Assembly: GCA_020536535.1 (NCBI GenBank) | Contig: JAHLWZ010000347.1 | Span: 20,600 to 84,599 of the forward strand | DNA from: Pelomyxa schiedti | Lineage: Eukaryota; Protista; Evosea | Reading direction: 5' to 3' | Length of the DNA stretch: 64,000 nt | Shown: positions 1-64,000 of the stretch, piece after piece | How the letters are laid out: each line of letters starts with the position of its first letter | Numbering within the stretch: the stretch's first letter is position 1 | Made by a program: the position numbers and the translations under genes | The notes under the pieces: model-generated | Told to the model about the DNA's origin: nothing | Databases searched by the model: none | Seen by the model: only the letters and a program-made list of their open reading frames with translations

Positions 1-453
1 TCTTACAGCAGGCCAGATCAGAGAATCCTCCTTCTGGACACGCTGCTGTACTCACCATGCCAAATTGAGTACACCATGGACTGCACAAAAGGCCGACTAC
101 ACACAACAGCTGAAAATCTATTTTTGGGACTCACACTTTTAATTTTTTGGGTTTCATTCTTTGGATCTTGCCCTGTGATGCTCCTCAGACGCTGGAAAGA
201 CCACGAAACTGTAGAACGTGTCTGGTCCCGATGTGGTCCAGACATTTCAGAATTTTCCCTTCACAGGGTACAGAGCACCAGGACCTTTTCTGCCCCGTTG
301 ATGCCAAAAAGTGTGAGTCCAATTTTAAATAAATTCCGTTGTTACCCAATCGACTCTCTGGATTTGTTTGGTCACTGTGAAAAAGAAATCAAGGACGAAA
401 GCCCCCCCCACCAACAGCCGCGCCACCCAACGACCAAAGTTGTTGTTAATTAA

Positions 454-3220
454 ATGAACTCGAACTCGCCCACGTCGTCCCCCTCCCCGCCGCCCCCCTC
501 TACCTCCCCCGTCCCCTCCTCCTCCTCCTCGCTGTCCTCCGGGGCCCGCCACCCACACTCCCACAGCTCCTCCTCCTCGTCCCACCACAAGCTCCACCAC
601 ACCCACACCCCCCGCGGCACCATCGGCACCTTCGCCACCACCACCACCACCTCCTCCTCCTCCTCGGCGTCCCCGGCTACCACGGGCGCGGAGCCAGCGA
701 CCCAGCACCCCCCGTCGCCGCCGCTTGGGACCACCGGCACGGGCACCGCCGCCGCGAGTGTGGGTGGGGGGGCCAAGGGCACCAGCCCGGCGCCGTCCGA
801 GTTCCTCCTCGCTGCCTCGTCCTCGTCCTCCACCGCATCCGCCATCGCCACCGCCTCCGAGTTGCACAGCCTCACCATGGCCACCTCGTCCTCGGCGCCA
901 TCGCTGTCGCTCAACACCGGCGCCGCGAGCACAAGCACGAGCCCCGGGGGCGGGGGCGGCGGCGGGGGCGGCGCGCTTGGGGGAGCCCTGGCTCCGAGCC
1001 CCAGGTTCAGCTTGCCTCCTCTGCGAGGGGTTAATACCTCCCCCTCCGGCGGTAGCGGGGGAGGGAGCGGCGGGGGCAGCGGCGGCAGCGAGAGGTCCAG
1101 TTTGTCTGGCAGCGGGGGTCTACGCGCTTCGCTGTCCAACTCGGCTCCCTTGGCGCCTCCTGTTCTGCCTCACATGACACTGTTGGAAGAAATTAGGAGT
1201 CTGGAGCAGGCAATCCAAAAAATTACTACAACAAGAGGTTTGTTCTTTTTGTTTGTTGGGCATTGTTGATGCTGAAACTTATTCACACTTACATTACTCC
1301 ACAGAACAATATCTTCGCGAATTGAAAGAGATGGAAGTGGATGAAAACAAAGTATAGCCTTCCCTTTGTTATATGGGTTGAAATTTGTTAATTTCTAGTA
1401 GAAAAGAGCCCTGGTCTTCTCTAAAAAGGAAGATCTAAGACGCTTATCCTCATTCCAGCAACCAACTTTTCAATCTGCCCTCTCAGCGGGACTATTGGTT
1501 ACAATGTCAAACCACTTTGATCTTACAAACTCTTTACCAGTGGTAGGCTTATCTCCCAAATTCCGCTGTAGTTTGATTGGTTGCCTAACTTACCTAAACA
1601 GATGAAAGTATTAAAGTATCCATCTGTAACAACTGTATATTCTATGATGAGCTCCAATTCGCAAGAACAGGATATTGCATTTAATGAAGTTTTATGTGGC
1701 CGCACTATTTCCACTTATCCCTTGGATACAATGAATAACGAGAGGGTTTGTTAATGTTCTTTTTGCTTATTGTGCTTCAAGGTGAATACATCTGATTACA
1801 TGCACCCATTGTTCTGATTTCTCTCTAACGTAGACTCGTAGATCGGTGATCCTGTCTGTGATCGATTTAATGCCCGCCTTTGCATAGGAGGAAAAGCCTT
1901 TTTATGTTTGGCAGATGGATGTATGTATTTTCTTTTTTTGTTTTGGCCCATCCATTTGATTCGATTTCTCATTTCAGTGCGACATTTCTTAAGGTAATTG
2001 GGGTACAAAGCCAAGAGAAGCAGCCTCAAGGGCATCTTCAAGCTTTGTTGGTTATTTATTTGAAAATACAGCGTTAGTTTTACTTTTCCACATGCGTCAA
2101 CTCTTAGGCTTACTACAGAACTCTATCTACCGTCCGAGAGTATGGCGCCCTCATGCTTCAAGCGCTAGCGGAGGCACATAATGATATTATAATTGACAAA
2201 AAAGATCGATGGGACGCTGGGACAACAACATTGCTAGGTGTTACAATTGTCCCAGTGGTATTGCCTCGTTCTTCTTTTCTTAGAGTCCCTTACATTTGCT
2301 TTTTTTTTTTCCCCTTCAAGACTTGTAGTGACAGCTCCAGTATGCAACTCTATTTTCCTTCTTCACTAACATTGAAAAGGTGCCGAGTATGAAGAATGGG
2401 CTTGCATTGTTTTAAATATAGGAGATTGTAAAGTATATTCTTTGGCCTCCCTCAAAGTTTAAAAGACAATTAGGCATTTAGATGGTCTCATAAAGACAAG
2501 AAAGTAATTGAATTGACGTATGGTGTCTATTGTGATGAATTTAACCCAATTGGTTGTTATGCACAACATCAGTGGTGGAAATCGGCCCAGTCTTGACGCG
2601 TGTGATCCTGGCGGAAGAATTGGACCGCACACAGATACTGGAAGTCCCGATTTACGGAATTTATCGTTTTTTTTCTCCCTGTGTCAAAAGGAAGACATCA
2701 TTTTCTGTGTGAGGTAGGAAAAACTCTTGTACTTTTCTTTAACTTGTACTAGTGATGGTGTGCATGACAATCTAGAGGCAGCCTCGCTCGCAGTTGAGCC
2801 CCAAACACTTTGCCCCGCAGAATTCGGGGGCATTAGCAGTTGGGAGGAGGCTGCTCAATTAAATCCCAAACTCGCAACAAATGCACGGGAACATTTCATG
2901 TATAACTCTTTTCTCCTCCAACCTGTTACTGAGTATCTCCCTAGGTCAGAGAAGCTAACTGGTATTATTCTAAATGGCGCCTCTGACCCCGGCCAGCTGG
3001 AACTTATTGTAAAGAGAATTACGGATTATTGCTATGCCCTCACAGCACCTAGCAGGTGTTTTTTTTTTCCCCCTGTGGTGCTTTTTTAACGTGAAGTCAC
3101 AGAGCATTCATGGAGGAATTCCCACAAAAGAAACTACCTTCTGACTACAAGGATTTCCCCGGAAAGCTAGACCACACCACGTGCGTTGCTGTAAAACTAA
3201 AATCCTCATGGGTTCTCTGA
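454..3220 (+). CDS. Multi-exon PPM/PP2C-like phosphatase-domain protein (CG9801-type) with a long Ser/Thr/Pro/Gly/His low-complexity N-terminus
   Basis: ATG at 454 and a GC-rich low-complexity exon 1. Later exons give DPVCDRF..LCLADG, AHNDII...AGTTTLLG, NISGGNR..DACDPGGRIGP..GSPDLRNL, TSDGVHDNL and PGKLDHTTCVAV, with stop TGA at 3218-3220. The last intron (3056-3102) joins in frame. Not every internal junction was resolved. Confidence 0.8.
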
Positions 3221-3367
3221 TAGTGCCATCACCGCCCCGTTTATTTCAAACCCAAAAATCTATTCTAATTTCATGAGATGAAGCATTTTTTCCCTACACT
3301 TTTCGAAACAATAGTGATGGTGCTTGGGTTGAGAGATGATGGACGTTTTGAGAGTTGGGAATAAGAA

Positions 3368-5107
3368 TCAGTGATGATGACCCCCAAACAAGGGTTTGAG
3401 CCACTGTTCATCAAAACGAATCCAGGCACGGTGCAAACGAGTGTCTGGAAGTTCTCCTGTTGTTTTTGTTGTTGTGTTTTTCCCCGTTAAATTCTCTGCT
3501 CGTTTATACGGGTTTTCATATCAAAAGTAGATGTTATGGACTGGCAAGTACCTTGTTCTGCATTAGGCTGCTGCATTTCAATTGGAAGTTGATGTTGTTG
3601 CAATGGAACTGAATGGTTAATTGGGATCATCCCTTTTTTGACCTTGGGGTGCAGCTGAGTCTCATCCCTGATGGCATCCTCCACTTCAGTCTCAGAGGCT
3701 GATGGAATGTGGAGTGCAAGTGCAACCGGCTTGGTGGAAGCACCTATCAGGGTGTTCGTTATCAGAACCACAAGGTATGTCACGTTGACTATTGTTCGCC
3801 TTTGTGTGGACTCGGGTGCATTCAGGGCTAGAATAAGTGCCACTCCACCTCTCAGGTTTGCGTAGAACATGAGGAATGCATATTTGAATGGAATAGGCCG
3901 GCTGTATTCTGCTACTAGCGACCCGGAGGGCTGCCTTCTTCTTGAGATATTCGCAATTGCTGATATTGGAAAGACTGTTGCTGCTCTGGCTGCTATGACC
4001 AGTCCTAGTACACTTAGAGTCAGGGGCATGTTCCAGGCTCCAGATGCGAAGGGCTTATCACCAGAGAAAAGTGTCAAGCCTACGGATATGAACATAGTTG
4101 TATCGGCAATTAGCCCAAAGGTTCCAGAAATGTGGAAAAGAGTCACTCTCGCTTCCCGGGACACGCTATAAAATGCATAGTGACTCAGAAGAGTTCCGCA
4201 AACAAAGAGCGATACAACTCCACTCAGGAAAAGGACTTGAGCCACAGAATAAGATATGTAGGCACACAGTAATACAACGCTGGTCTCGTAAGCAGAAGAC
4301 AGGCCATAGTGCTTGACTTTTTTCATTCCAAACGAGCAAATGAATCCAACAGCAAGTCCAACGAGTACGGATAGAACGCATACTGCCAGGAATTCACCGA
4401 CAGATTTTAGAATATTAACCCATCCAACTTCAGATACATCCGAGAATTGGCTCAGGGTGTTGAAAAGCGTGATTGCCACAGCATCATTCAGTACGCTTTC
4501 ACCAAATACAATACTGTGAAGCATGAGGTCCACCTTGAGCTCTCGTAGGGCCGCCAGTGTTGCTACTGTATCAATTGCGCTAAGTACAGCTCCTACTACC
4601 AGGCAGTCAAACAGAGTCCCGGATTTCCACACCAGAGGCTTCAAGGCATACAATCCAAAGCCTATGACAAGACCAGTGATGAGTGTTCCCAGTACGGCAA
4701 AGCTCAGAATTGTTCCAAGGTTCTGCATTACATAAGGTAATTGAATGTTAACTTCTGGTACTCATAGTCAGTTCCACAAACTGAAGATTAGATTGGCTTG
4801 TACTTACTCTGAAAAAGTGACTCTTCTTCATCGTGAATCCAGCATTGAATATTATAGGAGGAAGCAGGAAAATATAAGCCACGCTGCTGAATGTGTCCGG
4901 ATCCAGCGATGGGACGTTCCAATCCAGCCTCCGATTAATTCCGTAGATAGCAGAACCCACTACAAGCCCCCACATCAGTGATGCACCACTTTCGTGTAGG
5001 TAATGGAAAATCCTCCAGTGGCTGACACATATGTTAAATGCTACACTGACGACCAACACCACACTAGCTCCTAGTGCTGTTAATTGTTGCCTATCAATTT
5101 CGTGCAT
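3368..5107 (-). CDS. Na+/H+ exchanger, CPA1 (NHE/NHX) family; exons 5107-4808, 4722-3552, 3456-3368
   Basis: Motifs LLPPIIFNAG, FFR|NLGTI across an 85-nt intron, FGESVLNDAVAI and LRGGVALILAL. A terminal exon missed by the ORF track encodes the NHE/NHX tail RLHRAWIRFDEQWLKPLFGG. Exon lengths sum to an intact frame. Confidence 0.93.
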
Positions 5108-5716
5108 CGTCTTCTTTCTATTCTTCGGATATTAAGTGTGGGAGCCAGTAATACTTTTGTTAATGCAAAAATAGAAATTTAGACTCAAACTGAACAGATC
5201 CGTCTAACAGATCCACCTGCCCCATAATACCGTCTTAGCCTCTTTCTAGAACGGTACACGGAGCAGATTGCCCAAGACTTCTGGACATACTCTCAAGATC
5301 ATTTCTGGAGTCTTGTGCCGAATCCAAGTAATAAGTCCATAAGTGAAATAGGGATGATGACCGCCAAAGATTCCCACAAGTCAGAGCGTGAACTTGTGAA
5401 GATCGTTCCCCAGGGCCAAGTGGATGCCAACCATTTGGTCTGATAATGGGGATGGCTTGTGTGGAGGTCTGACCTATCAGATGTTTTTCATTTTTTGATT
5501 TGGGAGCTGTGAATTAATTCTGCTCAATGCTGTGGCGAGGTGAAATGATTATGGAGCGCCACAATGTGACACCTTCACTTTCGTTTTTTGATTTTCCGAA
5601 AAATCAAATGCGCATTGTCGATGGTGCGCCATCGGCGTCTGAACTTGGCGCAAAAAAAACCACTGGCTATGTAGTCAAGCAAAGCAAACAACTTGTTACA
5701 ACAAAGTAAAAAAGAA

Positions 5717-7853
5717 ATGGGGAACCAGATGGACAGCTACGACATCTTGACCGCCTCTCGCACTATGTGGGACCTAGTTCTCACTCCCTACTTCCTTCTA
5801 CGCCGCAGCGGGAGAAATGCGAAGCCCTTGTCTAGAAAGAGATCTGTGGCCCTTATGTCTCTGTGTGAGGTCTTCTGGCCGCTCGTGCCCCGCGTCTGCA
5901 GTGCCATCGTTTCCGACTACGCGCAGTTCCGCGGCACAAGGGAGCAGCAGTTTCACGACATGCATGATGAGTGCGTGGGGGAGCACCGCTCGTCGTACGA
6001 CCCGCTGGAGTGGGCCGCCGAGGCCGGGGGAGGCGGGCGGGGCCGCTGCGCCCTGTGGCTGCTGAGGCGCCGCGAGCGGGAGGCCATGGCCAGGGGCGGC
6101 GGGCGGAACCGGGGGAAGGAGCAGGCGGCGGTGCTGCGGGGCCTGTGCATGGGTGGCCACTTGGGGGCGGCTCAGAGCCTCGTGGGCCGGTCTCGTGCTC
6201 CTGGTAGTGCTTGTGGGAACGGGGACGGGAATGCGAATGCAAATGTGAATGGGACCGGGACTGGGATTGCGGACGTGAATGAGGTTGGGGGGTGGATGGG
6301 ATGCGGCGGATTGTGCCGTTCGTTGGAAGTCGACGTGGGTGAGTCTTTGTTGCGCGGCGTGTGTGGTGCTGGACTCCTGGAAGTTGCCAAATGGATTGTG
6401 CTAAGGTTTCCTGTGCATAACTGGCAGATGTTCCTACCGTTTTTGAAAGCGATTGAGGGTGGCCACCTTGACGTCGCCCAGTGGATCGAGGGAAATTTTG
6501 ATGTCAGAAGGGTGCAGATGTTCTATCAAGTGTTTCAATACGCCCCTCGCAGTGGGAGGCTTGATGTGATGGAATACTGCTGGAATAGATTCAGATGTGA
6601 TGAAACCCACCAGGTGATCGCCCTCATCCTCCTATGCAGCAGGGTATCTGCCGAACATTACGTTGAGCAATGCAAATGGTTGAAGGAGCACCTCAACGGT
6701 ATAAGTTGGGACTCGCTTGTCACCTGGATGAATAATGCGGATGTGAAGCGCTGGATGATTAAAAGTGGGTTGGCACTACCACCAGATTCCTGTTATGTTG
6801 CCTTGTATAGTTTATGCGACGTCAAACTTGCCAAGTGGCTCATGGCCCAATATCACGTCCCTCTCCCTGAGGTTGAAGACTGGATCTTCGAAAACGATGA
6901 AGACAGTGTTTCCGTGGTGCAATTTATACTCCAACACCCAAAGAATGCCAAGAATCTCCCCCCAGCAGTAATGAGACAATCTATCAAAATGGCACTTTAC
7001 CGTGGAAACCTGGCAGTAGCTGACTGGTTGGAAACTACTGGCCATTGTAGGGTCACTAAATCCCTGTTGGATGACGAACTCACCCGCTATTGGAGAACCG
7101 AGGTCTTCCATTGGTTCCTCGAACGAGTTCCGAACATCAAAGAACACCTAGTAGCCAAAGCGGTCAATTACTGTCTGTTGAATGCAAGCCCCAACATCGG
7201 CGGTGCTCTGATTTTGCTAAAAACTTGCAATCTTGATCATCACAGGAACCTGGCAATGTGGAGGACAGTTGTCGAAGCCCTTCCAAGTGTAGACCTTTCT
7301 TCGGCACAGCAGCTTTCTGCTCTGGGCCATTTCACAAGGGAACAGGTGGCCAGAAGCTTCGCTACCAGCAAGTCCGTGTTATCGGCAAAAGTGGTCAAAT
7401 GGGCAATTGAAAGTTTCCATCTCGAGGCAAGGCAGGTCAAAGCAAACAACAATAGCCTATTGTTTGCGTTGATTGTCCGATCCAAGACATCCTGTGCGGA
7501 GTACTTTGTAAGGAAATTTAATGTCACTTTGAAGGAGGTATGTGAAACAATCAGGCTCCGTAACACTAACCATTCCACAGTTACTCGACATGTTTACAAA
7601 ACGCAGTCTTGGAGGCCTATCTGTGAGTCTGACAATGTGGAGGATGCTGCTCAGGCAATTCCCGGGAATCACGGCCGAAATTGTGAAGGAGAACTTGATG
7701 AGCGTAGTCATTGCTTCGCCTTACATCATGGAACACAGCCTTGGGACGTTGGGACTTACTGTGGCCGACATCCTTCAGTATTGCCATGGTCGCAATGTGT
7801 TCCTTCCAAGCCGCGTTTGGTTGGAACCGCATCAGAACACGCATTTAGAATGA
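5717..7853 (+). CDS. Lineage-expanded hypothetical protein with degenerate ankyrin-like helical repeats; one 43-nt intron at 7538-7580
   Basis: Long ORF with repeats such as GGHLGAAQ, GLLEVAKW, GGHLDVAQW, SGRLDVMEY and GNLAVADWL. The intron GTATGT...CTAAC...CACAG joins KFNVTLKE|LLDMF to the 7542-7853 frame. Confidence 0.7.
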
Positions 7854-8020
7854 AACTTGGTTTTGAATGTTTTTCCCTTTTTTTCCAAGACAAGTTCCTG
7901 GTGATTGACAACAAAATTTTATTGATGAAACAAGCGTGAAAGAGGGTTGTTGGTTGGGTAAAGAAGCAGTGTGGGAGATGATGGTTCTGATGGTTAGCGC
8001 GGGGGTGCAGGACAAATCAC

Positions 8021-11000
8021 TTAGAGCCATATTTTATGGACATCACCTTTTCCATATGACGTTTGGCAGCTTGGGCACCTTCTGCTACGTGCATGAAGTG
8101 AACTCTCGATGCACTCGGAGCAAAACACGTGGAAACAGCGTGAAATAACCACGTTCTTCTCCCGGTCATTGCACAGAGTGCAACGGGTTTTAGCCTGTGG
8201 GAACGTAAACCGTTTGGGTATTACTTTGTTTGGTAAGAGCGAGTGAAACCTTGCACTGTGCCAATTCTTGTTCTAGATCACGAAATTTCTCACTCACCAC
8301 TGGTTTCTTTTCAAGATTTTTTTGCAATGTGTCACACTCTTCCTTGGGAGTGTTAAGATGTGGGAACCGTATTGAGAGACATACCTCGAGCTCGGCAATT
8401 GTCTCCTTGAACTGAATAACCGATTGCTCTGCTTCAGCTTGCTGCTTTTTACAAGTGGTGTATGCCTGTTGAAGGTTGTCATATTGCACTTGAAGTTGTT
8501 TTTGACTCTTCATCAGGTCAGACAAGTCAGGGAAAGAGGGGAGACAACATGTATAGCACATGCTTGCGTTTTTGTATTGGTTTTTTGTATTTCAATAGTC
8601 TCCTTTATTGCATTTGCCTTTTTCAGTTAGACTAATAATGGGGATGCACAGTGAAACCAGCTTTTCTTCCACAGCTTTAATATACTCTTCCTTTGCTGCC
8701 AATTGATCACTGAGTGTCTTCATCCTTTGTTCCATGGCCTCTAGCTTCTTGGCAATAGTCACTTTCTCTTCTTGGGCAAAATTCTGGGTCTGCTCAAGTT
8801 TGATTCGCTTTATTTTTTTGTTATTGTGAAAGGAATTTCACATTGTACAACCTCTTGTAGCATCTGGGCACCCCAGTCTTCCTTCTCCCCGATTTGAGCC
8901 ATAAGACGGGTATTTTGTTCCTGAAGTGCAGCGAACATTTTACATGTTTCCTCAAATTGAGATGTCAGTAAAGATGTTTCTTGTTTTTGTTGATCCAGTT
9001 TCTTTTGAAGCTCGCGATTGCCATGTTCGAGGCGACTATACTGCTCCTACGAAAGAATGATTACTAAGAAACTATGATTGAGAAGGGAACCCGTGAGGGA
9101 GTCTGAGATGTACTGGCTGATTGGGATGACCTTGATCTTGATGATGTTGATGTAGTGGATGTCAATGCTGCCGAGGAAGTGGAAAGGACTGGTGGATTGA
9201 CACGTTCTGCTGTTGAGATTTGCAAGTTAAGGCCCAGTAATATAGTTTCTACATCAAGGGCGCTGCTGATGCTCTTCAGGCCATTCCATACTCCAGTTTT
9301 GTCCTTTGAAAAAAAAAAAAATTAGTCATAGTAGGCAATGTGTGCTAGGTGTTCTGGTGAGGTGTGAGCACAATGTATTCAAGCTATACCCCGGTACAAC
9401 ATGATAAGTATCTATCAATTTGAGGAAGCTGTTGTGCTGCTTTTCTTATACAGGTGAGAAACGAAGAAATAAAGGTGTGTGACTCACCCAATTCTTAATC
9501 TCAATTCTTGAATTGCTTTCTTAAAAGGTTCTGTGTTGTTTAACTGCCACGCTAGAAGTAAGAGAATTGACAAGATAAAAGGATTAAATAAGCTATACAA
9601 ATGCTTGGGTAATAACTTTTCGTAGTAGTTCTGCCTCCAACTCGATTTCATCTTTCATTCGCTTTAACTTCGTACATTCCACACGCAACAGAGCTGTCTG
9701 TTCAAATCAGTAGGCTCAACATAGAAGACAAAAAGACCTCTTGCTGAGCTTTGTCAAGTTGTTCGGTTTTCATTTTAATAATGGCAGTGGTCTCCTGGAC
9801 CAATTTTGCAGATGGTTGCATAGCTGCTTTCAGTTTACTCTAGTAAACGAAAATGACCTTAGAAACAACAATTGAAAGAACTTGGGTACCTCAAGAATTA
9901 CTTGAGCTAGTTGAGCTCTGAGACGAGTATTGTCTTCTTCTGCCATTTTTTGGGCCTTCACGCAAGTTTGCTCACTCTGTTGTAGTATTTTTACCTTTAT
10001 GAGGGAGTGAGGACACAATTTTTTTCCACTGGTTTGTCGTACCTCACTACACCTAGTGGCAGCTTTGTCGTCTATGGTCTTTTTAACTACAGCAGAGAGT
10101 TCATCAACCTTGGTGGCTACTTCTTGTTGTGCTGATGTAAATTGAGCCAATAGAGACTTGTAGGTTGTTGTAGTCACTATCCGTGACTCTGGAATGGATT
10201 CCAGCTAGTAATAACCAAAATGTAAATGAAAAACTTCATTATCCACTATCACAAACCTCAGCTTTAAGAGTGCTGTTTTCTTGCTTCTGTAGGGCTAGAT
10301 CGTTCTCCAGCTTCGTCATGGATTGTTTCAAAGAAAGGATTTCATTTTCCATCTAAAACGAGATGAGTACAGTGGAATAGAAAGACAAGACTTATTTTCG
10401 AACAAGTTGAGTATTAAACCTGAACAAAAGACTGCGAAGTGGATGCCCCAAGGGTAGGAGACGATTCTTGCTTAATCGAACAAGGTGTCATAACTACATC
10501 ACCTGAACTTGAATTTTCTACAGGTGTGGCTAATAGGGAAGGAGATGTAATCACTTGAGACACAAAAGGAGCAGAATTTTGCTTGAAAGAATTATTAGGT
10601 TGGGAAAAATTTGATAGGTACCTTAAGTTTTGCTACTAATCTACGCATCTGAGTGACTTCCAATTGTGTTGAAGCTAAATCAGCTTTCAGTGAGGAAATT
10701 TTCTTTCATATGTCAGGGTCAAGGAAAAAAAAAATTTCTCACACCTCTTGGGCTGTGCAAAGAGTGGATTTGAGGTTTGAAACTTCAAGAGCACTTGCTT
10801 TAGATCTTACATCAAATAAGATGCACGGATAAGGGAACATGGAAAACCTGGCTACAACTGAGTTGAGAGTGTGCTGTGCACTCTGTAGGAGTAAATCTTG
10901 CTTATGATTAAAATCGAGAGCTTCTTTCATGGCAACAGAGGCACGAAGGCTGGGATCTATTACAGGCATAAAAATCCAAAAAAAAAAAAAAATGGTTTGG

Positions 11001-12171
11001 GAGGAAAAGTACCCATTTCTTGTAAGTGTTTGGAAGCAGTATGCAAAGCTTTGTTCTGTGAGTCTACTATCACTTGAAGGCAAGTCTCTGTTTCTTTGAG
11101 CTTTTTCTCAAGGGATTTTTCAATAGCATCAGCCCATTGATCTGCGGCTATAGACATCAACAACTTGAAGAAAAGTGGGAAAAAAAAACCAACTGCTATT
11201 TCTAGCAACATGATTGGTTTCTTTTAGGGCGTCACAAAACTGGTTTAGAATATCTGTTGTACGTGCAGGTTCCTCATCTATCCCAGAAGGAAAGAGAAAA
11301 CAAGTGAATACAGTGATTGCCCAAAATGGAATATTTACAGTTACTATTTGGTGAGTGAATCAAAAAGTTGTCCATCAAATGTTCAAGTCTATCCCAAGCC
11401 CTGCATATTTGGAAGAAAGCATCTCGCGTTCTTGAGGCCCCATGCTAAAATAATTATTTGCAGAAAATAAATTAGTTGCAATCTAAACTGATATAGAAGG
11501 ATGAGGAAAGTAGGCACCCTCAAGGAAGAATTGTCAGACTTGAGAGATTGTATTTCGGCATTCCTTTCACGCAGTTTTATCAACAGCTGCTGTTTCTGGA
11601 AGTTCTCCACTTTGTCCATGATCTCCCTGGGCAAGTCAAAGTCTGAGGGGTCCAACTTGGTCACCTCGATGTCCAGCTCACCCAGTACATTTCGTGTTTT
11701 CCTGGGTCTCTTTGCCGGCCTGCTCTGAGGATTCCCCGACGTAGATATAGGCTCCATTTTCACATCGCATCTTCCTGCACTGGCACTGTTCAAACTCTGG
11801 CCTTGCGCCGCCGAAGCTGACGAGATCGACTCGTTGCCACAAGAACCACGCGGCGAGGTCGATGACGATGTGGTGTTAGTTACGGCACTCCCAGTAGCTG
11901 TTGACGTCGCAGATCTATCCACAGACGACGACGTTACGATTGTAGGCGATGACGTCGCGGAGTTTGCCGTAACCACAGACGACGTAGATGCAGGAGAGAT
12001 GGAGATGTTGCTGCTGCTGCTGTGGGGGTTTGTCGTTGATGCGGAGGAGGAAGGGGGACTAGTACTAGTACTACTGCTTGTTGTAGATGCGGTGGTATTT
12101 GTGTTCGTAAATGAGTTTGACATATTAATTGGTGCGGGCGGAGGTCTCTTTATGCCCCCGGCTTCGGTCAT
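8021..12171 (-). CDS. BRE1: BRE1/RNF20-type histone H2B E3 ubiquitin ligase (coiled coil plus C-terminal RING), multi-exon
   Basis: N-terminal BRE1-like segment ENFQKQQLLIKLRERNAEI, many coiled-coil exons, and a terminal RING CTLCNDREKNVVISRCFHVFCSECIESSLHARSRRCPSCQTSYGKGDVHKIWL* read on the minus strand at ~8185-8021. Confidence 0.87.
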
Positions 12172-12358
12172 TTTATCGAGGATGTCGCCCCAATTTTTAT
12201 GCCTTATGGCTTGTCTTTGTTAATTTCTTTTGATTTTTCTGCTTCTTGGCCCTGAGTTGGGTTTTTTGGTTTTTTTTTTCTCGTCTGGCGTGTCTGCCCC
12301 ACTCGACAACAAACAAAGTCTTGTGTGTTGTGGTTGTGCAGACGTAGTTTGGTGGAGG
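12172..12358. promoter_or_regulatory. Probable bidirectional promoter between BRE1 (-) and RNF213-like copy A (+)
   Basis: Head-to-head ATGs at 12171 (-) and 12359 (+), only 187 bp apart, with T-rich tracts. Inferred from geometry only. Confidence 0.4.
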
Positions 12359-15300
12359 ATGACTTCGATACCACCGCGCCTCATTCGCCCATGTACGTAC
12401 GAAAAATAAATGGGGGTCTTTTGGTGTTGTAAACGGCGTGAACAGACGTGGATTCAATACGGGAGAACGGATGTTTCCGCAGTCGATTGCGCCGTCACAA
12501 AACTGGTGAATCGCTTGCAGTGGTATTCCCAAGAGGTGTTGACCAGAGTTCCATGAAGAAAACGCATGTGGTGCTTTCCATTCAAGAAATGAACAATCTT
12601 TTCAGGTGTGCACTCATTGTATCATTGGTTTTTTTCCTTTAACATTGGGAGTCTTGAGGGAAATTCTTTACAGTTGATGGAGATACTTGGAGTGGCCATG
12701 GTAAGAGTTCACATAAATCTCTTTTAACTTTTAAATGGAAACTGGCAGCAAATACACAGAACACGTCTTGAATTGGAAATCATGGGTCACCCACATTTCC
12801 AAGGAAATGATGATCTTCTCAATAAACCTGGGGAACTGAAACATGTGCATGGATTGGATGATTCACACAATTTGGTGAGTTTTCCTCTCACTTCTTTTCA
12901 ATTCTTTGTGGCCATCCCCAGTCCTGCAGCTGAAATATTTAGTGGAGTTTGTTAACATACAAACACTAGTTGAAGCATCAAAGTGATGAATGGCAGTTGG
13001 CCCTGACTGAGGTGTACAAAAAGCATCCTCGTCTCAATTTCTTGTCACCAATACAACTCACAAGGTTCGGGGCAGTAATGATAACAGAGTCACCTGAAAT
13101 AACTGGTTAACTACAAACAATACGCCTAAAATTCAGTTTCTTGCAGGACCATATTTGTGGGCATGCTTCCCAGAGGTGAATGAAATTCCCCCAGAAGCAG
13201 TACTACAGTGTTTGGACTTAGCACTGAACACTGTAGGGAGAACGCAACCAACATCAGCAGCGGACCCTGCATTTTTGTTCAAGCTTGTTGCCACTTTTGT
13301 AACTCAGGTTGCCAACCTGAAATCAGTCCAAGTGAAAACAGGGTGTGGGGAACAGCATTACCCCTGCATTGTTGACACTTCTCGGCATATCGTTGTTCAA
13401 CTTGCCGAAGGTTTCACTCCCTGCTCTATCATGTATTTGCTTTTTGAAGTGTTTGAATTCCAAAAGCCACACCCATCTAGGGTACTGTTTATAAAGAACA
13501 CAACAAGCAGACAATGCCTAAAACAGTTTCTTCGATGCATCAATAGTTTTCCACACCTCACATTCGCCATTGTGGGTGTGAATGATATGAAAGCGGAACT
13601 CAGGCAGTGTTTGTACAAGTGGTACTCAAAACCGGCAACACAAAACCAAGCACCAGCAAAAACTTTCCTGATTTTCACCTCCCGTGTTGGAATTGGTGCT
13701 TTCTCCAACAGTATCGTCAAGCAGCAGACAGTGGTGTTGGCGGAGGTCAAATCAAGAATCATAACATCACCTCTGAATCCCCAACAGATCATGGAAAGCG
13801 CCAAGGCAACTGTGTCATGTTATACTGGCGGGTCCCGCTCTGGAAAAAGCACTGAGATCAGCGCAAAAATGGAACAGAACAAAAAGAACTTGGAACCACT
13901 GTGCATCAGCATGACTGAGTGCTTCTCTGGGTCTGATGCAATTCCAAAGCTTTCCTCTTTGATGAAAGTGGTAATGAGTTGTGATGAGGCAACGCAGTTT
14001 GTTGCCAACATTCACTTTGACGTGGGTACCTATGCTTACATGGACACAATCTCCACCTTTTTTTACGACATGCTCATGTGGGGTGTTGTGTGTGACAGTG
14101 GGACAGGTGTGATGCTTCCAGTTTCTCGAAGAAATCTCAGGTGGAACTTGTTTGTTGAATTATCACCAGAACCATCCTCTGATGCCTCCAAAGGTTTTGG
14201 CTTTTCAGAGCTCGTTCTTGAGAATCTCCCCATCCTGAACCACCTTGGAGCCATTGTCAAGCAGTGTGAGATCCCATTTGTCGTGGACAGCAGTGCCTTA
14301 CTTGTTGCAAAGTTCTTTCAAGCAAAGGTGAAGAACCTTCTTGACAAACCAGCTGGACTTGTGGCAGAGCTGAACGCAAACCCTCTTTCCTTCAACCCTG
14401 TTCTTGTACTGGAGGATTTCTTTCGTTCTTTCAAACCAGCCACTGTTTCCAGTGTTTCACTCCCTTCAGACAGAATGATGCAGCGCCACTTTGTGTCACT
14501 GTTGGCAGATCGGTGCAAATGGCTTTCAGTTCATGCACGCCAGAGATTGACACTATACAACAATTGTGAGCTGGCCAACAACCTCAGTGGAACAGTGCCC
14601 ATCAGCAAACTCTTCCAGATGTTTGTGGAAGAGAGCCACGTTTTGTGCAACCCCACGTTTGCCTCCGAGAAGCTCATTTACGCTGCTCGTGAAAAACCAC
14701 CTCTTCATAGAAAAGATACTATGGTGGTGATGCAGCTGCCAATTTTCTTTGCTGTCATGGAACATGTTCCCCCACAACTTCCAGTTCCAGAAGAGTTGGT
14801 CTTTACTTTGACCAAGGCCAGGGACTCCAAATTACTTCAACAACAACTGCAACTGGCATTTGGAATGGAGAACATTCAGGAAGTCATTGAGAGGAAAAAG
14901 TACATCCTCACACCAGACTTTGCACTAAAAATACTGGTTGTTTATGATCACATGAATGCAGGACTCAACCTCGTGATTTCTGGGGGAATAGGAACAGGCA
15001 AAACGGAACTTGTTGATGTGTTCGGTGCGCTACTCAACTCCAGAACAAAGTTGACACCCAACTTGCCAATCAAGATGAAGAAGTTTGTGCTCGGAAAGAT
15101 GCTCAGCAGCATACAGGCCATCCCCAGAGCATTGTTGGACCAGTGTCGTGCCATCCTGCAAGGGCAACCACCATCCAAAGTTCCCCAAACACCTTTAAAC
15201 ATTACAGCCCCCAAAAACACTCCCAAGACCTGCTGCCTTGAGTGGTTGGATGACAATGAGTTTTTCCACAAATTTCTCCTTGAAATGCTTGCCACTTACC

Positions 15301-18300
15301 CGCACCTTTTCCCCCAGTTTGCAAGCAGGATTGTTCAATTCTTGAAGAAAAATTTGATGAAACACAGGCACATATCCCTGAATGATACTGGCAACCTGTC
15401 CAGAGTTCTCGATTACACCCTTCTTCAAGTGTGTTGTGTGGAAAATGATATCTTTATTCTCACCAAGACATACAGCCAGAAGAAAACGTTGCAGCAGGGA
15501 GGAAATATGTTGTCAACAACCCAAACGAGCTTGCTGACTTGGTGACGTCGTTCAGAAATGCCAAGTTTGAGAAGGTTTTCCACAAAATTCGCATGCACCA
15601 AGGACTTTGTGCAGATGAATTCAGAGAAAGGATCAACGAGATCAAGGAAACACTCACCAAGTTCCCCAAAGACACAAAGGTTGTTTGCTTCATTGACAAC
15701 TGCACATCAACAATGAACCTGCTTGGAATGGTGAAGGAAGTGATGTGTGACTCAAACCTGGATGGTGAACCACTTCCAAAGAACATCTTCTTCGTGGCTG
15801 CACTCAACAATAACCAGCCCAGTATTCCTCCACTCACAACCAATAATACCAGGTGTCAAGTGGAATTGGCAACTTCATCAGTACAAAATCGGATTGATCT
15901 TGCTGGAACTCCCAGCAAGTTTGGTACCAAGTCCTTTTCAGTGAGACCACCGCCCCTCTCCATGAAGAAGATGACTGTTGACTTTGGCCAACTCACAAAC
16001 CTGCAAGAGAAGACCTTCATTGACGGTTTGATTTCATCTCACATCAAGGATGAGGCAGAAGTAGATGAAACCCACAGGAATCAACTCAAGTCACTTCTGA
16101 TATTTGGGCAGGACTTCAGCAACAATGCCAACATTCACTGGGTCACTGCCGGCATCCGAGACATTGTTCGAGCCATCACTCTTTATATTTATTTTCTCCA
16201 CCACCCACAGTTCATGTTCAACTTGCCGCAAATATTGGCACCAAGTTACAACACCCATGTTCATTGGCAAGCAATGGTTGTATTTTATTTTTTCTCTCTC
16301 CTTCATCATTTTCTATTATTTTGGTTACACAAACAAGGTTATATCAATTGCAATGACATATTACTTCCGACTTCCATCACGAGACTTCTTTGAACAACAG
16401 AGCCCACTCCAAGCACCACAAACCAGAACACCGTGTACAAGGGACCAATTCCAGGATGCCCTTCTGAAATTCCTTAACAACTTCAAAGATGCACCAGAAT
16501 ACTTCAATGTGTGGGATTATTACCTCAATAACGGTGTACTCAACTCCTTGTGTAGCAATACCCACCTTCCACCTGGAATTGCCAAGACCAAGGCACTCAA
16601 GGAAAACCTGTTTTGCACTGTTGTGTGCCTTGACGCAAAGATTCCCCTGGTAATTGTTGGTCCTACGTACGTTTTTTCCTTCTCCCCTTACTCAACGACT
16701 CACTTCATCCAGTGGTTGCTCCAAGACACTGAGTTTCAAGGTTGCCATTGAAAACATGAAGGGGCAGATATCCCCAGAAAAATTCTATCGCACGTTGCAC
16801 CATGTGCATGCATTCCGATACCAATTCAGTGAGCAGTCAACCCTCACAGAAATCATGTATGTTTTCAAATCTGCAATTCTGAGGCAAAAGACTTTCCCCG
16901 GCAATTCCCAAGAGTGTTGTGCTGTTCTTTTTGATGAAGTTGAAGAGAAAACACCTCTGGAGGTGTGAAGAACTTATGAATGCTTTTGGAAATTTACAAT
17001 GACAGATTTTGAATCTCAGCCTTGACCACAGCCCAGTTTCCTGTGTCTTGTTGTCCAGAAAGATTCTTGATGAGGTAACAACCAACCAAGGTTTGATGCT
17101 GTGGCAAGGAGAACCACAACTCGCCGATTTGCAGACTTTGGCTGAAGGTTTGGTGGAGCCTCCTTGCCATAGTAGTTAACATAACAGTACAAACTAACAG
17201 AGTGCATTTTTGGGAATAAGACAAGCAGTATTGCCCCATCGATAAGAGAAATCCTTGGGACACTTTGCAGATCCTACCAGACAGAAGTGACCAAGGCCTA
17301 TGGGCTGCCTTATCCAGAAAGGTTCTTTCACCTCAGAGACTTTGTCTATTTTCTTCGCTATCTTAGGAAGCAACACTCAGTACATGGCCTTCACATTTCC
17401 CCAGACGTGGTTCTTTCTGGTTTACGACGAAACTTTGGGGGACTTATTCAGAGTCACTTTGACAATCTCGTTATGAACTTCTTTGGCAATGCAAATGGAG
17501 CACTGACGAAATATGGCCTGCCACTGTGGGTGTCACCTGCAACTGACCAACATAGAACAGAGATTACCACCATCAGGGAGAACCTTGCAGAGAGGCTCAC
17601 TGATGCTGCTGACCCAAACTCTTCTCCATTCAGATATCTCATGCTGGTGTGCTGTATTTGGAAAAACAACAACCAATAAATCTCACCTAATACTCCACAG
17701 CTGGATCCATCCGAAAATGCAGTTGCCGTGTCTTTACTTTTTGACTTAGGATTGTGTGATCACAGCCAAACGAGTGTGTGCTCTCTTGGTGGATTCAGTG
17801 AGGATGGTGACCAGAAATTGAAAGCGGCAGTGGTGGAAAAATTCAAGGCGGCAATGGAAAAAGGAGATACGATTGTGCTGGTGAACTCCACCAGTGTTCA
17901 CTGTTCGTTGTACGATGTTTTCAACCGCTATTATACAATCATTCCAACTAGCACCAGCACGAGGCTTTGTTTCACCAATCTTGCTGCTGGGTCATTCCCA
18001 CAGGCATGCTTTGTCCATGACAACTTCCGTGTCATCCTTCATGTGCCCAAGTCCTCCCTCCAAACAATTCCTACCGCCCTGCTCAGTAGATTTGAGAAAT
18101 ACTGCCTTGGAATTGATGATGCACTCTTTGAGCGACTTCAGACCATCTCACTTCCCAAACTCATCACCCCCATGAGTGCCCTTCCTTTGCATCCATACGA
18201 AGTCTTGCGTGATGGGGCACTGCACATGATCAATGAACTGCACACCACTCAGTCCAACAATCGACTGTTTTATGGTGTGACTCCAAAAGAAACGGCGAGT

Positions 18301-21300
18301 TCCCTTGTTCTCACTGTGTTGGACCAAACACTTGAAATGAGCAAACTGAGGGCTCCAAAGGAAGACCCCAATTCCCTTGTGCCTCTTTTCCCACCCCTGC
18401 TTGGCACCCAACCCGAAACACTTCCGCTTTTTAGTGCACGAGATCATTGGGAGCAGAACATGCGGGAATTCATTATCCAAGGCAACCTTCACCTTCTTCA
18501 GCTTGCCAAACCAGAGTCAATTTACTTTTGCAAGCATCTCCCAGAGAGGTACAAACACAGTTACCTTTTGGAGCAGGAACACTTCTCGTTTTACCGCTTC
18601 CTTGGCCTCCTGTGTAAAGCACATTTTTCCTTTGTATCTCGTACCTTGGGTGACACTGAAAATCAAAGAGGAGGCGAGAAGGAACAAAGAGCAACAACAG
18701 TGGTTGTTCCTCAGAGAGGGGAGTATTCATCCAAGTGGTGTGTGTTCACACGAACCAGTGCTGAAATCATCACTCTTCCAACAGACAAAAAACTCCAAAG
18801 GAAGATGTTTGATGTGCTTGTTCAAACTGGTTCAGTTCCGAAAGGGTCAGAAGAGAGCCCTGAGGATTGGATGGAAGTGTTGAGCCTTGGTGAGATGTCA
18901 TCAAGTCAACAATGTTCCTCCCGTGTCCATGATTTTTGTTGTTCTCCAAAGAAAATTCTCTTGTTGTGTGTTGCTGATCTATCAGTTGCAACCACAAGTC
19001 AAATCAACTTCCTGAGGAATGAGATCAATGAGAGGTGGAAAGTAATGGAAGAACAACAATGTGAGCATCATGAAGCACGAAATGAGGGGCAACATCTCCA
19101 CCGTGTTGCTGTTCTCCTGCTGCACTTCTCAGCAGAGATTGGAATGAGAGCTGAGAGTTCTTACCATGCAATCTTCCTCAACGGTTGGGACTTCCTTTTT
19201 GTGGATGCTTTGGGTGTTGTGGCTGGTTCGTCTGGAGCAAATCCTCGCACGGAAGTAAACCCACGCCCGTGGCTTGCGAGAGCGTTTGGGTTGAATCTGA
19301 GGGACAGTGAGTCTGACAGCATGAAGCGGGACTTGTCAACCCAAGAAATGGACACATTCAGAGGTTTATTCTTCGAACTCCTTCGGCAGTTTTGCAAATT
19401 CATGACTGGAAGTGGGATCAACACAACGACCTCAACACTTGACCATTACCAAGCAAAGGTCTTTTATGGGAAACCGGGCAATGTGGATGCAATTGGTTCC
19501 CCACAAAACCTCAACATCTGCATTGCAGACAAAAGTGAGGAAAGGTTCCAGATCCTGAAACAGCTTTTTGAAGAGAACCCAGTTCTTTACGAGGGGATTC
19601 TCGAACAGTTCAGCCGTTCCTGGAATTCCAGATTCCTCAATGAACTCGTGTGTGAAGCAAGCACGGAGTTGTTTCGTGGGTCTTGTGTGGTGAGCTTTGT
19701 GACCGCAATTTCTTCTTCTCTTCAGAATTTCATGGCTCCATTGGTGAGCACGATGCTCCAGATGATGCTTTCCTCATTCGGACTCGATTCTGTGTTGAAC
19801 ATGTTTGAAAATCGCCATAAAGGGAAATTGTTCACGTTGATACACAGTGTTTGCTACACCATTCCAATCCCTCCACTTGGCAAACCAGTGCTCACCAATT
19901 CCAAGCAGCTGATGAGTTGCACACCCACTGTCACTGTCTTGAGGACACATCCATTTCCACCTGAACTCCCTTTTTATGATTCAATTGCACACCTTGTCAA
20001 CACCCAGGTCATTCGTGCAGCCAGAGAGATGTGCCACGAAAAGCCCTCCCCCCAAACTTTGCATGGGAAAGTGCTCGAGTCAATCAAGTCAAATAAGCTC
20101 CTTGACGAGCTACTCGAGAGCATCTGGTTGAACCCACCTTTGTTCACCATGTTCAAACGGGACTTTGTGACCAGGTCACTGAAGCTCTCCACCCTCCATA
20201 TCTCAGAGTTCAAGAACCTTTTGGGTTCCAATGCCCAGGCTGTTGATTTAGAGGGCAGGCTGGGCCGGTTCAGGGAAATGATTCTCAGTTGTATCCGGGC
20301 ATTCGAGATTTCCCTTTTGGAAGACATCCCTGAACTGTTTGTGATCAAGAGGTTCTATGAACCAGAAATCAATTATTTCATGGCACTTGTCACTCCTTTG
20401 CAGCTTCTTGATCCCGCCCTCACACCAGAGCAGTTTGACAGGTGCAGAAGGCCTCCAAGATTTGGGAAAAACCAACTTCAGGAGATGGTGAAGTGGGTTA
20501 CAACGCTCACAGCAGACCTGCTGTGGGAGAGGTTGACACAGGAAATCCTCACAGGAGGGCCAAAGCTTGATTCCCATGCCACTGTGAATTGGGGCCAAGT
20601 TTACCGCCACTTCTTCAGCACTTTGAAGTCGAGGTCCGAATTGGCCACCCTTCTCTCGAACTGTCCCGAAACAATTCAGAAGCTTGATGCGATGCACGTT
20701 GTGTTTGTGTTCCTCTCCAATTGCCGGGCACAGAGTTTACAGCCCACTTTCCCTTTCCTCACTCCGAATCCTGCCTTGTCTCGAATATTGGAGCAGTTTG
20801 TGTCAACTTCATACACCCCAAGCACGCGGTTGAAATCTGGACTGCTCCTTGCTCTCAACCTTCTTCCTCCTGATCCCTCCAAGTCCTCTGACGAAGACAT
20901 CCAATCAATTTGCAGCATTGTTGAATACATGCTTCAGGAATCAGACAAGTCAATGCTTTTTGATGACTCCAAGTCAAATTTCTTTTTTTTCCTCCAAGTT
21001 CGTTTCCACCTGCATTTCGATATTATTTTGTTTTCGTTTGACTGAGTGTCTTCTGATGTGATTCTCAGATTTGCAACGACTCACTTGATGACTTTGTCAA
21101 CAATCCTGTTTTGAGGGGCTATTGCAAAAAACTCATTGGGAACATTGGCTGGGTTGCCAACTTTATTTTTTCATGGCTTGAACCAAAACCGAATTCTTGT
21201 ATTTCTGAAATACTTCAGCTCACATCTGATGTATGGACTGCTTTAAATGTCAAATTGGCTAACCTCTTCCCTCTTTTTTTATGTGCACCACTTGTCCGTT

Positions 21301-24300
21301 GCTTTCACCAACATTCTGAACAGTTAATAACCGAAACAAAACCTTCCTTTTCTGCAGAAACTTACCACTACTCACCGGATCTTCTCTCCCCCACCCAAAT
21401 TCCAACAGCACATTTGCCTCTTGAGTTTCTCTTATATCACATTCTGTTGAAATTCATGCAACCATCAAAGGAGGATAAATTCCCTCAAGTATTGGCAATC
21501 AACACCCTGGAGGATGCTTGGAACATACTTATAACAGTTCCAAGAGGTCCAAGAGGTACCCACAAATCACAGAACCCCTGTTTCACTCACTCTCATTTAT
21601 CAGAAGGAGAACATGTTTTAAATCAAGTGAAGAAAGCTGCCAGCAGGACCATTCTTCTTGCACTCCTTGCTTCCACTCTGAGTGGGCAGACTGGGCTTTC
21701 TGCACGACTACACAAAATTAAGCCAGAGATTGTGCAAGTTGTTTCACAGGTATTTTTTGTTTTGTTTTGCTTTGTTTTAAGTTTCTTCCATATTCAGCTT
21801 CTCTCACGTGGCTCGAAAATTGTTGTAAATGCCAGAGGATTCTTCCTTGGTCAGATCTCAGAAGAAACTTTCACATCACTTCTCCAAGACCATGACGCTT
21901 TGGGCCTTTTAGGTCTTGAAGACATGTAATCTTCTTCTAGTTCCTTCGTTCCCTCTATGTTTAATGTAATCCTGTTCAGGAACAGTAAACCTGGAGCTCA
22001 AAACGCCACAGCAAGGCGGACTGAAGCTATGACAGTTCTTCCTTCGTGCATTCTAGGTGGTGGTGAATTCTATGACCTCATCCAGACCCAGAGCAAAAAA
22101 CTTTCATCCACAGGACTTCTTGCCACGTTCTTGCAACAGGCCCCTGTGTTGAGAGTCTTCTCACACCTGCCCACTTTGGTTCATTTTTACCATATGTTGA
22201 ATTTTGTGTTTGCACCACTGATGAAAGGTTTTTTCCTCTAATTCCTTCTTCTTGATATCATGATCCCACTCAGTTTGTTTACAGAAAATAGAATTGTTGG
22301 CTCTTTTTCTGAGTGCGTTGAATGGGTTGGTTTCAACTCCCCAGCAAACAAGGCGTCCATTTGTTCAGCTTACCTGAAATTTCTGGATGCTTGGAAGGCC
22401 ATTCTGACGGGATTCAATGATGTAAAACTCAAGTATAACTCGGTGCTTATTCTTCCTCCACTCAGTGCACCTCCCCTTTTTCCAGCATAAAAATAACGGA
22501 GATTGGACCCAACACCCCATTTTTTGAGTTGGTGAGTTGGAAAGATGAGAGACAAGGGGACCTTCTTTTCACTGTCATCAGAACAATGACTGAAATTCAG
22601 AATTCACTGATTCGACTCAGGAATGAGTGTGACACAGGTGAGGAATGTCTCGTTCTTCGTTATCGTCTAAGAATGCCCTCAGACGAAATCAACCCTTTTG
22701 GATTCATTTTTGAACAATCATCTCACTCAAGCTCTTATAATGTTGATGCCATTCCGAACTCAACTTCTCTTCGTTCGTTTTCTTTTTCCCTTTTCAATTA
22801 AGAATTCCCAACATTTGGCTATGAGGCTAACACTTGACACCACAGAAATTTTAGTCACTGGAGGTCCTGTGGAGGATATTGAAAGAAGTCTTGTGACCCA
22901 TTGCCAGATCCCAGCCAATGGGAAAAGATGTGACTTGCATTTTGATGCCAACAGACTTCAGAGACATGTAAGCAAGTTTCCTTCTTCAGTGTCTGATTGA
23001 CGAAACGCCACAAACAGGTGATTGAGCGCTATTTGGCAGGGAAAGCCATGTTGACTGATGTGGAGAGCATGAGAACAGTGTTTCCTCTTGACATCCTTGA
23101 CATCACAGCTGACCAAGTTTCCACTCACCCCAACAAAACTTGTTGTGATCACTTTGCTTTTTTTAGCAGCCCGAACCCGAGCGGAGTGAAGGCCAGGATC
23201 AACTCGATTTTTCTCTTCAACAGCAGTTAAATAGGTTGCCAACCGTGTCCTCTCAACCCAGTGGCTGTCTTTCTCCTTTGCATTTTTGGCCTTGATTTTT
23301 TTTTTGTTATTGTGGTGGTGCATTTTGTGTTTATTAACGTTATACTAGATTGCACCCAGACTACCAGCAACCGAATCACAGTAATTACTATGCTCAGTTT
23401 GAAAGAGCTCTCAAAGGTTGTTTTCACATGACACTTTCCTTTGTCAAATTAATTTTAATCCAGGAGAGACTGAGGAGCACATCAGAGAATTGATGCAGCT
23501 CCTGACACAGCTTCTTGAAAATCTGCAGCGTGCTTTACGTCAACAACCCTCTGAAAATCAGCCGGACTCCTATCTTGGATCAGTGTGGATGCACCTGTTA
23601 CCTTCCAAGGTGATGCCAAATGCCCTTACACCCCTGAGGAACCAGCGTTTTTGGTGCATTGGTGTTGTTGTAATCAACGTTTTGACCAAATACCGAGCAA
23701 AGCAGTGGTTGTTTGCTGGAATGCCAGACAAGTATGACATGGCTCCCCCTGAATCTGTTCAGACCAATTTCTCAAGGAAAGTGGAAGAGGTATGGGTGCA
23801 CCCTGAAAAAAACTCACTGTCGGATTCTCCTCACAACTTCTCCCTCAAAAAAAAGATACTGAAAGGAACAATTGAGGTAAAACAGCGCATGCGTGCAGTG
23901 GCAAATGCCATTGTTGGATTTTTGAAGCTTGAGAAACTGGGTTCAAACCAGGAATGTGCACTAAAAACTCTTTTTGGTGATTACTCGGCAGTTGTATGGC
24001 TCCTCGTTTTATTTTCCTGCCCAGATTTTGTTGGGCTCAAGCATGCAACAACATCCCACAGGTGACAGAAACTGTTTTGCGAGAGGACATAGAATCCTTG
24101 ATTGGAAACTTGAGAGTCGGAAATTATTGTTATTTAATGCGGCAACTTCATACTCTATCCAGTGCTCTGCTTGTTGCCATTGCCAATGTCAGTTGTTCAT
24201 TATCTCTTTTTTTTTACGATTTATTTGCTTAAAATGTCTCCAACAGCACGCTTCAACAGTCCCAGCCAATGAAGTATCATTCAACATCCGTTTCTGTTCA

Positions 24301-27300
24301 CTCATTAACATAGTATCACGAACCTGTCGAGAACTTGCAGGTGTCTGTGCTTCCACCACCAAAACCAGTCGAAGAAGAAGAGAAAACTCTTCCTTTCGAA
24401 ATTTCTTGGCACAGTATCGAGCTCCCTGGTAATTCTTTTTTTTTGCCTATGAAAGATTAAAACCCCATACAGAACCAGACTTGCAAACTTCTGTTCCAGA
24501 TGGTACTCCGATTTGTACCGGGCCGCCTCGGCCCAATCCGCTTCCGTCAGACAAATACGATGTTATCTCACATTTTCCAATACCACCGAGTACTCTCAAC
24601 ATGTCTACTACCTTCAAAGCTATTCCAGGAAAGAAATTTTGTATACACCCTTGTGATATTTCTTCTTTCTCTCCTATGAGTGGGAATAAAGACAACACAG
24701 AACCTGACTTGCAAGCCTCTGCATTAGAGTGTGGGCTGAATTTATCTGGATCACATGAGCCCACACCAAGTCAGAACCCTGCAAATCCCTCTTTTGAACA
24801 TAAAATTGTTCCCCCCCTGCTTTCTCCGCATCTCTCTCTAAAAACACTTTCCCAAGCTATGCTTAAGGCAGTGGAAGACATATCAGTGCAGGTCAAAGAG
24901 GAAGACAATGACTTCCATATGTATCTGGAAAACATGAGAAGCAACTACCAAACCATGACTCAGACAGTTGCAACTACACAACAGAAAGCAACAAGGATTT
25001 CGAGTTTTGTGGAGCACTACAGCTTGTTTATGGAAAAGATGAAGAAACCAAAAAAAGTTATGGAAATAACTGAACTCCAGCTGCAGGTGGTCAGTGATGA
25101 AACTTTATTGGCCATGCAGAGGCAGAGAATGGGGCTTCTACTTCAGGAAGTCTCACATCACTGCCTGGAGATGGTAGTCTATGACCCACTAGAAGTGGCC
25201 TCCATTTTGACAAAAGTGGAACAATATACCTTGGAAGCAAACGAGATCCTGGGGTCAGTCCGGGAGATCACATCAAACATGCAATCTGCAGCCATGGAGA
25301 CAGATACCCAAAGAACCATGCTTGAAGGAGATCTACAACTCATTGTACATGAAATCGATCAGCTATTGCCACAAGAGGGAAATGAAGCCCTAAGATTCCC
25401 TGACTGGCGACAGGTTCCCCAGAAACAGGACCCACTCAGTACCACAACCTACGGTACCACACACGACTTCCCTCCAACAAGTTCCAGCACTATCCAGCAG
25501 CGGTTGGAGGAGGAAAAGCAAAGGGCTCTGAAGCAGCAAGCAATTGCACTTGAAGCTGGCAAGAAAAAAGAACTTGAAGAACAGGCCATCATACTCAACG
25601 CAGAAAAGCAAAGAGCACTCGAACAGCAGGAATCTGCCCTCAATATAAAAAGTGCAAAAATACACAATGAGAAAAAACTTGCGCAACAAGCATATACCCT
25701 GGCTGTGGCAAACAACCTGGAAATTAACCTTTGTGGATTCCAGAAAGGAGTTATGGCTCTTGTAGAACTGAACGACCTAAGTCTAACTAATGCCGTCTGT
25801 ATTGCTAATGGGTCATTTGGGGCAGTGTGTAAAGTTCCTGTACTCCCACAACAGTGGGGGAGTGTTACTGGTGTACAATGCGGTGTGACTGCACCCTTAG
25901 CAGAGGTTGCATTGAAGATGATGTTCAATTTCACTGCCGGAATTAGAACCCTGCAACAGAGGACACAGTTTGAAAGGGAGTATGAAGTCTTAGTCAGGTA
26001 CCCACATTGGTGCTTCACAAATGTGTTCAACCACTTCCGCGGTGATACCTCCTTATCCCTGGTCAAGGAGAGCTTGAGAGGCAATTATGCAATCGTGGAT
26101 GAAAAACGCAATTGGGTGTCAGGGTGCAGTGACACCAGGACCGCCATTCCGGTGTTTCAGCGAACCACGTTCATGACCATGGAGCTTGCAAAATTCACTC
26201 TGGAATCCCTCATTAACTGTCTCCAGGAACCACATCAGGAACAGCAGCGTAGTTCTCCAAAGGGAACCCCAGAACCAACCAACCCATGTTACATGGTACC
26301 TCCACTCAGCAAAGTGGCAGATATTCTTCAGTTGGCGTTTTGCGTGCTGTGTGCGGTTGACCACCTCAACACGCGAGGGTGGTTCCACTGCGACATCAAA
26401 TCTGACAACATCCTGCTGATGGAGAGGCCACACATCAAAGGAAACATCTGGGCTCTCTGTGACCTCGGAACCGCTGTGTTCTGCCAAGATGGGAATCCTC
26501 TAGTTTTGCCCAAGGGCGAGACGTTCACTGGAAATGGACCAAACAGGTCACCTGAAGTGATCCAGGCGCACATCACAGGCAAGTTTCCTCTGCTCAAAAA
26601 CGATGTGTGGGCCGTCGGCTGTGTTCTCTACGAGGCCATTTCCAGGACTCACCCCTTCTTTCAGCAAAATGACCTCAACACCAACAAGATATGTGACACC
26701 AACCTCCCTCCCCTCGTCCCTGATCGTTCTTCTCTCGCACCCGACGCCGCCCACCCCAACGGTACTGCAAACAACTCAACGGTGTCGGGGCTTGTTGGAT
26801 GGCTCCTGGAGCGGGAGGCCGCACGCCGGCCCACGGCCCGCGAGGCCCTCCTCGCCTGCGGTGCACTCGTGTCGCTCCCCCAGCCCCTCATCGCCCAATT
26901 CCTCGCCCATCTCCACACCAGCAACCAACCTCAGCAGGACTCATCCCGGACTGCACAACGCAATGCAGCAACAATCCCACCCCCACAGAATTTCCCGGCA
27001 CCACCATCAAACCTGGTCCCACCACCATTGGGACCGAGCCCACAGCAGCACCAGCACACACCACCACCACAACAAACAACAACAGCAGTACCTGAGGAAC
27101 TCATCAGGTGCATGAGCAAGGCAGTTCACAAGGCACACAAGCACACCGTGACTGAAATCTTCCAACGCAACGGGCTGCGCTTTGGTGTTGATGTTGTTCC
27201 CATACAATCATCAGCATCAGCAGCAACAGCATCTTCTGGGAGCCCCAACACCATGCAAGCAACCGTGAGTGAAGTGATGAGGCTTGTTTATTGCAACATG

Positions 27301-30300
27301 GCACTGCGTGACGTGCCTGATGCCGCTCGTTCTCTGTTCTCTTTCCTCAGTGCTGTCTCATCTCCCCGTTACAACCTCAATCTGCAACTATCCTGATTTT
27401 TGTCGAACCAGGAAAAAAAAATTGAGTCTTTTTCGACAATACTTCAACACAATTCTTTTTGAAAACAATGCTTGGTGCTGGGAGTGAACTGAACCAACTA
27501 TTCTTGGTGTTTGGGCATGTACCTTCCTGATTCCATCAGAAAGATCGGCACTGTAAATCAATCCCAGGGCTTATGCAAGGCTATGTCAAGCTCGACCACA
27601 CAAATCTTGCATCACCTCTGAAGAAAAGAGTTAAAACCTGTGATCTCGCACTCTTTTAGGCATTCAGCAATTTTGACCTCCTGCTGAGGAGGGCTCACTC
27701 CCAGGCCTTCAAGTGAACAAACTTGGTTTTTACCTCAGGACCGGTTTCTACTTTTTGTTTTCGTAAATCAAAAAACTGGTGAGGAGTTGCACCGGCGTAG
27801 CTCGGTGGAGAATGACTTCGGTACCACCGCACTTCATTCGGCCACGTGCGTGCGAAAAATAAAAGAGGTCTTTCTTACATAAATGACGTGTGTCGACAGA
27901 CGTGGACTCAATATGGGAGAACGGATGTTTCCGCAGTCGCTTGCGCTGTCACAAAAATGGTGAATCGCTTGCAGTGGTTCCCCCAAGAAGTGTTGACCAG
28001 AAAACGCAACCTGTTGGGCTTTCCATTCAAGAAATGAACAATGTTTTCAGGTGTGCACTCATTGTCTCATTGTTTCTTTCTTTTGACAGAAAAAGTCTTG
28101 AGGGAAATTCACTGAAGTTGGTGGAGATACTTGGAGTGGCCATGGTAAGAGTTCACGGAAATCTCTTTTAGCTTTTAAAATGAAAACTGGCAGCAAATAC
28201 ACAGAACACGTCTTGAATTGGAAATCATGGGTCACCCACATTTCCAAGGAAATGATGATCTTCTCAATAAACCTGGAGAGTTGATGAACATTGAGATTTT
28301 ACAAGCTTTGCACACTTTGGTTGACTCCTCCTTTACTGCAAGAACCTGACCACAAATTCAAAATAACCAGTTGAAGCAACAACTTGCGGAGTGGAAGGAA
28401 CTCATGGTTGAAGTGTACAACAGGCAGCCTCGTCTCAACTTCCTCTCTGAAAGACAACTCACAAGATTTGGGGCTGCACTCACAACAGTGGCAGCTGAAT
28501 ATGCCTCTACCCCACAATCAGCCACCCACAAGGTTCAGACTCTCACAGGGCCATACCTCTGGGCATGTTTCCCTGATGTGGAAGCCATTCCCCCCGAAAC
28601 GGTGTTGCAGTGCCTGACGTCGGCAATCGTTGAAATTGGAGGGAGGCCTGAGCCAGTGCCAGTGGTCGAGGGTGCTGCAACAGTTGTGGTTCCCCAAGGT
28701 GCGGCTGTCTGCTGGAACCCAGTTTCATTGGTGAGGCTCGTGCTCTGCTTTGTCACTCAGGTTGCCAATTTGAAGGCGGTTCAAGTTAAAGCGGCAGGAG
28801 GTACAAGCGCCACAACATCGGACAACTCGCAAGACATCGTTGTCCAGCTTGCGGAAGGGTTCACTCCCAACGCACTGATGCATCTGCTTTTCGAAAACTT
28901 TTCATTCCAAAAACCACATCCATCAACGATCCTGCATTGCAAGAATGCGAACAAGTCAGACCTCGAACGGTTTCTTCGATGCATCAGCGGTTTTCCACAC
29001 CTCACATTCGCCATTGTGGGTGTGAATGAGATGACGGATGAGCTCAGGCAGGAACTACTGTACAAGTGGTCCTCCAAAATGGCCACCCAAGACAGACCAA
29101 AAGCAAAAACTTTCCTGATCTTCACCTCCCGTGTTGGAATTGGTGCTTTCTCCAACAGTATCGTCAAGCAGCAGACAGTGGTGTTGGAGGAGGTCAAAGT
29201 GAGAATCGCAACATCACCTCTGAATCCCCAACAGATCATGGAGAACGCGAAGGCAAGCGTGGTGTGTTATTCTGGTGGTCCTGGCACTGGAAAAAGCACG
29301 GAGATCAGGGCAAAAATGGAACAGAGCAAGAAGAACTTGGAACCACTGTGCATCAGCATGACTGAGTGCTTTTCCATATCTGACGCGATTCCAAAATTGT
29401 CCCCTCTGTTGAAAGTAGCGAGTGGCGCTGAGGCAACTCCCTTCGTCGCCAACGTTCACTTTGACGTCAGTGCTTATGCTGACATGAGTGTTGTTTCAAC
29501 CTTTTTTTACAACATGCTCATGTGGAGTGTTGTGTGGGATGCTGAGACAGGTGAGATGGTTCCCATTTATCGGGAAAATCTCAAATGGAACTTGTTTGTT
29601 GAGCTGGCAGCTGCACCACCTTCTGATGCTTTGGAAGGTTTTGGATTTGAGAGTACCGAGCTTGTGTTACAGAACATCCCCATCCTGAAACATGTTGGAT
29701 CCTTTGTAAAGCAGTGTGGGATCCCATTTGTCGTGGATAACAATACTTTACTTGTTTCGAAGTTCTTGCAAGCAAATAAGAAGAGCCTTCTTGATAACCC
29801 CACAGGGCTTGTGGCAGAACTCGATGCCAATCCTCTCTCCTTTGATCTTGTGGCAGTGCTTGAGGATTTCTTCCATTCCAGCAGCAGTCCTCCTGCGGGC
29901 TTCAATCTTTTATCACTGTCCACAGATCGAATGCTTCAGCAACGCTTTGTGTCTCTGCTTGCAGATCGGTGCAAATGGCTTTCAGTTCATGCACGCCAGA
30001 GATTGACACTTTTCAATAGTTGTGAGCTGGCCAACAACCTCAGTGGAACAGTGCCCATCAGCAAACTCTTCCAGATGTTTGTGGAAGAGAGCCACGTTTT
30101 GTGCAACCCACCTCTTGGCTCTGAGCAGTTCATTTACACTGCTCGTGAAAAACCACCTCCTCATAGAAAAGATTCAGTGGTGGTGATGCAGCTGCCAATT
30201 GTCATACCAGTCATGGAACATGTTCCCCCACAACTTCCAGTTCCAGGAGAGTTTGTCCTCCCTTTAGCAGGGGCCGTTGAAGACCCAAGGTTACTCCGAC

Positions 30301-33300
30301 AACAACTGCAACTGACATTTGGAATGGAGAACATTCAGGAAGTCATTGAGAGGAAAAAGTACATCCTCACACCAGATTTTGCACTGAAGATGTTGCTTGT
30401 TTATGACCACATGAACGCCGGAACCAACCTCGTCATTTCTGGAGGCACTGGAACAGGCAAAACGGAACTTCTTGATGTCTTTGGCACCCTCCTCAACTCA
30501 AGAACGAAGTTGACACCCAACTTGGTGTCCAAGACAAATAAGTTTGTGCTCGGAAAGATGCTCAGCAGCATCCCAGCCATCCCCAAGCCTTTGTTGATCC
30601 AGTGTCGTGCCATCCTCCAGGGGCAACCACAATCCAAAGTTCCCCAAACACCTTTGAAAATTGTGACCCCCAAAAACGCACTTTCAAACACCTGCTGCCT
30701 CGAGTGGTTGGATGACAATGAGTTTTTCCGCCAGTTTCTTCTTGGAATGCTTAACGCCCACATCAACCTTTTCCCCCAGTTCGCAAGCAGGATTGTTCAA
30801 TTCTTGAAGAACAATTTGATGAAACGCAGGTACATATCCCTGAATGATACTGGCAACCTGTCCAGAGTTTTGGATGACACTCTTTGTCAAGTGTGTTGTG
30901 TGGAAAATAATATCTTTATTCTCACCAGGACATACAGCCAGAAGAAAACCCAAAAGCGGAAAATCGTGTTGTCCACTACATAGAAGAGCTTGCTGACCTT
31001 GTAATGTCGTTCAGAAAAGCCAAATTTGAGAAGGTTTTCCACAAGATTCGCATGCACAAAGGACTTTCTACAGCTGAATTCAGAGAAAGGATCAACGAGA
31101 TAAAGGAAACACTCACAAAATTCCCTAAAGACACCAAGGTTGTTTGCTTCATTGATAAGTGCACATCCACAACAAGCCTGCTTGGAATTGTGAAGGAAGT
31201 GCTGTGTGATTCAAGGTTGGATGGAGAGCCACTTCCCAAGAACCTCTTCTTTGTGGCAACACTCAGCAATAACCAGCCCAGTATTCCTCCACCCGCGGTC
31301 AATAACACCAGGTGTCAGGTGGAACTGGTAGCTTCAGTTCAAAACCAGATTGACTTTGTTGGAATTGCCAGCAAGTTTGGGACCAAGTCCTTTGCAGTGA
31401 GACCACCGCCCCTCTCCATGGAGAAGATGACTGTAAACTTCGGCAAGCTCACAAAACAGCAAGCAGAGAGTTTCACATGGGTCTTGATACTATCTCACTT
31501 GAAGGATAACCCTCATTTTGATAGAAACTGTGCAAAACAGTTGACGTCACTTGTCTTGTTTGGTCAAGACTTTATCAATAGTGCCAAAATCCACCGTGTT
31601 ACTGCCAGCATCCGAGACATTGCTCGAGCCGTGGATCTTTACCTTTATTTTCTCCAACATAAACAGTTCATGTTCAACTTGCCCCATCCTTCTGCTTCAA
31701 ACTACAGTACTCACGTTCATTGGCAAGCAATGGTTGTCCCCTCTAACTTTATTTTTTCTCCCTCTTTCTGTTGTTTGACACTCACAAAAGGCGATCTCGA
31801 TTGCAATGACATACTACTTTCGACTCCCATCAAAGGATTTCATGGAGCAGCAGAAAAGAGAGTCCTTTCGAGCATCCCGAACCATAACACCTTGTACAAG
31901 GGACGAGTTTCAGGATTCCCTTCTGAAGTTCATCATCAGCAACTTCAACAATGCCCCGGAATATCTCATCATGTGGGATGATTACTTCAACAAGGGTGTC
32001 CTGAACTCCTTGTGCAACAACACGCACCTCCCACCTGGAATTGCCAAGACTGTTGCTTTCATGGAGAACTTGTTCTGCACTGTTGTTTGCCTCGATGCCA
32101 AGATTCCACTACTGATTGTTGGTCCACCGTATGTTTCTTCACAGTTCCTCAACTTTCTGTCTAACTTTACCCAGTGGTTGCTCCAAGACACTCATTTTCA
32201 AGGTTGCTGTTGACAACATGAAGGGACAGACATCCCCAAAAGGGTTCTATCGGGCTTTGCACCATGTGCATGCATTCCAATACCAATGTAGTGAGCAGTC
32301 CACGTTCATAGAAATCAAGTCTGTTTTCAAATATGCAATTCATAGGCAAAAAACTTTGCCTGTCGATTCCCAAGAACTGTGTGCCGTTCTTTTTGACGAA
32401 GTGAGATTGCCCAATGAAGAAAAATATCCATTGGAGGTGTGGAACTCTTTGTGGTTATCAACCAACTTTCAACAGATTTCAAACATCCACCTTGATCACA
32501 AAATTTCTTGTCTTCTTCTGTCAAGAAGCATTCTTGACGAGGCTATTACCAATCGAACATTGATGCTGTTGGAAAGTGAACCACCACTCACTGATTTGCA
32601 GACTTTGGCTGAAGGTTTGGGAAATAGTTTCAACTCTTTGTAACCCAGAAATTGCCAGGGTGTATATTTGGGAGTGATACAAGTATTGCTTGGGGAACAA
32701 GAGAAGTCCTTGGAGCACTTTGCACAGCATATCAGGCAGAAGTGAGCAAGATTTATGGGTCACCTTACCCAGCAAGGTTCTTCCACCTCAGAGACTTCGT
32801 CTATTTCCTCCGTTTCCTTGGAAAACACTGTTCAGGAAACAGAGCAGGGGATGCTTTCCACATTTCCCACGATGTAGTTCTTTCTGGATTGCGTCGAAAC
32901 TTCGGTGGATTGGTTCAGAGTGACTTTGACAAACTTGTTGCGAACTTTTTCGACAACATCAACTGGGCACTGAAAAAACATGCACAACCATTATGGACAG
33001 CCCCTGCAGCTGACCAACGAAGAACAGAGATTTCCTCCATCAAGGAGAGCCTGGCAGAGAGACTCACTGATGCCGATGACCCAAACACTGCCCCGTTCAG
33101 ATACATCATGCTGGTGTGTGGTCCTACTTGTTTAAAATTAGAGGCATCCCCTAATCATTTCAACAGCTCGATCCAACCGACAATGAAGTTGCAGTCTCTT
33201 TGCTCTTTGACTTGGGACTGTGTGACCACAACCAAACGAGCGTGTGCTGTATTGGGGATTTTCGTGATGACAGTGACCTTAGAGCGAAAGCAGCAGTGGT

Positions 33301-36300
33301 GAAAAAAGTCAAGGTGGCAATGGAAAAGGGGGAAACTATTGTCTTGGTGAACTCCGCCAGCATCCTCAGCTCGTTTTATGATATTTTCAACCGACATTAT
33401 ACCATCATGCCAAAGAACAAGCAAGATATGGCAAAGTATCCAACCAATACCAGCACAAGGCTTTGTTACGCCAATGTTGCTGCTGGGTCGTTCTCACAGC
33501 CATGTCTTGTTCATGACAACTTCCGTATCATTGTACACATTCCCAAGTCCTCCCTCCAAACAATCCCCACTGCCCTGCTCAGCCGGTTTGAGAAATACTG
33601 CCTTGGGATTGATGATGCACTCTTTGAGAGGCTTCAGATATTACCACGCACCAAACTCATCTCCCCTACAAGCCAGGTACCTTTGCAGCCATATGAAGTC
33701 TTGTGCAATGGGGTGCAGCACATGGTCCATGAGCTGCACACCCTTGCATCCAACAGTCGACTGTTTTATGGTGTGAGTCCAAAAGAAACGGTGAGTTCAC
33801 TTGTTCTCACTGTGTTGGACCGAACCCTTGAAATGATCAAACTTCGGGCTCAAGAGGAAGACCCCTATACCCTCCCACCTCTTTTCCCTTCATTGCTTGG
33901 GTCTGAACCCAATAATCTTGAGCTTTTTGGTGCAAGAGATCATTGGGAGCAGAACATGCGGGAATACATGATCAAAGCCAACCTTCACATTCTTCAGCTT
34001 GCCAAACCAGAGTCGATTTACTTTTGCAAGCAGCTCCCAGAGAGGTACAAATACAGTTACCTGTTAGAGCAGGAGCATTTCTCGTTTTACCGTTTCCTTG
34101 GCTACCTCGTTCAAGTACATTTTTCCATTGCTCCTCATGCACCATCAAAATCCTTGGATGCCACCAGTAATCAAAGAGAGAGAACAGAACCAACAGCAAC
34201 AACAGTGGTTGTTTCTCAGAGAGGTGAGTATTCATCAAAGTGGTGTGTATTTACGCGAACCAGTGCAGAAATCATCACTCTTCCAACAGACAAAAACCTG
34301 CAAAGCAAGATGTTTGATGTGCTTGTTCAAACTGGTTCAGTTCCGCAAGGGCCAGAGCAGAACCCCGGGGATTGGATGGAAGTGTTGAGCCTTGGTGATA
34401 TGTCATCAAGTCAACAATGTTCTTCCCGTGTCCATGATTTTTGTTGTTCTCCCATGAAACTTCTCTTGTTGTGCGTTGTTGACCTGTCAGTTGCAACCCC
34501 AAATCAAATCAACTTTCTGAGGAATGAGATCAATGAGAGGTGGAAAGTATTGGAAGAACATCATCGTGAAGCACCAAACAAGGGGCAATATCTCCAGCGA
34601 ATTGCTGTTCTCCTGTTGCACTTCTCAGCAGAGATTGGAATGAGAGCTGAGAGTGCTTACCATGCAATTTTCCTCAACGGTTGGGACTTCCTTTTTGTGG
34701 ATGCTTTGGGTGTTGTGGCTGGTTCGTCTGGAGCAAATCCTCACTCTGAGGTTGACCCACGTCCGTGGCTTGCAAGAGCGTTTGGGTTGAATCTGAGGGA
34801 CAGTGAGTCTGACCACATGAAGCGGGACTCGTCAACCCAAGAAATGGACACATTCAGAGGTTTATTCTTCGAAGTCCTTCGGCAGTTTTGCAAATTCATG
34901 ACTGGAAGTGGGATCAACACAACAACCTCCACACTTGACAATCAGCGAGCAAAGGACTTTTATGGGAAACCAAACAATGGGGACGCATGTGGTTCCCCAC
35001 AAAGTCTCAACATCTGCATTGCAGAAAAAAGTGAGGAAAGGTTCCAGATCCTGAAACAACTTTTTGAAGAGAACCCAGTTCTTTACGAGGGGATTCTCGA
35101 ACAGTTCAGCCGATCTTGGACTTCTGGATTCCCCAATAAACTCGTGTGTGAAGCAAGCACAGAGTTGTTCCGTGGGTCTTGTGTGGTGAGCTTTGTGACT
35201 GCAACCTCTTTGTCTCGTCGGAACTGCATGGCTCCACTGGTGAGCACGATGCTCCAGATGATGCTTTCCTCATTCGGACTCAATTCTGTGTTCAACATGT
35301 TGGAAAATCGCCAGAAAGGGAAATTGTTGGAGTTGGTCCACCGTGTTTACCGCACCATTCCAATCCCACAACTTGGCAAATCAGTGCTCACCAATTCCAA
35401 GCAGCTGAATTGCACTGTGTTGAGGGCACATCCATTTCCACCTGAACTCCCTTTTTATGATTCAATTGCGCACCTTGTCAACACGCAGGTCATTCACGCG
35501 GCCATAGAGATGCGCCACCACAAGCCCTCCCCCCAAGCTCTGCATTGGAAAGTGCTCGAGTCAATCAGGTCAAATAAGCTCCTCGACGAACTTCTCGAGA
35601 ACATCACAGAGAACCAACCTTTGTTCAACATGTTCAGACGGGACTTTGTGACCAGGTCACTGAAGCTCTCCACCCTCCATATCTCAGAGTTCAAGAACCT
35701 TTTGGGTTCCAATGCCCAGGCTGTTGATTTAGAGGGCAGGCTGGGCCGGTTCATGGAAATGATTCTCAGTTATATCCGGGAATTCAAGATAGCACTTGTG
35801 GAAGACATCCCTGAATTGTTTGTGATCAAGAGGTTCTATGAACCAGAAATAAATTATTTCATGGCACTTGTCACTCCTTTGCATCTTCTTGATCCCGCCC
35901 TCACACCAGAGCAGTTTGACAGGTGCAGAAGGCCTCCAAGATTTGAGAAAAACCAACTTCAGGAGATGGTGAAGTGGGTTACAACGCTCACAGCAGACCT
36001 GCTGTGGGAGAGGTTGACACAGGAAATCCTCACAGGAGGGCCAAAGCTTGATTCCCATGCCACTGTGAATTGGGGCCAAGTTTACCGCCACTTCTTCAGC
36101 ACTTTGAAGTCGAGGTCCGAATTGGCCACCCTTCTCTCGAACAGTCCCGAAACAATTCAGAAGCTTGATGCGATGCACGTTGTGTTTGTGTTCCTCTCCA
36201 ATTGCCGGGCAGAGGGTTTCAAGCCTACTTTCCCTTTCCTCACCCGGGCCCGTTCCTTGTCTCAGGTATTGGGGCAGTTTGTGTCAACCCTGTACACCCC

Positions 36301-39300
36301 AGGCACGCGGTTGAAATCTGGACTGCTCCTTGCCCTCAACCTTCTTCCTCCTGATCCCTCCAAGTCCTCTGACGAAGACATCCAGTCCATTGGTGGTGTT
36401 GTTGAATACCTGCTTCAGGAATCAGACAAGTCGATGCTTTCTGATGACTCCAAGTCAAATTTCTCTTGTTTCCTCCAAGTTCGTTTCCACCTACATTTCA
36501 ATCTTCGATCTTATTCTCGTTTGTCTGTATTCTCAGATTTGCAATGACTCACTTGATGACTTTGTCAACAATCCTGTTTTGAGGGGCTATTGCAAAAAAC
36601 TCACTGGGAACATTGGCTGGGTTGCCAACTTTATTTTTTCCTGGCTTGAACCAAAACCGAGTTTTCGGGTTTCTGAAATGCTTCAGCTCACATCTGATGT
36701 ATGGACTTTTCAAATAACATCTTCCCTCTTTTTTTATGCGCACCACTTGTCCGTTGCTTTCACCAACATTCTGAACAGTTGATAGCCGACACGAAACCTT
36801 CCTTTTCTGCAGAAACTTACCACTACTCACCAGACCTTCTTTCTCCCACCCAAATTCCAACAACACACTTGCCTCTCGAGTTTCTTTTATATCACATTCT
36901 GTTGAAATTCATGCGACCATCAAGGGATGATCAATCTTCTCAAGTATTGGCAATCAAAACACTGGAGGATGCCTATATAATGCTTACAACAGCCTCAAGA
37001 GGTACAACAATTAACGAGCTCCTACAATTGTGTTTCACTCACTCTCATTTATCAGAAGGAGAACATGTTTTACATCAAGTGAAGAAAGCAGTCAGCAGGA
37101 CCATTCTTCTTGCACTCCTTGCTTCCACTCTGAGTGGAACGACTGGGCTTTCTGCCCAACTACGCAAAACAATGCCAGAAATTATCCAAGTTGTTTCACA
37201 GGTATTTCTTTTATTTCTTTTGTTTATTTGTAAGCTAAGTTTCTTCCATATTCAGCTTCTCTCACCTGGCTCGACACTTGTTGTAAATGCCAGAGACTTC
37301 TTCCTTGGCCAAATCACCTCAGAAGAAACTCTCACAGCACTTCTCCAAGACCATGACGCTTTGCGCCTCTTGGGTCTTGAAGACATGCAAACTTCTTCGA
37401 ATTCCTTCATTCCCTCTATGTTTAATGGAATCCTGTTCAGGAACAGCAAACCTGGAGCTCAAAACGCCACAACAAGGCGGACTGAATCTGCAGCGCTTCT
37501 TCCTTCATGCATCCTCGATGGTGGTGAAATCTACCACCTCATCCAGAGCCACAGCAAAAAACAATCACCCACAGGACTTCTTGCAACGTTCTTGCAAAAG
37601 GCCCCTGTTTTGAGGGTCTTCTCACACCTGCCCACTTTGGTTCATTTTTACCAGTTGTTGAATTCTGTGGTTGCACCACTGATCAATGGTATCTTTTATC
37701 TCTGATTCCTTCTTCACGATATCCCACTCATTTTCTCGACAGAAGATAGAACCAGAATTGTTGGATCTTTTTCTGACTGTGTTGAATGGGTTGGTTGCAA
37801 CTCCCCAGCAAACAAGGAGTCCATTTCTTCAGCCTACTTGAAATTTCTGGACGCTTGGAAGGCCATAAAGACAGGATTCAATGACGCAAAACTCAAGTGT
37901 GCCTCGGTGTTCATTCTTCCTCCACTCATCGCACCTCCCCCTTTTTTATCCCAGTTTCAAAATACCGGAGATTGGACCCAACACTCCATTTTTTGAGTTG
38001 GTGAGTTGGAATGATGAGAGAAAAGGGGACCTTCTTTTCACTGTCATCAGAGAAATGACTGAAATTCAGAACTCATTGATTCGACTCAGGAATGATTCTG
38101 ACACAGGTGATGAATGCCTTGTTGTTCGTTATCGTCTAAGAATGCCCTCAGATGAAATCAACCCTTTTGGATTCTTTTTTGAACACTCATTTCAATCAAG
38201 CTCGTGCAGTGTTGATGCCATTCTGAACTCAACTTGTCTTCGTTCGTTTTCTTTTTCCCCTTTCAAGAATTACTTACCAACATTTGACAATGAGACTGAC
38301 ACCTTGACACCACAGAAATTTTAGTCACAGGAGGTGCTGTGGAGGACATTGAAAGAAATCTTGTGACCCAGTGCCAGATCCCAGCCAATGGGAAAAGGTG
38401 TGACTTGCATTTTGATGCCAACAGACTTCAGAGACATGTGTGGGAGTTTCCCTTCTTCAGTCTGTGATTGACGAAACAGGTGATTGAACGCTATTTGGCA
38501 GGCAAAGCCATGTTGACTGATGTTGAGAGCATGAGAACAGTGTTTCCTCTTGACATCACAGCTGACCAAGTTTCCACCCATGCCAACAAAACTTGTTGTG
38601 ATCACTTTGCTTTTTTTAGCAACCCGAACCCGACCGGAGTGAAGGCCAGGATCAACTCGATTTTTCTCTTCAACGGCAGTTAAATAGGTTGCCAACTGTG
38701 TCCTCCCAACCCAGTGGCTGTCTTACTCCTTTGTATTTTTTTTGTGTTGGTTTTGTTGTGAGCATTTGATTTTTCTCACGTTGTGGCACCAGATTGCACC
38801 CAGACTACAAGTGTCCATTTCAGAGTCATTGCTATGCTCAGTTTGAAAGAGCCCTCAAAGGTTGTTTCACATCACACTTTCCTTTGTCAACTTAATCTTT
38901 CAACCCAGGAGAGACTGAAGAACACATCAGAGAATTGATGCAGCTCCTGACACAGCTTCTTGAAAATCTCCAGCGTGCTTTACGTCAACAACCCTCTGAA
39001 AATCAGCCGGACTCCTTTCTTGGAGCAGTGTGGAGTAACTTGTTACCTTCCAAGGTGATGCCAAACACCCTTGCACCCCTGAGGAACCAGCGTTTTTCGT
39101 GCATTGGCGTTGTTGTAATCAACGTTTTGACCAAATACCGAGCGAAGCAGTGGTTGTTTGCTGGAATGTCAGACAAGTATGACATGGCTCCCCCTGAGTC
39201 TATTAAGTGCAATTTCTCAAGGAAAGTGGAAGAGGTGTGGGTCCACCCTTAAAAAAACGCAATCACTGACCGATTCTCCTCACAATGTCTCCCTCAAAAA

Positions 39301-42300
39301 AAAGATCCTGAAAGGAACAATTGAGGTAAAAAAGCACATGCATGCAGTGGCAAATGCTATTGTTGGGTTTTTGAAGCAAGATAAACTGGGTTCAAACCAG
39401 GAAATTGCACTGAAGACCCTTTTTGGTGATTACTCGGCAGTGGTATGCCTCCCCAGATTTTGTTGGGCTCAAGCATGGACAGTTTCCCAACATCCCACAG
39501 GTGACAGAAATTATTACACGAGAGGACATAGAATTCTTGATTGGAAACTTGCGAGTCGGAAATTATTGCTACTTAATGCGGCAACTTCATACTCTATGTG
39601 GCAGTCTGCTTGTTGCCATTGCCAATGTCAGTTGTTCATTATCTCTTTTTTTAAGATTTATTTGCCTCAAATGTCTTCAATAGTACGCTTCAACAGTCCC
39701 AGCCAATGAAGTATCATTCAACATACTTTTCTGTTCACTCATTAAAATAGTATCACGAACCTGTTGAGAACTTGCAGGTGTCTACGCTTCCACCACCAAA
39801 ACCAGTTGAAGAAGAAAAGAAAAATCTTCCTTTCAAGATTGCTTGGCACAGTATCGAGCTCCCTGGTAATTCTTTTTTGCTGCCTATGAAAGATTAAAAC
39901 CCCATACAGAACCAGACTTGCAAACCCTTCCAGATGGTACTCCGATTTTTAGAGGCCCCCCTAGGCCCAATCCACCCCCGTTAGACAAATCCGATGTTCT
40001 ATCAAATTTTCCAATACCACCAAGCCCTCTTGCCAGACGTGCCCAATCGATGCTGCAAGAAGTGGAAAACATTGTGGCACACTTTAAAGAAGAAGAAGAT
40101 AATTACCTCATGTACTTAGGAAATATGAGGGACAACTTCCAAGCAATGTCTCAGATGGTGACAACGCTCCAACAAAGAATTACAAGCCTAGAGAGATTAC
40201 CAGAGTACCCCAACTCGCTTGTACAAAAGGCGAAGGAACTGCAAGACCACCTGAAAATAGCAGACACCCAAATACAGATGACAGACGAGACAACAATGAA
40301 ACAGCACAAACATCGGTTGGATCAAATTCGTGATGAAGCTTCCCATAAGTGCTCAGAGATGACTAACTCCGTGCTGGCTGCCTCTGGTGACCACACAATA
40401 CTTATACCGCTTGAGAAGCAAGTACAAGAGTACCTAGTGATAGCAAGGAATATCCTGGAGACAGCCCAGTGTCTTGCATCAAACCAGCAGAGTGTAGCAA
40501 TTGAGATGGATACACAGAAAAATACAGTGGAAGGAATCGTTGACGAATTTGAGCAACTATTGCCACAGCTGGAAGAGGGGGCCAATCCAGCCCTGAGATT
40601 CCCCCGCTGGGCTCACCCGAAACCGTGCCCACCCCAATCCACAACCTGCGGTAGGCCAAATAGCTTTCCTCAAATTAGTTCCCGCATTGTACTTCAGAAC
40701 TTGGAGGAGGAAAAGCAAAAGGCTCTGAAGCAGCAAGAAATTGAACTTAAGGAACAAAATTTGAAGGCACTCGACAAGCAAGCAAACGCACTTAAAGTTG
40801 TGAAAGAAAAAGCACTTGAAGAACAGGCAGTCATACTCCATGCAGAAAAGCAAAGAGCCCTTGAAAAGCAGGAAGCCGAAATGAATCTAAAAAGGACAAA
40901 AATACACAATGAGAAAAAGCTCGTACAACAAGCATATACTCTGGAAGCGGCCAACAACCTGGAAACGGTACTCTGTGGATTTCAGAAAGGGGTGATGGCT
41001 CTAGGAGAATTGAACGAACTTAATCTAACAAATGCCGTTTGCATTGCCAATGGGTCGTTTGGGTCTGTGTGTCAAGTCCCTGTGCTCCCACAGCAATGGG
41101 GCATGACGGTGCCACCCTCAGAAGTTGCATTGAAGATGATGTTCAATTACACTGCTGGAATGAGGACCCTTCAGCAGCGCACCGAGTTTGAAAGGGAATA
41201 TGAGGTCTTGGTTATGTATCCACACTGGTGCTTCACAAACGTCTTCAATCACTTCCGTGGTGAGACTTCCTTATCCCTGGTCAAGGAGAACCTGAGAGAC
41301 AAGTTCGCAATAATGGATGCAAACTCCCACCAGGTGTCAGGGTGCAATGACACCAGGACCGCCATTCCGGTGTTTCAGCGAACCACGTTCATGACCATGG
41401 AGCTTGCAAAATGCACTCTGGAATCCCTCATTAATAGCCTCAAAAGTCCACAACAGTACCAACAATCTGGTCCACCAAAACATGGAACGAAGGGTACCAG
41501 GGAACTCCCCAGTCCTTCCCTTCCCCAATCATCTATCCCGCATCAACAACAACCACTTTGTACAACGAGGGATGTGCTTCAGCTTGCTTTTTGCGTGCTG
41601 TGTGCAGTTGACCACCTCAACTCGCGCGGGTGGTTCCACTGTGACATCAAGTCTGACAACATCCTGCTGATGGAGAGGCCACATATCAAAGGAAATATCT
41701 GGGCTCTCTGTGACCTCGGGGCCGCTGTGTTTTGCCGAGACGGGAACCCTCTGGTTTTCCCCAAGGGTGAGACGTTCACTGGGAATGGAGCAAACAGGTC
41801 ACCTGAAGTGACCCAGCCCCACATGATCGGCAAGTTTCCTCTGCTCAAAAACGATGTGTGGGCCGTCGGATGTGTTCTCTACGAGGCCATTTCCAGGAGC
41901 CACCCCTTCCTTCAGCAAAACGAGCTCAACAAGCACAAGATATGTGACACCAACCTCCCTCCCCTCGTCCCTGATTGTTCTTCTCTCGCACCCGACGATA
42001 CCAACCCAAACCCGCGCTTCCCCAACAACGTGACAGTGGCCGGGCTTGCTGGATGGCTCCTGGAGCGCGAAGCCACCCGCCGGCCCACGGCCCGCGAGGC
42101 CCTCCTCGCCTGCGGTGCACTCGTGTCGCTCCCCCCGTCCCTCATCGCCCAATTCCTCACTGAGATCCAGCACAACGCCAGCAATCAACCGCAGCAAGAT
42201 TCCACCCCGACGACACATCGCAATGCAGCAACAATCCTACCCACTGCATCAGTGTCACCACCACCACGCCAATCCCAATTTCCGGCACCACCACCATCAA

Positions 42301-42700
42301 ACCTGGTCCCACCACCATTGGCGCCGAGCCCACAGCAGCACCAGCACACACCACCACCACAACAACAACCACAACCACAACAAACAACAGCAGCAGTACC
42401 TGAGGAGCTCATCAGGTGCATGAGCAAGGCAGTTCACAAGGCACACAAGCACACCGTGACTGAAATCTTCCAACGCAACGGGCTGCGCTTTGGTGTTGAT
42501 GTTGTTCCCATACAATCATCAGCATCAGCAGCAACAGCATCTTCTGGGAGCCCCAACACCATGCAAGCAACCGTGAGTGAAGTGATGAGGCTTGTTTATT
42601 GCAACATGGCACTGCGTGACGTGCCTGATGCCGCTCGTTCTCTGTTCTCTTTCCTCAGTGCTGTCTCATCTCCCCGTTACAACCTCAATCTCCTGGACTC
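12340..42700 (+). repeat. Tandem segmental duplication with a unit of about 15.4 kb (copies A and B)
   Basis: Homologous sequence recurs at an offset of ~15.3-15.5 kb from the first exon (12359 vs 27812) to the last (~27380 vs ~42690). Some antisense ORFs in the track are identical between copies (27104-27304 and 42412-42612). Confidence 0.95.
12359..27396 (+). CDS. Giant RNF213/mysterin-like AAA+ protein fused to a C-terminal PINK1-like kinase, copy A (about 4,500 aa estimated, multi-exon)
   Basis: RNF213-like motifs in order: EW..ALTEVYKKHPRLNFLSPIQL; GGSRSGKST; VISGGIGTGKTEL; IPLVIVGP|TGCSKT; AVLFDEV; FFHLRDFVYFLR; GLRRNFGG; AMEKGDTIVLVN...SLYDVFNRYY; VHDNFRVI; LLSRFEKY; CTD-like VIERYLAGKAML. 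The 44-nt intron at 24429-24472 joins IELPE|PDLQTS in frame to the kinase ORF 24481-27396. A 1-nt frame anomaly near 13100 needs splicing rescue. Confidence 0.83.
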
Positions 42701-42719
42701 TTGTTTGTGTGATGTGTAA
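27812..42719 (+). CDS. Giant RNF213/mysterin-like AAA+ protein fused to a C-terminal PINK1-like kinase, copy B
   Basis: Collinear paralog of copy A with matching intron positions: GGPGTGKST, GGTGTGKTEL, GP|PGCSKT, AVLFDEV, ITNR, LLSRFEK. The same IELPE|PDLQT junction (~39870-39910) leads into kinase ORF 39918-42719 (NGSFG, VALKMMFN, HCDIKSDN, DLG, SPE, KNDVWAVG). Confidence 0.87.
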
Positions 42720-42971
42720 GAGTGCATAACTGGCGTATTGAAAATTTTCCATCACAATAGCAGCCATCAACACACCGTACCATTTTTTTGGCAGCCGACC
42801 AAGTTAGACTCTCAAACAGCTGTAATCAGACATCGGTGATGTCCAACAGCGACAGTTGGCAGGGAAACTATTTTTTTTTATCGAACAGCTGGTGACATGT
42901 GACGCCAGTTACCGGATAACTGCCTTTAAGAACCAGCACAACTGGAGATCTCTCTCATTGAAGCAGTGTAA

Positions 42972-44270
42972 ATGGAAACGGGAAGCTCCCAGGTCTGCCG
43001 TCGTTTGGTTTTTTTTATCCAAGTGACAGTCAACAGCTCAAGCCTGCCACTCATACTGTACCTTTGGTCTGCAACTCCGCAGCACACCACGAAACCGCCC
43101 CTCCTCCGACTCCGGTGCAACATGTACAAGACGTTGGCACTGCTACTACTACAAGTGATACTGTGAGATGTCCTGACCTCCAAAATATAGCAGAACTGAA
43201 CGCATTGCTTGAGTGCTACAAACTAGAGGTACTCTACTTTATCACCATATGCTCCAATGGTAACCACAAGCAGAGGCAACACCATGTCAACTCCCGATGT
43301 CTTTACGGCCAAATAGCGGTAACCGATTGGATAAGAGCACGGAATGTCAATTGGCTGGTTTGGAAGCCCTTCAAGTGTCATTATGCAGTGTACTTATGAT
43401 CAACAATAGTGTGAAGTGGCTGACCTCCTGCAACTGAAGCCTGACGTTCTATTCTTTGCAGTGATGATTATGGATAAATTTATGTCGTTGACTGAAGATG
43501 CACTCTCCAAGTATTGGAAAATTCCCGAATTTCAGTTTCATTTTACGTGGGGCAGGTCGTCATTTCTACTTCTTAGTAATACAGCATTGGTTATTGCAGC
43601 CAAATCCAAGGATGATCGGGACATAAAGGAGGCTCTCACTAAGACAGAGTAAGCCGCTGCCCACTTTCCACGAACTAATCATATGTTCTGAACAGGTTCC
43701 TTGCCGACAAGGGTTTCTCAGTAGAGTGCCTTGAGGCGGTTGTTAACCCACACTCATTTTCTTGGCTCTTTTTTTGTGTAACCAAACCCCAGTTCGTTCC
43801 ATACGTATGTCTGTTGATTGGCTTTGACAAGCAGATGTTCTCCTCCACTCCCACCACGCTCTTCTTCTTGCAGCTCTACTCCCGCGCGGCCCGAAACGGC
43901 GAAATCGCCGACTCCGTTTCCAACTGGCTTGCTGAGCTTTCACTGCTGGATTACGGCATGCTGCGGTTCTTCCCGTCTCTCATTGCTGCAGGTTGTGTCT
44001 ATCTCGCTCGCCGAATGACTGGAGCTGAGCCACTCTGGGTATGCCCAACACGATGGCCCTCAATTCCTGCATCCTTATGAATTTAACTAGCCGGACGATG
44101 TGCGCGAGTGCAGCTTCTACACTGCTTTGGATCTTGGCCACTGTGCCCGCGCCCTCAATCAACTTGTTCGTGGACAGCTTAGAACGGAGCTTACTGCCAT
44201 CAAGAAAAAGTACTCGTCCGGCAATCCCTGGCAAGTTGCCGCCATGTTCCCCCCATTGAGTGACCTCTAG
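42972..44270 (+). CDS. Divergent A/B-type cyclin (cyclin N- and C-terminal boxes); start uncertain
   Basis: VTDWIRARNVNWL / VADLLQLKPDVLFFAVMIMDKFMS / NTALVIAAK form the cyclin box. FSSTPTTLFFLQLY..SNWLAELSLLDYGMLRFFPSLIAAGCVYLAR and AIKKKYSS are Cyclin_C-like. Stop TAG at 44268-44270. Confidence 0.75.
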
Positions 44271-44474
44271 GCAGCTTGAACCCTTTTTTCCTCACTGAGT
44301 TCCTACAAAAAAAAAACGGAAAGCTGTTTAAGTTTCTTTTGTTTCTACAGAAGTTAAAATGGGAATACAAGCAAAACCAGGGAAACTAAGCAAACTAATT
44401 CTAGTGAGGCGAACAGTTTTAGGGTTTGGGCAAGTATCTTCATGATTAGATCTATAAGGTATGAGTCGTTAGGA

Positions 44475-47400
44475 ATGTCATCGTGGGGTGTTGGAACTTC
44501 CAAGGCTTCCACAACGCTGGTAAGTAGCCTTCTGTCAAGCTGCACACGGTGTTAGCGGTTTTGTTTGGTGAAGAGAAATACAGCACACCTGCCACAATGC
44601 CCACCTGATGCCCTGCCTGAGAACTTCTTCATGAACACTCGGCCTGTTGATACTTAGAAGATTCTGAATGCTTGTAGATGTCACTAACCTTGTTGGTGCC
44701 ACTCGCGCAATCGAGGCCAAGATTGAAATATCCTGGTCTGAAGATACTGATGCGAGCCACGGAATTGGCCCAGCAGCATTGATGGCCTCGTCTGAGATTA
44801 TGGGGTAAGATTTGACCTGAATGGAAAAGAGAGGCAGTAGCTTCGTCGTCCCCTGGGTCGAGGTTTCTGTGGCCGTGACAGTGCAACTTGTCGTGATTTA
44901 TCACGTGCCACTTCAATTCTTCATCTCTTTTCAGTATTGCTTGCAGTAAACGAGCCATTTGCAAAATGAAACCAAACAAAGGCTTTTCTTTACAGAATTG
45001 AAAAATGCATAGCTGGGGCCTCGCTTTAAAAGAGCCAGGAAAAAATGTCCCGACAGTGAACGTGGCACTGGCATCCGTTGCACCCACGCTTTTTTGATTG
45101 GGTGTTCGAAATCTGAAGAGAGGGAAATGCTTCTCCCGTGGTAGATATGACACCTTATGGTGCTTAGACAGTACTTTCTGGAGATTCTGGGCTGGAACCC
45201 AGATTCCAAGGAGTACTTCGTGGAACGTGATCTGGTCTTTTTCGAAACCGTTCAAATGCAGAACGGTGGCAAAGGGGGAGTGGGACCCTGTCAACACCCA
45301 GAGGAGGCAGCAAGGGCCTTGTATGACGTCATTGTCTCCATTCCTGTAAAAATAACAACTGCTGTGGGCGTCCAGCCCCCTGCACGGGCGAGCCCTGGCG
45401 GCGTCCCACAATCCGCTCCAACAAGCGGCCGCGTTCTCGCGGTTGCGTTGGACAGGAGCTTCACGGCTGATGTTGTGCGCCTTATGGAGAATTTCTGTGA
45501 GACCAGCAAGCGAGTCAACCACGCTGGGTTTGACACTCACGTGTCGTGGCTGGCTGGGGGGCTTGTTTCGGCAGTCCGCGGAGTTGACATTATGGGATGC
45601 GAGGGATCCAAAAGTGGCCAATCGCACCTGTTTGACAACTCACCTTTCTTCATTTTCATGGCACTTCGTCTTTTGGAGTGTGTTTACTTCCTGCTCCTCT
45701 TTTCCTTTTTCTAAAAAAAACCCACAACCAACAGAGAAGTCGGGAAATTTGGGATTGAAACAGAACAAAATCTTTCACTGTTGAATGAAGTTGTGTCAAC
45801 CACTGTTAAAAAGGTATTTTCTTGTGAAACAGCACAGGATTCTGCCGTCTCGGCAAAAGATGCGAGTATTACCTCGGTATTTCCACCATTCTTTGGCTTT
45901 GTTTCACCTTTCCCTTTTTTATTGGCAGCTTCTGGGAGCCCTTCGTCAAGGAAACTCCATTTTGTTTGATGAAGTAACTAAGCTTCTGGATAACCGTTGC
46001 ACCAATACGGTTCTATTGCAAAAAACGTTTTTTCACTATGTGTGTACATTGAAATTGTGTGTTTGTTGACAATTCTTTTTTATCTGAAACTGCAGCCTGA
46101 AAATGAACTCAAACTCCAAATTTTGTGTGTGGCCTTTCATTTTGAGAAAGAACGCAAGGATGAGATGGAAGAGATTCCCAAGCCTCTTTGTCAGCAGGTT
46201 CTTTCCTCATGGCACGACTTTTTCCTTGAACAGTTCATTCCAAGAGTATCAGTCCAAGAGTTGTGTAACTTTGTCACCAGGTAGCCTCCTCTCTGATACC
46301 TTTCCGTTGTTCCTACTAACATTTAAGACAGACCACCAGTTCTATATAGGCATCTTTCGTCAAAGATGCCCCCCAAAATGGCACTCAGCACATTGCAAGG
46401 AGCAGTCAATTTGTTTGAAAGAGTGATTAAAACAAAAGCAGATCTTGCTGAAGAAACCCGGGACCTTGCAGTCAGCAACATTTACTGGGTCTGTCCTGGT
46501 GGCTTTTCAATACAATTCCCAAGAAAGATCTCACTAGAAGCACTCAAAGTTGCCCTTTTTTTTTTTGTTTTTTTGACTCACTTTTAAATCTTTTTTTTTT
46601 ATTACCAGGAACTGATAACATGTTACCATAAAATGCTTGATCTGACATGTCCGGCACCTCGGGATTCCAGAGAAAAAGGGAATCCAAAAAGGATGGCAAC
46701 TTGGTGGTATTGGTTGGAATGGATCATTTCATCCTTAAACCTGGAAAAATCTCCTGGTGGAGAGGCTGAGGGCCACTTCTTTATTTCAAGTTCTGCCTTA
46801 AGACAATGTTTACTAGCCCCGTTTTGGAAGGTTTGTAACCCCTGCACTGACAAGTCTTTTGTCTGATTCTTGGGGTGTTTGCAGAGAACCCAGCAGTATG
46901 GACTACAGGAGGTTCGTGGTGCAATGCATCCAGACACAATTGGATTCTTTGACCAAGCAGCAATAGACTGCGGAACTAAAAACCGATCTCCCCTGGATGA
47001 TATAATGTCTCTTGTGCCAGAAGGGAGCCCACAACCTTCTGCGGAAAATTTATGGCAAGCAAAAGTTAAACACCTCGAGGAAGCTCTTTCTACAAGTAAT
47101 ATGTCCTTCAATACTCCATCCACTATTAAGTATGCGTAAAGATCGAAGGAAAATGTTTTGTCTCCAGGGAAAGAATTTGGAGATGGCTCTCACTGTATTC
47201 CAGAAAGGAGTGCTGGAACTGGTGGAACTGGACGAAATACGTGTTGATAAAGCTGTTTTCATTGCCAACGGTGCATTTGGAAGTGTGAACAAAGTTCGTG
47301 TTGCCTTCCTTGACCAAAGAAGGAAACAAGAGGGACCTGCTCTCGACAGAGCGCCCAAAGAGGTGGCGTTGAAGATGATGTTCAATTACAACGAGGGGCC

Positions 47401-48712
47401 GAGGACAGTGCAACAGAAACCGCATTTTGAAAGGGAATATGAAGTTGCGGTGATGCACCCACACTGGTGCTTCACGAATGTCTTCAACCACTTCCGCGGA
47501 GACACCTCACTCACCTTAATTGGGGAGAAGTTGAGAGACAAATTTGCACTCATCGATGAAGATGGCAACTGGATATCTGGGTGTAAGGACTGTGCCCATG
47601 CCATTCCGATCTATAAGCGAACCACGTTTATGACCATGGAGCTTGCAAAGGGCACCCTGCAGTCACTTATACTCTCTAAGTTCAAGTCTCCAGAGCCACA
47701 GCAGGAAACACTAGGTAGAAGTTCAGAGGCAGTTGCTCTTCAACAACATGCACTTTGTACAACGAGGGATGTGCTTCAGCTTGCTTTTTGCGTGCTGTGT
47801 GCAGTTGATCACCTCAACTCGCGAGGGTGGTTTCACTGTGACATCAAGTCTGACAATGTTCTGCTGATGGAGAGGCCACACATCAAAGGAAACATCTGGG
47901 CTCTCTGTGATCTCGGTACCACTATTTTCTGCCAAGACGGGAATCCTCTGGTTTTGCCCCCAGGTGAAACGTTCACTGGAAATAGACAAAACAGGTCACC
48001 TGAAGTGATCCAGCCAGACGTTCCCGGCAATTTCCCCTTTTTCAAAAACGACGTGTGGGCCGTCGGCTGTCTTCTCTTCGAGGCTCTTTCCGGCAGGCAC
48101 CCTTTCCTTACCACAAACGCTTTGAACACCCCCCTGATACGTGATGCCAATCTCCCTCCCCTCATCCCCAGGCACAGCACCAACTTCGTTCCCAGCAACA
48201 GCCCTCCTGTTGACTTGGATGCAGCAGCATCAGGGCTTGTTGGGTGGCTTCTTGAGCGGGAGTGCAGCCGGCGCCCCACCTCACGCGAGGCCCTCCTCGC
48301 CTGCGGTGCACTCCTCTCGCTCCCTCTCCCCCTAATCGCCCGGTTCCTTACCGAACTCCACCGCCAGCACCCGCGGCAACCCGCAGCACCACCCCCTGGT
48401 TCCGCGGCGGCCCCCGCGGCGCCCATTCGCCTGCCGGCGGAACTTATTACGGAACTGCGGGAGGCTCTGTACAGTGTGCTTGAAACCACCGTTGCTGGGA
48501 TACTCCAGAGCAACAACCTCCAAATTGACACGGACGACGTTGTGCAGTTGACCGACGGAAGCACAGCACTTCAAGCAACAGTTGCTGAAGTCATCAGGCT
48601 TGTTTATTGCAACATGGCCCTGAGAGACGTGGTTGGTTCCGCACGCACTTTGTTCGCATTCCTCGATGCAGCCTCATCCCCTGCTTACAACCTCAACCTA
48701 TTGTTACCATGA
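44475..48712 (+). CDS. PINK1-like HCD kinase paralog C with an unrelated, unrecognised multi-exon N-terminal region (5' end and kinase junction uncertain)
   Basis: Kinase exon ~47168-48712: IANGAFG, VALKMMFN, FEREYE, HCDIKSDNV, CDLG, NRSPEV, KNDVWAVG, LLERECSRRPTSREALL and the same C-terminal extension as A and B. Upstream same-strand exon-like ORFs (45157-45714, 45997-46284, 46366-46587, 46633-46866, 46870-47139) are flanked by GT/AG sites. Confidence 0.7.
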
Positions 48713-48816
48713 ATACACAAACCAAAGTGATTCTGAAGAACAACTACTAAATAATAAGAAGAATTATGTTTTGTTTATACAATTTGTAACAAGTTCGTAC
48801 TCGGAGTAGTCCGTAT

Positions 48817-51800
48817 TTAGACACGTGTGTCCTCGCTGCTGTAACCACCTAGCACGTGGTTCTCCTCAAGTTCTATATCCTCTTCTTTTTTCTCTCTTCG
48901 CTTGCCGAGAACAACGGCAAGGGCCGTGCCCAGTGCAATAGCGAGCGCAATTCCAACAGTGCAAATGAGGGCCCACACCCAGCCGGGTACTCCAGAGTCA
49001 CCCTCATCACTGCTGCTCAGTATCTGTATTGTGCTGGTGATGGAAGAGCTTGGGGGTAATGGCTCATAGACAACAACCAGCGATTCCGGCACTGTGTTGG
49101 CCGTTACCTCTCCGTCGTAGAGAGCACTGGTGGTGTTGTCAACAAGTTCGCCCATCTCGGTGACTAGTTGGTCTGCAGTAAGATCATCAGATAGGATCAC
49201 TCCGTACTCTACGAGGACGACGGAGACCACGTCGCGCTTGTTACTGCAGTCAGAAAGAAGCCTCACCAAAAGGAGGTAAACGCGGTTCGGGGAAATCATC
49301 AGGGCATGGGCGATGTCCCTGGTAAACTTCATATAGACATCAGAGGGTACTTCTTCGAGGCACTCTTAACACACATCAGAGAAACCAAAGGGTGAACAAA
49401 TAGCATACCTAAATACTTGAGAGCCAGGGCGAAAACACAGGTCTCAGGGTCGTCCAAGGAAAAGGACTGCATGAGCGATCCACTGAGGCTTTGGCTGATA
49501 CTATCACTTGAGCTGGAGCTTTCGCTGATGCTGTTGCTCGAACTAAAACTTTCGCTGGAGCTCTCACTGGTGCTGGAGCTTTCGCTGATGCTGGAGCTAA
49601 TGCTGTTGCTCGAACTAGAACTTTCACTGATGCTGGAGCTTTCGCTGATGCTCGAGCTTGAGCTCTCACTATCGCTGGAGCTCGAACTTTCACTCTGACT
49701 GGAGCTTTCACTGTTGCTGGAACTTGAGCTTTCACTGTGACTTGAGCTCGAACTTTCACTGCTACTCTCGCTGTTGCTTGTGCTCGAGCTTTCGCTGATG
49801 CTCGAGCTCGACGTGGAGCTCTCGCTTGAGCTATAACTGCTTGAAAGANNNNNNNNNNNNNNNNNNNNNNNNNNNNNNNNNNNNNNNNNNNNNNNNNNNN
49901 NNNNNNNNNNNNNNNNNNNNNNNNNNNNNNNNNNNNNNNNNNNNNNNNCTGTTGCTCGAACTAGAACTTTCACTGATGCTGGAGCTTTCGCTGTTGCTTG
50001 AGCTTGAGCTCTCACTGTCGCTGGAGCTCGAACTTTCAATCTGACTGGAGCTTGCACTGTTGCTGGAACTTGCGCTTTCACTGTGACTTGAGCTCGAACT
50101 TTCACTGCTACTCTCGCTGTTGCTTGTGCTCGAGCTTTCGCTGATGCTCGAGCTCGACGTGGAGCTCTCGCTTGAGCTATAACTGCTTGAAAGAGAGCTC
50201 TCGCTTGAACTCACACTGATGCTCGAACTTTCACTTTCACTGTTGCTTGAACTTGAACTTAAACTTGCACTGTTGCTGGAGCTTGAGCTTTCACTGTGGC
50301 TGGAGCTCTCGCTGTTGCTTGAGCTTGAGCTCTCGCTGATGCTTGAACTTGAACTCTCACTGTGGCTGGAACTATCGCTGCTGCTTGAGATTGAGCTCTC
50401 GCTGTGGCTAGAACTTTCACTGCTGCTGTAACTGTAGCTTTCACTCGTGCTTGAGCTTGAACTTTCACTGGAGCTATAACTGGAACTTTCACTTTGACTC
50501 GAACTTAAGCTTTCACTGTTGCTGGAGCTTTGACTTTGACTCGAACTGGAGCTTTCGCTGTTGCTCGAACTGTCACTGTTGCTCGAGCTCGAGCTTTCAC
50601 TGATTGAGGAGCTCTCACTTGTGCTTGAGCTCGAACTGTCACTCTGACTGGAGCTGGAACTTTCGCTGATGCTGGAGCTTTCGCTGTTGCTCGAACTGGA
50701 ACTTTCACTGACGCTCGAGCTTTCACTGATGCTGGAACTTTCACTGTTGCTCGAGCTAATGCTGTTGCTGGAACTTTTGCTGTTGCTCGAGCTCGAACTT
50801 TCACTCTGACTGGAACTTTCACTGATGCTCGAGCTTTCGCTGTTGCTCGAACTAGAACTTTCGCTGATGCTCGAACTCTCACTGTTGCTCGAGCTTGAGC
50901 TGTCACTCTGACTTGAACTTTCACTGTTGCTTGAGCTTTCGCTGTTGCTGGAGCTCGAGCTTTCACTGATTGAGGAGCTCTCACTGATGCTCGAGCTTGA
51001 ACTTTCACTCTGACTGGAGCTGGAGCTTTCACTGATGCTGGAGCTTTCGCTGTTGCTCGAACTAGAACTTTCGCTGATGCTGGAACTCTCACTTAGACTG
51101 GAGCTTTCGCTGTTGCTTGAGCTAGAGCTTTCACTCTGACTTGAACTTTCACTGATGCTGGAGCTTGAGCTTTCACTGTTGCTCGAGCTCGAACTTTCAC
51201 TGATTGAGGAGCTCTCACTTGTGCTCGAGCTTGAACTTTCACTCTGACTGGAGCTGGAGCTTTCGCTGATGCTGGAGCTTTCGCTGTTGCTTGAACTAGA
51301 ACTTTNNNNNNNNNNNNNNNNNNNNNNNNNNNNNNNNNNNNNNNNNNNNNNNNNNNNNNNNNNNNNNNNNNNNNNNNNNNNNNNNNNNNNNNNNNNNNNN
51401 NNNNNCGCTGTTGCTCGAACTGTCACTGTTGCTCGAGCTCGAGCTTTCACTGATTGAGGAGCTCTCACTTGTGCTTGAGCTCGAACTGTCACTCTGACTG
51501 GAGCTGGAACTTTCGCTGATGCTGGAACTTTCGCTGTTGCTCGAGCTTTCGCTGTTGCTCGAGCTTTCGCTGTTGCTGGAGCTTTCGCTGTTGCTCGAAC
51601 TGTCACTGATGCTGGAGCTTTCACTGTGACTGGAACTTTCGCTGTTGCTCGAACTCTCGCTGACGCTGGAACTTTCACTGTTGCTGGAACTTTCACTGTT
51701 GCTGGAACTAGAACTTTCACTGACGCTCGAGCTTTCACTGATGCTGGAACTTTCACTGTTGCTCGAGCTAATGCTGTCGCTGGAACTTTCGCTGTTGCTC

Positions 51801-54553
51801 GAGCTCGAACTTTCACTCAGACTGGAACTTTCACTGTTGCTGGAACTTTCACTGTGGCTGGAGCTCTCACTGATGCTCGAGCTTTCGCTGTTGCTCGAAC
51901 TAGAACTTTCGCTGATGCTGGAACTCTCACTGTTGCTCGAGCTTGAGCTGTCACTCTGACTTGAACTTTCACTGTTACTTGAGCTTTCACTGTTGCTGGA
52001 GCTCGAGCTTTCACTGATTGAGGAACTCTCACTATTGCTCGAGCTTGAACTTTCACTCTGACTGGAGCTGGAGCTTTCGCTGATGCTGGAGCTCTCGCTG
52101 TTGCTCGAACTAGAACTTTCGCTGATGCTGGAACTCTCACTTAGACTGGAGCTTTCGCTGTTGCTTGAGCTTGAGCTTTCACTCTGACTTGAACTTTCAC
52201 TGATGCTGGAGCTTGAGCTTTCACTGTTGCTGGAGCTCGAACTTTCACTGATTGAGGAGCTCTCACTTGTGCTCGAGCTTGAACTTTCACTCTGACTGGA
52301 GCTGGAGCTTTCGCTGATGCTGGAGCTTTCGCTGTTGCTTGAACTAGAACTTTCACTGATGCTCGAGCTTTCGCTTATACTGGAGCTTTCGCTGTTGCTC
52401 GAACTTTCACTGATGCTCGAGCTGATGCTGTTGCTCGAACTAGAACTTTCGCTGATGCTCGAGCTTTCGCTGTTGCTCGAACTAGCACTTTCACTCTGAC
52501 TGGAGCTGGAGCTCTCGCTGATGCTCGAGCTTTCGCTGATGCTCGAACTTTCACTGATACTCGAGCTAATGCTGTCGCTCGAACTAGAACTTTCGCTGTT
52601 GCTCGAGCTTGAACTTTCACTCAGACTGGAGCTTTCACTCTGACTGGAACTTTCGCTGATGCTCGAGCTTTCACTTATACTGGAGCTCTCACTGATGCTC
52701 GAGCTATCGCTGTTGCTCGAACTTTCACTGATACTGGAGCTCTCGCTGATACTCGAGCTTTCACTGACTGAGGAGCTCTCACTGTTGCTGGAACTTTCAC
52801 TAATGCTCGAGCTTTCACTGTGACTGGAACTTTCGCTGTTGCTCGAGCTCTCGCTGTTACTAGAACTTTCGCTGATGCTGGAGCTTTCACTGTGGCTGGA
52901 GCTTTCGCTGAGGCTCGAGCTTTCACTGATGCTCGAACTTTCGCTGATGCTGGAACTCTCACTGACTGGAGCTGGAGCTCTCGCTGATGCTCGAGCTTTC
53001 GCTGATGCTCGAGCTTTCGCTGATGCTCGAACTAGAACTTTCGCTGTTGCTGGTGCTCGAACTTGAACTTTCACTGATGCTCGAGCTTTCGCTGTTGCTG
53101 GAGCTTGAACTTTCACTGTGGCTGGAGCTTTCACTGTTGCTCGANNNNNNNNNNNNNNNNNNNNNNNNNNNNNNNNNNNNNNNNNNNNNNNNNNNNNNNN
53201 NNNNNNNNNNNNNNNNNNNNNNNNNNNNNNNNNNNNNNNNNNNNCACTAATGCTCGAGCTTTCACTGTGACTGGAACTTTCGCTGTTGCTCGAGCTCTCG
53301 CTGTTACTAGAACTTTCGCTGATGCTGGAGCTTTCACTGTGGCTGGAGCTTTCGCTGAGGCTCGAACTTTCGCTGATGCTGGAACTCTCACTGACGCTAG
53401 AGCTCTCACTGATGCTCGAGCTTTCGCTGTTGCTCGAACTTTCGCTGTTGCTGGAGCTTTCACTGTGGCTGGAGCTCTCGCTGATGCTCGAGCTTTCACT
53501 GACGCTAGAGCTCTCACTGATGCTCGAGCTTTCGCTGAGGCTCGAACTTTCACTGATACTCGAGCTCTCGCTGATACTGGAACTTTCGCTGATGCTGGAG
53601 CTCTCACTGATGCTGGAGCTTTCGCTGTTGCTCGAGCTCTCGCTTATGCTGGAGCTCTCACTGATACTGGAACTTTCACTGACGCTCGAGCTTTCGCTGA
53701 TACTGGAGCTTTCGCTGTTGCTCGAGCTTTCACTGATACTGGAGCTTTCACTGATGCTCGAGCTCTCGCTGATACTGGAACTTTCGCTATTGCTCGAGCT
53801 TTCACTGACTGAGGAGCTCTCACTGTTGCTGGAACTTTCACTGTGGCTGGAGCTCTCACTGGTGCTGGAGCTTTCGCTGATGCTGGAGCTTTCACTGTGA
53901 CTGGAACTTTCGCTGTTGCTCGAACTCTCGCTGTTGCTCGAGCTTTCGCTGATGCTCGAACTTTCACTAATGCTGGAGCTCTCACTAATGCTCGAGCTTT
54001 CGCTGTTGCTGGAGCTCTCACTGACGCTGGAGCTTTCGCTGATGCTGGAGCTCTCGCTGATGCTCGAACTCTCACTGTTGCTTGAGCTTTCGCTTATGCT
54101 CGAGCTCTCACTGCTGCTGGAAATCGAGCTTTCACTGCTGCTCGAGGTGGAGCTCTCACTGCTGCTGGAAATAGAGCTCTCACTACTGCTCGAAATCGAG
54201 CTCTCACTGCTGCTGGATGTTGAACTTTCACTGCTGCTTGAAATTGAGCTCTCACTTGAGCTCGAGGTGGAGCTTTCGCTGCTACTGTATGATACCTCAC
54301 GCAGTGCTTTATTATAGGTAGGGTGTTGGTCAAAGTCATAGGGTAACACCACAGTTGGTGAATTAAGGGCAATGGTGCCAGTTTCACTTGCTCCCAATGT
54401 TGCCCAAGCTGTGATTTGATTAGAACTTCCTAAGTGTCAAAGAAAGAACACACCTTGGCTCGCTATGAGAAAGAAGAGAAAATAGACGTATCTTCCCGTA
54501 ACGGCGGGAAGAAATCGGTTTAGTATACTCGTCGGTGGTGTAGTAGCCGTCAT
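48817..54553 (-). CDS. Large type I membrane surface protein with a mucin-like Ser/Glu repeat ectodomain, a juxtamembrane globular domain, a TM helix and a short tail
   Basis: ATG at 54553 starts MTAT...[12 protein letters not shown]|AWA, a signal-like segment with a 45-nt intron. It is followed by more than 1,500 residues of (S)n-[INHQVLT]-S-E-S repeats, then [13 protein letters not shown]|ECLEE.. (intron), [28 protein letters not shown] with stop-transfer KRREKK, and a stop at 48817. Confidence 0.8.
49849..49948. other. Assembly gap (100 N)
   Basis: Run of 100 n inside the repeat array. Confidence 1.
51306..51405. other. Assembly gap (100 N)
   Basis: Run of 100 n inside the repeat array. 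Confidence 1.
53145..53244. other. Assembly gap (100 N)
   Basis: Run of 100 n inside the repeat array. Confidence 1.
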
Positions 54554-54974
54554 TTTATAAAAAGAAAAGGAAATCAAACACAGTGGTGCCGCTGTAATGG
54601 GTCGTTTTGCGACGATTCGACACCGTCGTGGTACCGGGTCTCGTGTGCGGAGTTGGTTTCTCCTTGTTTTTTTTTATTTGTTTTTTGTTCGACTTGTTTC
54701 GTTTGTATGTAATGTGGAAAAAGTGCTGGTTGATGTTTTTTTATGTTGAAAAATACAGTGCAACAATTTTAGTCTCACAAACAGTTTTTCTCAGCACAGA
54801 TAGCATCCAGATCTTGAGAGATGTCGCAGAGTGCTGGTCCACTGAGGCGAATCATTTATTAAGCAGTGTCTTGCCTCCTGGATCTTCGCCGCTGAGATTA
54901 ACTAGGTAGATCACCCCGTCAAGAAAGTTTCTCTGTAACAACAACCCTTCGTAAATTAGTACCTTTGAGATCCA

Positions 54975-56576
54975 ATGGCGATGACGGTAGTGCCGCAGGG
55001 TGGGGCGTTGGTGGCGACCGGAACTACGACAGGGGCTGTTGTGCCAATTGCAATGACTCCTTTTTCTCAAGTTTGTCTTTTTTTTTTGCACCATTTATCG
55101 AGTGTTATTGTCGTGGTTGGGCTTTTTTGTGACTCGAATTTATTGCTTTTTTTTTTTGTGTCTTATGGGTGAAGACCACGGCTTATTGTTTGTTCCTCGT
55201 TGATGTTTTCAGGGAAGAAGGTCGCACTTACAAGCACCAATTATGCTACTGACTGGACATGGGGTAAGTCTTTTTTTTTTTTTTTCCCTTAAGTTTTACA
55301 ATAGCTACTTTTTAGGGTGAAGTGTATTCCCTTAAGTTCCATAGAGAGGGAAAGGTCATTGCATCATCATCATTTGACAAAGCAATATGTCCTCACTTCT
55401 CCCTCCCGTTTTGTTTCTTATTTATCTATAGTTTTGTGGAATGTATATGGTGACTGTGAGAACTACTACATACTCAAAGGTCACACAAGTGCTGTGCTTG
55501 AAGTACATTGGACAAAAAAGTATGCCAGCGAAATAGGAAACCACTTCTCCTTTTAACTCGTGAAATAGTAACAATCTGGTATCATGCAGTGCTGATAAAA
55601 CTGTTCAAGTTTTTGATGCTATTTCTGGCCAAAGAGTGAAAAAATTTATTGGGCACACATCTTTTGTGAATTCATGTTGTCCTTCTCGATCTCAAGCTGA
55701 AGTTTCAGTCTCTGGTTCAGATGACACAACAGCGAAGGTACCTTTACTCCTTCCATAGAGTAGTACAAACAAAAACCAAGGTATGGGATGCGCGTGTCAA
55801 GAGTGCTGTACAATCATTACCCCATCGTTTTGCTGTCACTTCAGTAGCGTTTGGTGAAGAGCATCACCAAGTCTTCACTGGTTGCCTGGACAATGAAATC
55901 AGAGTATATTATACAATCACAAATTGTTGTTGTCAACTCCATATGCTTCGTTAGATGTGGGATTTGAGAGCTCTTGATTCTCGTGGTGAAGTTTGCCTTG
56001 CCCTCAAAGGGCATGAAGACACAGTAACAGGTTTTTATGGTTTAAAATGTTTTTTGGCTTAAATATAACAGGTATTGCCGTCAGCCCGGATGGTTCATAC
56101 GTTCTTAGCAATTCTATGGATAATACCGTTAGAGTATCCTTTTTTGTTCTCGTTTTCTCTTCCACTTTATGAATTCCTTGACTACTATTACGATTTGGGA
56201 CATTCGGCCCTTTGCCCCAGAAACAAGGTGTCTCAAGACTTTCCAGGGTGTTCAGGTAACATTAGCACCAATTCCATCTGTTTTCTAACACCAGAAGCAC
56301 AACTTTGAGAAGAACCTACTTCGTTGCTCGTGGTCACCTGATGGTCAGAGAATTGCAGCAGGTTCTGCTGACCGCTTCGTGTGGATTTGGGACACAACAA
56401 CAAGGAATGCCTTGTACAAATTGCCGGGGCATGTTGGGTCAGTCAATGATGTAAGTTTCCAACAAACTCCAAAGACACACTAAAACCCCAACCAGGTACA
56501 ATTTCACCCACTGGAGCCTATTATTGGCTCTTGCAGTTCAGACAAGAATATCTACCTTGGTGAGGTCAAAATATAA
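54975..56576 (+). CDS. SNRNP40: U5 snRNP 40 kDa WD40 protein, multi-exon
   Basis: HLQAPIMLLTGH|GEVYSLKF, LWNVYGDCENYYILKGHTSAVLEVHW, SADKTV...GHTSFVNSC, SNSMDNTVR, WDIRPFAP..RCLKTFQG, HNFEKNLLRCSWSPDG, LYKLPGHVGSVND, HPLEPIIGSCSSDKNIYLGE*. Confidence 0.93.
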
Positions 56577-56676
56577 ATCTTGCCTCCCAGTGAACAAAAA
56601 AGAAAACCAAAGAAAAATTTTTTGCACCCTTGTTGCTTAAATCTATTTTTTTACAGTTGAGGTGATTTTTGGGCTG

Positions 56677-58414
56677 TTATTCATCATCCTCTTCATCTGA
56701 GTTGTCATTGTCATCCCAGTTATCGGCCTCTTCTTCCTCATCAAAGTTGGGTTCATAGGTCTCATCACCAGCGTCGTCGTCTTCAAGTTCCATACCAGCA
56801 GTTGTTGGTGTCACCTTCTTGTCTTGTGCGAATTTTTCGTAGTTCTCTGTTATCCTTTTTTGTTCTTCATCAGCCTTCTTTTCTTTGTCATAGAGTTCCT
56901 GTGCAAAAGAAAAGCTTAGAGTTCGAGGGGAAAAAGACAAACAACTTGAGACAGTCTGAGTGCTTTGGTCAGCTCGGGGTCTTCGTCCCTTTCTGGGGCT
57001 ACTGTCCTTCCCTCTCCCCCCATTCCAGTTCCTGGTGCTTCTTGGTCAGGCCTGCGCATCCCGTGTTCATCATCTCCTCCTATAGATGGTGGCATCCCAT
57101 GTAGTCCCATCCTCATAGAATTCAAGTGAAGGGGAGGGAGACTATCATCCATCATGCCACCCATAGGTCTAGAATATGCACCCAGGCCCATATGGCTTGG
57201 CATTCCACCCATCATATGCATTCCCATCGGGTGCATCCCACCCATTCCACCCATCATATGCATTCCGCCCATCGGCATTCCACCCATCGGCATTCCGCCC
57301 ATCATGTGCATTCCCATCGGGTGCATTCCACCCATTGGCATTCCACCCATGAAAGGAGGCATTCCACTCATTCTAGGCATTTCAGAGTCTCTTGTAGGCA
57401 TTCTGTCCATTTCGCGCCCCCCCACGCCAGGCATGAACACAGCAGGGGGAGATGAAACGTTTCTGAAGGACGACATATCTGGGACGTGAGATGGTAGACC
57501 AGGGGGGGAAAAAGTTTGACTTAGAAAATTACGGTCAGTGGAAGTCAGTTACGAGTGCATTGCACATAAATTCAATACCTAAACTCTGGTGGTGGCTCTC
57601 CACTTCCAGTTAACTGGAGCATGTATTCTATACTAAGAGATGCAAGATTTTCATCAACAAGAACTCTCCAGTCTTTCTCATCATCGTCAAGCTTTAAAGT
57701 ATGGGAAACTATTTAGTTTTCGGGAGCAAAAACCTTTTTCATAAGCAATTGGCGCCGGGGATCCCTAACAACATAGCTAACTTTGATGCTCTTCTCAATA
57801 AGACTAGCAACAGTATCACTTTTAGAAATCCGGACTGTCAACTGATCCCTTGGTTGTAAAATTTAGAAAGAAGTTGTCGCGATAGCAACCATACAAACGA
57901 GGAGAGATCAGCGGGATTTCGAAGTCCTCTTCCTCAGCTTTCTTTTCCACCACCTCTGCCGGCTTCGCTTCTGCAGGCTTTACCTCTACGGGTTTTTCTC
58001 CTTGTGCGGCTTGCTCTTGAACTTGAGATTCACCAACTGGCCTCTCAGTGTTAATAACGTTTTCAGATGCTGGTTTCTCTTCATGTGCTTCAGAAGGAGC
58101 AGAAGGGGGAATTGCTAGTTTCTCAGCGGGGTTCTCCGTAGCAACTCCTACGCCTTGAGTTGCACTTGTTTGCTCATTGCCACTCAAAGCCTCTCCGCCT
58201 GACGCAAGGTTCGCACTGCATACTGTTATTTGGAATGGTGACGTCGAAGATCTCCTTTATTATTGTTGTTGTTTGTGTGGTGCTGCCTTAGGGCCCGTAA
58301 CGCGGAGGTTTAAAAAAATAAATGATTACACTCAAGATGAGAGTTAATTATGTCACTGAATGGCACCCATACCCGGCTGTGGTCGACGTCTCATCATCAG
58401 CCATTCCCGTGGCA
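56677..58414 (-). CDS. Hypothetical protein with a putative ubiquitin-like domain, a Gly/Met-rich low-complexity region, a UIM-like helix and an acidic tail
   Basis: Exon 1 MADDETSTTAG| (ATG at 58414). Then LTVRISKSDTVASLIEKSIK|DPRRQLLMKK|..HTLKLDDDE (UBL-like), GGMPMGGMHPMGMHMM repeats, EDPELTKALRLSQ|ELY (UIM-like) and a D/E-rich end. Confidence 0.55.
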
Positions 58415-58506
58415 CCACAAGGACCTAAAAAATGGAATAAAAAACGCCAACAAACAATTTAGATTTTCACCAATGTCCGAAAACGACAGACTGAGGACGC
58501 CGGCAA

Positions 58507-59560
58507 CTAGAGGTTAACTGATGCAGGGAACACCCTCCCTTCCAATCTTCCACACCAATTGTCGTAGGTGGATCTCAGGATTGTTCTTAATCGACGGTGT
58601 GATGCAACTTCGAGGAATGAGAGTAACGCCTCGCAGGATGAATCAGCCTCGAGGAGGCCCATAACAAGCGGATTTGGAGGTCCCTGCACCGACGGCGCGC
58701 ACTGGCGCCCTTTACGTGCGTGAGGAATGGCGATTGTGGGAGGGACAGGAGCGCGCCGCAGGCCAGGAGTGCCCCGCGGGGTCCCGCTCAAGCCACCCAA
58801 CAAGCCCGGCCATTATGGGACCCGAGTGACTGGTCACGTGCACTTCCGGTTCTTTCAGGGGGAATAGAGCGGCTTCCCATCTTGGAAAAACTCTGTGGTA
58901 CCAAGGTCACAGAGAGCCCAGATGTTTCCTTTGATGTGTGGCCTCTCCATCAGCAGGATGTTGTCAGACTTGATGTCACAGTGGAACCACCCTCGCGAGT
59001 TGAGGTGACCAACTGCACACAGCACGCATTTTGCTAAGTGGGTTCTGCTGTGAGCTCCCTGTGACTGAAGTGGTATGAGAGGCAGAAGTTGCCCCTGCTG
59101 AAATTGGTGGGTGTTGCCTGTTGTGTAATGATGAAATGACCGACTGCAGCGTGCACTTCCCGAGTTCCATTGTCATGAACGTCGTGCGTTGAAACACTGG
59201 GATTTGCTCCTGAGCGATTGTGCACTCTTTCCCTAAGGCATCTCCAAGTTGTTTCCTTGAAGAAAAAGAATGTCCTATGTTCTTTCCACTTTGGAACCTT
59301 TTGCAGGTGTTTCTATCCACTTTTACTCATGGATTTACTCACTTGGGGAAATTGTTTGTTCAAGGTTCTCCCCTCCCACTGGAGGCCTTTTCTGGCTCGC
59401 TGCAGTGAAACGCAGAGTCAAAGAATTCGCAGCTCCGTGGTCCTGCACTCTCCACCATGCAACGAACTTCGCGCGGCGTCGTGAGTTGTGGCAGCTGGCG
59501 GGAGTGTTCATTGTCCACAACCGTCGCTCATTTGTTGGAGAGAGTGAAACTTCTTTGTTC
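58507..59560 (-). pseudogene. Decayed copy of the PINK1-like kinase gene (paralog D)
   Basis: Retains IPVFQRTTFMTMELGKCTL and CVLCAVGHLNSRGWFHCDIKSDNILLMERPHIKGNIWALCDLG. The N-lobe (Gly loop, VALK, alphaC) is absent. There is a frameshifting deletion near 59030, an in-frame TGA after ..KPLYSP, and the C-lobe is fragmented. Confidence 0.78.
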
Positions 59561-59866
59561 TCTGTGGGGTGTTGCCCGTTTAACGAATTTTCAACGCTTT
59601 TTTTTTTCGATTCGATTCGCAACTTCGAATTTTGCTTCACAGCAGAGTACGTAAGCATATGCCGAAAATGGACCCTCGAATTCATTCAGCGTATCCTTCC
59701 CGGAAAAACCTTTTTCCTTTTTGTGCCAGGATCGCAGCACAAGACTCACGTACCGTTGATTACTAGTCATTTTGGGAAGCATGCGTTGGGTTCAGAAAAT
59801 AAGAAAGGTTCTTTTCTTTACTGGGGACAGCTGGTGGCTGAGCAACATTTGTGGAGGACAGAGAGT

Positions 59867-62800
59867 ATGCCTCGTGTTGGTGGTGGTGGCAACAAAGTGG
59901 CGGACGTAAGTTGTGTGAATGATGATGGTGATGGCTCAGGTAGAGTGCATTCCACAGGTAGCACTGGTAGTATTCAACTTGATGGAATAGGCACCCCTGT
60001 TGATTCCACTCAGCTATTGGGCAATAGGTTCGCTTGGTTTTTTGTCTTTTGTGTTTTTTTTTAAGCTTATGGCTTTTTTGTTTTTCCCTTCCTTATTACA
60101 GTAGGACCACTGGAACGTGTTCGTTGATGATTGTTGTACCGTTGGTTGCTGTGCTGTTTATGGTCACAATTGTATCTGTGAGCTTGGCTCCTAGAACTGC
60201 CTTGTGGTTCACTTCGTTGGGTTCTATGACTGGGACATGCTCCTCGAGCATAACAAAGGTTTGATCCCACAAAAAGGGGCTGCATTACTGATGAGATTTC
60301 GTTCCCCCCCCCTGTCCCACCCCTTTGGAATAGCAAATGAATGTGTACAGAAAACTTCTTATTGAGAGGAGTATTTCAAGCCTCACTTTTCAGATGAACA
60401 TCCCTCCTGAGGTTGGGCATATTATTGAATATGCCATTCCTGAGGCAGCATACACTTCCTTGGTTCCATTGCACGACGACCTTGGTAAATTCCAGATTAC
60501 CATTCGAGCTCTGGCGAGACAATTCTCTATGATAAACAACATGGCAAGCAACCCACTCTGAAGTCCTTCCTTGAATTGTGCTGACCTGTACCCCAGATTG
60601 CTTCTTGGGTAAACACTGCTGGTGAGCACTTTTATGTGGATAGGCAGAGTCAATGGGGGTGCTTTGACAGTGGGGTGGGAGCAGGAGTTGTTCTGTACGC
60701 CATTGAAAATGGAGTCCCAACAGATAAAGTAAGTGGAGGCACCTCGAGCTTCAATCTGACAACACGACCCTGGTGGTATGTTGTAAAAAGCTAAAAACCT
60801 GGTAGGTAACATAACTCAAGGATAAACGGTCTTTCAGCTTGGAATGGCTCATGGACATCGGTGTACATGTCACAGAATACAGAAGATGGAAGAGTGATAG
60901 CGTACACACTCCGCCCTTCTGTGTCAGTTCCAGTGGTTATCCAGGTCACCTTCAGTGTTGCCTTTCTGCAGGAGTTCTTCATGAACTTTAATTTGACCCA
61001 GAATGGGGTTGCCTTCTTGGCTGAGGACAAGACCCTCAAACTCATTTCTGGAAGCGTTGGTATCCCCATCCTTACAGAGACGGGAGGTGATATGTATGCA
61101 ATGAATTCTTCTTATGATACTGTGCGTGAGGCAACTCAGCAGGTTTCCTCTCCCATTGGCGAGAAAATGATGTTCCTAATGGATACCAGTGGTTGAACAA
61201 CTCAGCAGATGGGACCTTCAGAGAATCTCATTTTATGACGGTGATGGACAAGCAAGGTAACACTTTTGTGGATGCTGTTCCAATCAAAGTGAGCGGTGGA
61301 CTTGTTTTGTGGTTATTCTTGATCACTCCTGAGAAGGTGTTTCTTTGAGTTTGGAGAAGATGAAGCTCATCCAACAAAATAGGATTTCATTCAAGAAATG
61401 CAAGAAAAGCAGAGTGCTGCAGTTGATGATGCCTACGCCTCTCTCTGGGTTTTGGTTGCAGTTGAGGTGTTCCTTGGTATCGGAGCTGTTATCATAAGCA
61501 TGATGTTGTCTATTACTCTGGCAAGAACACTATCGGCTGTTGAACGAAAGCTAAAGAGAGTATCAAATGGTCAATTGACCAAGTGTGTTTGCCTACCACT
61601 GCTTATTTTTATTTAAAATATACAACGAAGATGTGGGAGTAGCAAGGACATCAACAGAAGCCTGCTCAGGGAAATCGACTCTGTATGTAGTTTTGAGCTC
61701 ACTCTATAAACCTGATTCTCTTCCTTTAGTTGACTTCAGAGGTAGTAGTGATGCAGTCCGCATTGGAGTCCTTCAGCCAGTGTGTTTCCCCATTTTTTTT
61801 ATTGCATGCACTTATTAATTAAGGTATGTAAGGTACAGCCAAGTCACTGGCTCATTCACAGTAATTACATCACCCACAAATGTTAACAGATACTTATGCA
61901 AGAACCACATGAAACCAGTTGTTGGTGTCAATAAGATGCATTGCACAGTGATGTTTCTTGATGTCGTAGATTTCGTATGTATACCTTTCTCTCCCTGGGG
62001 AGTTGTTGTCACAATTTACAAAGACTCGGACCATGGAGCAGTATGGTGTCCAAACCGTAATTGAAATTCTTTCTACTATGTTCGAATCTTTTTCCACAAT
62101 CATTTGCAAAAATAGTGGCTGCATAGATAAGGTAATCACACAAACTCAAGGAACACAAGTTTCTAACATGCATACAGTACATTGGAGATGCTATCATGGT
62201 TGTTCACCAAATCCAACAAAGCGACTAAACCACTATAGGCTTTGTGGGGATGCCCCAGCCCAGATAACAATTCGGAAATTAAAGCCTGTCAGTCAGCTGC
62301 TGAGATTTTGGCAGATATGGAGAGATTGAATGCAATTTTCAAAGCCAAAGGCTTTCCGACAATGAGCATTCGCCTTGGAGTAGTCTTCCCCACACCTTCA
62401 AACTTCTTTTTGGTTAAGTTTTATCTTTAGCTTCACTCTGGCGAAGTAAGTGCCGGCAATGTTGGGTATTTCAATAATGAATAAATAATAATCAAGCATT
62501 GTCCTTAAAGACCCTGTCTGTGCAGGTCTAGTCAAAGACTCAACTTCACTGTATTAGGTATTCCCTTTGCTGATTAATTTTTCCCTCACATAAGCCAAAC
62601 AAACAAACCAACAGGCAATACTGTAAATTTGGCCAGTCGGTTGGAACCTTTGAACAAAGAACTACACACATCGGTCCTTGTGTCTGATTCAATCCGGGAT
62701 GTTTTCTCTGACACCAAAAATAGTGGCAACAATATGTTTTCCTGGCGTGCTCTAGGTCACATTCAGGTTGACAAAAACAGGTCCTAAGTCACCTAAGCAA

Positions 62801-63129
62801 ACCCCAGGTCAGAGGCTTCAGAGATCCAGTCCTGGTTCACGAATTTCTCGGTTTCACATCAAGGTACTTTTCTTTTATGAAGTGTCTATAAGTAAATACA
62901 AGATGTGCGTACCTTTCAAATTGCACTCCTAATGCAGTTCCCCCACTTAAGGTTGAATGTGGAGAAGAAGAGGCTTTTGAACAGCTATTCGATCATTGAC
63001 CAGAGGCTTTACAACAAAATATCAACTCCACATGACATTTCACAGTCACTGGACAACCACATAGCACAGTACCCCGATGACATCACCGCCGCACAGGCAA
63101 GGAAGATGCTTGCAACATCCTCTGATTGA
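59867..63129 (+). CDS. Receptor-type class III adenylate cyclase (TM - Cache-like sensor - TM - short HAMP-like linker - cyclase), multi-exon
   Basis: TM1 IVVPLVAVLFMVTIVSVSL; Cache-like FNLTTRPW|W...WTSVY; TM2 LWVLVAVEVFLGIGAVIISMML; cyclase core TVMFLDVVDF|T, IDK|YIGDAIM, IRLG|LHSGEVSAGNVG, RLNFTVL|GNTVNLASRLE; stop at 63127-63129. Confidence 0.9.
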
Positions 63130-63383
63130 CAAATCACCCCCGCCACACCACCCTCTAAGGGTTCTGTAAAAACCATCCTCAAAACAGAGGAGTTAGAACA
63201 GTGAGTGGTTTTGGTGCAAAGCCGGATAGGTGGACACAGGTCCTTTCTGAGTTCAGTTGTTGTTATGCCCATCATCATGCACTTACCAAATTGAGGTTTC
63301 GTTGACGCCACTGCGGTACTGTCTGATCTCACACCAAAGAAGAAAGTCTGTCTCTCAAGTTGAATTATTTCTCATTGCGTTCA

Positions 63384-64000
63384 ATGTGAAGAGGACGAAG
63401 TGGAAGTGGTAGGGGAAGTGCAGGCGAGGGATGATGAAGCGGTCCTAGGCCTCTTTGATTGCCAAGAGCATGAGCCTGTCGTGACGGTGGGAAGGTGACT
63501 TGGTACGGCCAAAATCCACGTGCATTTTAGTTCTGGCAATTGCAAGAACATTTTCCTTGTCAGGGCGTCCTGTACTTTGAGATCAGTGGGAGGAATTGAC
63601 GGCATCATGTACCTTGAACCAGTCGTTGGCCTGCCACCCCGGAGGTGGGGACCTGCTTCGCCTCCAGCCTTGGCTACATTCATTAATTTAAAGTAATGGC
63701 ACGTTGGAGACTTACTTCAGCATAGTGCGGACTTTCCATCTACCATAATTTGACGCCTTATCAAGCAAATCCGAGCCAATGAAGGATAACCAGAATCGCA
63801 TAATGTATCCAAGGAACCTCGGTACATCAGGATGATACAGAAGCCCCATTCTCGTCTCAAGCTGGATATTGGTGTTAAAAAAAAACAGCTTATCTGGCAA
63901 TCACACACCCAGAAACATAAGCTCTGAGCGAATAACGCAGTAAACTGCAACTGGGTAGGAGCATTTTGCAAAACATAACCTGTGAAAAAGGTCAGCGTGA
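63384..64000 (-). other. Partial, degenerate protein-kinase-like coding remnant running off the window end
   Basis: Minus-strand segments LLYHPDVPRFLGY, FIGSDLLD..YGRWKVRTMLK| and DKENVL....MHVDFGRTK loosely resemble kinase subdomains IV-VII. An in-frame TAG follows ..AIKEA. Weak similarity only. Confidence 0.25.

What the first reader, a model, noticed from the sequence alone, without database searches (positions are those of the whole stretch)
12359..27396. RNF213-like AAA+ motor spliced to a PINK1-like kinase: candidate undescribed ubiquitin/phospho sensing machine
Seen in sequence: one collinear multi-exon frame runs from RNF213-type AAA motifs through an RNF213 CTD-like region. A canonical 44-nt intron (24429-24472, IELPE|PDLQTS) then joins it to a coiled-coil linker and an intact kinase, and the same junction is conserved in copy B. 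Established: animal RNF213 is a dynein-like AAA+ E3 that ubiquitylates LPS of cytosolic bacteria, and PINK1 is the ubiquitin/Parkin kinase of mitophagy. Inference: this fusion may replace the E3 output of RNF213 with a kinase output, as a cell-autonomous sensor for intracellular prokaryotes or organelles. That would be notable if the host is Pelomyxa, which carries prokaryotic endosymbionts and has reduced mitochondrion-related organelles. I do not recall this architecture being described.
Basis: partly seen in the sequence, partly recalled or inferred. Interest (0 to 1): 0.92.

Follow-up and report, generated by a model that had tools for sequence, protein, structure and literature searches.

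The report
RNF213-like ATPase fused to PINK1-like kinase
An anaerobic amoeba (Pelomyxa schiedti) carries two tandem copies of a giant gene that joins a relative of the animal immune ubiquitin ligase RNF213, stripped of its ligase zinc fingers, to a relative of the Parkinson's-disease kinase PINK1, an architecture not found described in the papers searched.

Summary
From ATG 12359 to the stop at 27396, 29 exons joined by 28 short GT-AG introns give a stop-free 4,430-codon frame; the five 5' introns are provisional. Copy B (to 42719) has the same 23 core introns and is also stop-free.

The AAA part belongs to the RNF213 family: a family profile hits only RNF213 in the PDB (E 2.5e-96, AAA4-AAA6). 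The next ~840 residues, folded on a 78%-identical paralog, resemble only the RNF213 E3 module. RING and RZ fingers are absent.

The kinase belongs to the PINK1 family. A profile gives E 3.5e-40 for PINK1 against 1.9e-23 for the next family, and the fold match includes PINK1's N-helix and C-terminal extension. Its catalytic loop is HCD, and it has no mitochondrial targeting part.

The 44-nt intron 24429-24472 is real in sequence. The domain after it is native to the RNF213-like gene, because a kinase-less paralog (P0155) has it too. It runs without a stop into the kinase cassette inside one exon.

The same cassette ends at least 15 Pelomyxa proteins with LRR, Sel1, ARM or actin N-termini. No transcript evidence was available, and the public annotation of copy B splits the gene. 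Function is inferred. The architecture is a new variant built from known families.

The parts
12359..27396 (+). Copy A of the fusion gene: 29 exons, 28 introns of 31-126 nt, 4,430 codons. The first five introns (12393-13146) are provisional.
   Evidence: Spliced model stop-free; introns conserved in copy B.
13827..13850 (+). First P-loop, GGSRSGKS (aa 376); by spacing probably the AAA2 equivalent.
   Evidence: Motif search on the model; invariant G..GKS in alignment A5. The AAA2 assignment is inferred.
14982..15005 (+). Walker A GGIGTGKT (aa 761), equivalent to the RNF213 AAA3 Walker A.
   Evidence: Profile A5 hits the RNF213 AAA3 P-loop region, E 0.002; the best nine of 13 matches at E up to 0.1 are RNF213.
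16338..19200 (+). Region homologous to RNF213 AAA4-AAA6. It includes Walker A GPTGCSKT, split by intron 16667-16712, and Walker B-like VLFDE. The end coordinate is approximate.
   Evidence: Family profile A2 against the PDB: only RNF213 hits, E 2.5e-96, human residues 2714-3460; single-exon phmmer hit E 4.4e-7; junction peptides.
19900..23100 (+). E3-module-like helical scaffold without RING or RZ finger (approximate limits, mapped from paralog P0155 residues 1151-1991).
   Evidence: AF2 model of P0155:1131-2330, pLDDT 62.5. Foldseek finds only RNF213 entries at E 2.7e-6 to 5.4e-5, next hit 8e-3. VIA gives Z 11.9 with 504 residues aligned to human RNF213 3701-4979, next Z 6.0. No zinc-finger Pfam hits and no Cys/His clusters. 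The RZ position is deleted.
22683..23116 (+). Short stretch with weak, collinear similarity to the RNF213 C-terminal domain (NVDAIP...FDANRLQRHVIERYLAGK); spans two introns.
   Evidence: Profile A4: top PDB hit is the RNF213 CTD, but E is only 0.3.
24429..24472 (+). 44-nt GT-AG intron joining IELPE to PDLQTS; in-frame TAA if retained.
   Evidence: paralog protein P0155 aligns across the junction.
24473..25450 (+). Helical tail domain native to the RNF213-like gene. It is shared with copy B and with the kinase-less paralog P0155. Copy A carries an extra 243-nt in-frame insertion.
   Evidence: Three-way alignment; tblastn E 2.5e-35; Ka/Ks between A and B 0.40.
25483..25740 (+). Start of the kinase cassette: a long coiled-coil helix whose end aligns with the PINK1 N-terminal helix.
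   Evidence: Kinase paralogs begin to match at 25471-25513; model helix 2-84; VIA ranges start at model residue 60-70, equal to PINK1 115-131.
25780..26880 (+). PINK1-family kinase domain: VALKMMFN (Lys at 25915), HCD catalytic loop (26386), DLG (26455), SPE; N-lobe insertions at the Ins1 and Ins3 positions.
   Evidence: Pfam Pkinase 3e-21; profile A6 against the PDB gives PINK1 E 3.5e-40 versus IRE1 1.9e-23; alignment.
26881..27393 (+). C-terminal extension: four helices with a disordered P/Q-rich loop, aligned with the PINK1 CTE.
   Evidence: AF2 helices 467-481, 538-562, 595-609 and 611-625; VIA alignment runs to model residue 628-637, equal to PINK1 566-581.
27812..42719 (+). Copy B of the fusion gene. 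The spliced frame is stop-free from 28350 (4,342 codons); its 5' exons are unresolved. The junction intron is 39866-39909.
   Evidence: The public annotation splits it into 2595-, 280- and 889-aa models.
44442..48712 (+). Neighbouring gene with the same kinase cassette on an unrelated N-terminal module (P0006, 1125 aa). It represents the subfamily from which the A/B cassette derives.
   Evidence: tree with a 100/100 clade of A, B, P0004, P0005 and P0006.

Best explanation
What it is: one gene, tandemly duplicated, in Pelomyxa schiedti. It encodes a protein of about 4,400 residues built from four parts.

1. An RNF213-family AAA+ core. It begins near AAA1/AAA2, with no N-arm, and has Walker A sites at the AAA3 and AAA4 positions.
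2. The RNF213 E3-module scaffold, without the RING and without the catalytic RZ finger.
3. A helical tail that is native to this amoebozoan RNF213-like lineage.
4. A PINK1-family kinase cassette: N-helix/coiled coil, kinase with PINK1-type N-lobe insertions, and a C-terminal helical extension. It has a non-RD (HCD) catalytic loop and no mitochondrial import signal.

Shown: the architecture, the family assignments, the intact frames, and purifying selection on the last exon.

Inferred origin: a cassette of the P0004-P0006 kinase subfamily, one member of which lies 5 kb downstream, replaced the Q/P-rich end of a P0155-type RNF213-like gene. The fusion was then duplicated.

Inferred mechanism: the ATP-driven RNF213-like body docks or oligomerises on a target surface, as RNF213 does on bacteria and lipid droplets. 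It cannot ubiquitylate by the known RNF213 route. Instead it brings the kinase to phosphorylate proteins there. Ubiquitin is the candidate substrate because of the PINK1 kinship.

It is one member of a lineage-specific set of 'targeting module + PINK1-like kinase' proteins, plausibly used for surveillance or management of intracellular prokaryotes or organelles.

My odds: single fused gene about 0.8; RNF213 family 0.95; PINK1 family 0.9; ubiquitin as substrate about 0.25.
For: Frame and introns.

RNF213 kinship:
- E 2.5e-96, and only RNF213 is hit.
- AAA3 P-loop.
- a single exon alone gives E 4.4e-7.
- E3-module fold, Foldseek E 2.7e-6, VIA Z 11.9 against 6.0 for the next hit.
- a distant family member, P0169, carries an RZ finger.

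Loss of fingers.

PINK1 kinship:
- 141 bits against 86 bits for the next family.
- the top 22 Foldseek hits are all PINK1.
- Z 28 with about 360 residues aligned, including the N-helix and CTE, against about 280 residues for other kinases.

Fusion:
- Paralog P0155 aligns across the intron junction and through the tail.
- P0155 ends without a kinase and is followed by a peptidase gene.
- The kinase paralogs start to match at 25471-25513, inside the same 971-codon exon.
- Ka/Ks is 0.40 in the tail and 0.25 in the kinase.
- The fusion is present in two copies that share only 77% amino-acid identity, which argues against an assembly chimera.

Cassette spread. Origin of the cassette.
Against: No RNA evidence could be reached.

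The public annotation (Augustus + PASA + EVM with transcriptome, PMC8887013) splits copy B into three models, with the kinase as a separate 889-aa protein starting at an internal Met at 40050. However, that annotation also ends the AAA model by reading into an intron, so it is clearly fragmented here.

The E3-module fold evidence rests on a 78%-identical paralog and a model of only moderate confidence (pLDDT 62.5). An unrestricted VIA search did not list RNF213.

The CTD similarity is not significant (E 0.3).

The residue at PINK1's autophosphorylation position (Lys+9) is Ile in A and Met in B, not Ser, and the loop is HCD rather than HRD. PINK1-like regulation and substrate choice may therefore not carry over.

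Copy A's tail is more diverged than B's and carries an 81-residue insertion.
Confidence: 0.65

Rival explanations
1. There are two transcription units. The RNF213-like gene ends with its helical tail or in the retained intron, and the kinase is made from its own internal promoter and internal ATG. The continuous open frame would then be a by-product of a recent insertion.
For: The public annotation of copy B calls an independent 889-aa kinase protein, P0003, starting at 40050. The intron carries a conserved in-frame TAA in all three paralogs, so a retained-intron isoform without the kinase is possible. All other members of the kinase family are far shorter proteins.
Against: There is no stop codon anywhere between the native tail and the kinase, in either copy, over more than 930 codons. 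P0003's start lies inside the tail domain that the kinase-less paralog P0155 uses as part of the AAA protein. The tail upstream of that Met shows Ka/Ks 0.37. The same annotation breaks the AAA gene at an unrecognised intron. Two guesses at an equivalent separate kinase model in copy A are not on record.
Confidence: 0.15
2. The fusion is real, but the kinase is only historically PINK1-like. It belongs to a Pelomyxa-specific family of non-RD receptor-type kinases that phosphorylate other substrates, not ubiquitin. The RNF213-like part is then just one more targeting module.
For: The same cassette sits behind LRR_6, Sel1, ARM and actin modules. The catalytic loop is HCD in the whole clade, and the PINK1 Ser228-equivalent position is not Ser. 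There is no mitochondrial targeting part. From my own knowledge (Dardick and Ronald 2006), non-RD kinases are typical of pattern-recognition receptor signalling.
Against: The PINK1-specific features go beyond the catalytic core: the ALKMMFNY strand, the GN..N.SPE segment, insertions at the Ins1 and Ins3 positions, the N-helix and the CTE. In a related organism, an RNF213-like protein is fused instead to a ubiquitin-specific protease. That keeps ubiquitin as a plausible common theme.
Confidence: 0.45
3. The copies are decaying duplicates or an assembly chimera of a single-cell, amplified genome, with no functional fusion protein.
For: The assembly comes from single-cell amplified DNA (PMC8887013). 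Copy A's tail is diverged and has an insertion. A kinase fragment lies on the minus strand near 59 kb, showing that cassette debris exists at this locus.
Against: Both copies keep stop-free spliced frames of more than 4,290 codons. Non-multiple-of-3 indels fall at or beside the predicted introns. Ka/Ks on the last exon is 0.25-0.44. The same junction occurs in two copies diverged to 77% identity, which a chimeric join would not produce.
Confidence: 0.04

Closest known systems
Animal RNF213 (mysterin), the giant dynein-like AAA+ E3 ubiquitin ligase (PDB 6TAX, 7OIK, 8S24, 9JW1)
   Same: The AAA core is homologous, with Walker A sites at the AAA3 and AAA4 positions. It is followed by a helical region whose predicted fold matches only the RNF213 E3 module. 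The domain order is the same.
   Different: There is no N-arm or linker: about 760 residues precede the AAA3 P-loop, against about 2,390 in mouse by my recollection of the structure paper. There is no RING and no RZ finger, so the known transthiolation site is missing. The CTD is only faintly recognisable. It has an extra helical tail and a C-terminal protein kinase. It is found in an amoebozoan, not an animal.
PINK1 (insect and human; PDB 7MP8, 8UYH, 6EQI, 9EIH)
   Same: PINK1 is the best sequence and fold match by a wide margin. Shared features are the ALKMMFNY beta-3 strand, the KSDNIL catalytic-loop context, the GN..N.SPE segment, N-lobe insertions at the Ins1 and Ins3 positions, an N-terminal helix and a four-helix C-terminal extension.
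   Different: The catalytic loop is HCD, not HRD. The Ser228/Ser205-equivalent position is Ile or Met. There is no mitochondrial presequence, transmembrane segment or PARL site. The domain sits at the C-terminus of a 4,400-residue protein and has at least 15 paralogs in the genome.
P0155 (Pelomyxa schiedti 'AAA+ ATPase', 2734 aa, contig JAHLWZ010000197.1) and related amoebozoan proteins (P0154; Physarum polycephalum transcript P0153)
   Same: P0155 is 78% identical over the large exon and has the same introns, including the 44/47-nt one. It has the same tail domain and the same lack of an RZ finger.
   Different: P0155 ends in a Q/P-rich low-complexity tail and has no kinase; the next gene is a peptidase M3.
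RNF213-like protein with a C-terminal USP deubiquitinase and SAM domain in L001 (GCA_049309645.1)
   Same: It has the same RNF213-like chassis. An enzymatic domain is attached after the CTD-like part, in the same open reading frame.
   Different: The added enzyme is a ubiquitin hydrolase rather than a kinase. The organism was not identified and the gene structure was not checked in detail.

Membership tests
RNF213 family | Dynein-like AAA+ core homologous to RNF213 AAA units, with Walker A at AAA3 and AAA4 | tested here: met
   Profile A2 against the PDB: only RNF213 hits, E 2.5e-96 over about 750 residues of AAA4-AAA6. The AAA3 P-loop region gives E 0.002. P-loops lie at aa 761 and 1288 of the model.
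RNF213 family | E3-module scaffold (E3 shell and core) after the AAA ring | tested here: met
   Tested on paralog P0155 (78% identical): Foldseek E 2.7e-6 with RNF213 entries only; VIA Z 11.9 with 504 residues aligned to human 3701-4979, next Z 6.0. Confidence is moderate because the model pLDDT is 62.5 and the sequence profile found nothing.
RNF213 family | RING finger | tested here: not met
   No Pfam zinc-finger hit in the window exons or in P0155. No Cys/His-rich stretch in the spliced model.
RNF213 family | RZ finger with the catalytic cysteine | tested here: not met
   A canonical RZ finger (PF20173, 2.5e-21) is present in distant member P0169. At the aligned position, P0153, P0154, P0159 and P0163 keep a lone Cys (GCP or VC), and P0155 and the window have a deletion.
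RNF213 family | C-terminal domain (CTD) | tested here: inconclusive
   Profile A4: the top PDB hit is the RNF213 CTD, collinear, but E is 0.3. The VIA alignment extends to human residue 4979.
RNF213 family | Long N-terminal arm and linker | tested here: not met
   Only about 375 residues precede the first P-loop and 760 precede the AAA3-type P-loop. The 5' exons are provisional.
RNF213 family | E3 ubiquitin or LPS ligase activity | not testable with these tools
   Needs biochemistry. Absence of the RZ finger predicts no activity by the known route.
PINK1 family | Kinase domain closer to PINK1 than to any other solved kinase | tested here: met
   Profile A6: the 12 best PDB sequences are all PINK1, E 3.5e-40 to 6e-29; the next is IRE1 at 1.9e-23. 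The single sequence also ranks PINK1 first.
PINK1 family | N-terminal helix and C-terminal helical extension packed on the kinase | tested here: met
   AF2 model pLDDT 82. VIA Z 26-28 with 350-375 residues aligned, spanning model residues 60/70-628 and PINK1 115/131-574, against about 280 residues for other kinases. The top 22 Foldseek hits are PINK1.
PINK1 family | N-lobe insertions (Ins1, Ins3) | tested here: inconclusive
   Insertions lie between beta2 and beta3 (model 121-140, disordered) and between beta4 and beta5 (189-226, hairpins). These match where I recall Ins1 and Ins3 to lie. No residue-level comparison was made.
PINK1 family | HRD catalytic loop and Ser228-type autophosphorylation site | tested here: not met
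   The loop is HCD in A, B and most paralogs. The Lys+9 position is Ile in A and Met in B. A Thr two residues later is common across the paralogs.
PINK1 family | Mitochondrial presequence, transmembrane segment, import-dependent turnover | tested here: not met
   The cassette starts at residue ~3800 of the fusion protein. In paralogs it follows LRR, Sel1, ARM or actin modules.
PINK1 family | Phosphorylation of ubiquitin or Parkin Ser65 | not testable with these tools
   Needs a kinase assay.

The most novel reading that the evidence does not exclude
The RNF213-type AAA+ body may be an ancient, pre-animal platform for cell-autonomous defence or symbiont control, with an exchangeable ubiquitin-directed output: an RZ-finger ligase in animals and some protists, a USP deubiquitinase in the L001 organism, and a PINK1-type ubiquitin kinase in Pelomyxa. 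On this reading the Pelomyxa fusion would write phospho-ubiquitin marks on intracellular prokaryotes or organelles. PINK1 itself would be one domesticated member of an older family of cytosolic surveillance kinases.
Probability: 0.12. Interest if true: 0.92.

Novelty: new variant of a known kind. Interest (0 to 1): 0.7.

Why it matters
RNF213 and PINK1 are both studied almost entirely in animals. RNF213 is the Moyamoya-disease and antibacterial ubiquitin ligase. PINK1 is the Parkinson's-disease mitophagy kinase.

This locus shows three things:
- Clear RNF213 relatives exist in Amoebozoa.
- PINK1-family kinases have expanded in an anaerobic amoeba whose mitochondria are reduced to hydrogenosome-like organelles.
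- Evolution has joined the two families in one polypeptide, with the ligase site absent from this lineage.

It offers a natural experiment on two questions. What does the RNF213 AAA/E3 scaffold do apart from ligation? What can a PINK1-type kinase do outside mitochondrial import? It also points to a family of candidate surveillance kinases in a host packed with prokaryotic endosymbionts. In the library searched I found no paper that mentions RNF213 together with Amoebozoa, or that describes PINK1 in Pelomyxa. That library is incomplete.

Tried and rejected
- Single-exon Pfam and PDB searches gave little for the AAA part. Family profiles were needed.
- Two generic gene-model dynamic programmes (composition-based and length-maximising) gave inconsistent introns and were dropped. 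I replaced them with A/B-conserved introns plus guidance from paralog P0155.
- The third homologous-protein search, on the tail region, returned nothing because of the candidate cap and was wasted.
- The profile of the E3-module region found no PDB sequence.
- The unrestricted VIA search with the 1,200-residue model gave only generic helical matches.
- Long multi-kinase proteins P0083 and P0049 were checked as possible further fusions and are unrelated.
- Four attempts to fetch the public annotation of copy A by guessing neighbouring or internal protein models failed.
- Cluster names of more distant kinase hits gave no named PINK1.
- Literature searches for PINK1 or RNF213 in amoebae or protists found nothing relevant beyond a statement that Entamoeba lacks PINK1.
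- Rejected as explanations: a pseudogene, an assembly chimera, and chance ORF continuity.

Full report
**Where the window comes from.** The window is part of Pelomyxa schiedti contig JAHLWZ010000347.1 (GCA_020536535.1). Proteins found with the kinase exon carry P. schiedti names. One of them, P0003, is encoded at window 40050-42716 with 100% identity.

**The locus.** A unit of about 15.45 kb is present twice in tandem. Copy A runs from about 12.35 to 27.4 kb and copy B from about 27.8 to 42.7 kb, at 81-99% nucleotide identity in 300-nt blocks. A third gene at 44.4-48.7 kb carries the same kinase on a different N-terminal module.

**The frame.**
The split codon G|AA gives IELPE|PDLQTS.
- I derived the other introns from three sources: A/B-conserved GT-AG pairs, the positions of non-multiple-of-3 indels in the A/B alignment, and junction peptides scored against a spliced paralog protein, P0155.
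- With 23 introns between 15438 and 24472, copy A reads without a stop for 4,298 codons from 13098 to 27393.
- All 23 introns have partners at the aligned positions in copy B: 22 GT-AG and one GC-AG. Their lengths differ by non-multiples of three in 13 cases.
- Copy B's spliced frame is also stop-free, 4,342 codons, at 77% amino-acid identity to A.
- From the ATG at 12359, five further GT-AG introns keep copy A open. That gives 29 exons and 4,430 codons.
- These 5' exons are provisional, because the mapped sites do not keep copy B open.
- Intron sizes are 31-126 nt. They fit the intron-rich, 98% GT-AG genome described in PMC8887013.

**The RNF213 side.**
- One exon alone hits RNF213 at E 4.4e-7.
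- A search with that exon found two homologs, P0001 and P0002. A second search with P0001 found a family that includes P. schiedti 'AAA+ ATPase' proteins P0154 and P0155, a Physarum transcript (P0153) and metagenomic proteins.
- A profile of 13 members hits nothing in the PDB except RNF213. The score is E 2.5e-96 over about 750 residues, corresponding to AAA4-AAA6 of human RNF213.
- A profile of the upstream exon hits the RNF213 AAA3 Walker A region at E 0.002.
- The model has P-loops at residues 376, 761 (AAA3-type) and 1288 (AAA4-type, GPTGCSKT, split by intron 16667-16712).
- Downstream of the AAA core, sequence profiles fail or give only a non-significant top hit to the RNF213 CTD, E 0.3.
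- I therefore folded residues 1131-2330 of P0155, the 78%-identical paralog, with 15 aligned sequences (pLDDT 62.5).
- Foldseek returned nine RNF213 entries at E 2.7e-6 to 5.4e-5, and nothing else better than 8e-3.
- The VIA second look aligned 504 residues to the human RNF213 E3 module and the start of the CTD (residues 3701-4979) at Z 11.9, with the next match at Z 6.0.
- An unrestricted VIA search was uninformative.
- I take the E3-module scaffold as present with moderate confidence, and the CTD as unproven.
- No RING or RZ finger is detectable.
- The RZ finger does exist in a distant family member, P0169 (PF20173, 2.5e-21). At the aligned position several members keep only a lone Cys (GCP or VC), and P0155 and the window have a deletion.

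**The kinase side.**
- The last exon has a Pkinase hit (3e-21), and its best PDB matches are PINK1.
- An exhaustive search found 16 relatives at E below 1e-30, mostly P. schiedti proteins.
- A profile of 24 of the relatives found (alignment A6) gives the twelve best PDB sequences as PINK1, at E 3.5e-40 to 6e-29. The next family, IRE1, scores 1.9e-23.
- The alignment shows ALKMMFNY, identical to Tribolium PINK1, and HCDIKSDNIL against PINK1's HRDLKSDNIL. It also shows GN..NRSPE and KNDVWAVGC, and LLER...RP.
- The AF2 model (pLDDT 82, pTM 0.81) has a long N-terminal helix. It has insertions between beta2/beta3 and between beta4/beta5, and four C-terminal helices.
- Foldseek's top 22 hits are PINK1.
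- VIA gives PINK1 Z 26-28 with 350-375 residues aligned, from the N-helix to the end of the C-terminal extension. Other kinases align over about 280 residues at Z about 25.
- This is a PINK1-family kinase in sequence and fold. It differs in three ways: it is non-RD (HCD), it lacks Ser at the Lys+9 autophosphorylation position, and it has no mitochondrial targeting part.

**Is it one gene?**
- Paralog P0155 lies on another contig and has no kinase; the next gene there is a peptidase M3.
- P0155 aligns across the intron junction. Residues 2206-2295 match window 24062-24427, and residues 2296 onward match from 24472.
- Its genomic intron is at the same place, 47 nt long, with the same in-frame TAA.
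- After the junction, A, B and P0155 share a helical domain of about 320 residues, starting at the first residue of the exon (PDLQTS...GPPRP.PLP...AMEMDT...). P0155 then runs into a Q/P-rich end. A and B run into EEEKQ.ALKQQ..., the coiled coil that opens the kinase cassette.
- All other kinase paralogs begin to match at window 25471-25513. The breakpoint therefore lies inside one 971-codon exon with no stop, in both copies.
- Ka/Ks between A and B is 0.40 in the tail and 0.25 in the kinase.
- Against this, the public annotation splits copy B into 2595-, 280- and 889-aa models. That annotation ends the AAA model by reading into intron 36479-36536, and it starts the kinase model inside the shared tail domain.
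- I could not reach RNA data.
- I put the single-gene reading at about 0.8.

**Context that changes the interpretation.**
- The cassette is not special to this fusion. In P. schiedti it ends proteins with LRR_6 repeats (P0027), Sel1 repeats (P0017), an actin domain (P0011) and ARM repeats (P0021), among others. Earlier first-stage notes of this scan list similar cases.
- A tree places the A/B cassettes (100/100) inside a 100/100 clade with P0004, P0005 and P0006. P0006 is the gene 5 kb downstream.
- The likely history is local capture of a neighbour-type cassette by a P0155-type gene, then tandem duplication.
- In an unidentified organism (L001, GCA_049309645.1), an RNF213-like homolog continues in one ORF from its CTD-like part into a USP (UCH) domain, followed by SAM. 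So this chassis has acquired a ubiquitin-related enzyme at its C-terminus at least once elsewhere.

**Mechanism.** The architecture, the family assignments, the intact frames and the purifying selection on the last exon are shown. The rest is inferred.
- The AAA/E3-like body acts as an ATP-dependent docking or oligomerising scaffold, as known for RNF213 on bacteria and lipid droplets (established knowledge).
- Lacking the RZ site, it does not ligate ubiquitin by the known route.
- It positions a constitutively competent non-RD kinase at its target.
- Ubiquitin is a candidate substrate by analogy with PINK1. I rate that at about 0.25.
- The family as a whole looks like 'recognition module + kinase' surveillance proteins. 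That would suit a cell that houses bacterial and archaeal endosymbionts (PMC10579272).

**Verdict.** The architecture is a new variant built from two known families. It is surprising to specialists on either family, but it lacks transcript and functional evidence.

Noticed in passing
window 44442-48712 (+): Third PINK1-like kinase gene (P0006, 1125 aa). Its N-terminal module, with no Pfam match, is shared with P0004, P0005 and P0007. Its cassette belongs to the clade from which the A/B cassettes derive.
   Followed up: partly
window ~58858-59224 (-): An isolated piece of the same kinase (catalytic-loop region, up to 84% identity to paralogs) on the minus strand. It could be a pseudogene fragment or an exon of another family member.
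   Followed up: no
L001:330-10133 (GCA_049309645.1, JBJQOG010000554.1): An RNF213-like homolog (P0001 plus following ORFs) whose CTD-like part runs in the same ORF (6999-8528) into a UCH/USP deubiquitinase domain, followed by a SAM domain (9150-10133). It is a second, different enzymatic fusion on this chassis. The organism was not identified.
   Followed up: partly
L004:1165-19441 (P. schiedti contig JAHLWZ010000197.1): The kinase-less paralog is annotated as two adjacent genes (2346 aa and 2734 aa, P0155). By comparison with the window copies they are probably one gene.
   Followed up: partly
window 49300-54400 (-): Long minus-strand ORFs (661 and 1033 aa) made of degenerate 18/24-nt periodic repeats with strong AT skew. 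This is probably a low-complexity repeat protein.
   Followed up: no
window 24601-24843: Copy A has a 243-nt in-frame, stop-free insertion in the tail domain that is absent from copy B and from P0155. Copy B's tail is closer to P0155 than to copy A.
   Followed up: partly
window 27060-27359 vs 42368-42667: The 3' ends of the two copies are 99% identical and the synonymous divergence (Ks) there is 0.13, against about 0.5 elsewhere in the exon. This suggests recent gene conversion at the C-terminal extension.
   Followed up: partly
window 42972-44270 (+): A cyclin gene (Cyclin_N and Cyclin_C) lies between copy B and the third kinase gene.
   Followed up: no
P0169 residues 2005-2051; P0153, P0154, P0159, P0163 at the aligned position: In this protist RNF213-like family the RZ finger appears in stages of decay: canonical in P0169, a lone Cys (GCP or VC) in four members, and deleted in P0155 and the window.
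   Followed up: partly

What the first reader, a model, noticed from the sequence alone, without database searches (positions are those of the whole stretch)
25790..27396. The kinase family at this locus matches PINK1 motif by motif but has an HCD (non-RD) catalytic loop
Correspondences with human PINK1, recalled from memory: ALKMMFN vs AIKMMWN; a ~35-aa insert before QRTTFMTME..TLESLI vs insertion 3 before GRTLFLVMK..TLRQYL; DIKSDNIL vs DLKSDNIL; GNGPNRSPEV vs GNGCLMAPEV; KNDVWAVG..YE....HPFF vs KADAWAVG..YE....NPFY; LLEREAARRPTAR vs LLQREASKRPSAR; plus a helical C-terminal extension. Differences: the RD arginine is Cys (HCD) in all four copies, and the residue aligned with PINK1 Ser228 (after NxxAG) is I/M/P, with a Thr two residues downstream. 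Established: non-RD kinases are enriched among pattern-recognition receptor kinases, and insertion 3 helps PINK1 bind ubiquitin. Ubiquitin-kinase activity is therefore plausible but unproven.
Basis: partly seen in the sequence, partly recalled or inferred. Interest (0 to 1): 0.75.

Follow-up and report, generated by a model that had tools for sequence, protein, structure and literature searches.

The report
PINK1-like kinases lacking the RD arginine
The anaerobic amoeba Pelomyxa schiedti has a multi-copy family of intact kinases whose nearest known relative is the Parkinson's-disease kinase PINK1; they form a separate, undescribed sister branch without several of PINK1's control features, so they are relatives, not copies, of PINK1.

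Summary
The window (Pelomyxa schiedti contig JAHLWZ010000347.1) carries three intact copies and one broken fragment of a kinase. The catalytic loop reads HCD in all four copies, and the PINK1 Ser228 position is I/M/P with Thr at +2.

The PINK1 kinship is real:
- A family profile ranks all 12 PINK1 sequences in the PDB first (E 7e-20 to 2e-15); the next family is at 7e-11.
- Profile-profile alignment to PINK1 gives E 2e-50 over 384 columns, including the C-terminal extension.
- A confident model (pLDDT 85) matches PINK1 structures best (Z 25.5-30) through that extension.

The family is not inside the PINK1 clade. It lies in a separate clade (support 100/100) with other Pelomyxa, Paratrimastix and metagenome proteins. 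None of its 46 members has the RD arginine (Leu, Cys or Met instead). It also lacks insertion 2, Ser228 and the mitochondrial anchor. Pelomyxa has a different gene closer to canonical PINK1.

Catalytic residues are intact and dN/dS is about 0.3. Paralogues carry LRR, ankyrin, Sel1, ARM or actin modules in front of the kinase. Ubiquitin-kinase activity is untested. This scan had already noted the family on other DNA of this genome.

The parts
24859..27396 (+). Copy c1, probable whole gene (845 codons): acidic coiled-coil N-terminal part, then kinase and C-terminal extension
   Evidence: The open frame runs 24481-27396. The ATG at 24859 is homologous to the start of annotated copy c2, P0001. This exact product is not on record, so the start is inferred.
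25789..26922 (+). c1 kinase domain (residues 1-378 of the stretch analysed)
   Evidence: Pfam Pkinase E 3e-21. PINK1 is the top PDB hit. The AF2 model has pLDDT 84.9.
25906..25950 (+). VALKMMFN (catalytic Lys43), then NFTAG-I52-R53-T54. I52 aligns with human PINK1 Ser228; T54 aligns with Ser230 (TcPINK1 Ser207).
   Evidence: Alignments. Across the clade, Lys43 is in 41 of 42 filled rows; position 52 is variable; position 54 is Thr 33 and Ser 5 of 42.
26047..26160 (+). Insert of about 38 residues between beta4 and beta5, at the position of PINK1 insertion 3. It ends in the shared R-T-x-F motif.
   Evidence: hhalign. The model shows a helix and three short strands here with pLDDT above 90. Sequence likeness to PINK1 insertion 3 is weak.
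26386..26409 (+). Catalytic loop HCDIKSDN: Cys201 in place of the RD arginine, Asp202, Asn207
   Evidence: This position is never Arg in 46 clade members (Leu 19, Cys 13, Met 9).
26461..26556 (+). Activation segment from DLG to SPE, with the LxLP and GN motifs shared with PINK1
26923..27093 (+). Pro/Gln-rich linker, predicted disordered. It is specific to c1 and c2 and shorter in c3.
   Evidence: pLDDT is below 50 at residues 407-423. Alignments.
27094..27396 (+). Helical C-terminal extension (helices at residues 436-460, 475-483, 493-507, 509-523) and the stop codon
   Evidence: It aligns to the PINK1 extension in hhalign. Structural alignments run to PINK1 residues 566-574. pLDDT is 90-98.
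40050..42719 (+). Copy c2, the annotated single-exon gene (P0001, 889 aa); kinase from 41031
   Evidence: Exact match of P0001 to the window. The annotation calls it as a gene separate from the upstream 2595-aa AAA-type gene.
44442..48712 (+). Copy c3, an annotated multi-exon gene (P0021, 1125 aa) with a different N-terminal part; kinase at 47249-48709
   Evidence: Pfam finds only the kinase domain.
58689..59224 (-). Fourth copy, a degraded fragment in three frames: 59224-59126, 59040-58858 and 58778-58689. It has no N-lobe and most of the C-lobe is missing.
   Evidence: tblastn and the ORF list. The piece 58868-59028 is 90.7% identical in DNA to c1.

Best explanation
These are real genes under purifying selection. 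They encode catalytically competent Ser/Thr kinases of a previously undescribed non-RD sister family of PINK1.

Shared with PINK1 (shown):
- the KMMxN motif after the catalytic lysine
- a structured insert between beta4 and beta5, at the insertion-3 position
- the LxLP and GN motifs of the activation segment
- the helical C-terminal extension packed on the C-lobe

Missing compared with PINK1 (shown):
- the mitochondrial presequence, membrane anchor and N-terminal helix
- insertion 2
- the Ser228 autophosphorylation switch
- the RD arginine, which is Cys, Leu or Met throughout the clade

Mechanism (inferred):
- The kinase plus extension works as a C-terminal output cassette.
- It needs no activation-loop phosphate to neutralise an RD arginine.
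- It is controlled instead by the variable N-terminal module it is fused to: coiled coil in these copies; LRR, ankyrin, Sel1, ARM, FKBP, MSP or actin-like domains in paralogues.
- The conserved insert and the conserved Thr/Ser at the start of helix C (position 54) form the likely substrate or partner-binding surface.

The tandem duplication, the pseudogene and the diversity of fused domains fit a fast-expanding sensor-kinase family, perhaps for cytosolic surveillance or symbiont handling. That last step is speculation.
For: Genome and gene models:
- The genome is Pelomyxa schiedti, assembly GCA_020536535.1.
- dN/dS among c1, c2 and c3 is 0.29-0.34.

Catalytic competence across 46 clade members:
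- Lys43 in 41 of 42 filled rows; Glu64 in 40 of 42.
- Asp202 in 44 of 46; Asn207 in 42 of 46; DFG/DLG Asp in 40 of 46.
- The Pro and Glu of the APE motif are invariant.

Kinship with PINK1:
- The family profile against the PDB puts all 12 PINK1 sequences first (E 7e-20 to 1.7e-15); the next family, AAK1, is at 7e-11.
- hhalign against 22 PINK1 orthologues gives E 1.9e-50 over 384 columns, through the extension.
- The control against bacterial PknB-like kinases gives E 1.7e-27 over 241 core columns only.
- The AF2 model has pLDDT 84.9.
- In VIA-align the 15 best chains are all PINK1 (Z 25.5-30.0, 325-355 residues aligned up to PINK1 residue 574). The next are BIKE and AAK1, at Z about 25 with 270-280 aligned.

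Separate clade:
- The careful ML tree gives the non-RD clade 100/100, metazoan PINK1 100/94, and the ingroup against the outgroup 99/96.
- The quick tree of 109 rows agrees.
- The RD position is never Arg in the 46 members.

Other points:
- No hydrophobic segment or presequence-like N-terminus.
- Paralogues carry actin, Sel1, ankyrin, LRR_6, ARM, FKBP and MSP domains in front of the kinase.
- The family also occurs in Paratrimastix pyriformis and in metagenome contigs.
Against:
- The outgroup was limited to 10 assorted kinases and 4 bacterial ones that surfaced in the same profile search. No reference kinome was included, so 'sister to PINK1' rests mainly on similarity ranking against the PDB and on the shared extension.
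- The PINK1 plus PINK1-like grouping has only 85/88 support.
- The AU tests were run under a simpler model with searches that had not converged, and are not decisive: p 0.006-0.053 for a clade made of PINK1 and the non-RD family alone; p about 0.1 for joining the Pelomyxa family with the long-branched Pelomyxa PINK1-like gene.
- AlphaFold may have learnt PINK1 structures, so the modelled packing of the extension is not fully independent evidence.
- The sensor-kinase reading rests only on domain fusions and gene-family dynamics.
- The gene model of c1 was not recovered.
Confidence: 0.7

Rival explanations
1. The family works like PINK1. Whatever its clade, the kinase with its insertion-3-like insert phosphorylates ubiquitin or a ubiquitin-like domain (Ser65-type), delivered to targets by the N-terminal modules instead of a mitochondrial anchor. 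This can be true together with the best explanation.
For: - PINK1 is the nearest known kinase.
- An ordered, conserved insert sits exactly where insertion 3 does, ending in the shared R-T-x-F motif.
- The LxLP and GN motifs of the activation segment are shared; TcPINK1 Leu371, needed for substrate phosphorylation (PMC5679756), falls in LxLP.
- A conserved Thr/Ser aligns with an autophosphorylation site seen in TcPINK1, Ser207 (PMC5679756).
Against: - Ser228 (Ser205 in TcPINK1), required for ubiquitin and Ubl phosphorylation in TcPINK1 (PMC5679756), is I/M/P here and variable across the clade.
- The aligned Ser207 was dispensable in that study.
- The sequence of the insert is barely alignable to insertion 3, and the human Gly309 position is Gln, Lys, Asn or Ser.
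- TcPINK1 Tyr375 and Lys382 are not conserved.
- No substrate test or co-fold was possible.
Confidence: 0.17
2. The genes are true PINK1 orthologues or recent in-clade paralogues that watch over the amoeba's mitochondrion-related organelles.
For: - PINK1 is the best match by sequence and by structure.
- The AU test could not reject joining the Pelomyxa family with the Pelomyxa PINK1-annotated gene (p about 0.1).
Against: - The family sits in a separate 100/100 clade shared with Paratrimastix and metagenome proteins.
- A different Pelomyxa gene, KAH3759533.1, is much closer to PINK1 (E 8e-24).
- There is no presequence or membrane segment.
- Insertion 2, Ser228 and the RD arginine are all missing.
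- There are dozens of paralogues fused to unrelated domains.
Confidence: 0.06
3. They are pseudokinases or scaffolds: the loss of the RD arginine and the DLG variant mark a dead enzyme kept for binding.
For: - The catalytic loop is unusual (HCD) and some copies have DLG instead of DFG.
- A few clade members lack single catalytic residues.
Against: - All residues needed for phosphotransfer are present in c1, c2 and c3 and are conserved across the clade.
- Non-RD kinases as a class are active (established knowledge: Dardick and Ronald 2006; Johnson et al. 1996).
- dN/dS is about 0.3.
Confidence: 0.05
4. The likeness to PINK1 is generic or convergent; the family belongs to another kinase group such as NAK or STE20.
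For: - The Foldseek E-values of PINK1 and PAK4 are close.
- BIKE and AAK1 reach Z 25.
- The Atlas feature search returned only generic kinase clusters.
Against: - PINK1 leads every other solved kinase by 20-30 bits.
- hhalign scores 396 against PINK1 and 208 against a generic kinase control.
- The PINK1-specific C-terminal extension and the KMMxN motif are shared.
- The ingroup branch has 99/96 support.
Confidence: 0.03

Closest known systems
PINK1 (PTEN-induced kinase 1; human, Tribolium and Pediculus structures such as 5YJ9, 6EQI, 7T4K, 9EIH)
   Same: - Kinase core with the A/V-x-K-M-M-x-N motif.
- A long insert between beta4 and beta5, ending in R-T-x-F.
- The H-x-D-[IL]-K-x-D-N-[IL] catalytic loop and a long activation segment with LxLP and GN.
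- KxDxWAxG, LLxRxxxxRP, and a helical C-terminal extension that packs on the C-lobe.
- Best hit by sequence, profile and fold.
   Different: - Separate clade (100/100).
- Cys, Leu or Met instead of the RD arginine.
- No Ser228 and no insertion 2.
- No mitochondrial presequence, membrane anchor or N-terminal helix.
- Many paralogues with varied N-terminal domains.
- c1 and c2 have a Pro/Gln-rich linker before the extension and an extra disordered loop after helix D.
Pelomyxa schiedti KAH3759533.1, annotated 'PTEN induced putative kinase 1' (P0129)
   Same: - Same organism.
- A PINK1-like domain that is also non-RD (HQD).
   Different: - Its C-terminal domain is far closer to canonical PINK1 (E 8e-24 against 6e-11).
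- It groups with the PINK1 clade (85/96, on a long branch).
- It has an ordinary second kinase domain in front.
Non-RD kinases of innate immune receptors (plant XA21/FLS2-type receptor kinases, IRAK/Pelle relatives; Dardick and Ronald 2006, from my own knowledge)
   Same: - No arginine before the catalytic aspartate.
- Family expansion and tandem arrays.
- Fusion to LRR and other ligand- or protein-binding repeats in paralogues.
   Different: - A different kinase group: those are TKL/IRAK-type, this family is PINK1-type.
- Cytosolic, with no membrane segment.
- No evidence here of any immune role.
NAK family kinases (AAK1, BIKE)
   Same: Next-best solved structures and sequences after PINK1.
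   Different: - 20-30 bits lower by profile.
- About 55-75 fewer residues aligned structurally.
- No KMMxN motif and no PINK1-type extension.

Membership tests
PINK1 | PINK1 is the nearest characterised kinase by sequence and profile | tested here: met
   PDB phmmer gives E 6e-11 against 3e-8 for the next family. The profile gives 7e-20 against 7e-11. hhalign gives E 1.9e-50 over 384 columns.
PINK1 | Placement inside the clade of PINK1 orthologues | tested here: not met
   The careful tree puts the window copies in a separate 100/100 clade; metazoan PINK1 is 100/94. The quick 109-row tree agrees. The AU tests under LG+F+G4 are not decisive.
PINK1 | HRD catalytic loop (RD kinase) | tested here: not met
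   HCD in all four window copies. The position is never Arg in 46 clade members.
PINK1 | Autophosphorylated serine before helix C (human Ser228, Tribolium Ser205), needed for ubiquitin recognition | tested here: not met
   I, M or P in c1, c2 and c3; variable across the clade. A conserved Thr/Ser aligns with Ser230 (TcPINK1 Ser207) instead.
PINK1 | Insertion 3 between beta4 and beta5, forming the ubiquitin-binding site | tested here: inconclusive
   An insert of about 38 residues sits at the same place, ordered in the model. Its sequence is hardly alignable and the Gly309 position is not kept.
PINK1 | Insertion 2 after helix C | tested here: not met
   In hhalign the PINK1 block falls opposite a gap in the family.
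PINK1 | Helical C-terminal extension packed on the C-lobe | tested here: met
   hhalign aligns it. The model has four helices with pLDDT 90-98. Structural alignment reaches PINK1 residues 566-574. The packing comes from a prediction.
PINK1 | N-terminal mitochondrial presequence, membrane segment and N-terminal helix | tested here: not met
   The N-terminus of the annotated c2 product is acidic. The highest 19-residue hydropathy is 0.7-1.1. Pfam finds nothing there.
PINK1 | Phosphorylates Ser65 of ubiquitin and of the Parkin Ubl domain | not testable with these tools
   No assay or co-folding tool was available.
Active eukaryotic protein kinase | Catalytic Lys, helix-C Glu, HxD Asp, Asn, DFG Asp, APE Glu | tested here: met
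   All are present in c1, c2 and c3 and conserved across the clade. Pfam Pkinase is above the curated cut-off.
Non-RD kinases | No arginine immediately before the catalytic aspartate | tested here: met
Non-RD kinases | Coupled to pattern-recognition or sensor domains | tested here: inconclusive
   Paralogues carry LRR_6, ankyrin, Sel1 and ARM modules. The window copies have only a coiled-coil or unknown N-terminal part, and no ligand is known.

The most novel reading that the evidence does not exclude
The non-RD clade is an ancient sister of PINK1, older than the split of Amoebozoa and Metamonada. It keeps ubiquitin/Ubl-directed kinase activity and serves as the output of cytosolic sensors (LRR, ankyrin, Sel1, giant AAA+ proteins). 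That would make it a phospho-ubiquitin signalling or immune system in anaerobic protists, independent of mitochondria.
Probability: 0.1. Interest if true: 0.85.

Novelty: new variant of a known kind. Interest (0 to 1): 0.55.

Why it matters
PINK1 is treated as a one-of-a-kind kinase: its insertions and C-terminal extension are described as unique (PMC5679756). I know of no described sister family, and the paper searches here found none.

This family shows that the kinase-plus-extension cassette also exists without the mitochondrial anchor, without Ser228 and without the RD arginine. It has been reused many times behind different binding domains.

That gives natural variants for two questions:
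- which PINK1 features are needed for ubiquitin recognition;
- how the ubiquitin kinase arose.

It also flags a large uncharacterised signalling family in anaerobic protists.

The practical weight is limited until a substrate is known. No paper searched mentions the family.

Tried and rejected
- The first AF2 run, with only 9 sequences, gave pLDDT 50 and was discarded.
- Foldseek E-values did not separate PINK1 from PAK4 or DCLK1; VIA-align did.
- The AU test in treekit under the mixture model did not finish. Full IQ-TREE searches timed out on one CPU. I used fast or unfinished LG+F+G4 trees, so those p-values are rough.
- The IMG/VR scan found only generic giant-virus kinases, best E 5e-13 and C-lobe only.
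- The scan of bacterial and archaeal genomes could not run, because the alignment had no conserved stretch long enough.
- The Atlas feature search gave generic kinase clusters.
- Exact look-ups of two candidate c1 products failed, so the c1 gene model is inferred from c2.
- Paper searches for PINK1 with Pelomyxa, NKF2, non-RD or protist kinomes found nothing relevant.
- I considered and rejected a dead kinase, a generic kinase and a true PINK1 orthologue (see the rival explanations).

Full report
**What is there.** The window belongs to Pelomyxa schiedti. Paralogues carry Pelo_ names, and copy c2 maps exactly to contig JAHLWZ010000347.1 of assembly GCA_020536535.1. A long open frame at 24481-27396 (+) ends in a protein kinase domain (Pfam Pkinase E 3e-21).

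tblastn with this domain finds three intact copies and one fragment:
- c1: 25789-27393.
- c2: 41031-42716, 75% identical to c1.
- c3: 47249-48709, 54% identical to c1.
- A degraded fragment on the minus strand at 58689-59224, broken over three frames. It has no N-lobe and most of the C-lobe is missing.

c1 and c2 lie in a 15-kb segmental duplication: 12343-27383 matches 27796-42691 at about 80-84% DNA identity. dN/dS among the intact copies is 0.29-0.34.

**Check of the observation.**
- The catalytic loop is HCD in all four copies, the fragment included.
- The residue aligned with human Ser228 is I, M or P, with Thr two positions later.
- By the alignment to TcPINK1 that Thr corresponds to Ser207 (human Ser230). 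This is an autophosphorylation site seen in the crystal but not required for ubiquitin phosphorylation (PMC5679756).

**Is the PINK1 likeness more than generic?** Yes.
- A profile of nine family members against all PDB sequences puts all 12 distinct PINK1 sequences first (E 7e-20 to 1.7e-15). The next family, AAK1, is at 7e-11.
- Profile-profile comparison of 46 family members with 22 PINK1 orthologues gives probability 100%, E 1.9e-50 and 384 aligned columns. The alignment runs from before the glycine loop through the last helix of the C-terminal extension.
- The same profile against bacterial PknB-like kinases gives E 1.7e-27 over 241 core columns only.
- With the 46-row alignment AlphaFold2 gives pLDDT 84.9 and pTM 0.87. 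A 9-row alignment had given only 50.
- In VIA-align the 15 best chains are all PINK1 (Z 25.5-30.0, 325-355 residues, model range 1 to about 526-535, PINK1 residues up to 566-574).
- BIKE, TNIK and AAK1 follow, at Z about 25 with 268-280 residues.
- Foldseek alone barely separated them.

**Where it differs from PINK1.**
- hhalign shows PINK1 insertion 2 opposite a gap.
- The insert between beta4 and beta5 (residues 87-124) is at the insertion-3 position and ends in the shared R-T-x-F. Otherwise it is hardly alignable, and the human Gly309 position is not kept.
- Ser228 is absent.
- The RD arginine is absent from every one of 46 clade members: Leu 19, Cys 13, Met 9, others 5.
- The N-terminal part of the annotated c2 product is acidic, with no hydrophobic segment. 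There is therefore no sign of PINK1's presequence or membrane anchor.

**Phylogeny.** The exhaustive profile search returned four kinds of hit:
- a first tier of close paralogues;
- a second tier of non-RD proteins, comprising more Pelomyxa proteins with HLD or HMD loops, Paratrimastix pyriformis KAJ4457529.1 and metagenome proteins;
- canonical PINK1 sequences from molluscs, cnidarians and fish at 57-82 bits;
- generic or multi-domain kinases.

The careful ML tree had 75 rows and 404 columns under LG+C20+F+G4 PMSF. It gives:
- ingroup against outgroup, 99/96;
- a non-RD clade of 36 rows, 100/100, on a stem of 0.56;
- within that clade, the Pelomyxa HCD group (100/99) as sister to the Pelomyxa HLD/HMD group (the two joined at 99/95);
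- metazoan PINK1, 100/94;
- a looser PINK1 plus PINK1-like grouping, 85/88. It holds Oscarella 'PINK1-like', a Gefionella protein, and Pelomyxa KAH3759533.1, which is annotated as PINK1.

The quick 109-row tree agrees. KAH3759533.1's C-terminal domain hits PINK1 structures at E 8e-24, with the next family at 5e-7. It, and not the window family, is therefore the organism's closest PINK1 counterpart.

The AU tests under LG+F+G4 used searches that had not converged, and they are only indicative:
- A clade made of metazoan PINK1 and the non-RD family alone costs 21-37 log-likelihood units (p 0.006-0.053).
- Joining the Pelomyxa family with the long-branched KAH3759533.1 is not rejected (p about 0.1).

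The outgroup was limited to kinases that surfaced in the same search. 'Sister family of PINK1' therefore rests on the tree together with the PDB-wide ranking and the shared extension.

**How it probably works.**
- Shown: all catalytic residues are present and conserved. The family is under purifying selection.
- Shown: the kinase-plus-extension cassette is always C-terminal. It sits behind very different modules in paralogues: actin, Sel1, ankyrin, LRR_6, ARM, FKBP, MSP, or a second kinase.
- Inferred: a non-RD loop removes the need for an activation-loop phosphate. Control then comes from the N-terminal module or from clustering.
- Inferred: the conserved ordered insert and the conserved Thr/Ser at the start of helix C form a substrate or partner surface.
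- Untested: whether the substrate is ubiquitin. The loss of Ser228, essential for ubiquitin phosphorylation in TcPINK1 (PMC5679756), argues against a simple transfer of the PINK1 mechanism.

**Context.** The annotation calls c2 as a gene separate from the upstream 2595-aa AAA-type gene.

**Novelty.**
- No paper searched links Pelomyxa or non-RD kinases to PINK1.
- Earlier notes of this scan had already flagged PINK1-like kinases in other parts of this genome.
- This report adds the clade structure, the clade-wide loss of the RD arginine, the missing insertion 2 and Ser228, the retained extension, and the presence of the family outside Pelomyxa.

Noticed in passing
window 12343-27383 and 27796-42691: A 15-kb segmental duplication at about 80-84% DNA identity (69% over one short piece). 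Each unit carries a giant AAA-type gene (2595 aa in unit 2), a small gene and a PINK1-like kinase gene. The shared gene order is therefore not independent evidence of a functional link.
   Followed up: partly
P0129 (KAH3759533.1, Pelomyxa schiedti; not in the window): The protein annotated as PINK1 in this amoeba has an ordinary kinase domain (residues 249-461) followed by a PINK1-type domain with an HQD loop. Even the amoeba's closest PINK1 counterpart is therefore non-RD and is fused to a second kinase.
   Followed up: partly
L001-L003 (metagenome contigs carrying P0039): A family member with an HLD loop sits among ankyrin-repeat genes, an AIG1-like GTPase and many small ORFs with no family match. 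The source organism (protist, giant virus or symbiont) is unknown.
   Followed up: no
L004:233-5568: Another metagenome family member (P0041) lies next to a Roc-COR-kinase (Roco) gene, which suggests an amoeba-like eukaryotic source.
   Followed up: no
window 42972-44270 (+): An annotated cyclin gene (Cyclin_N and Cyclin_C) lies between kinase copies c2 and c3.
   Followed up: no
window 56916-57476 (-): An ORF of 186 codons is rich in repeated Met-Gly-Gly-Met-Pro/His units, an unusual low-complexity Met/Gly-rich protein.
   Followed up: no
hit list: 43 of the proteins examined (mostly among the best 150 hits) contain two or more kinase domains (up to 7 matched stretches, lengths up to 7165 aa). 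Their rank comes from summed scores, not from closeness to this family.
   Followed up: no
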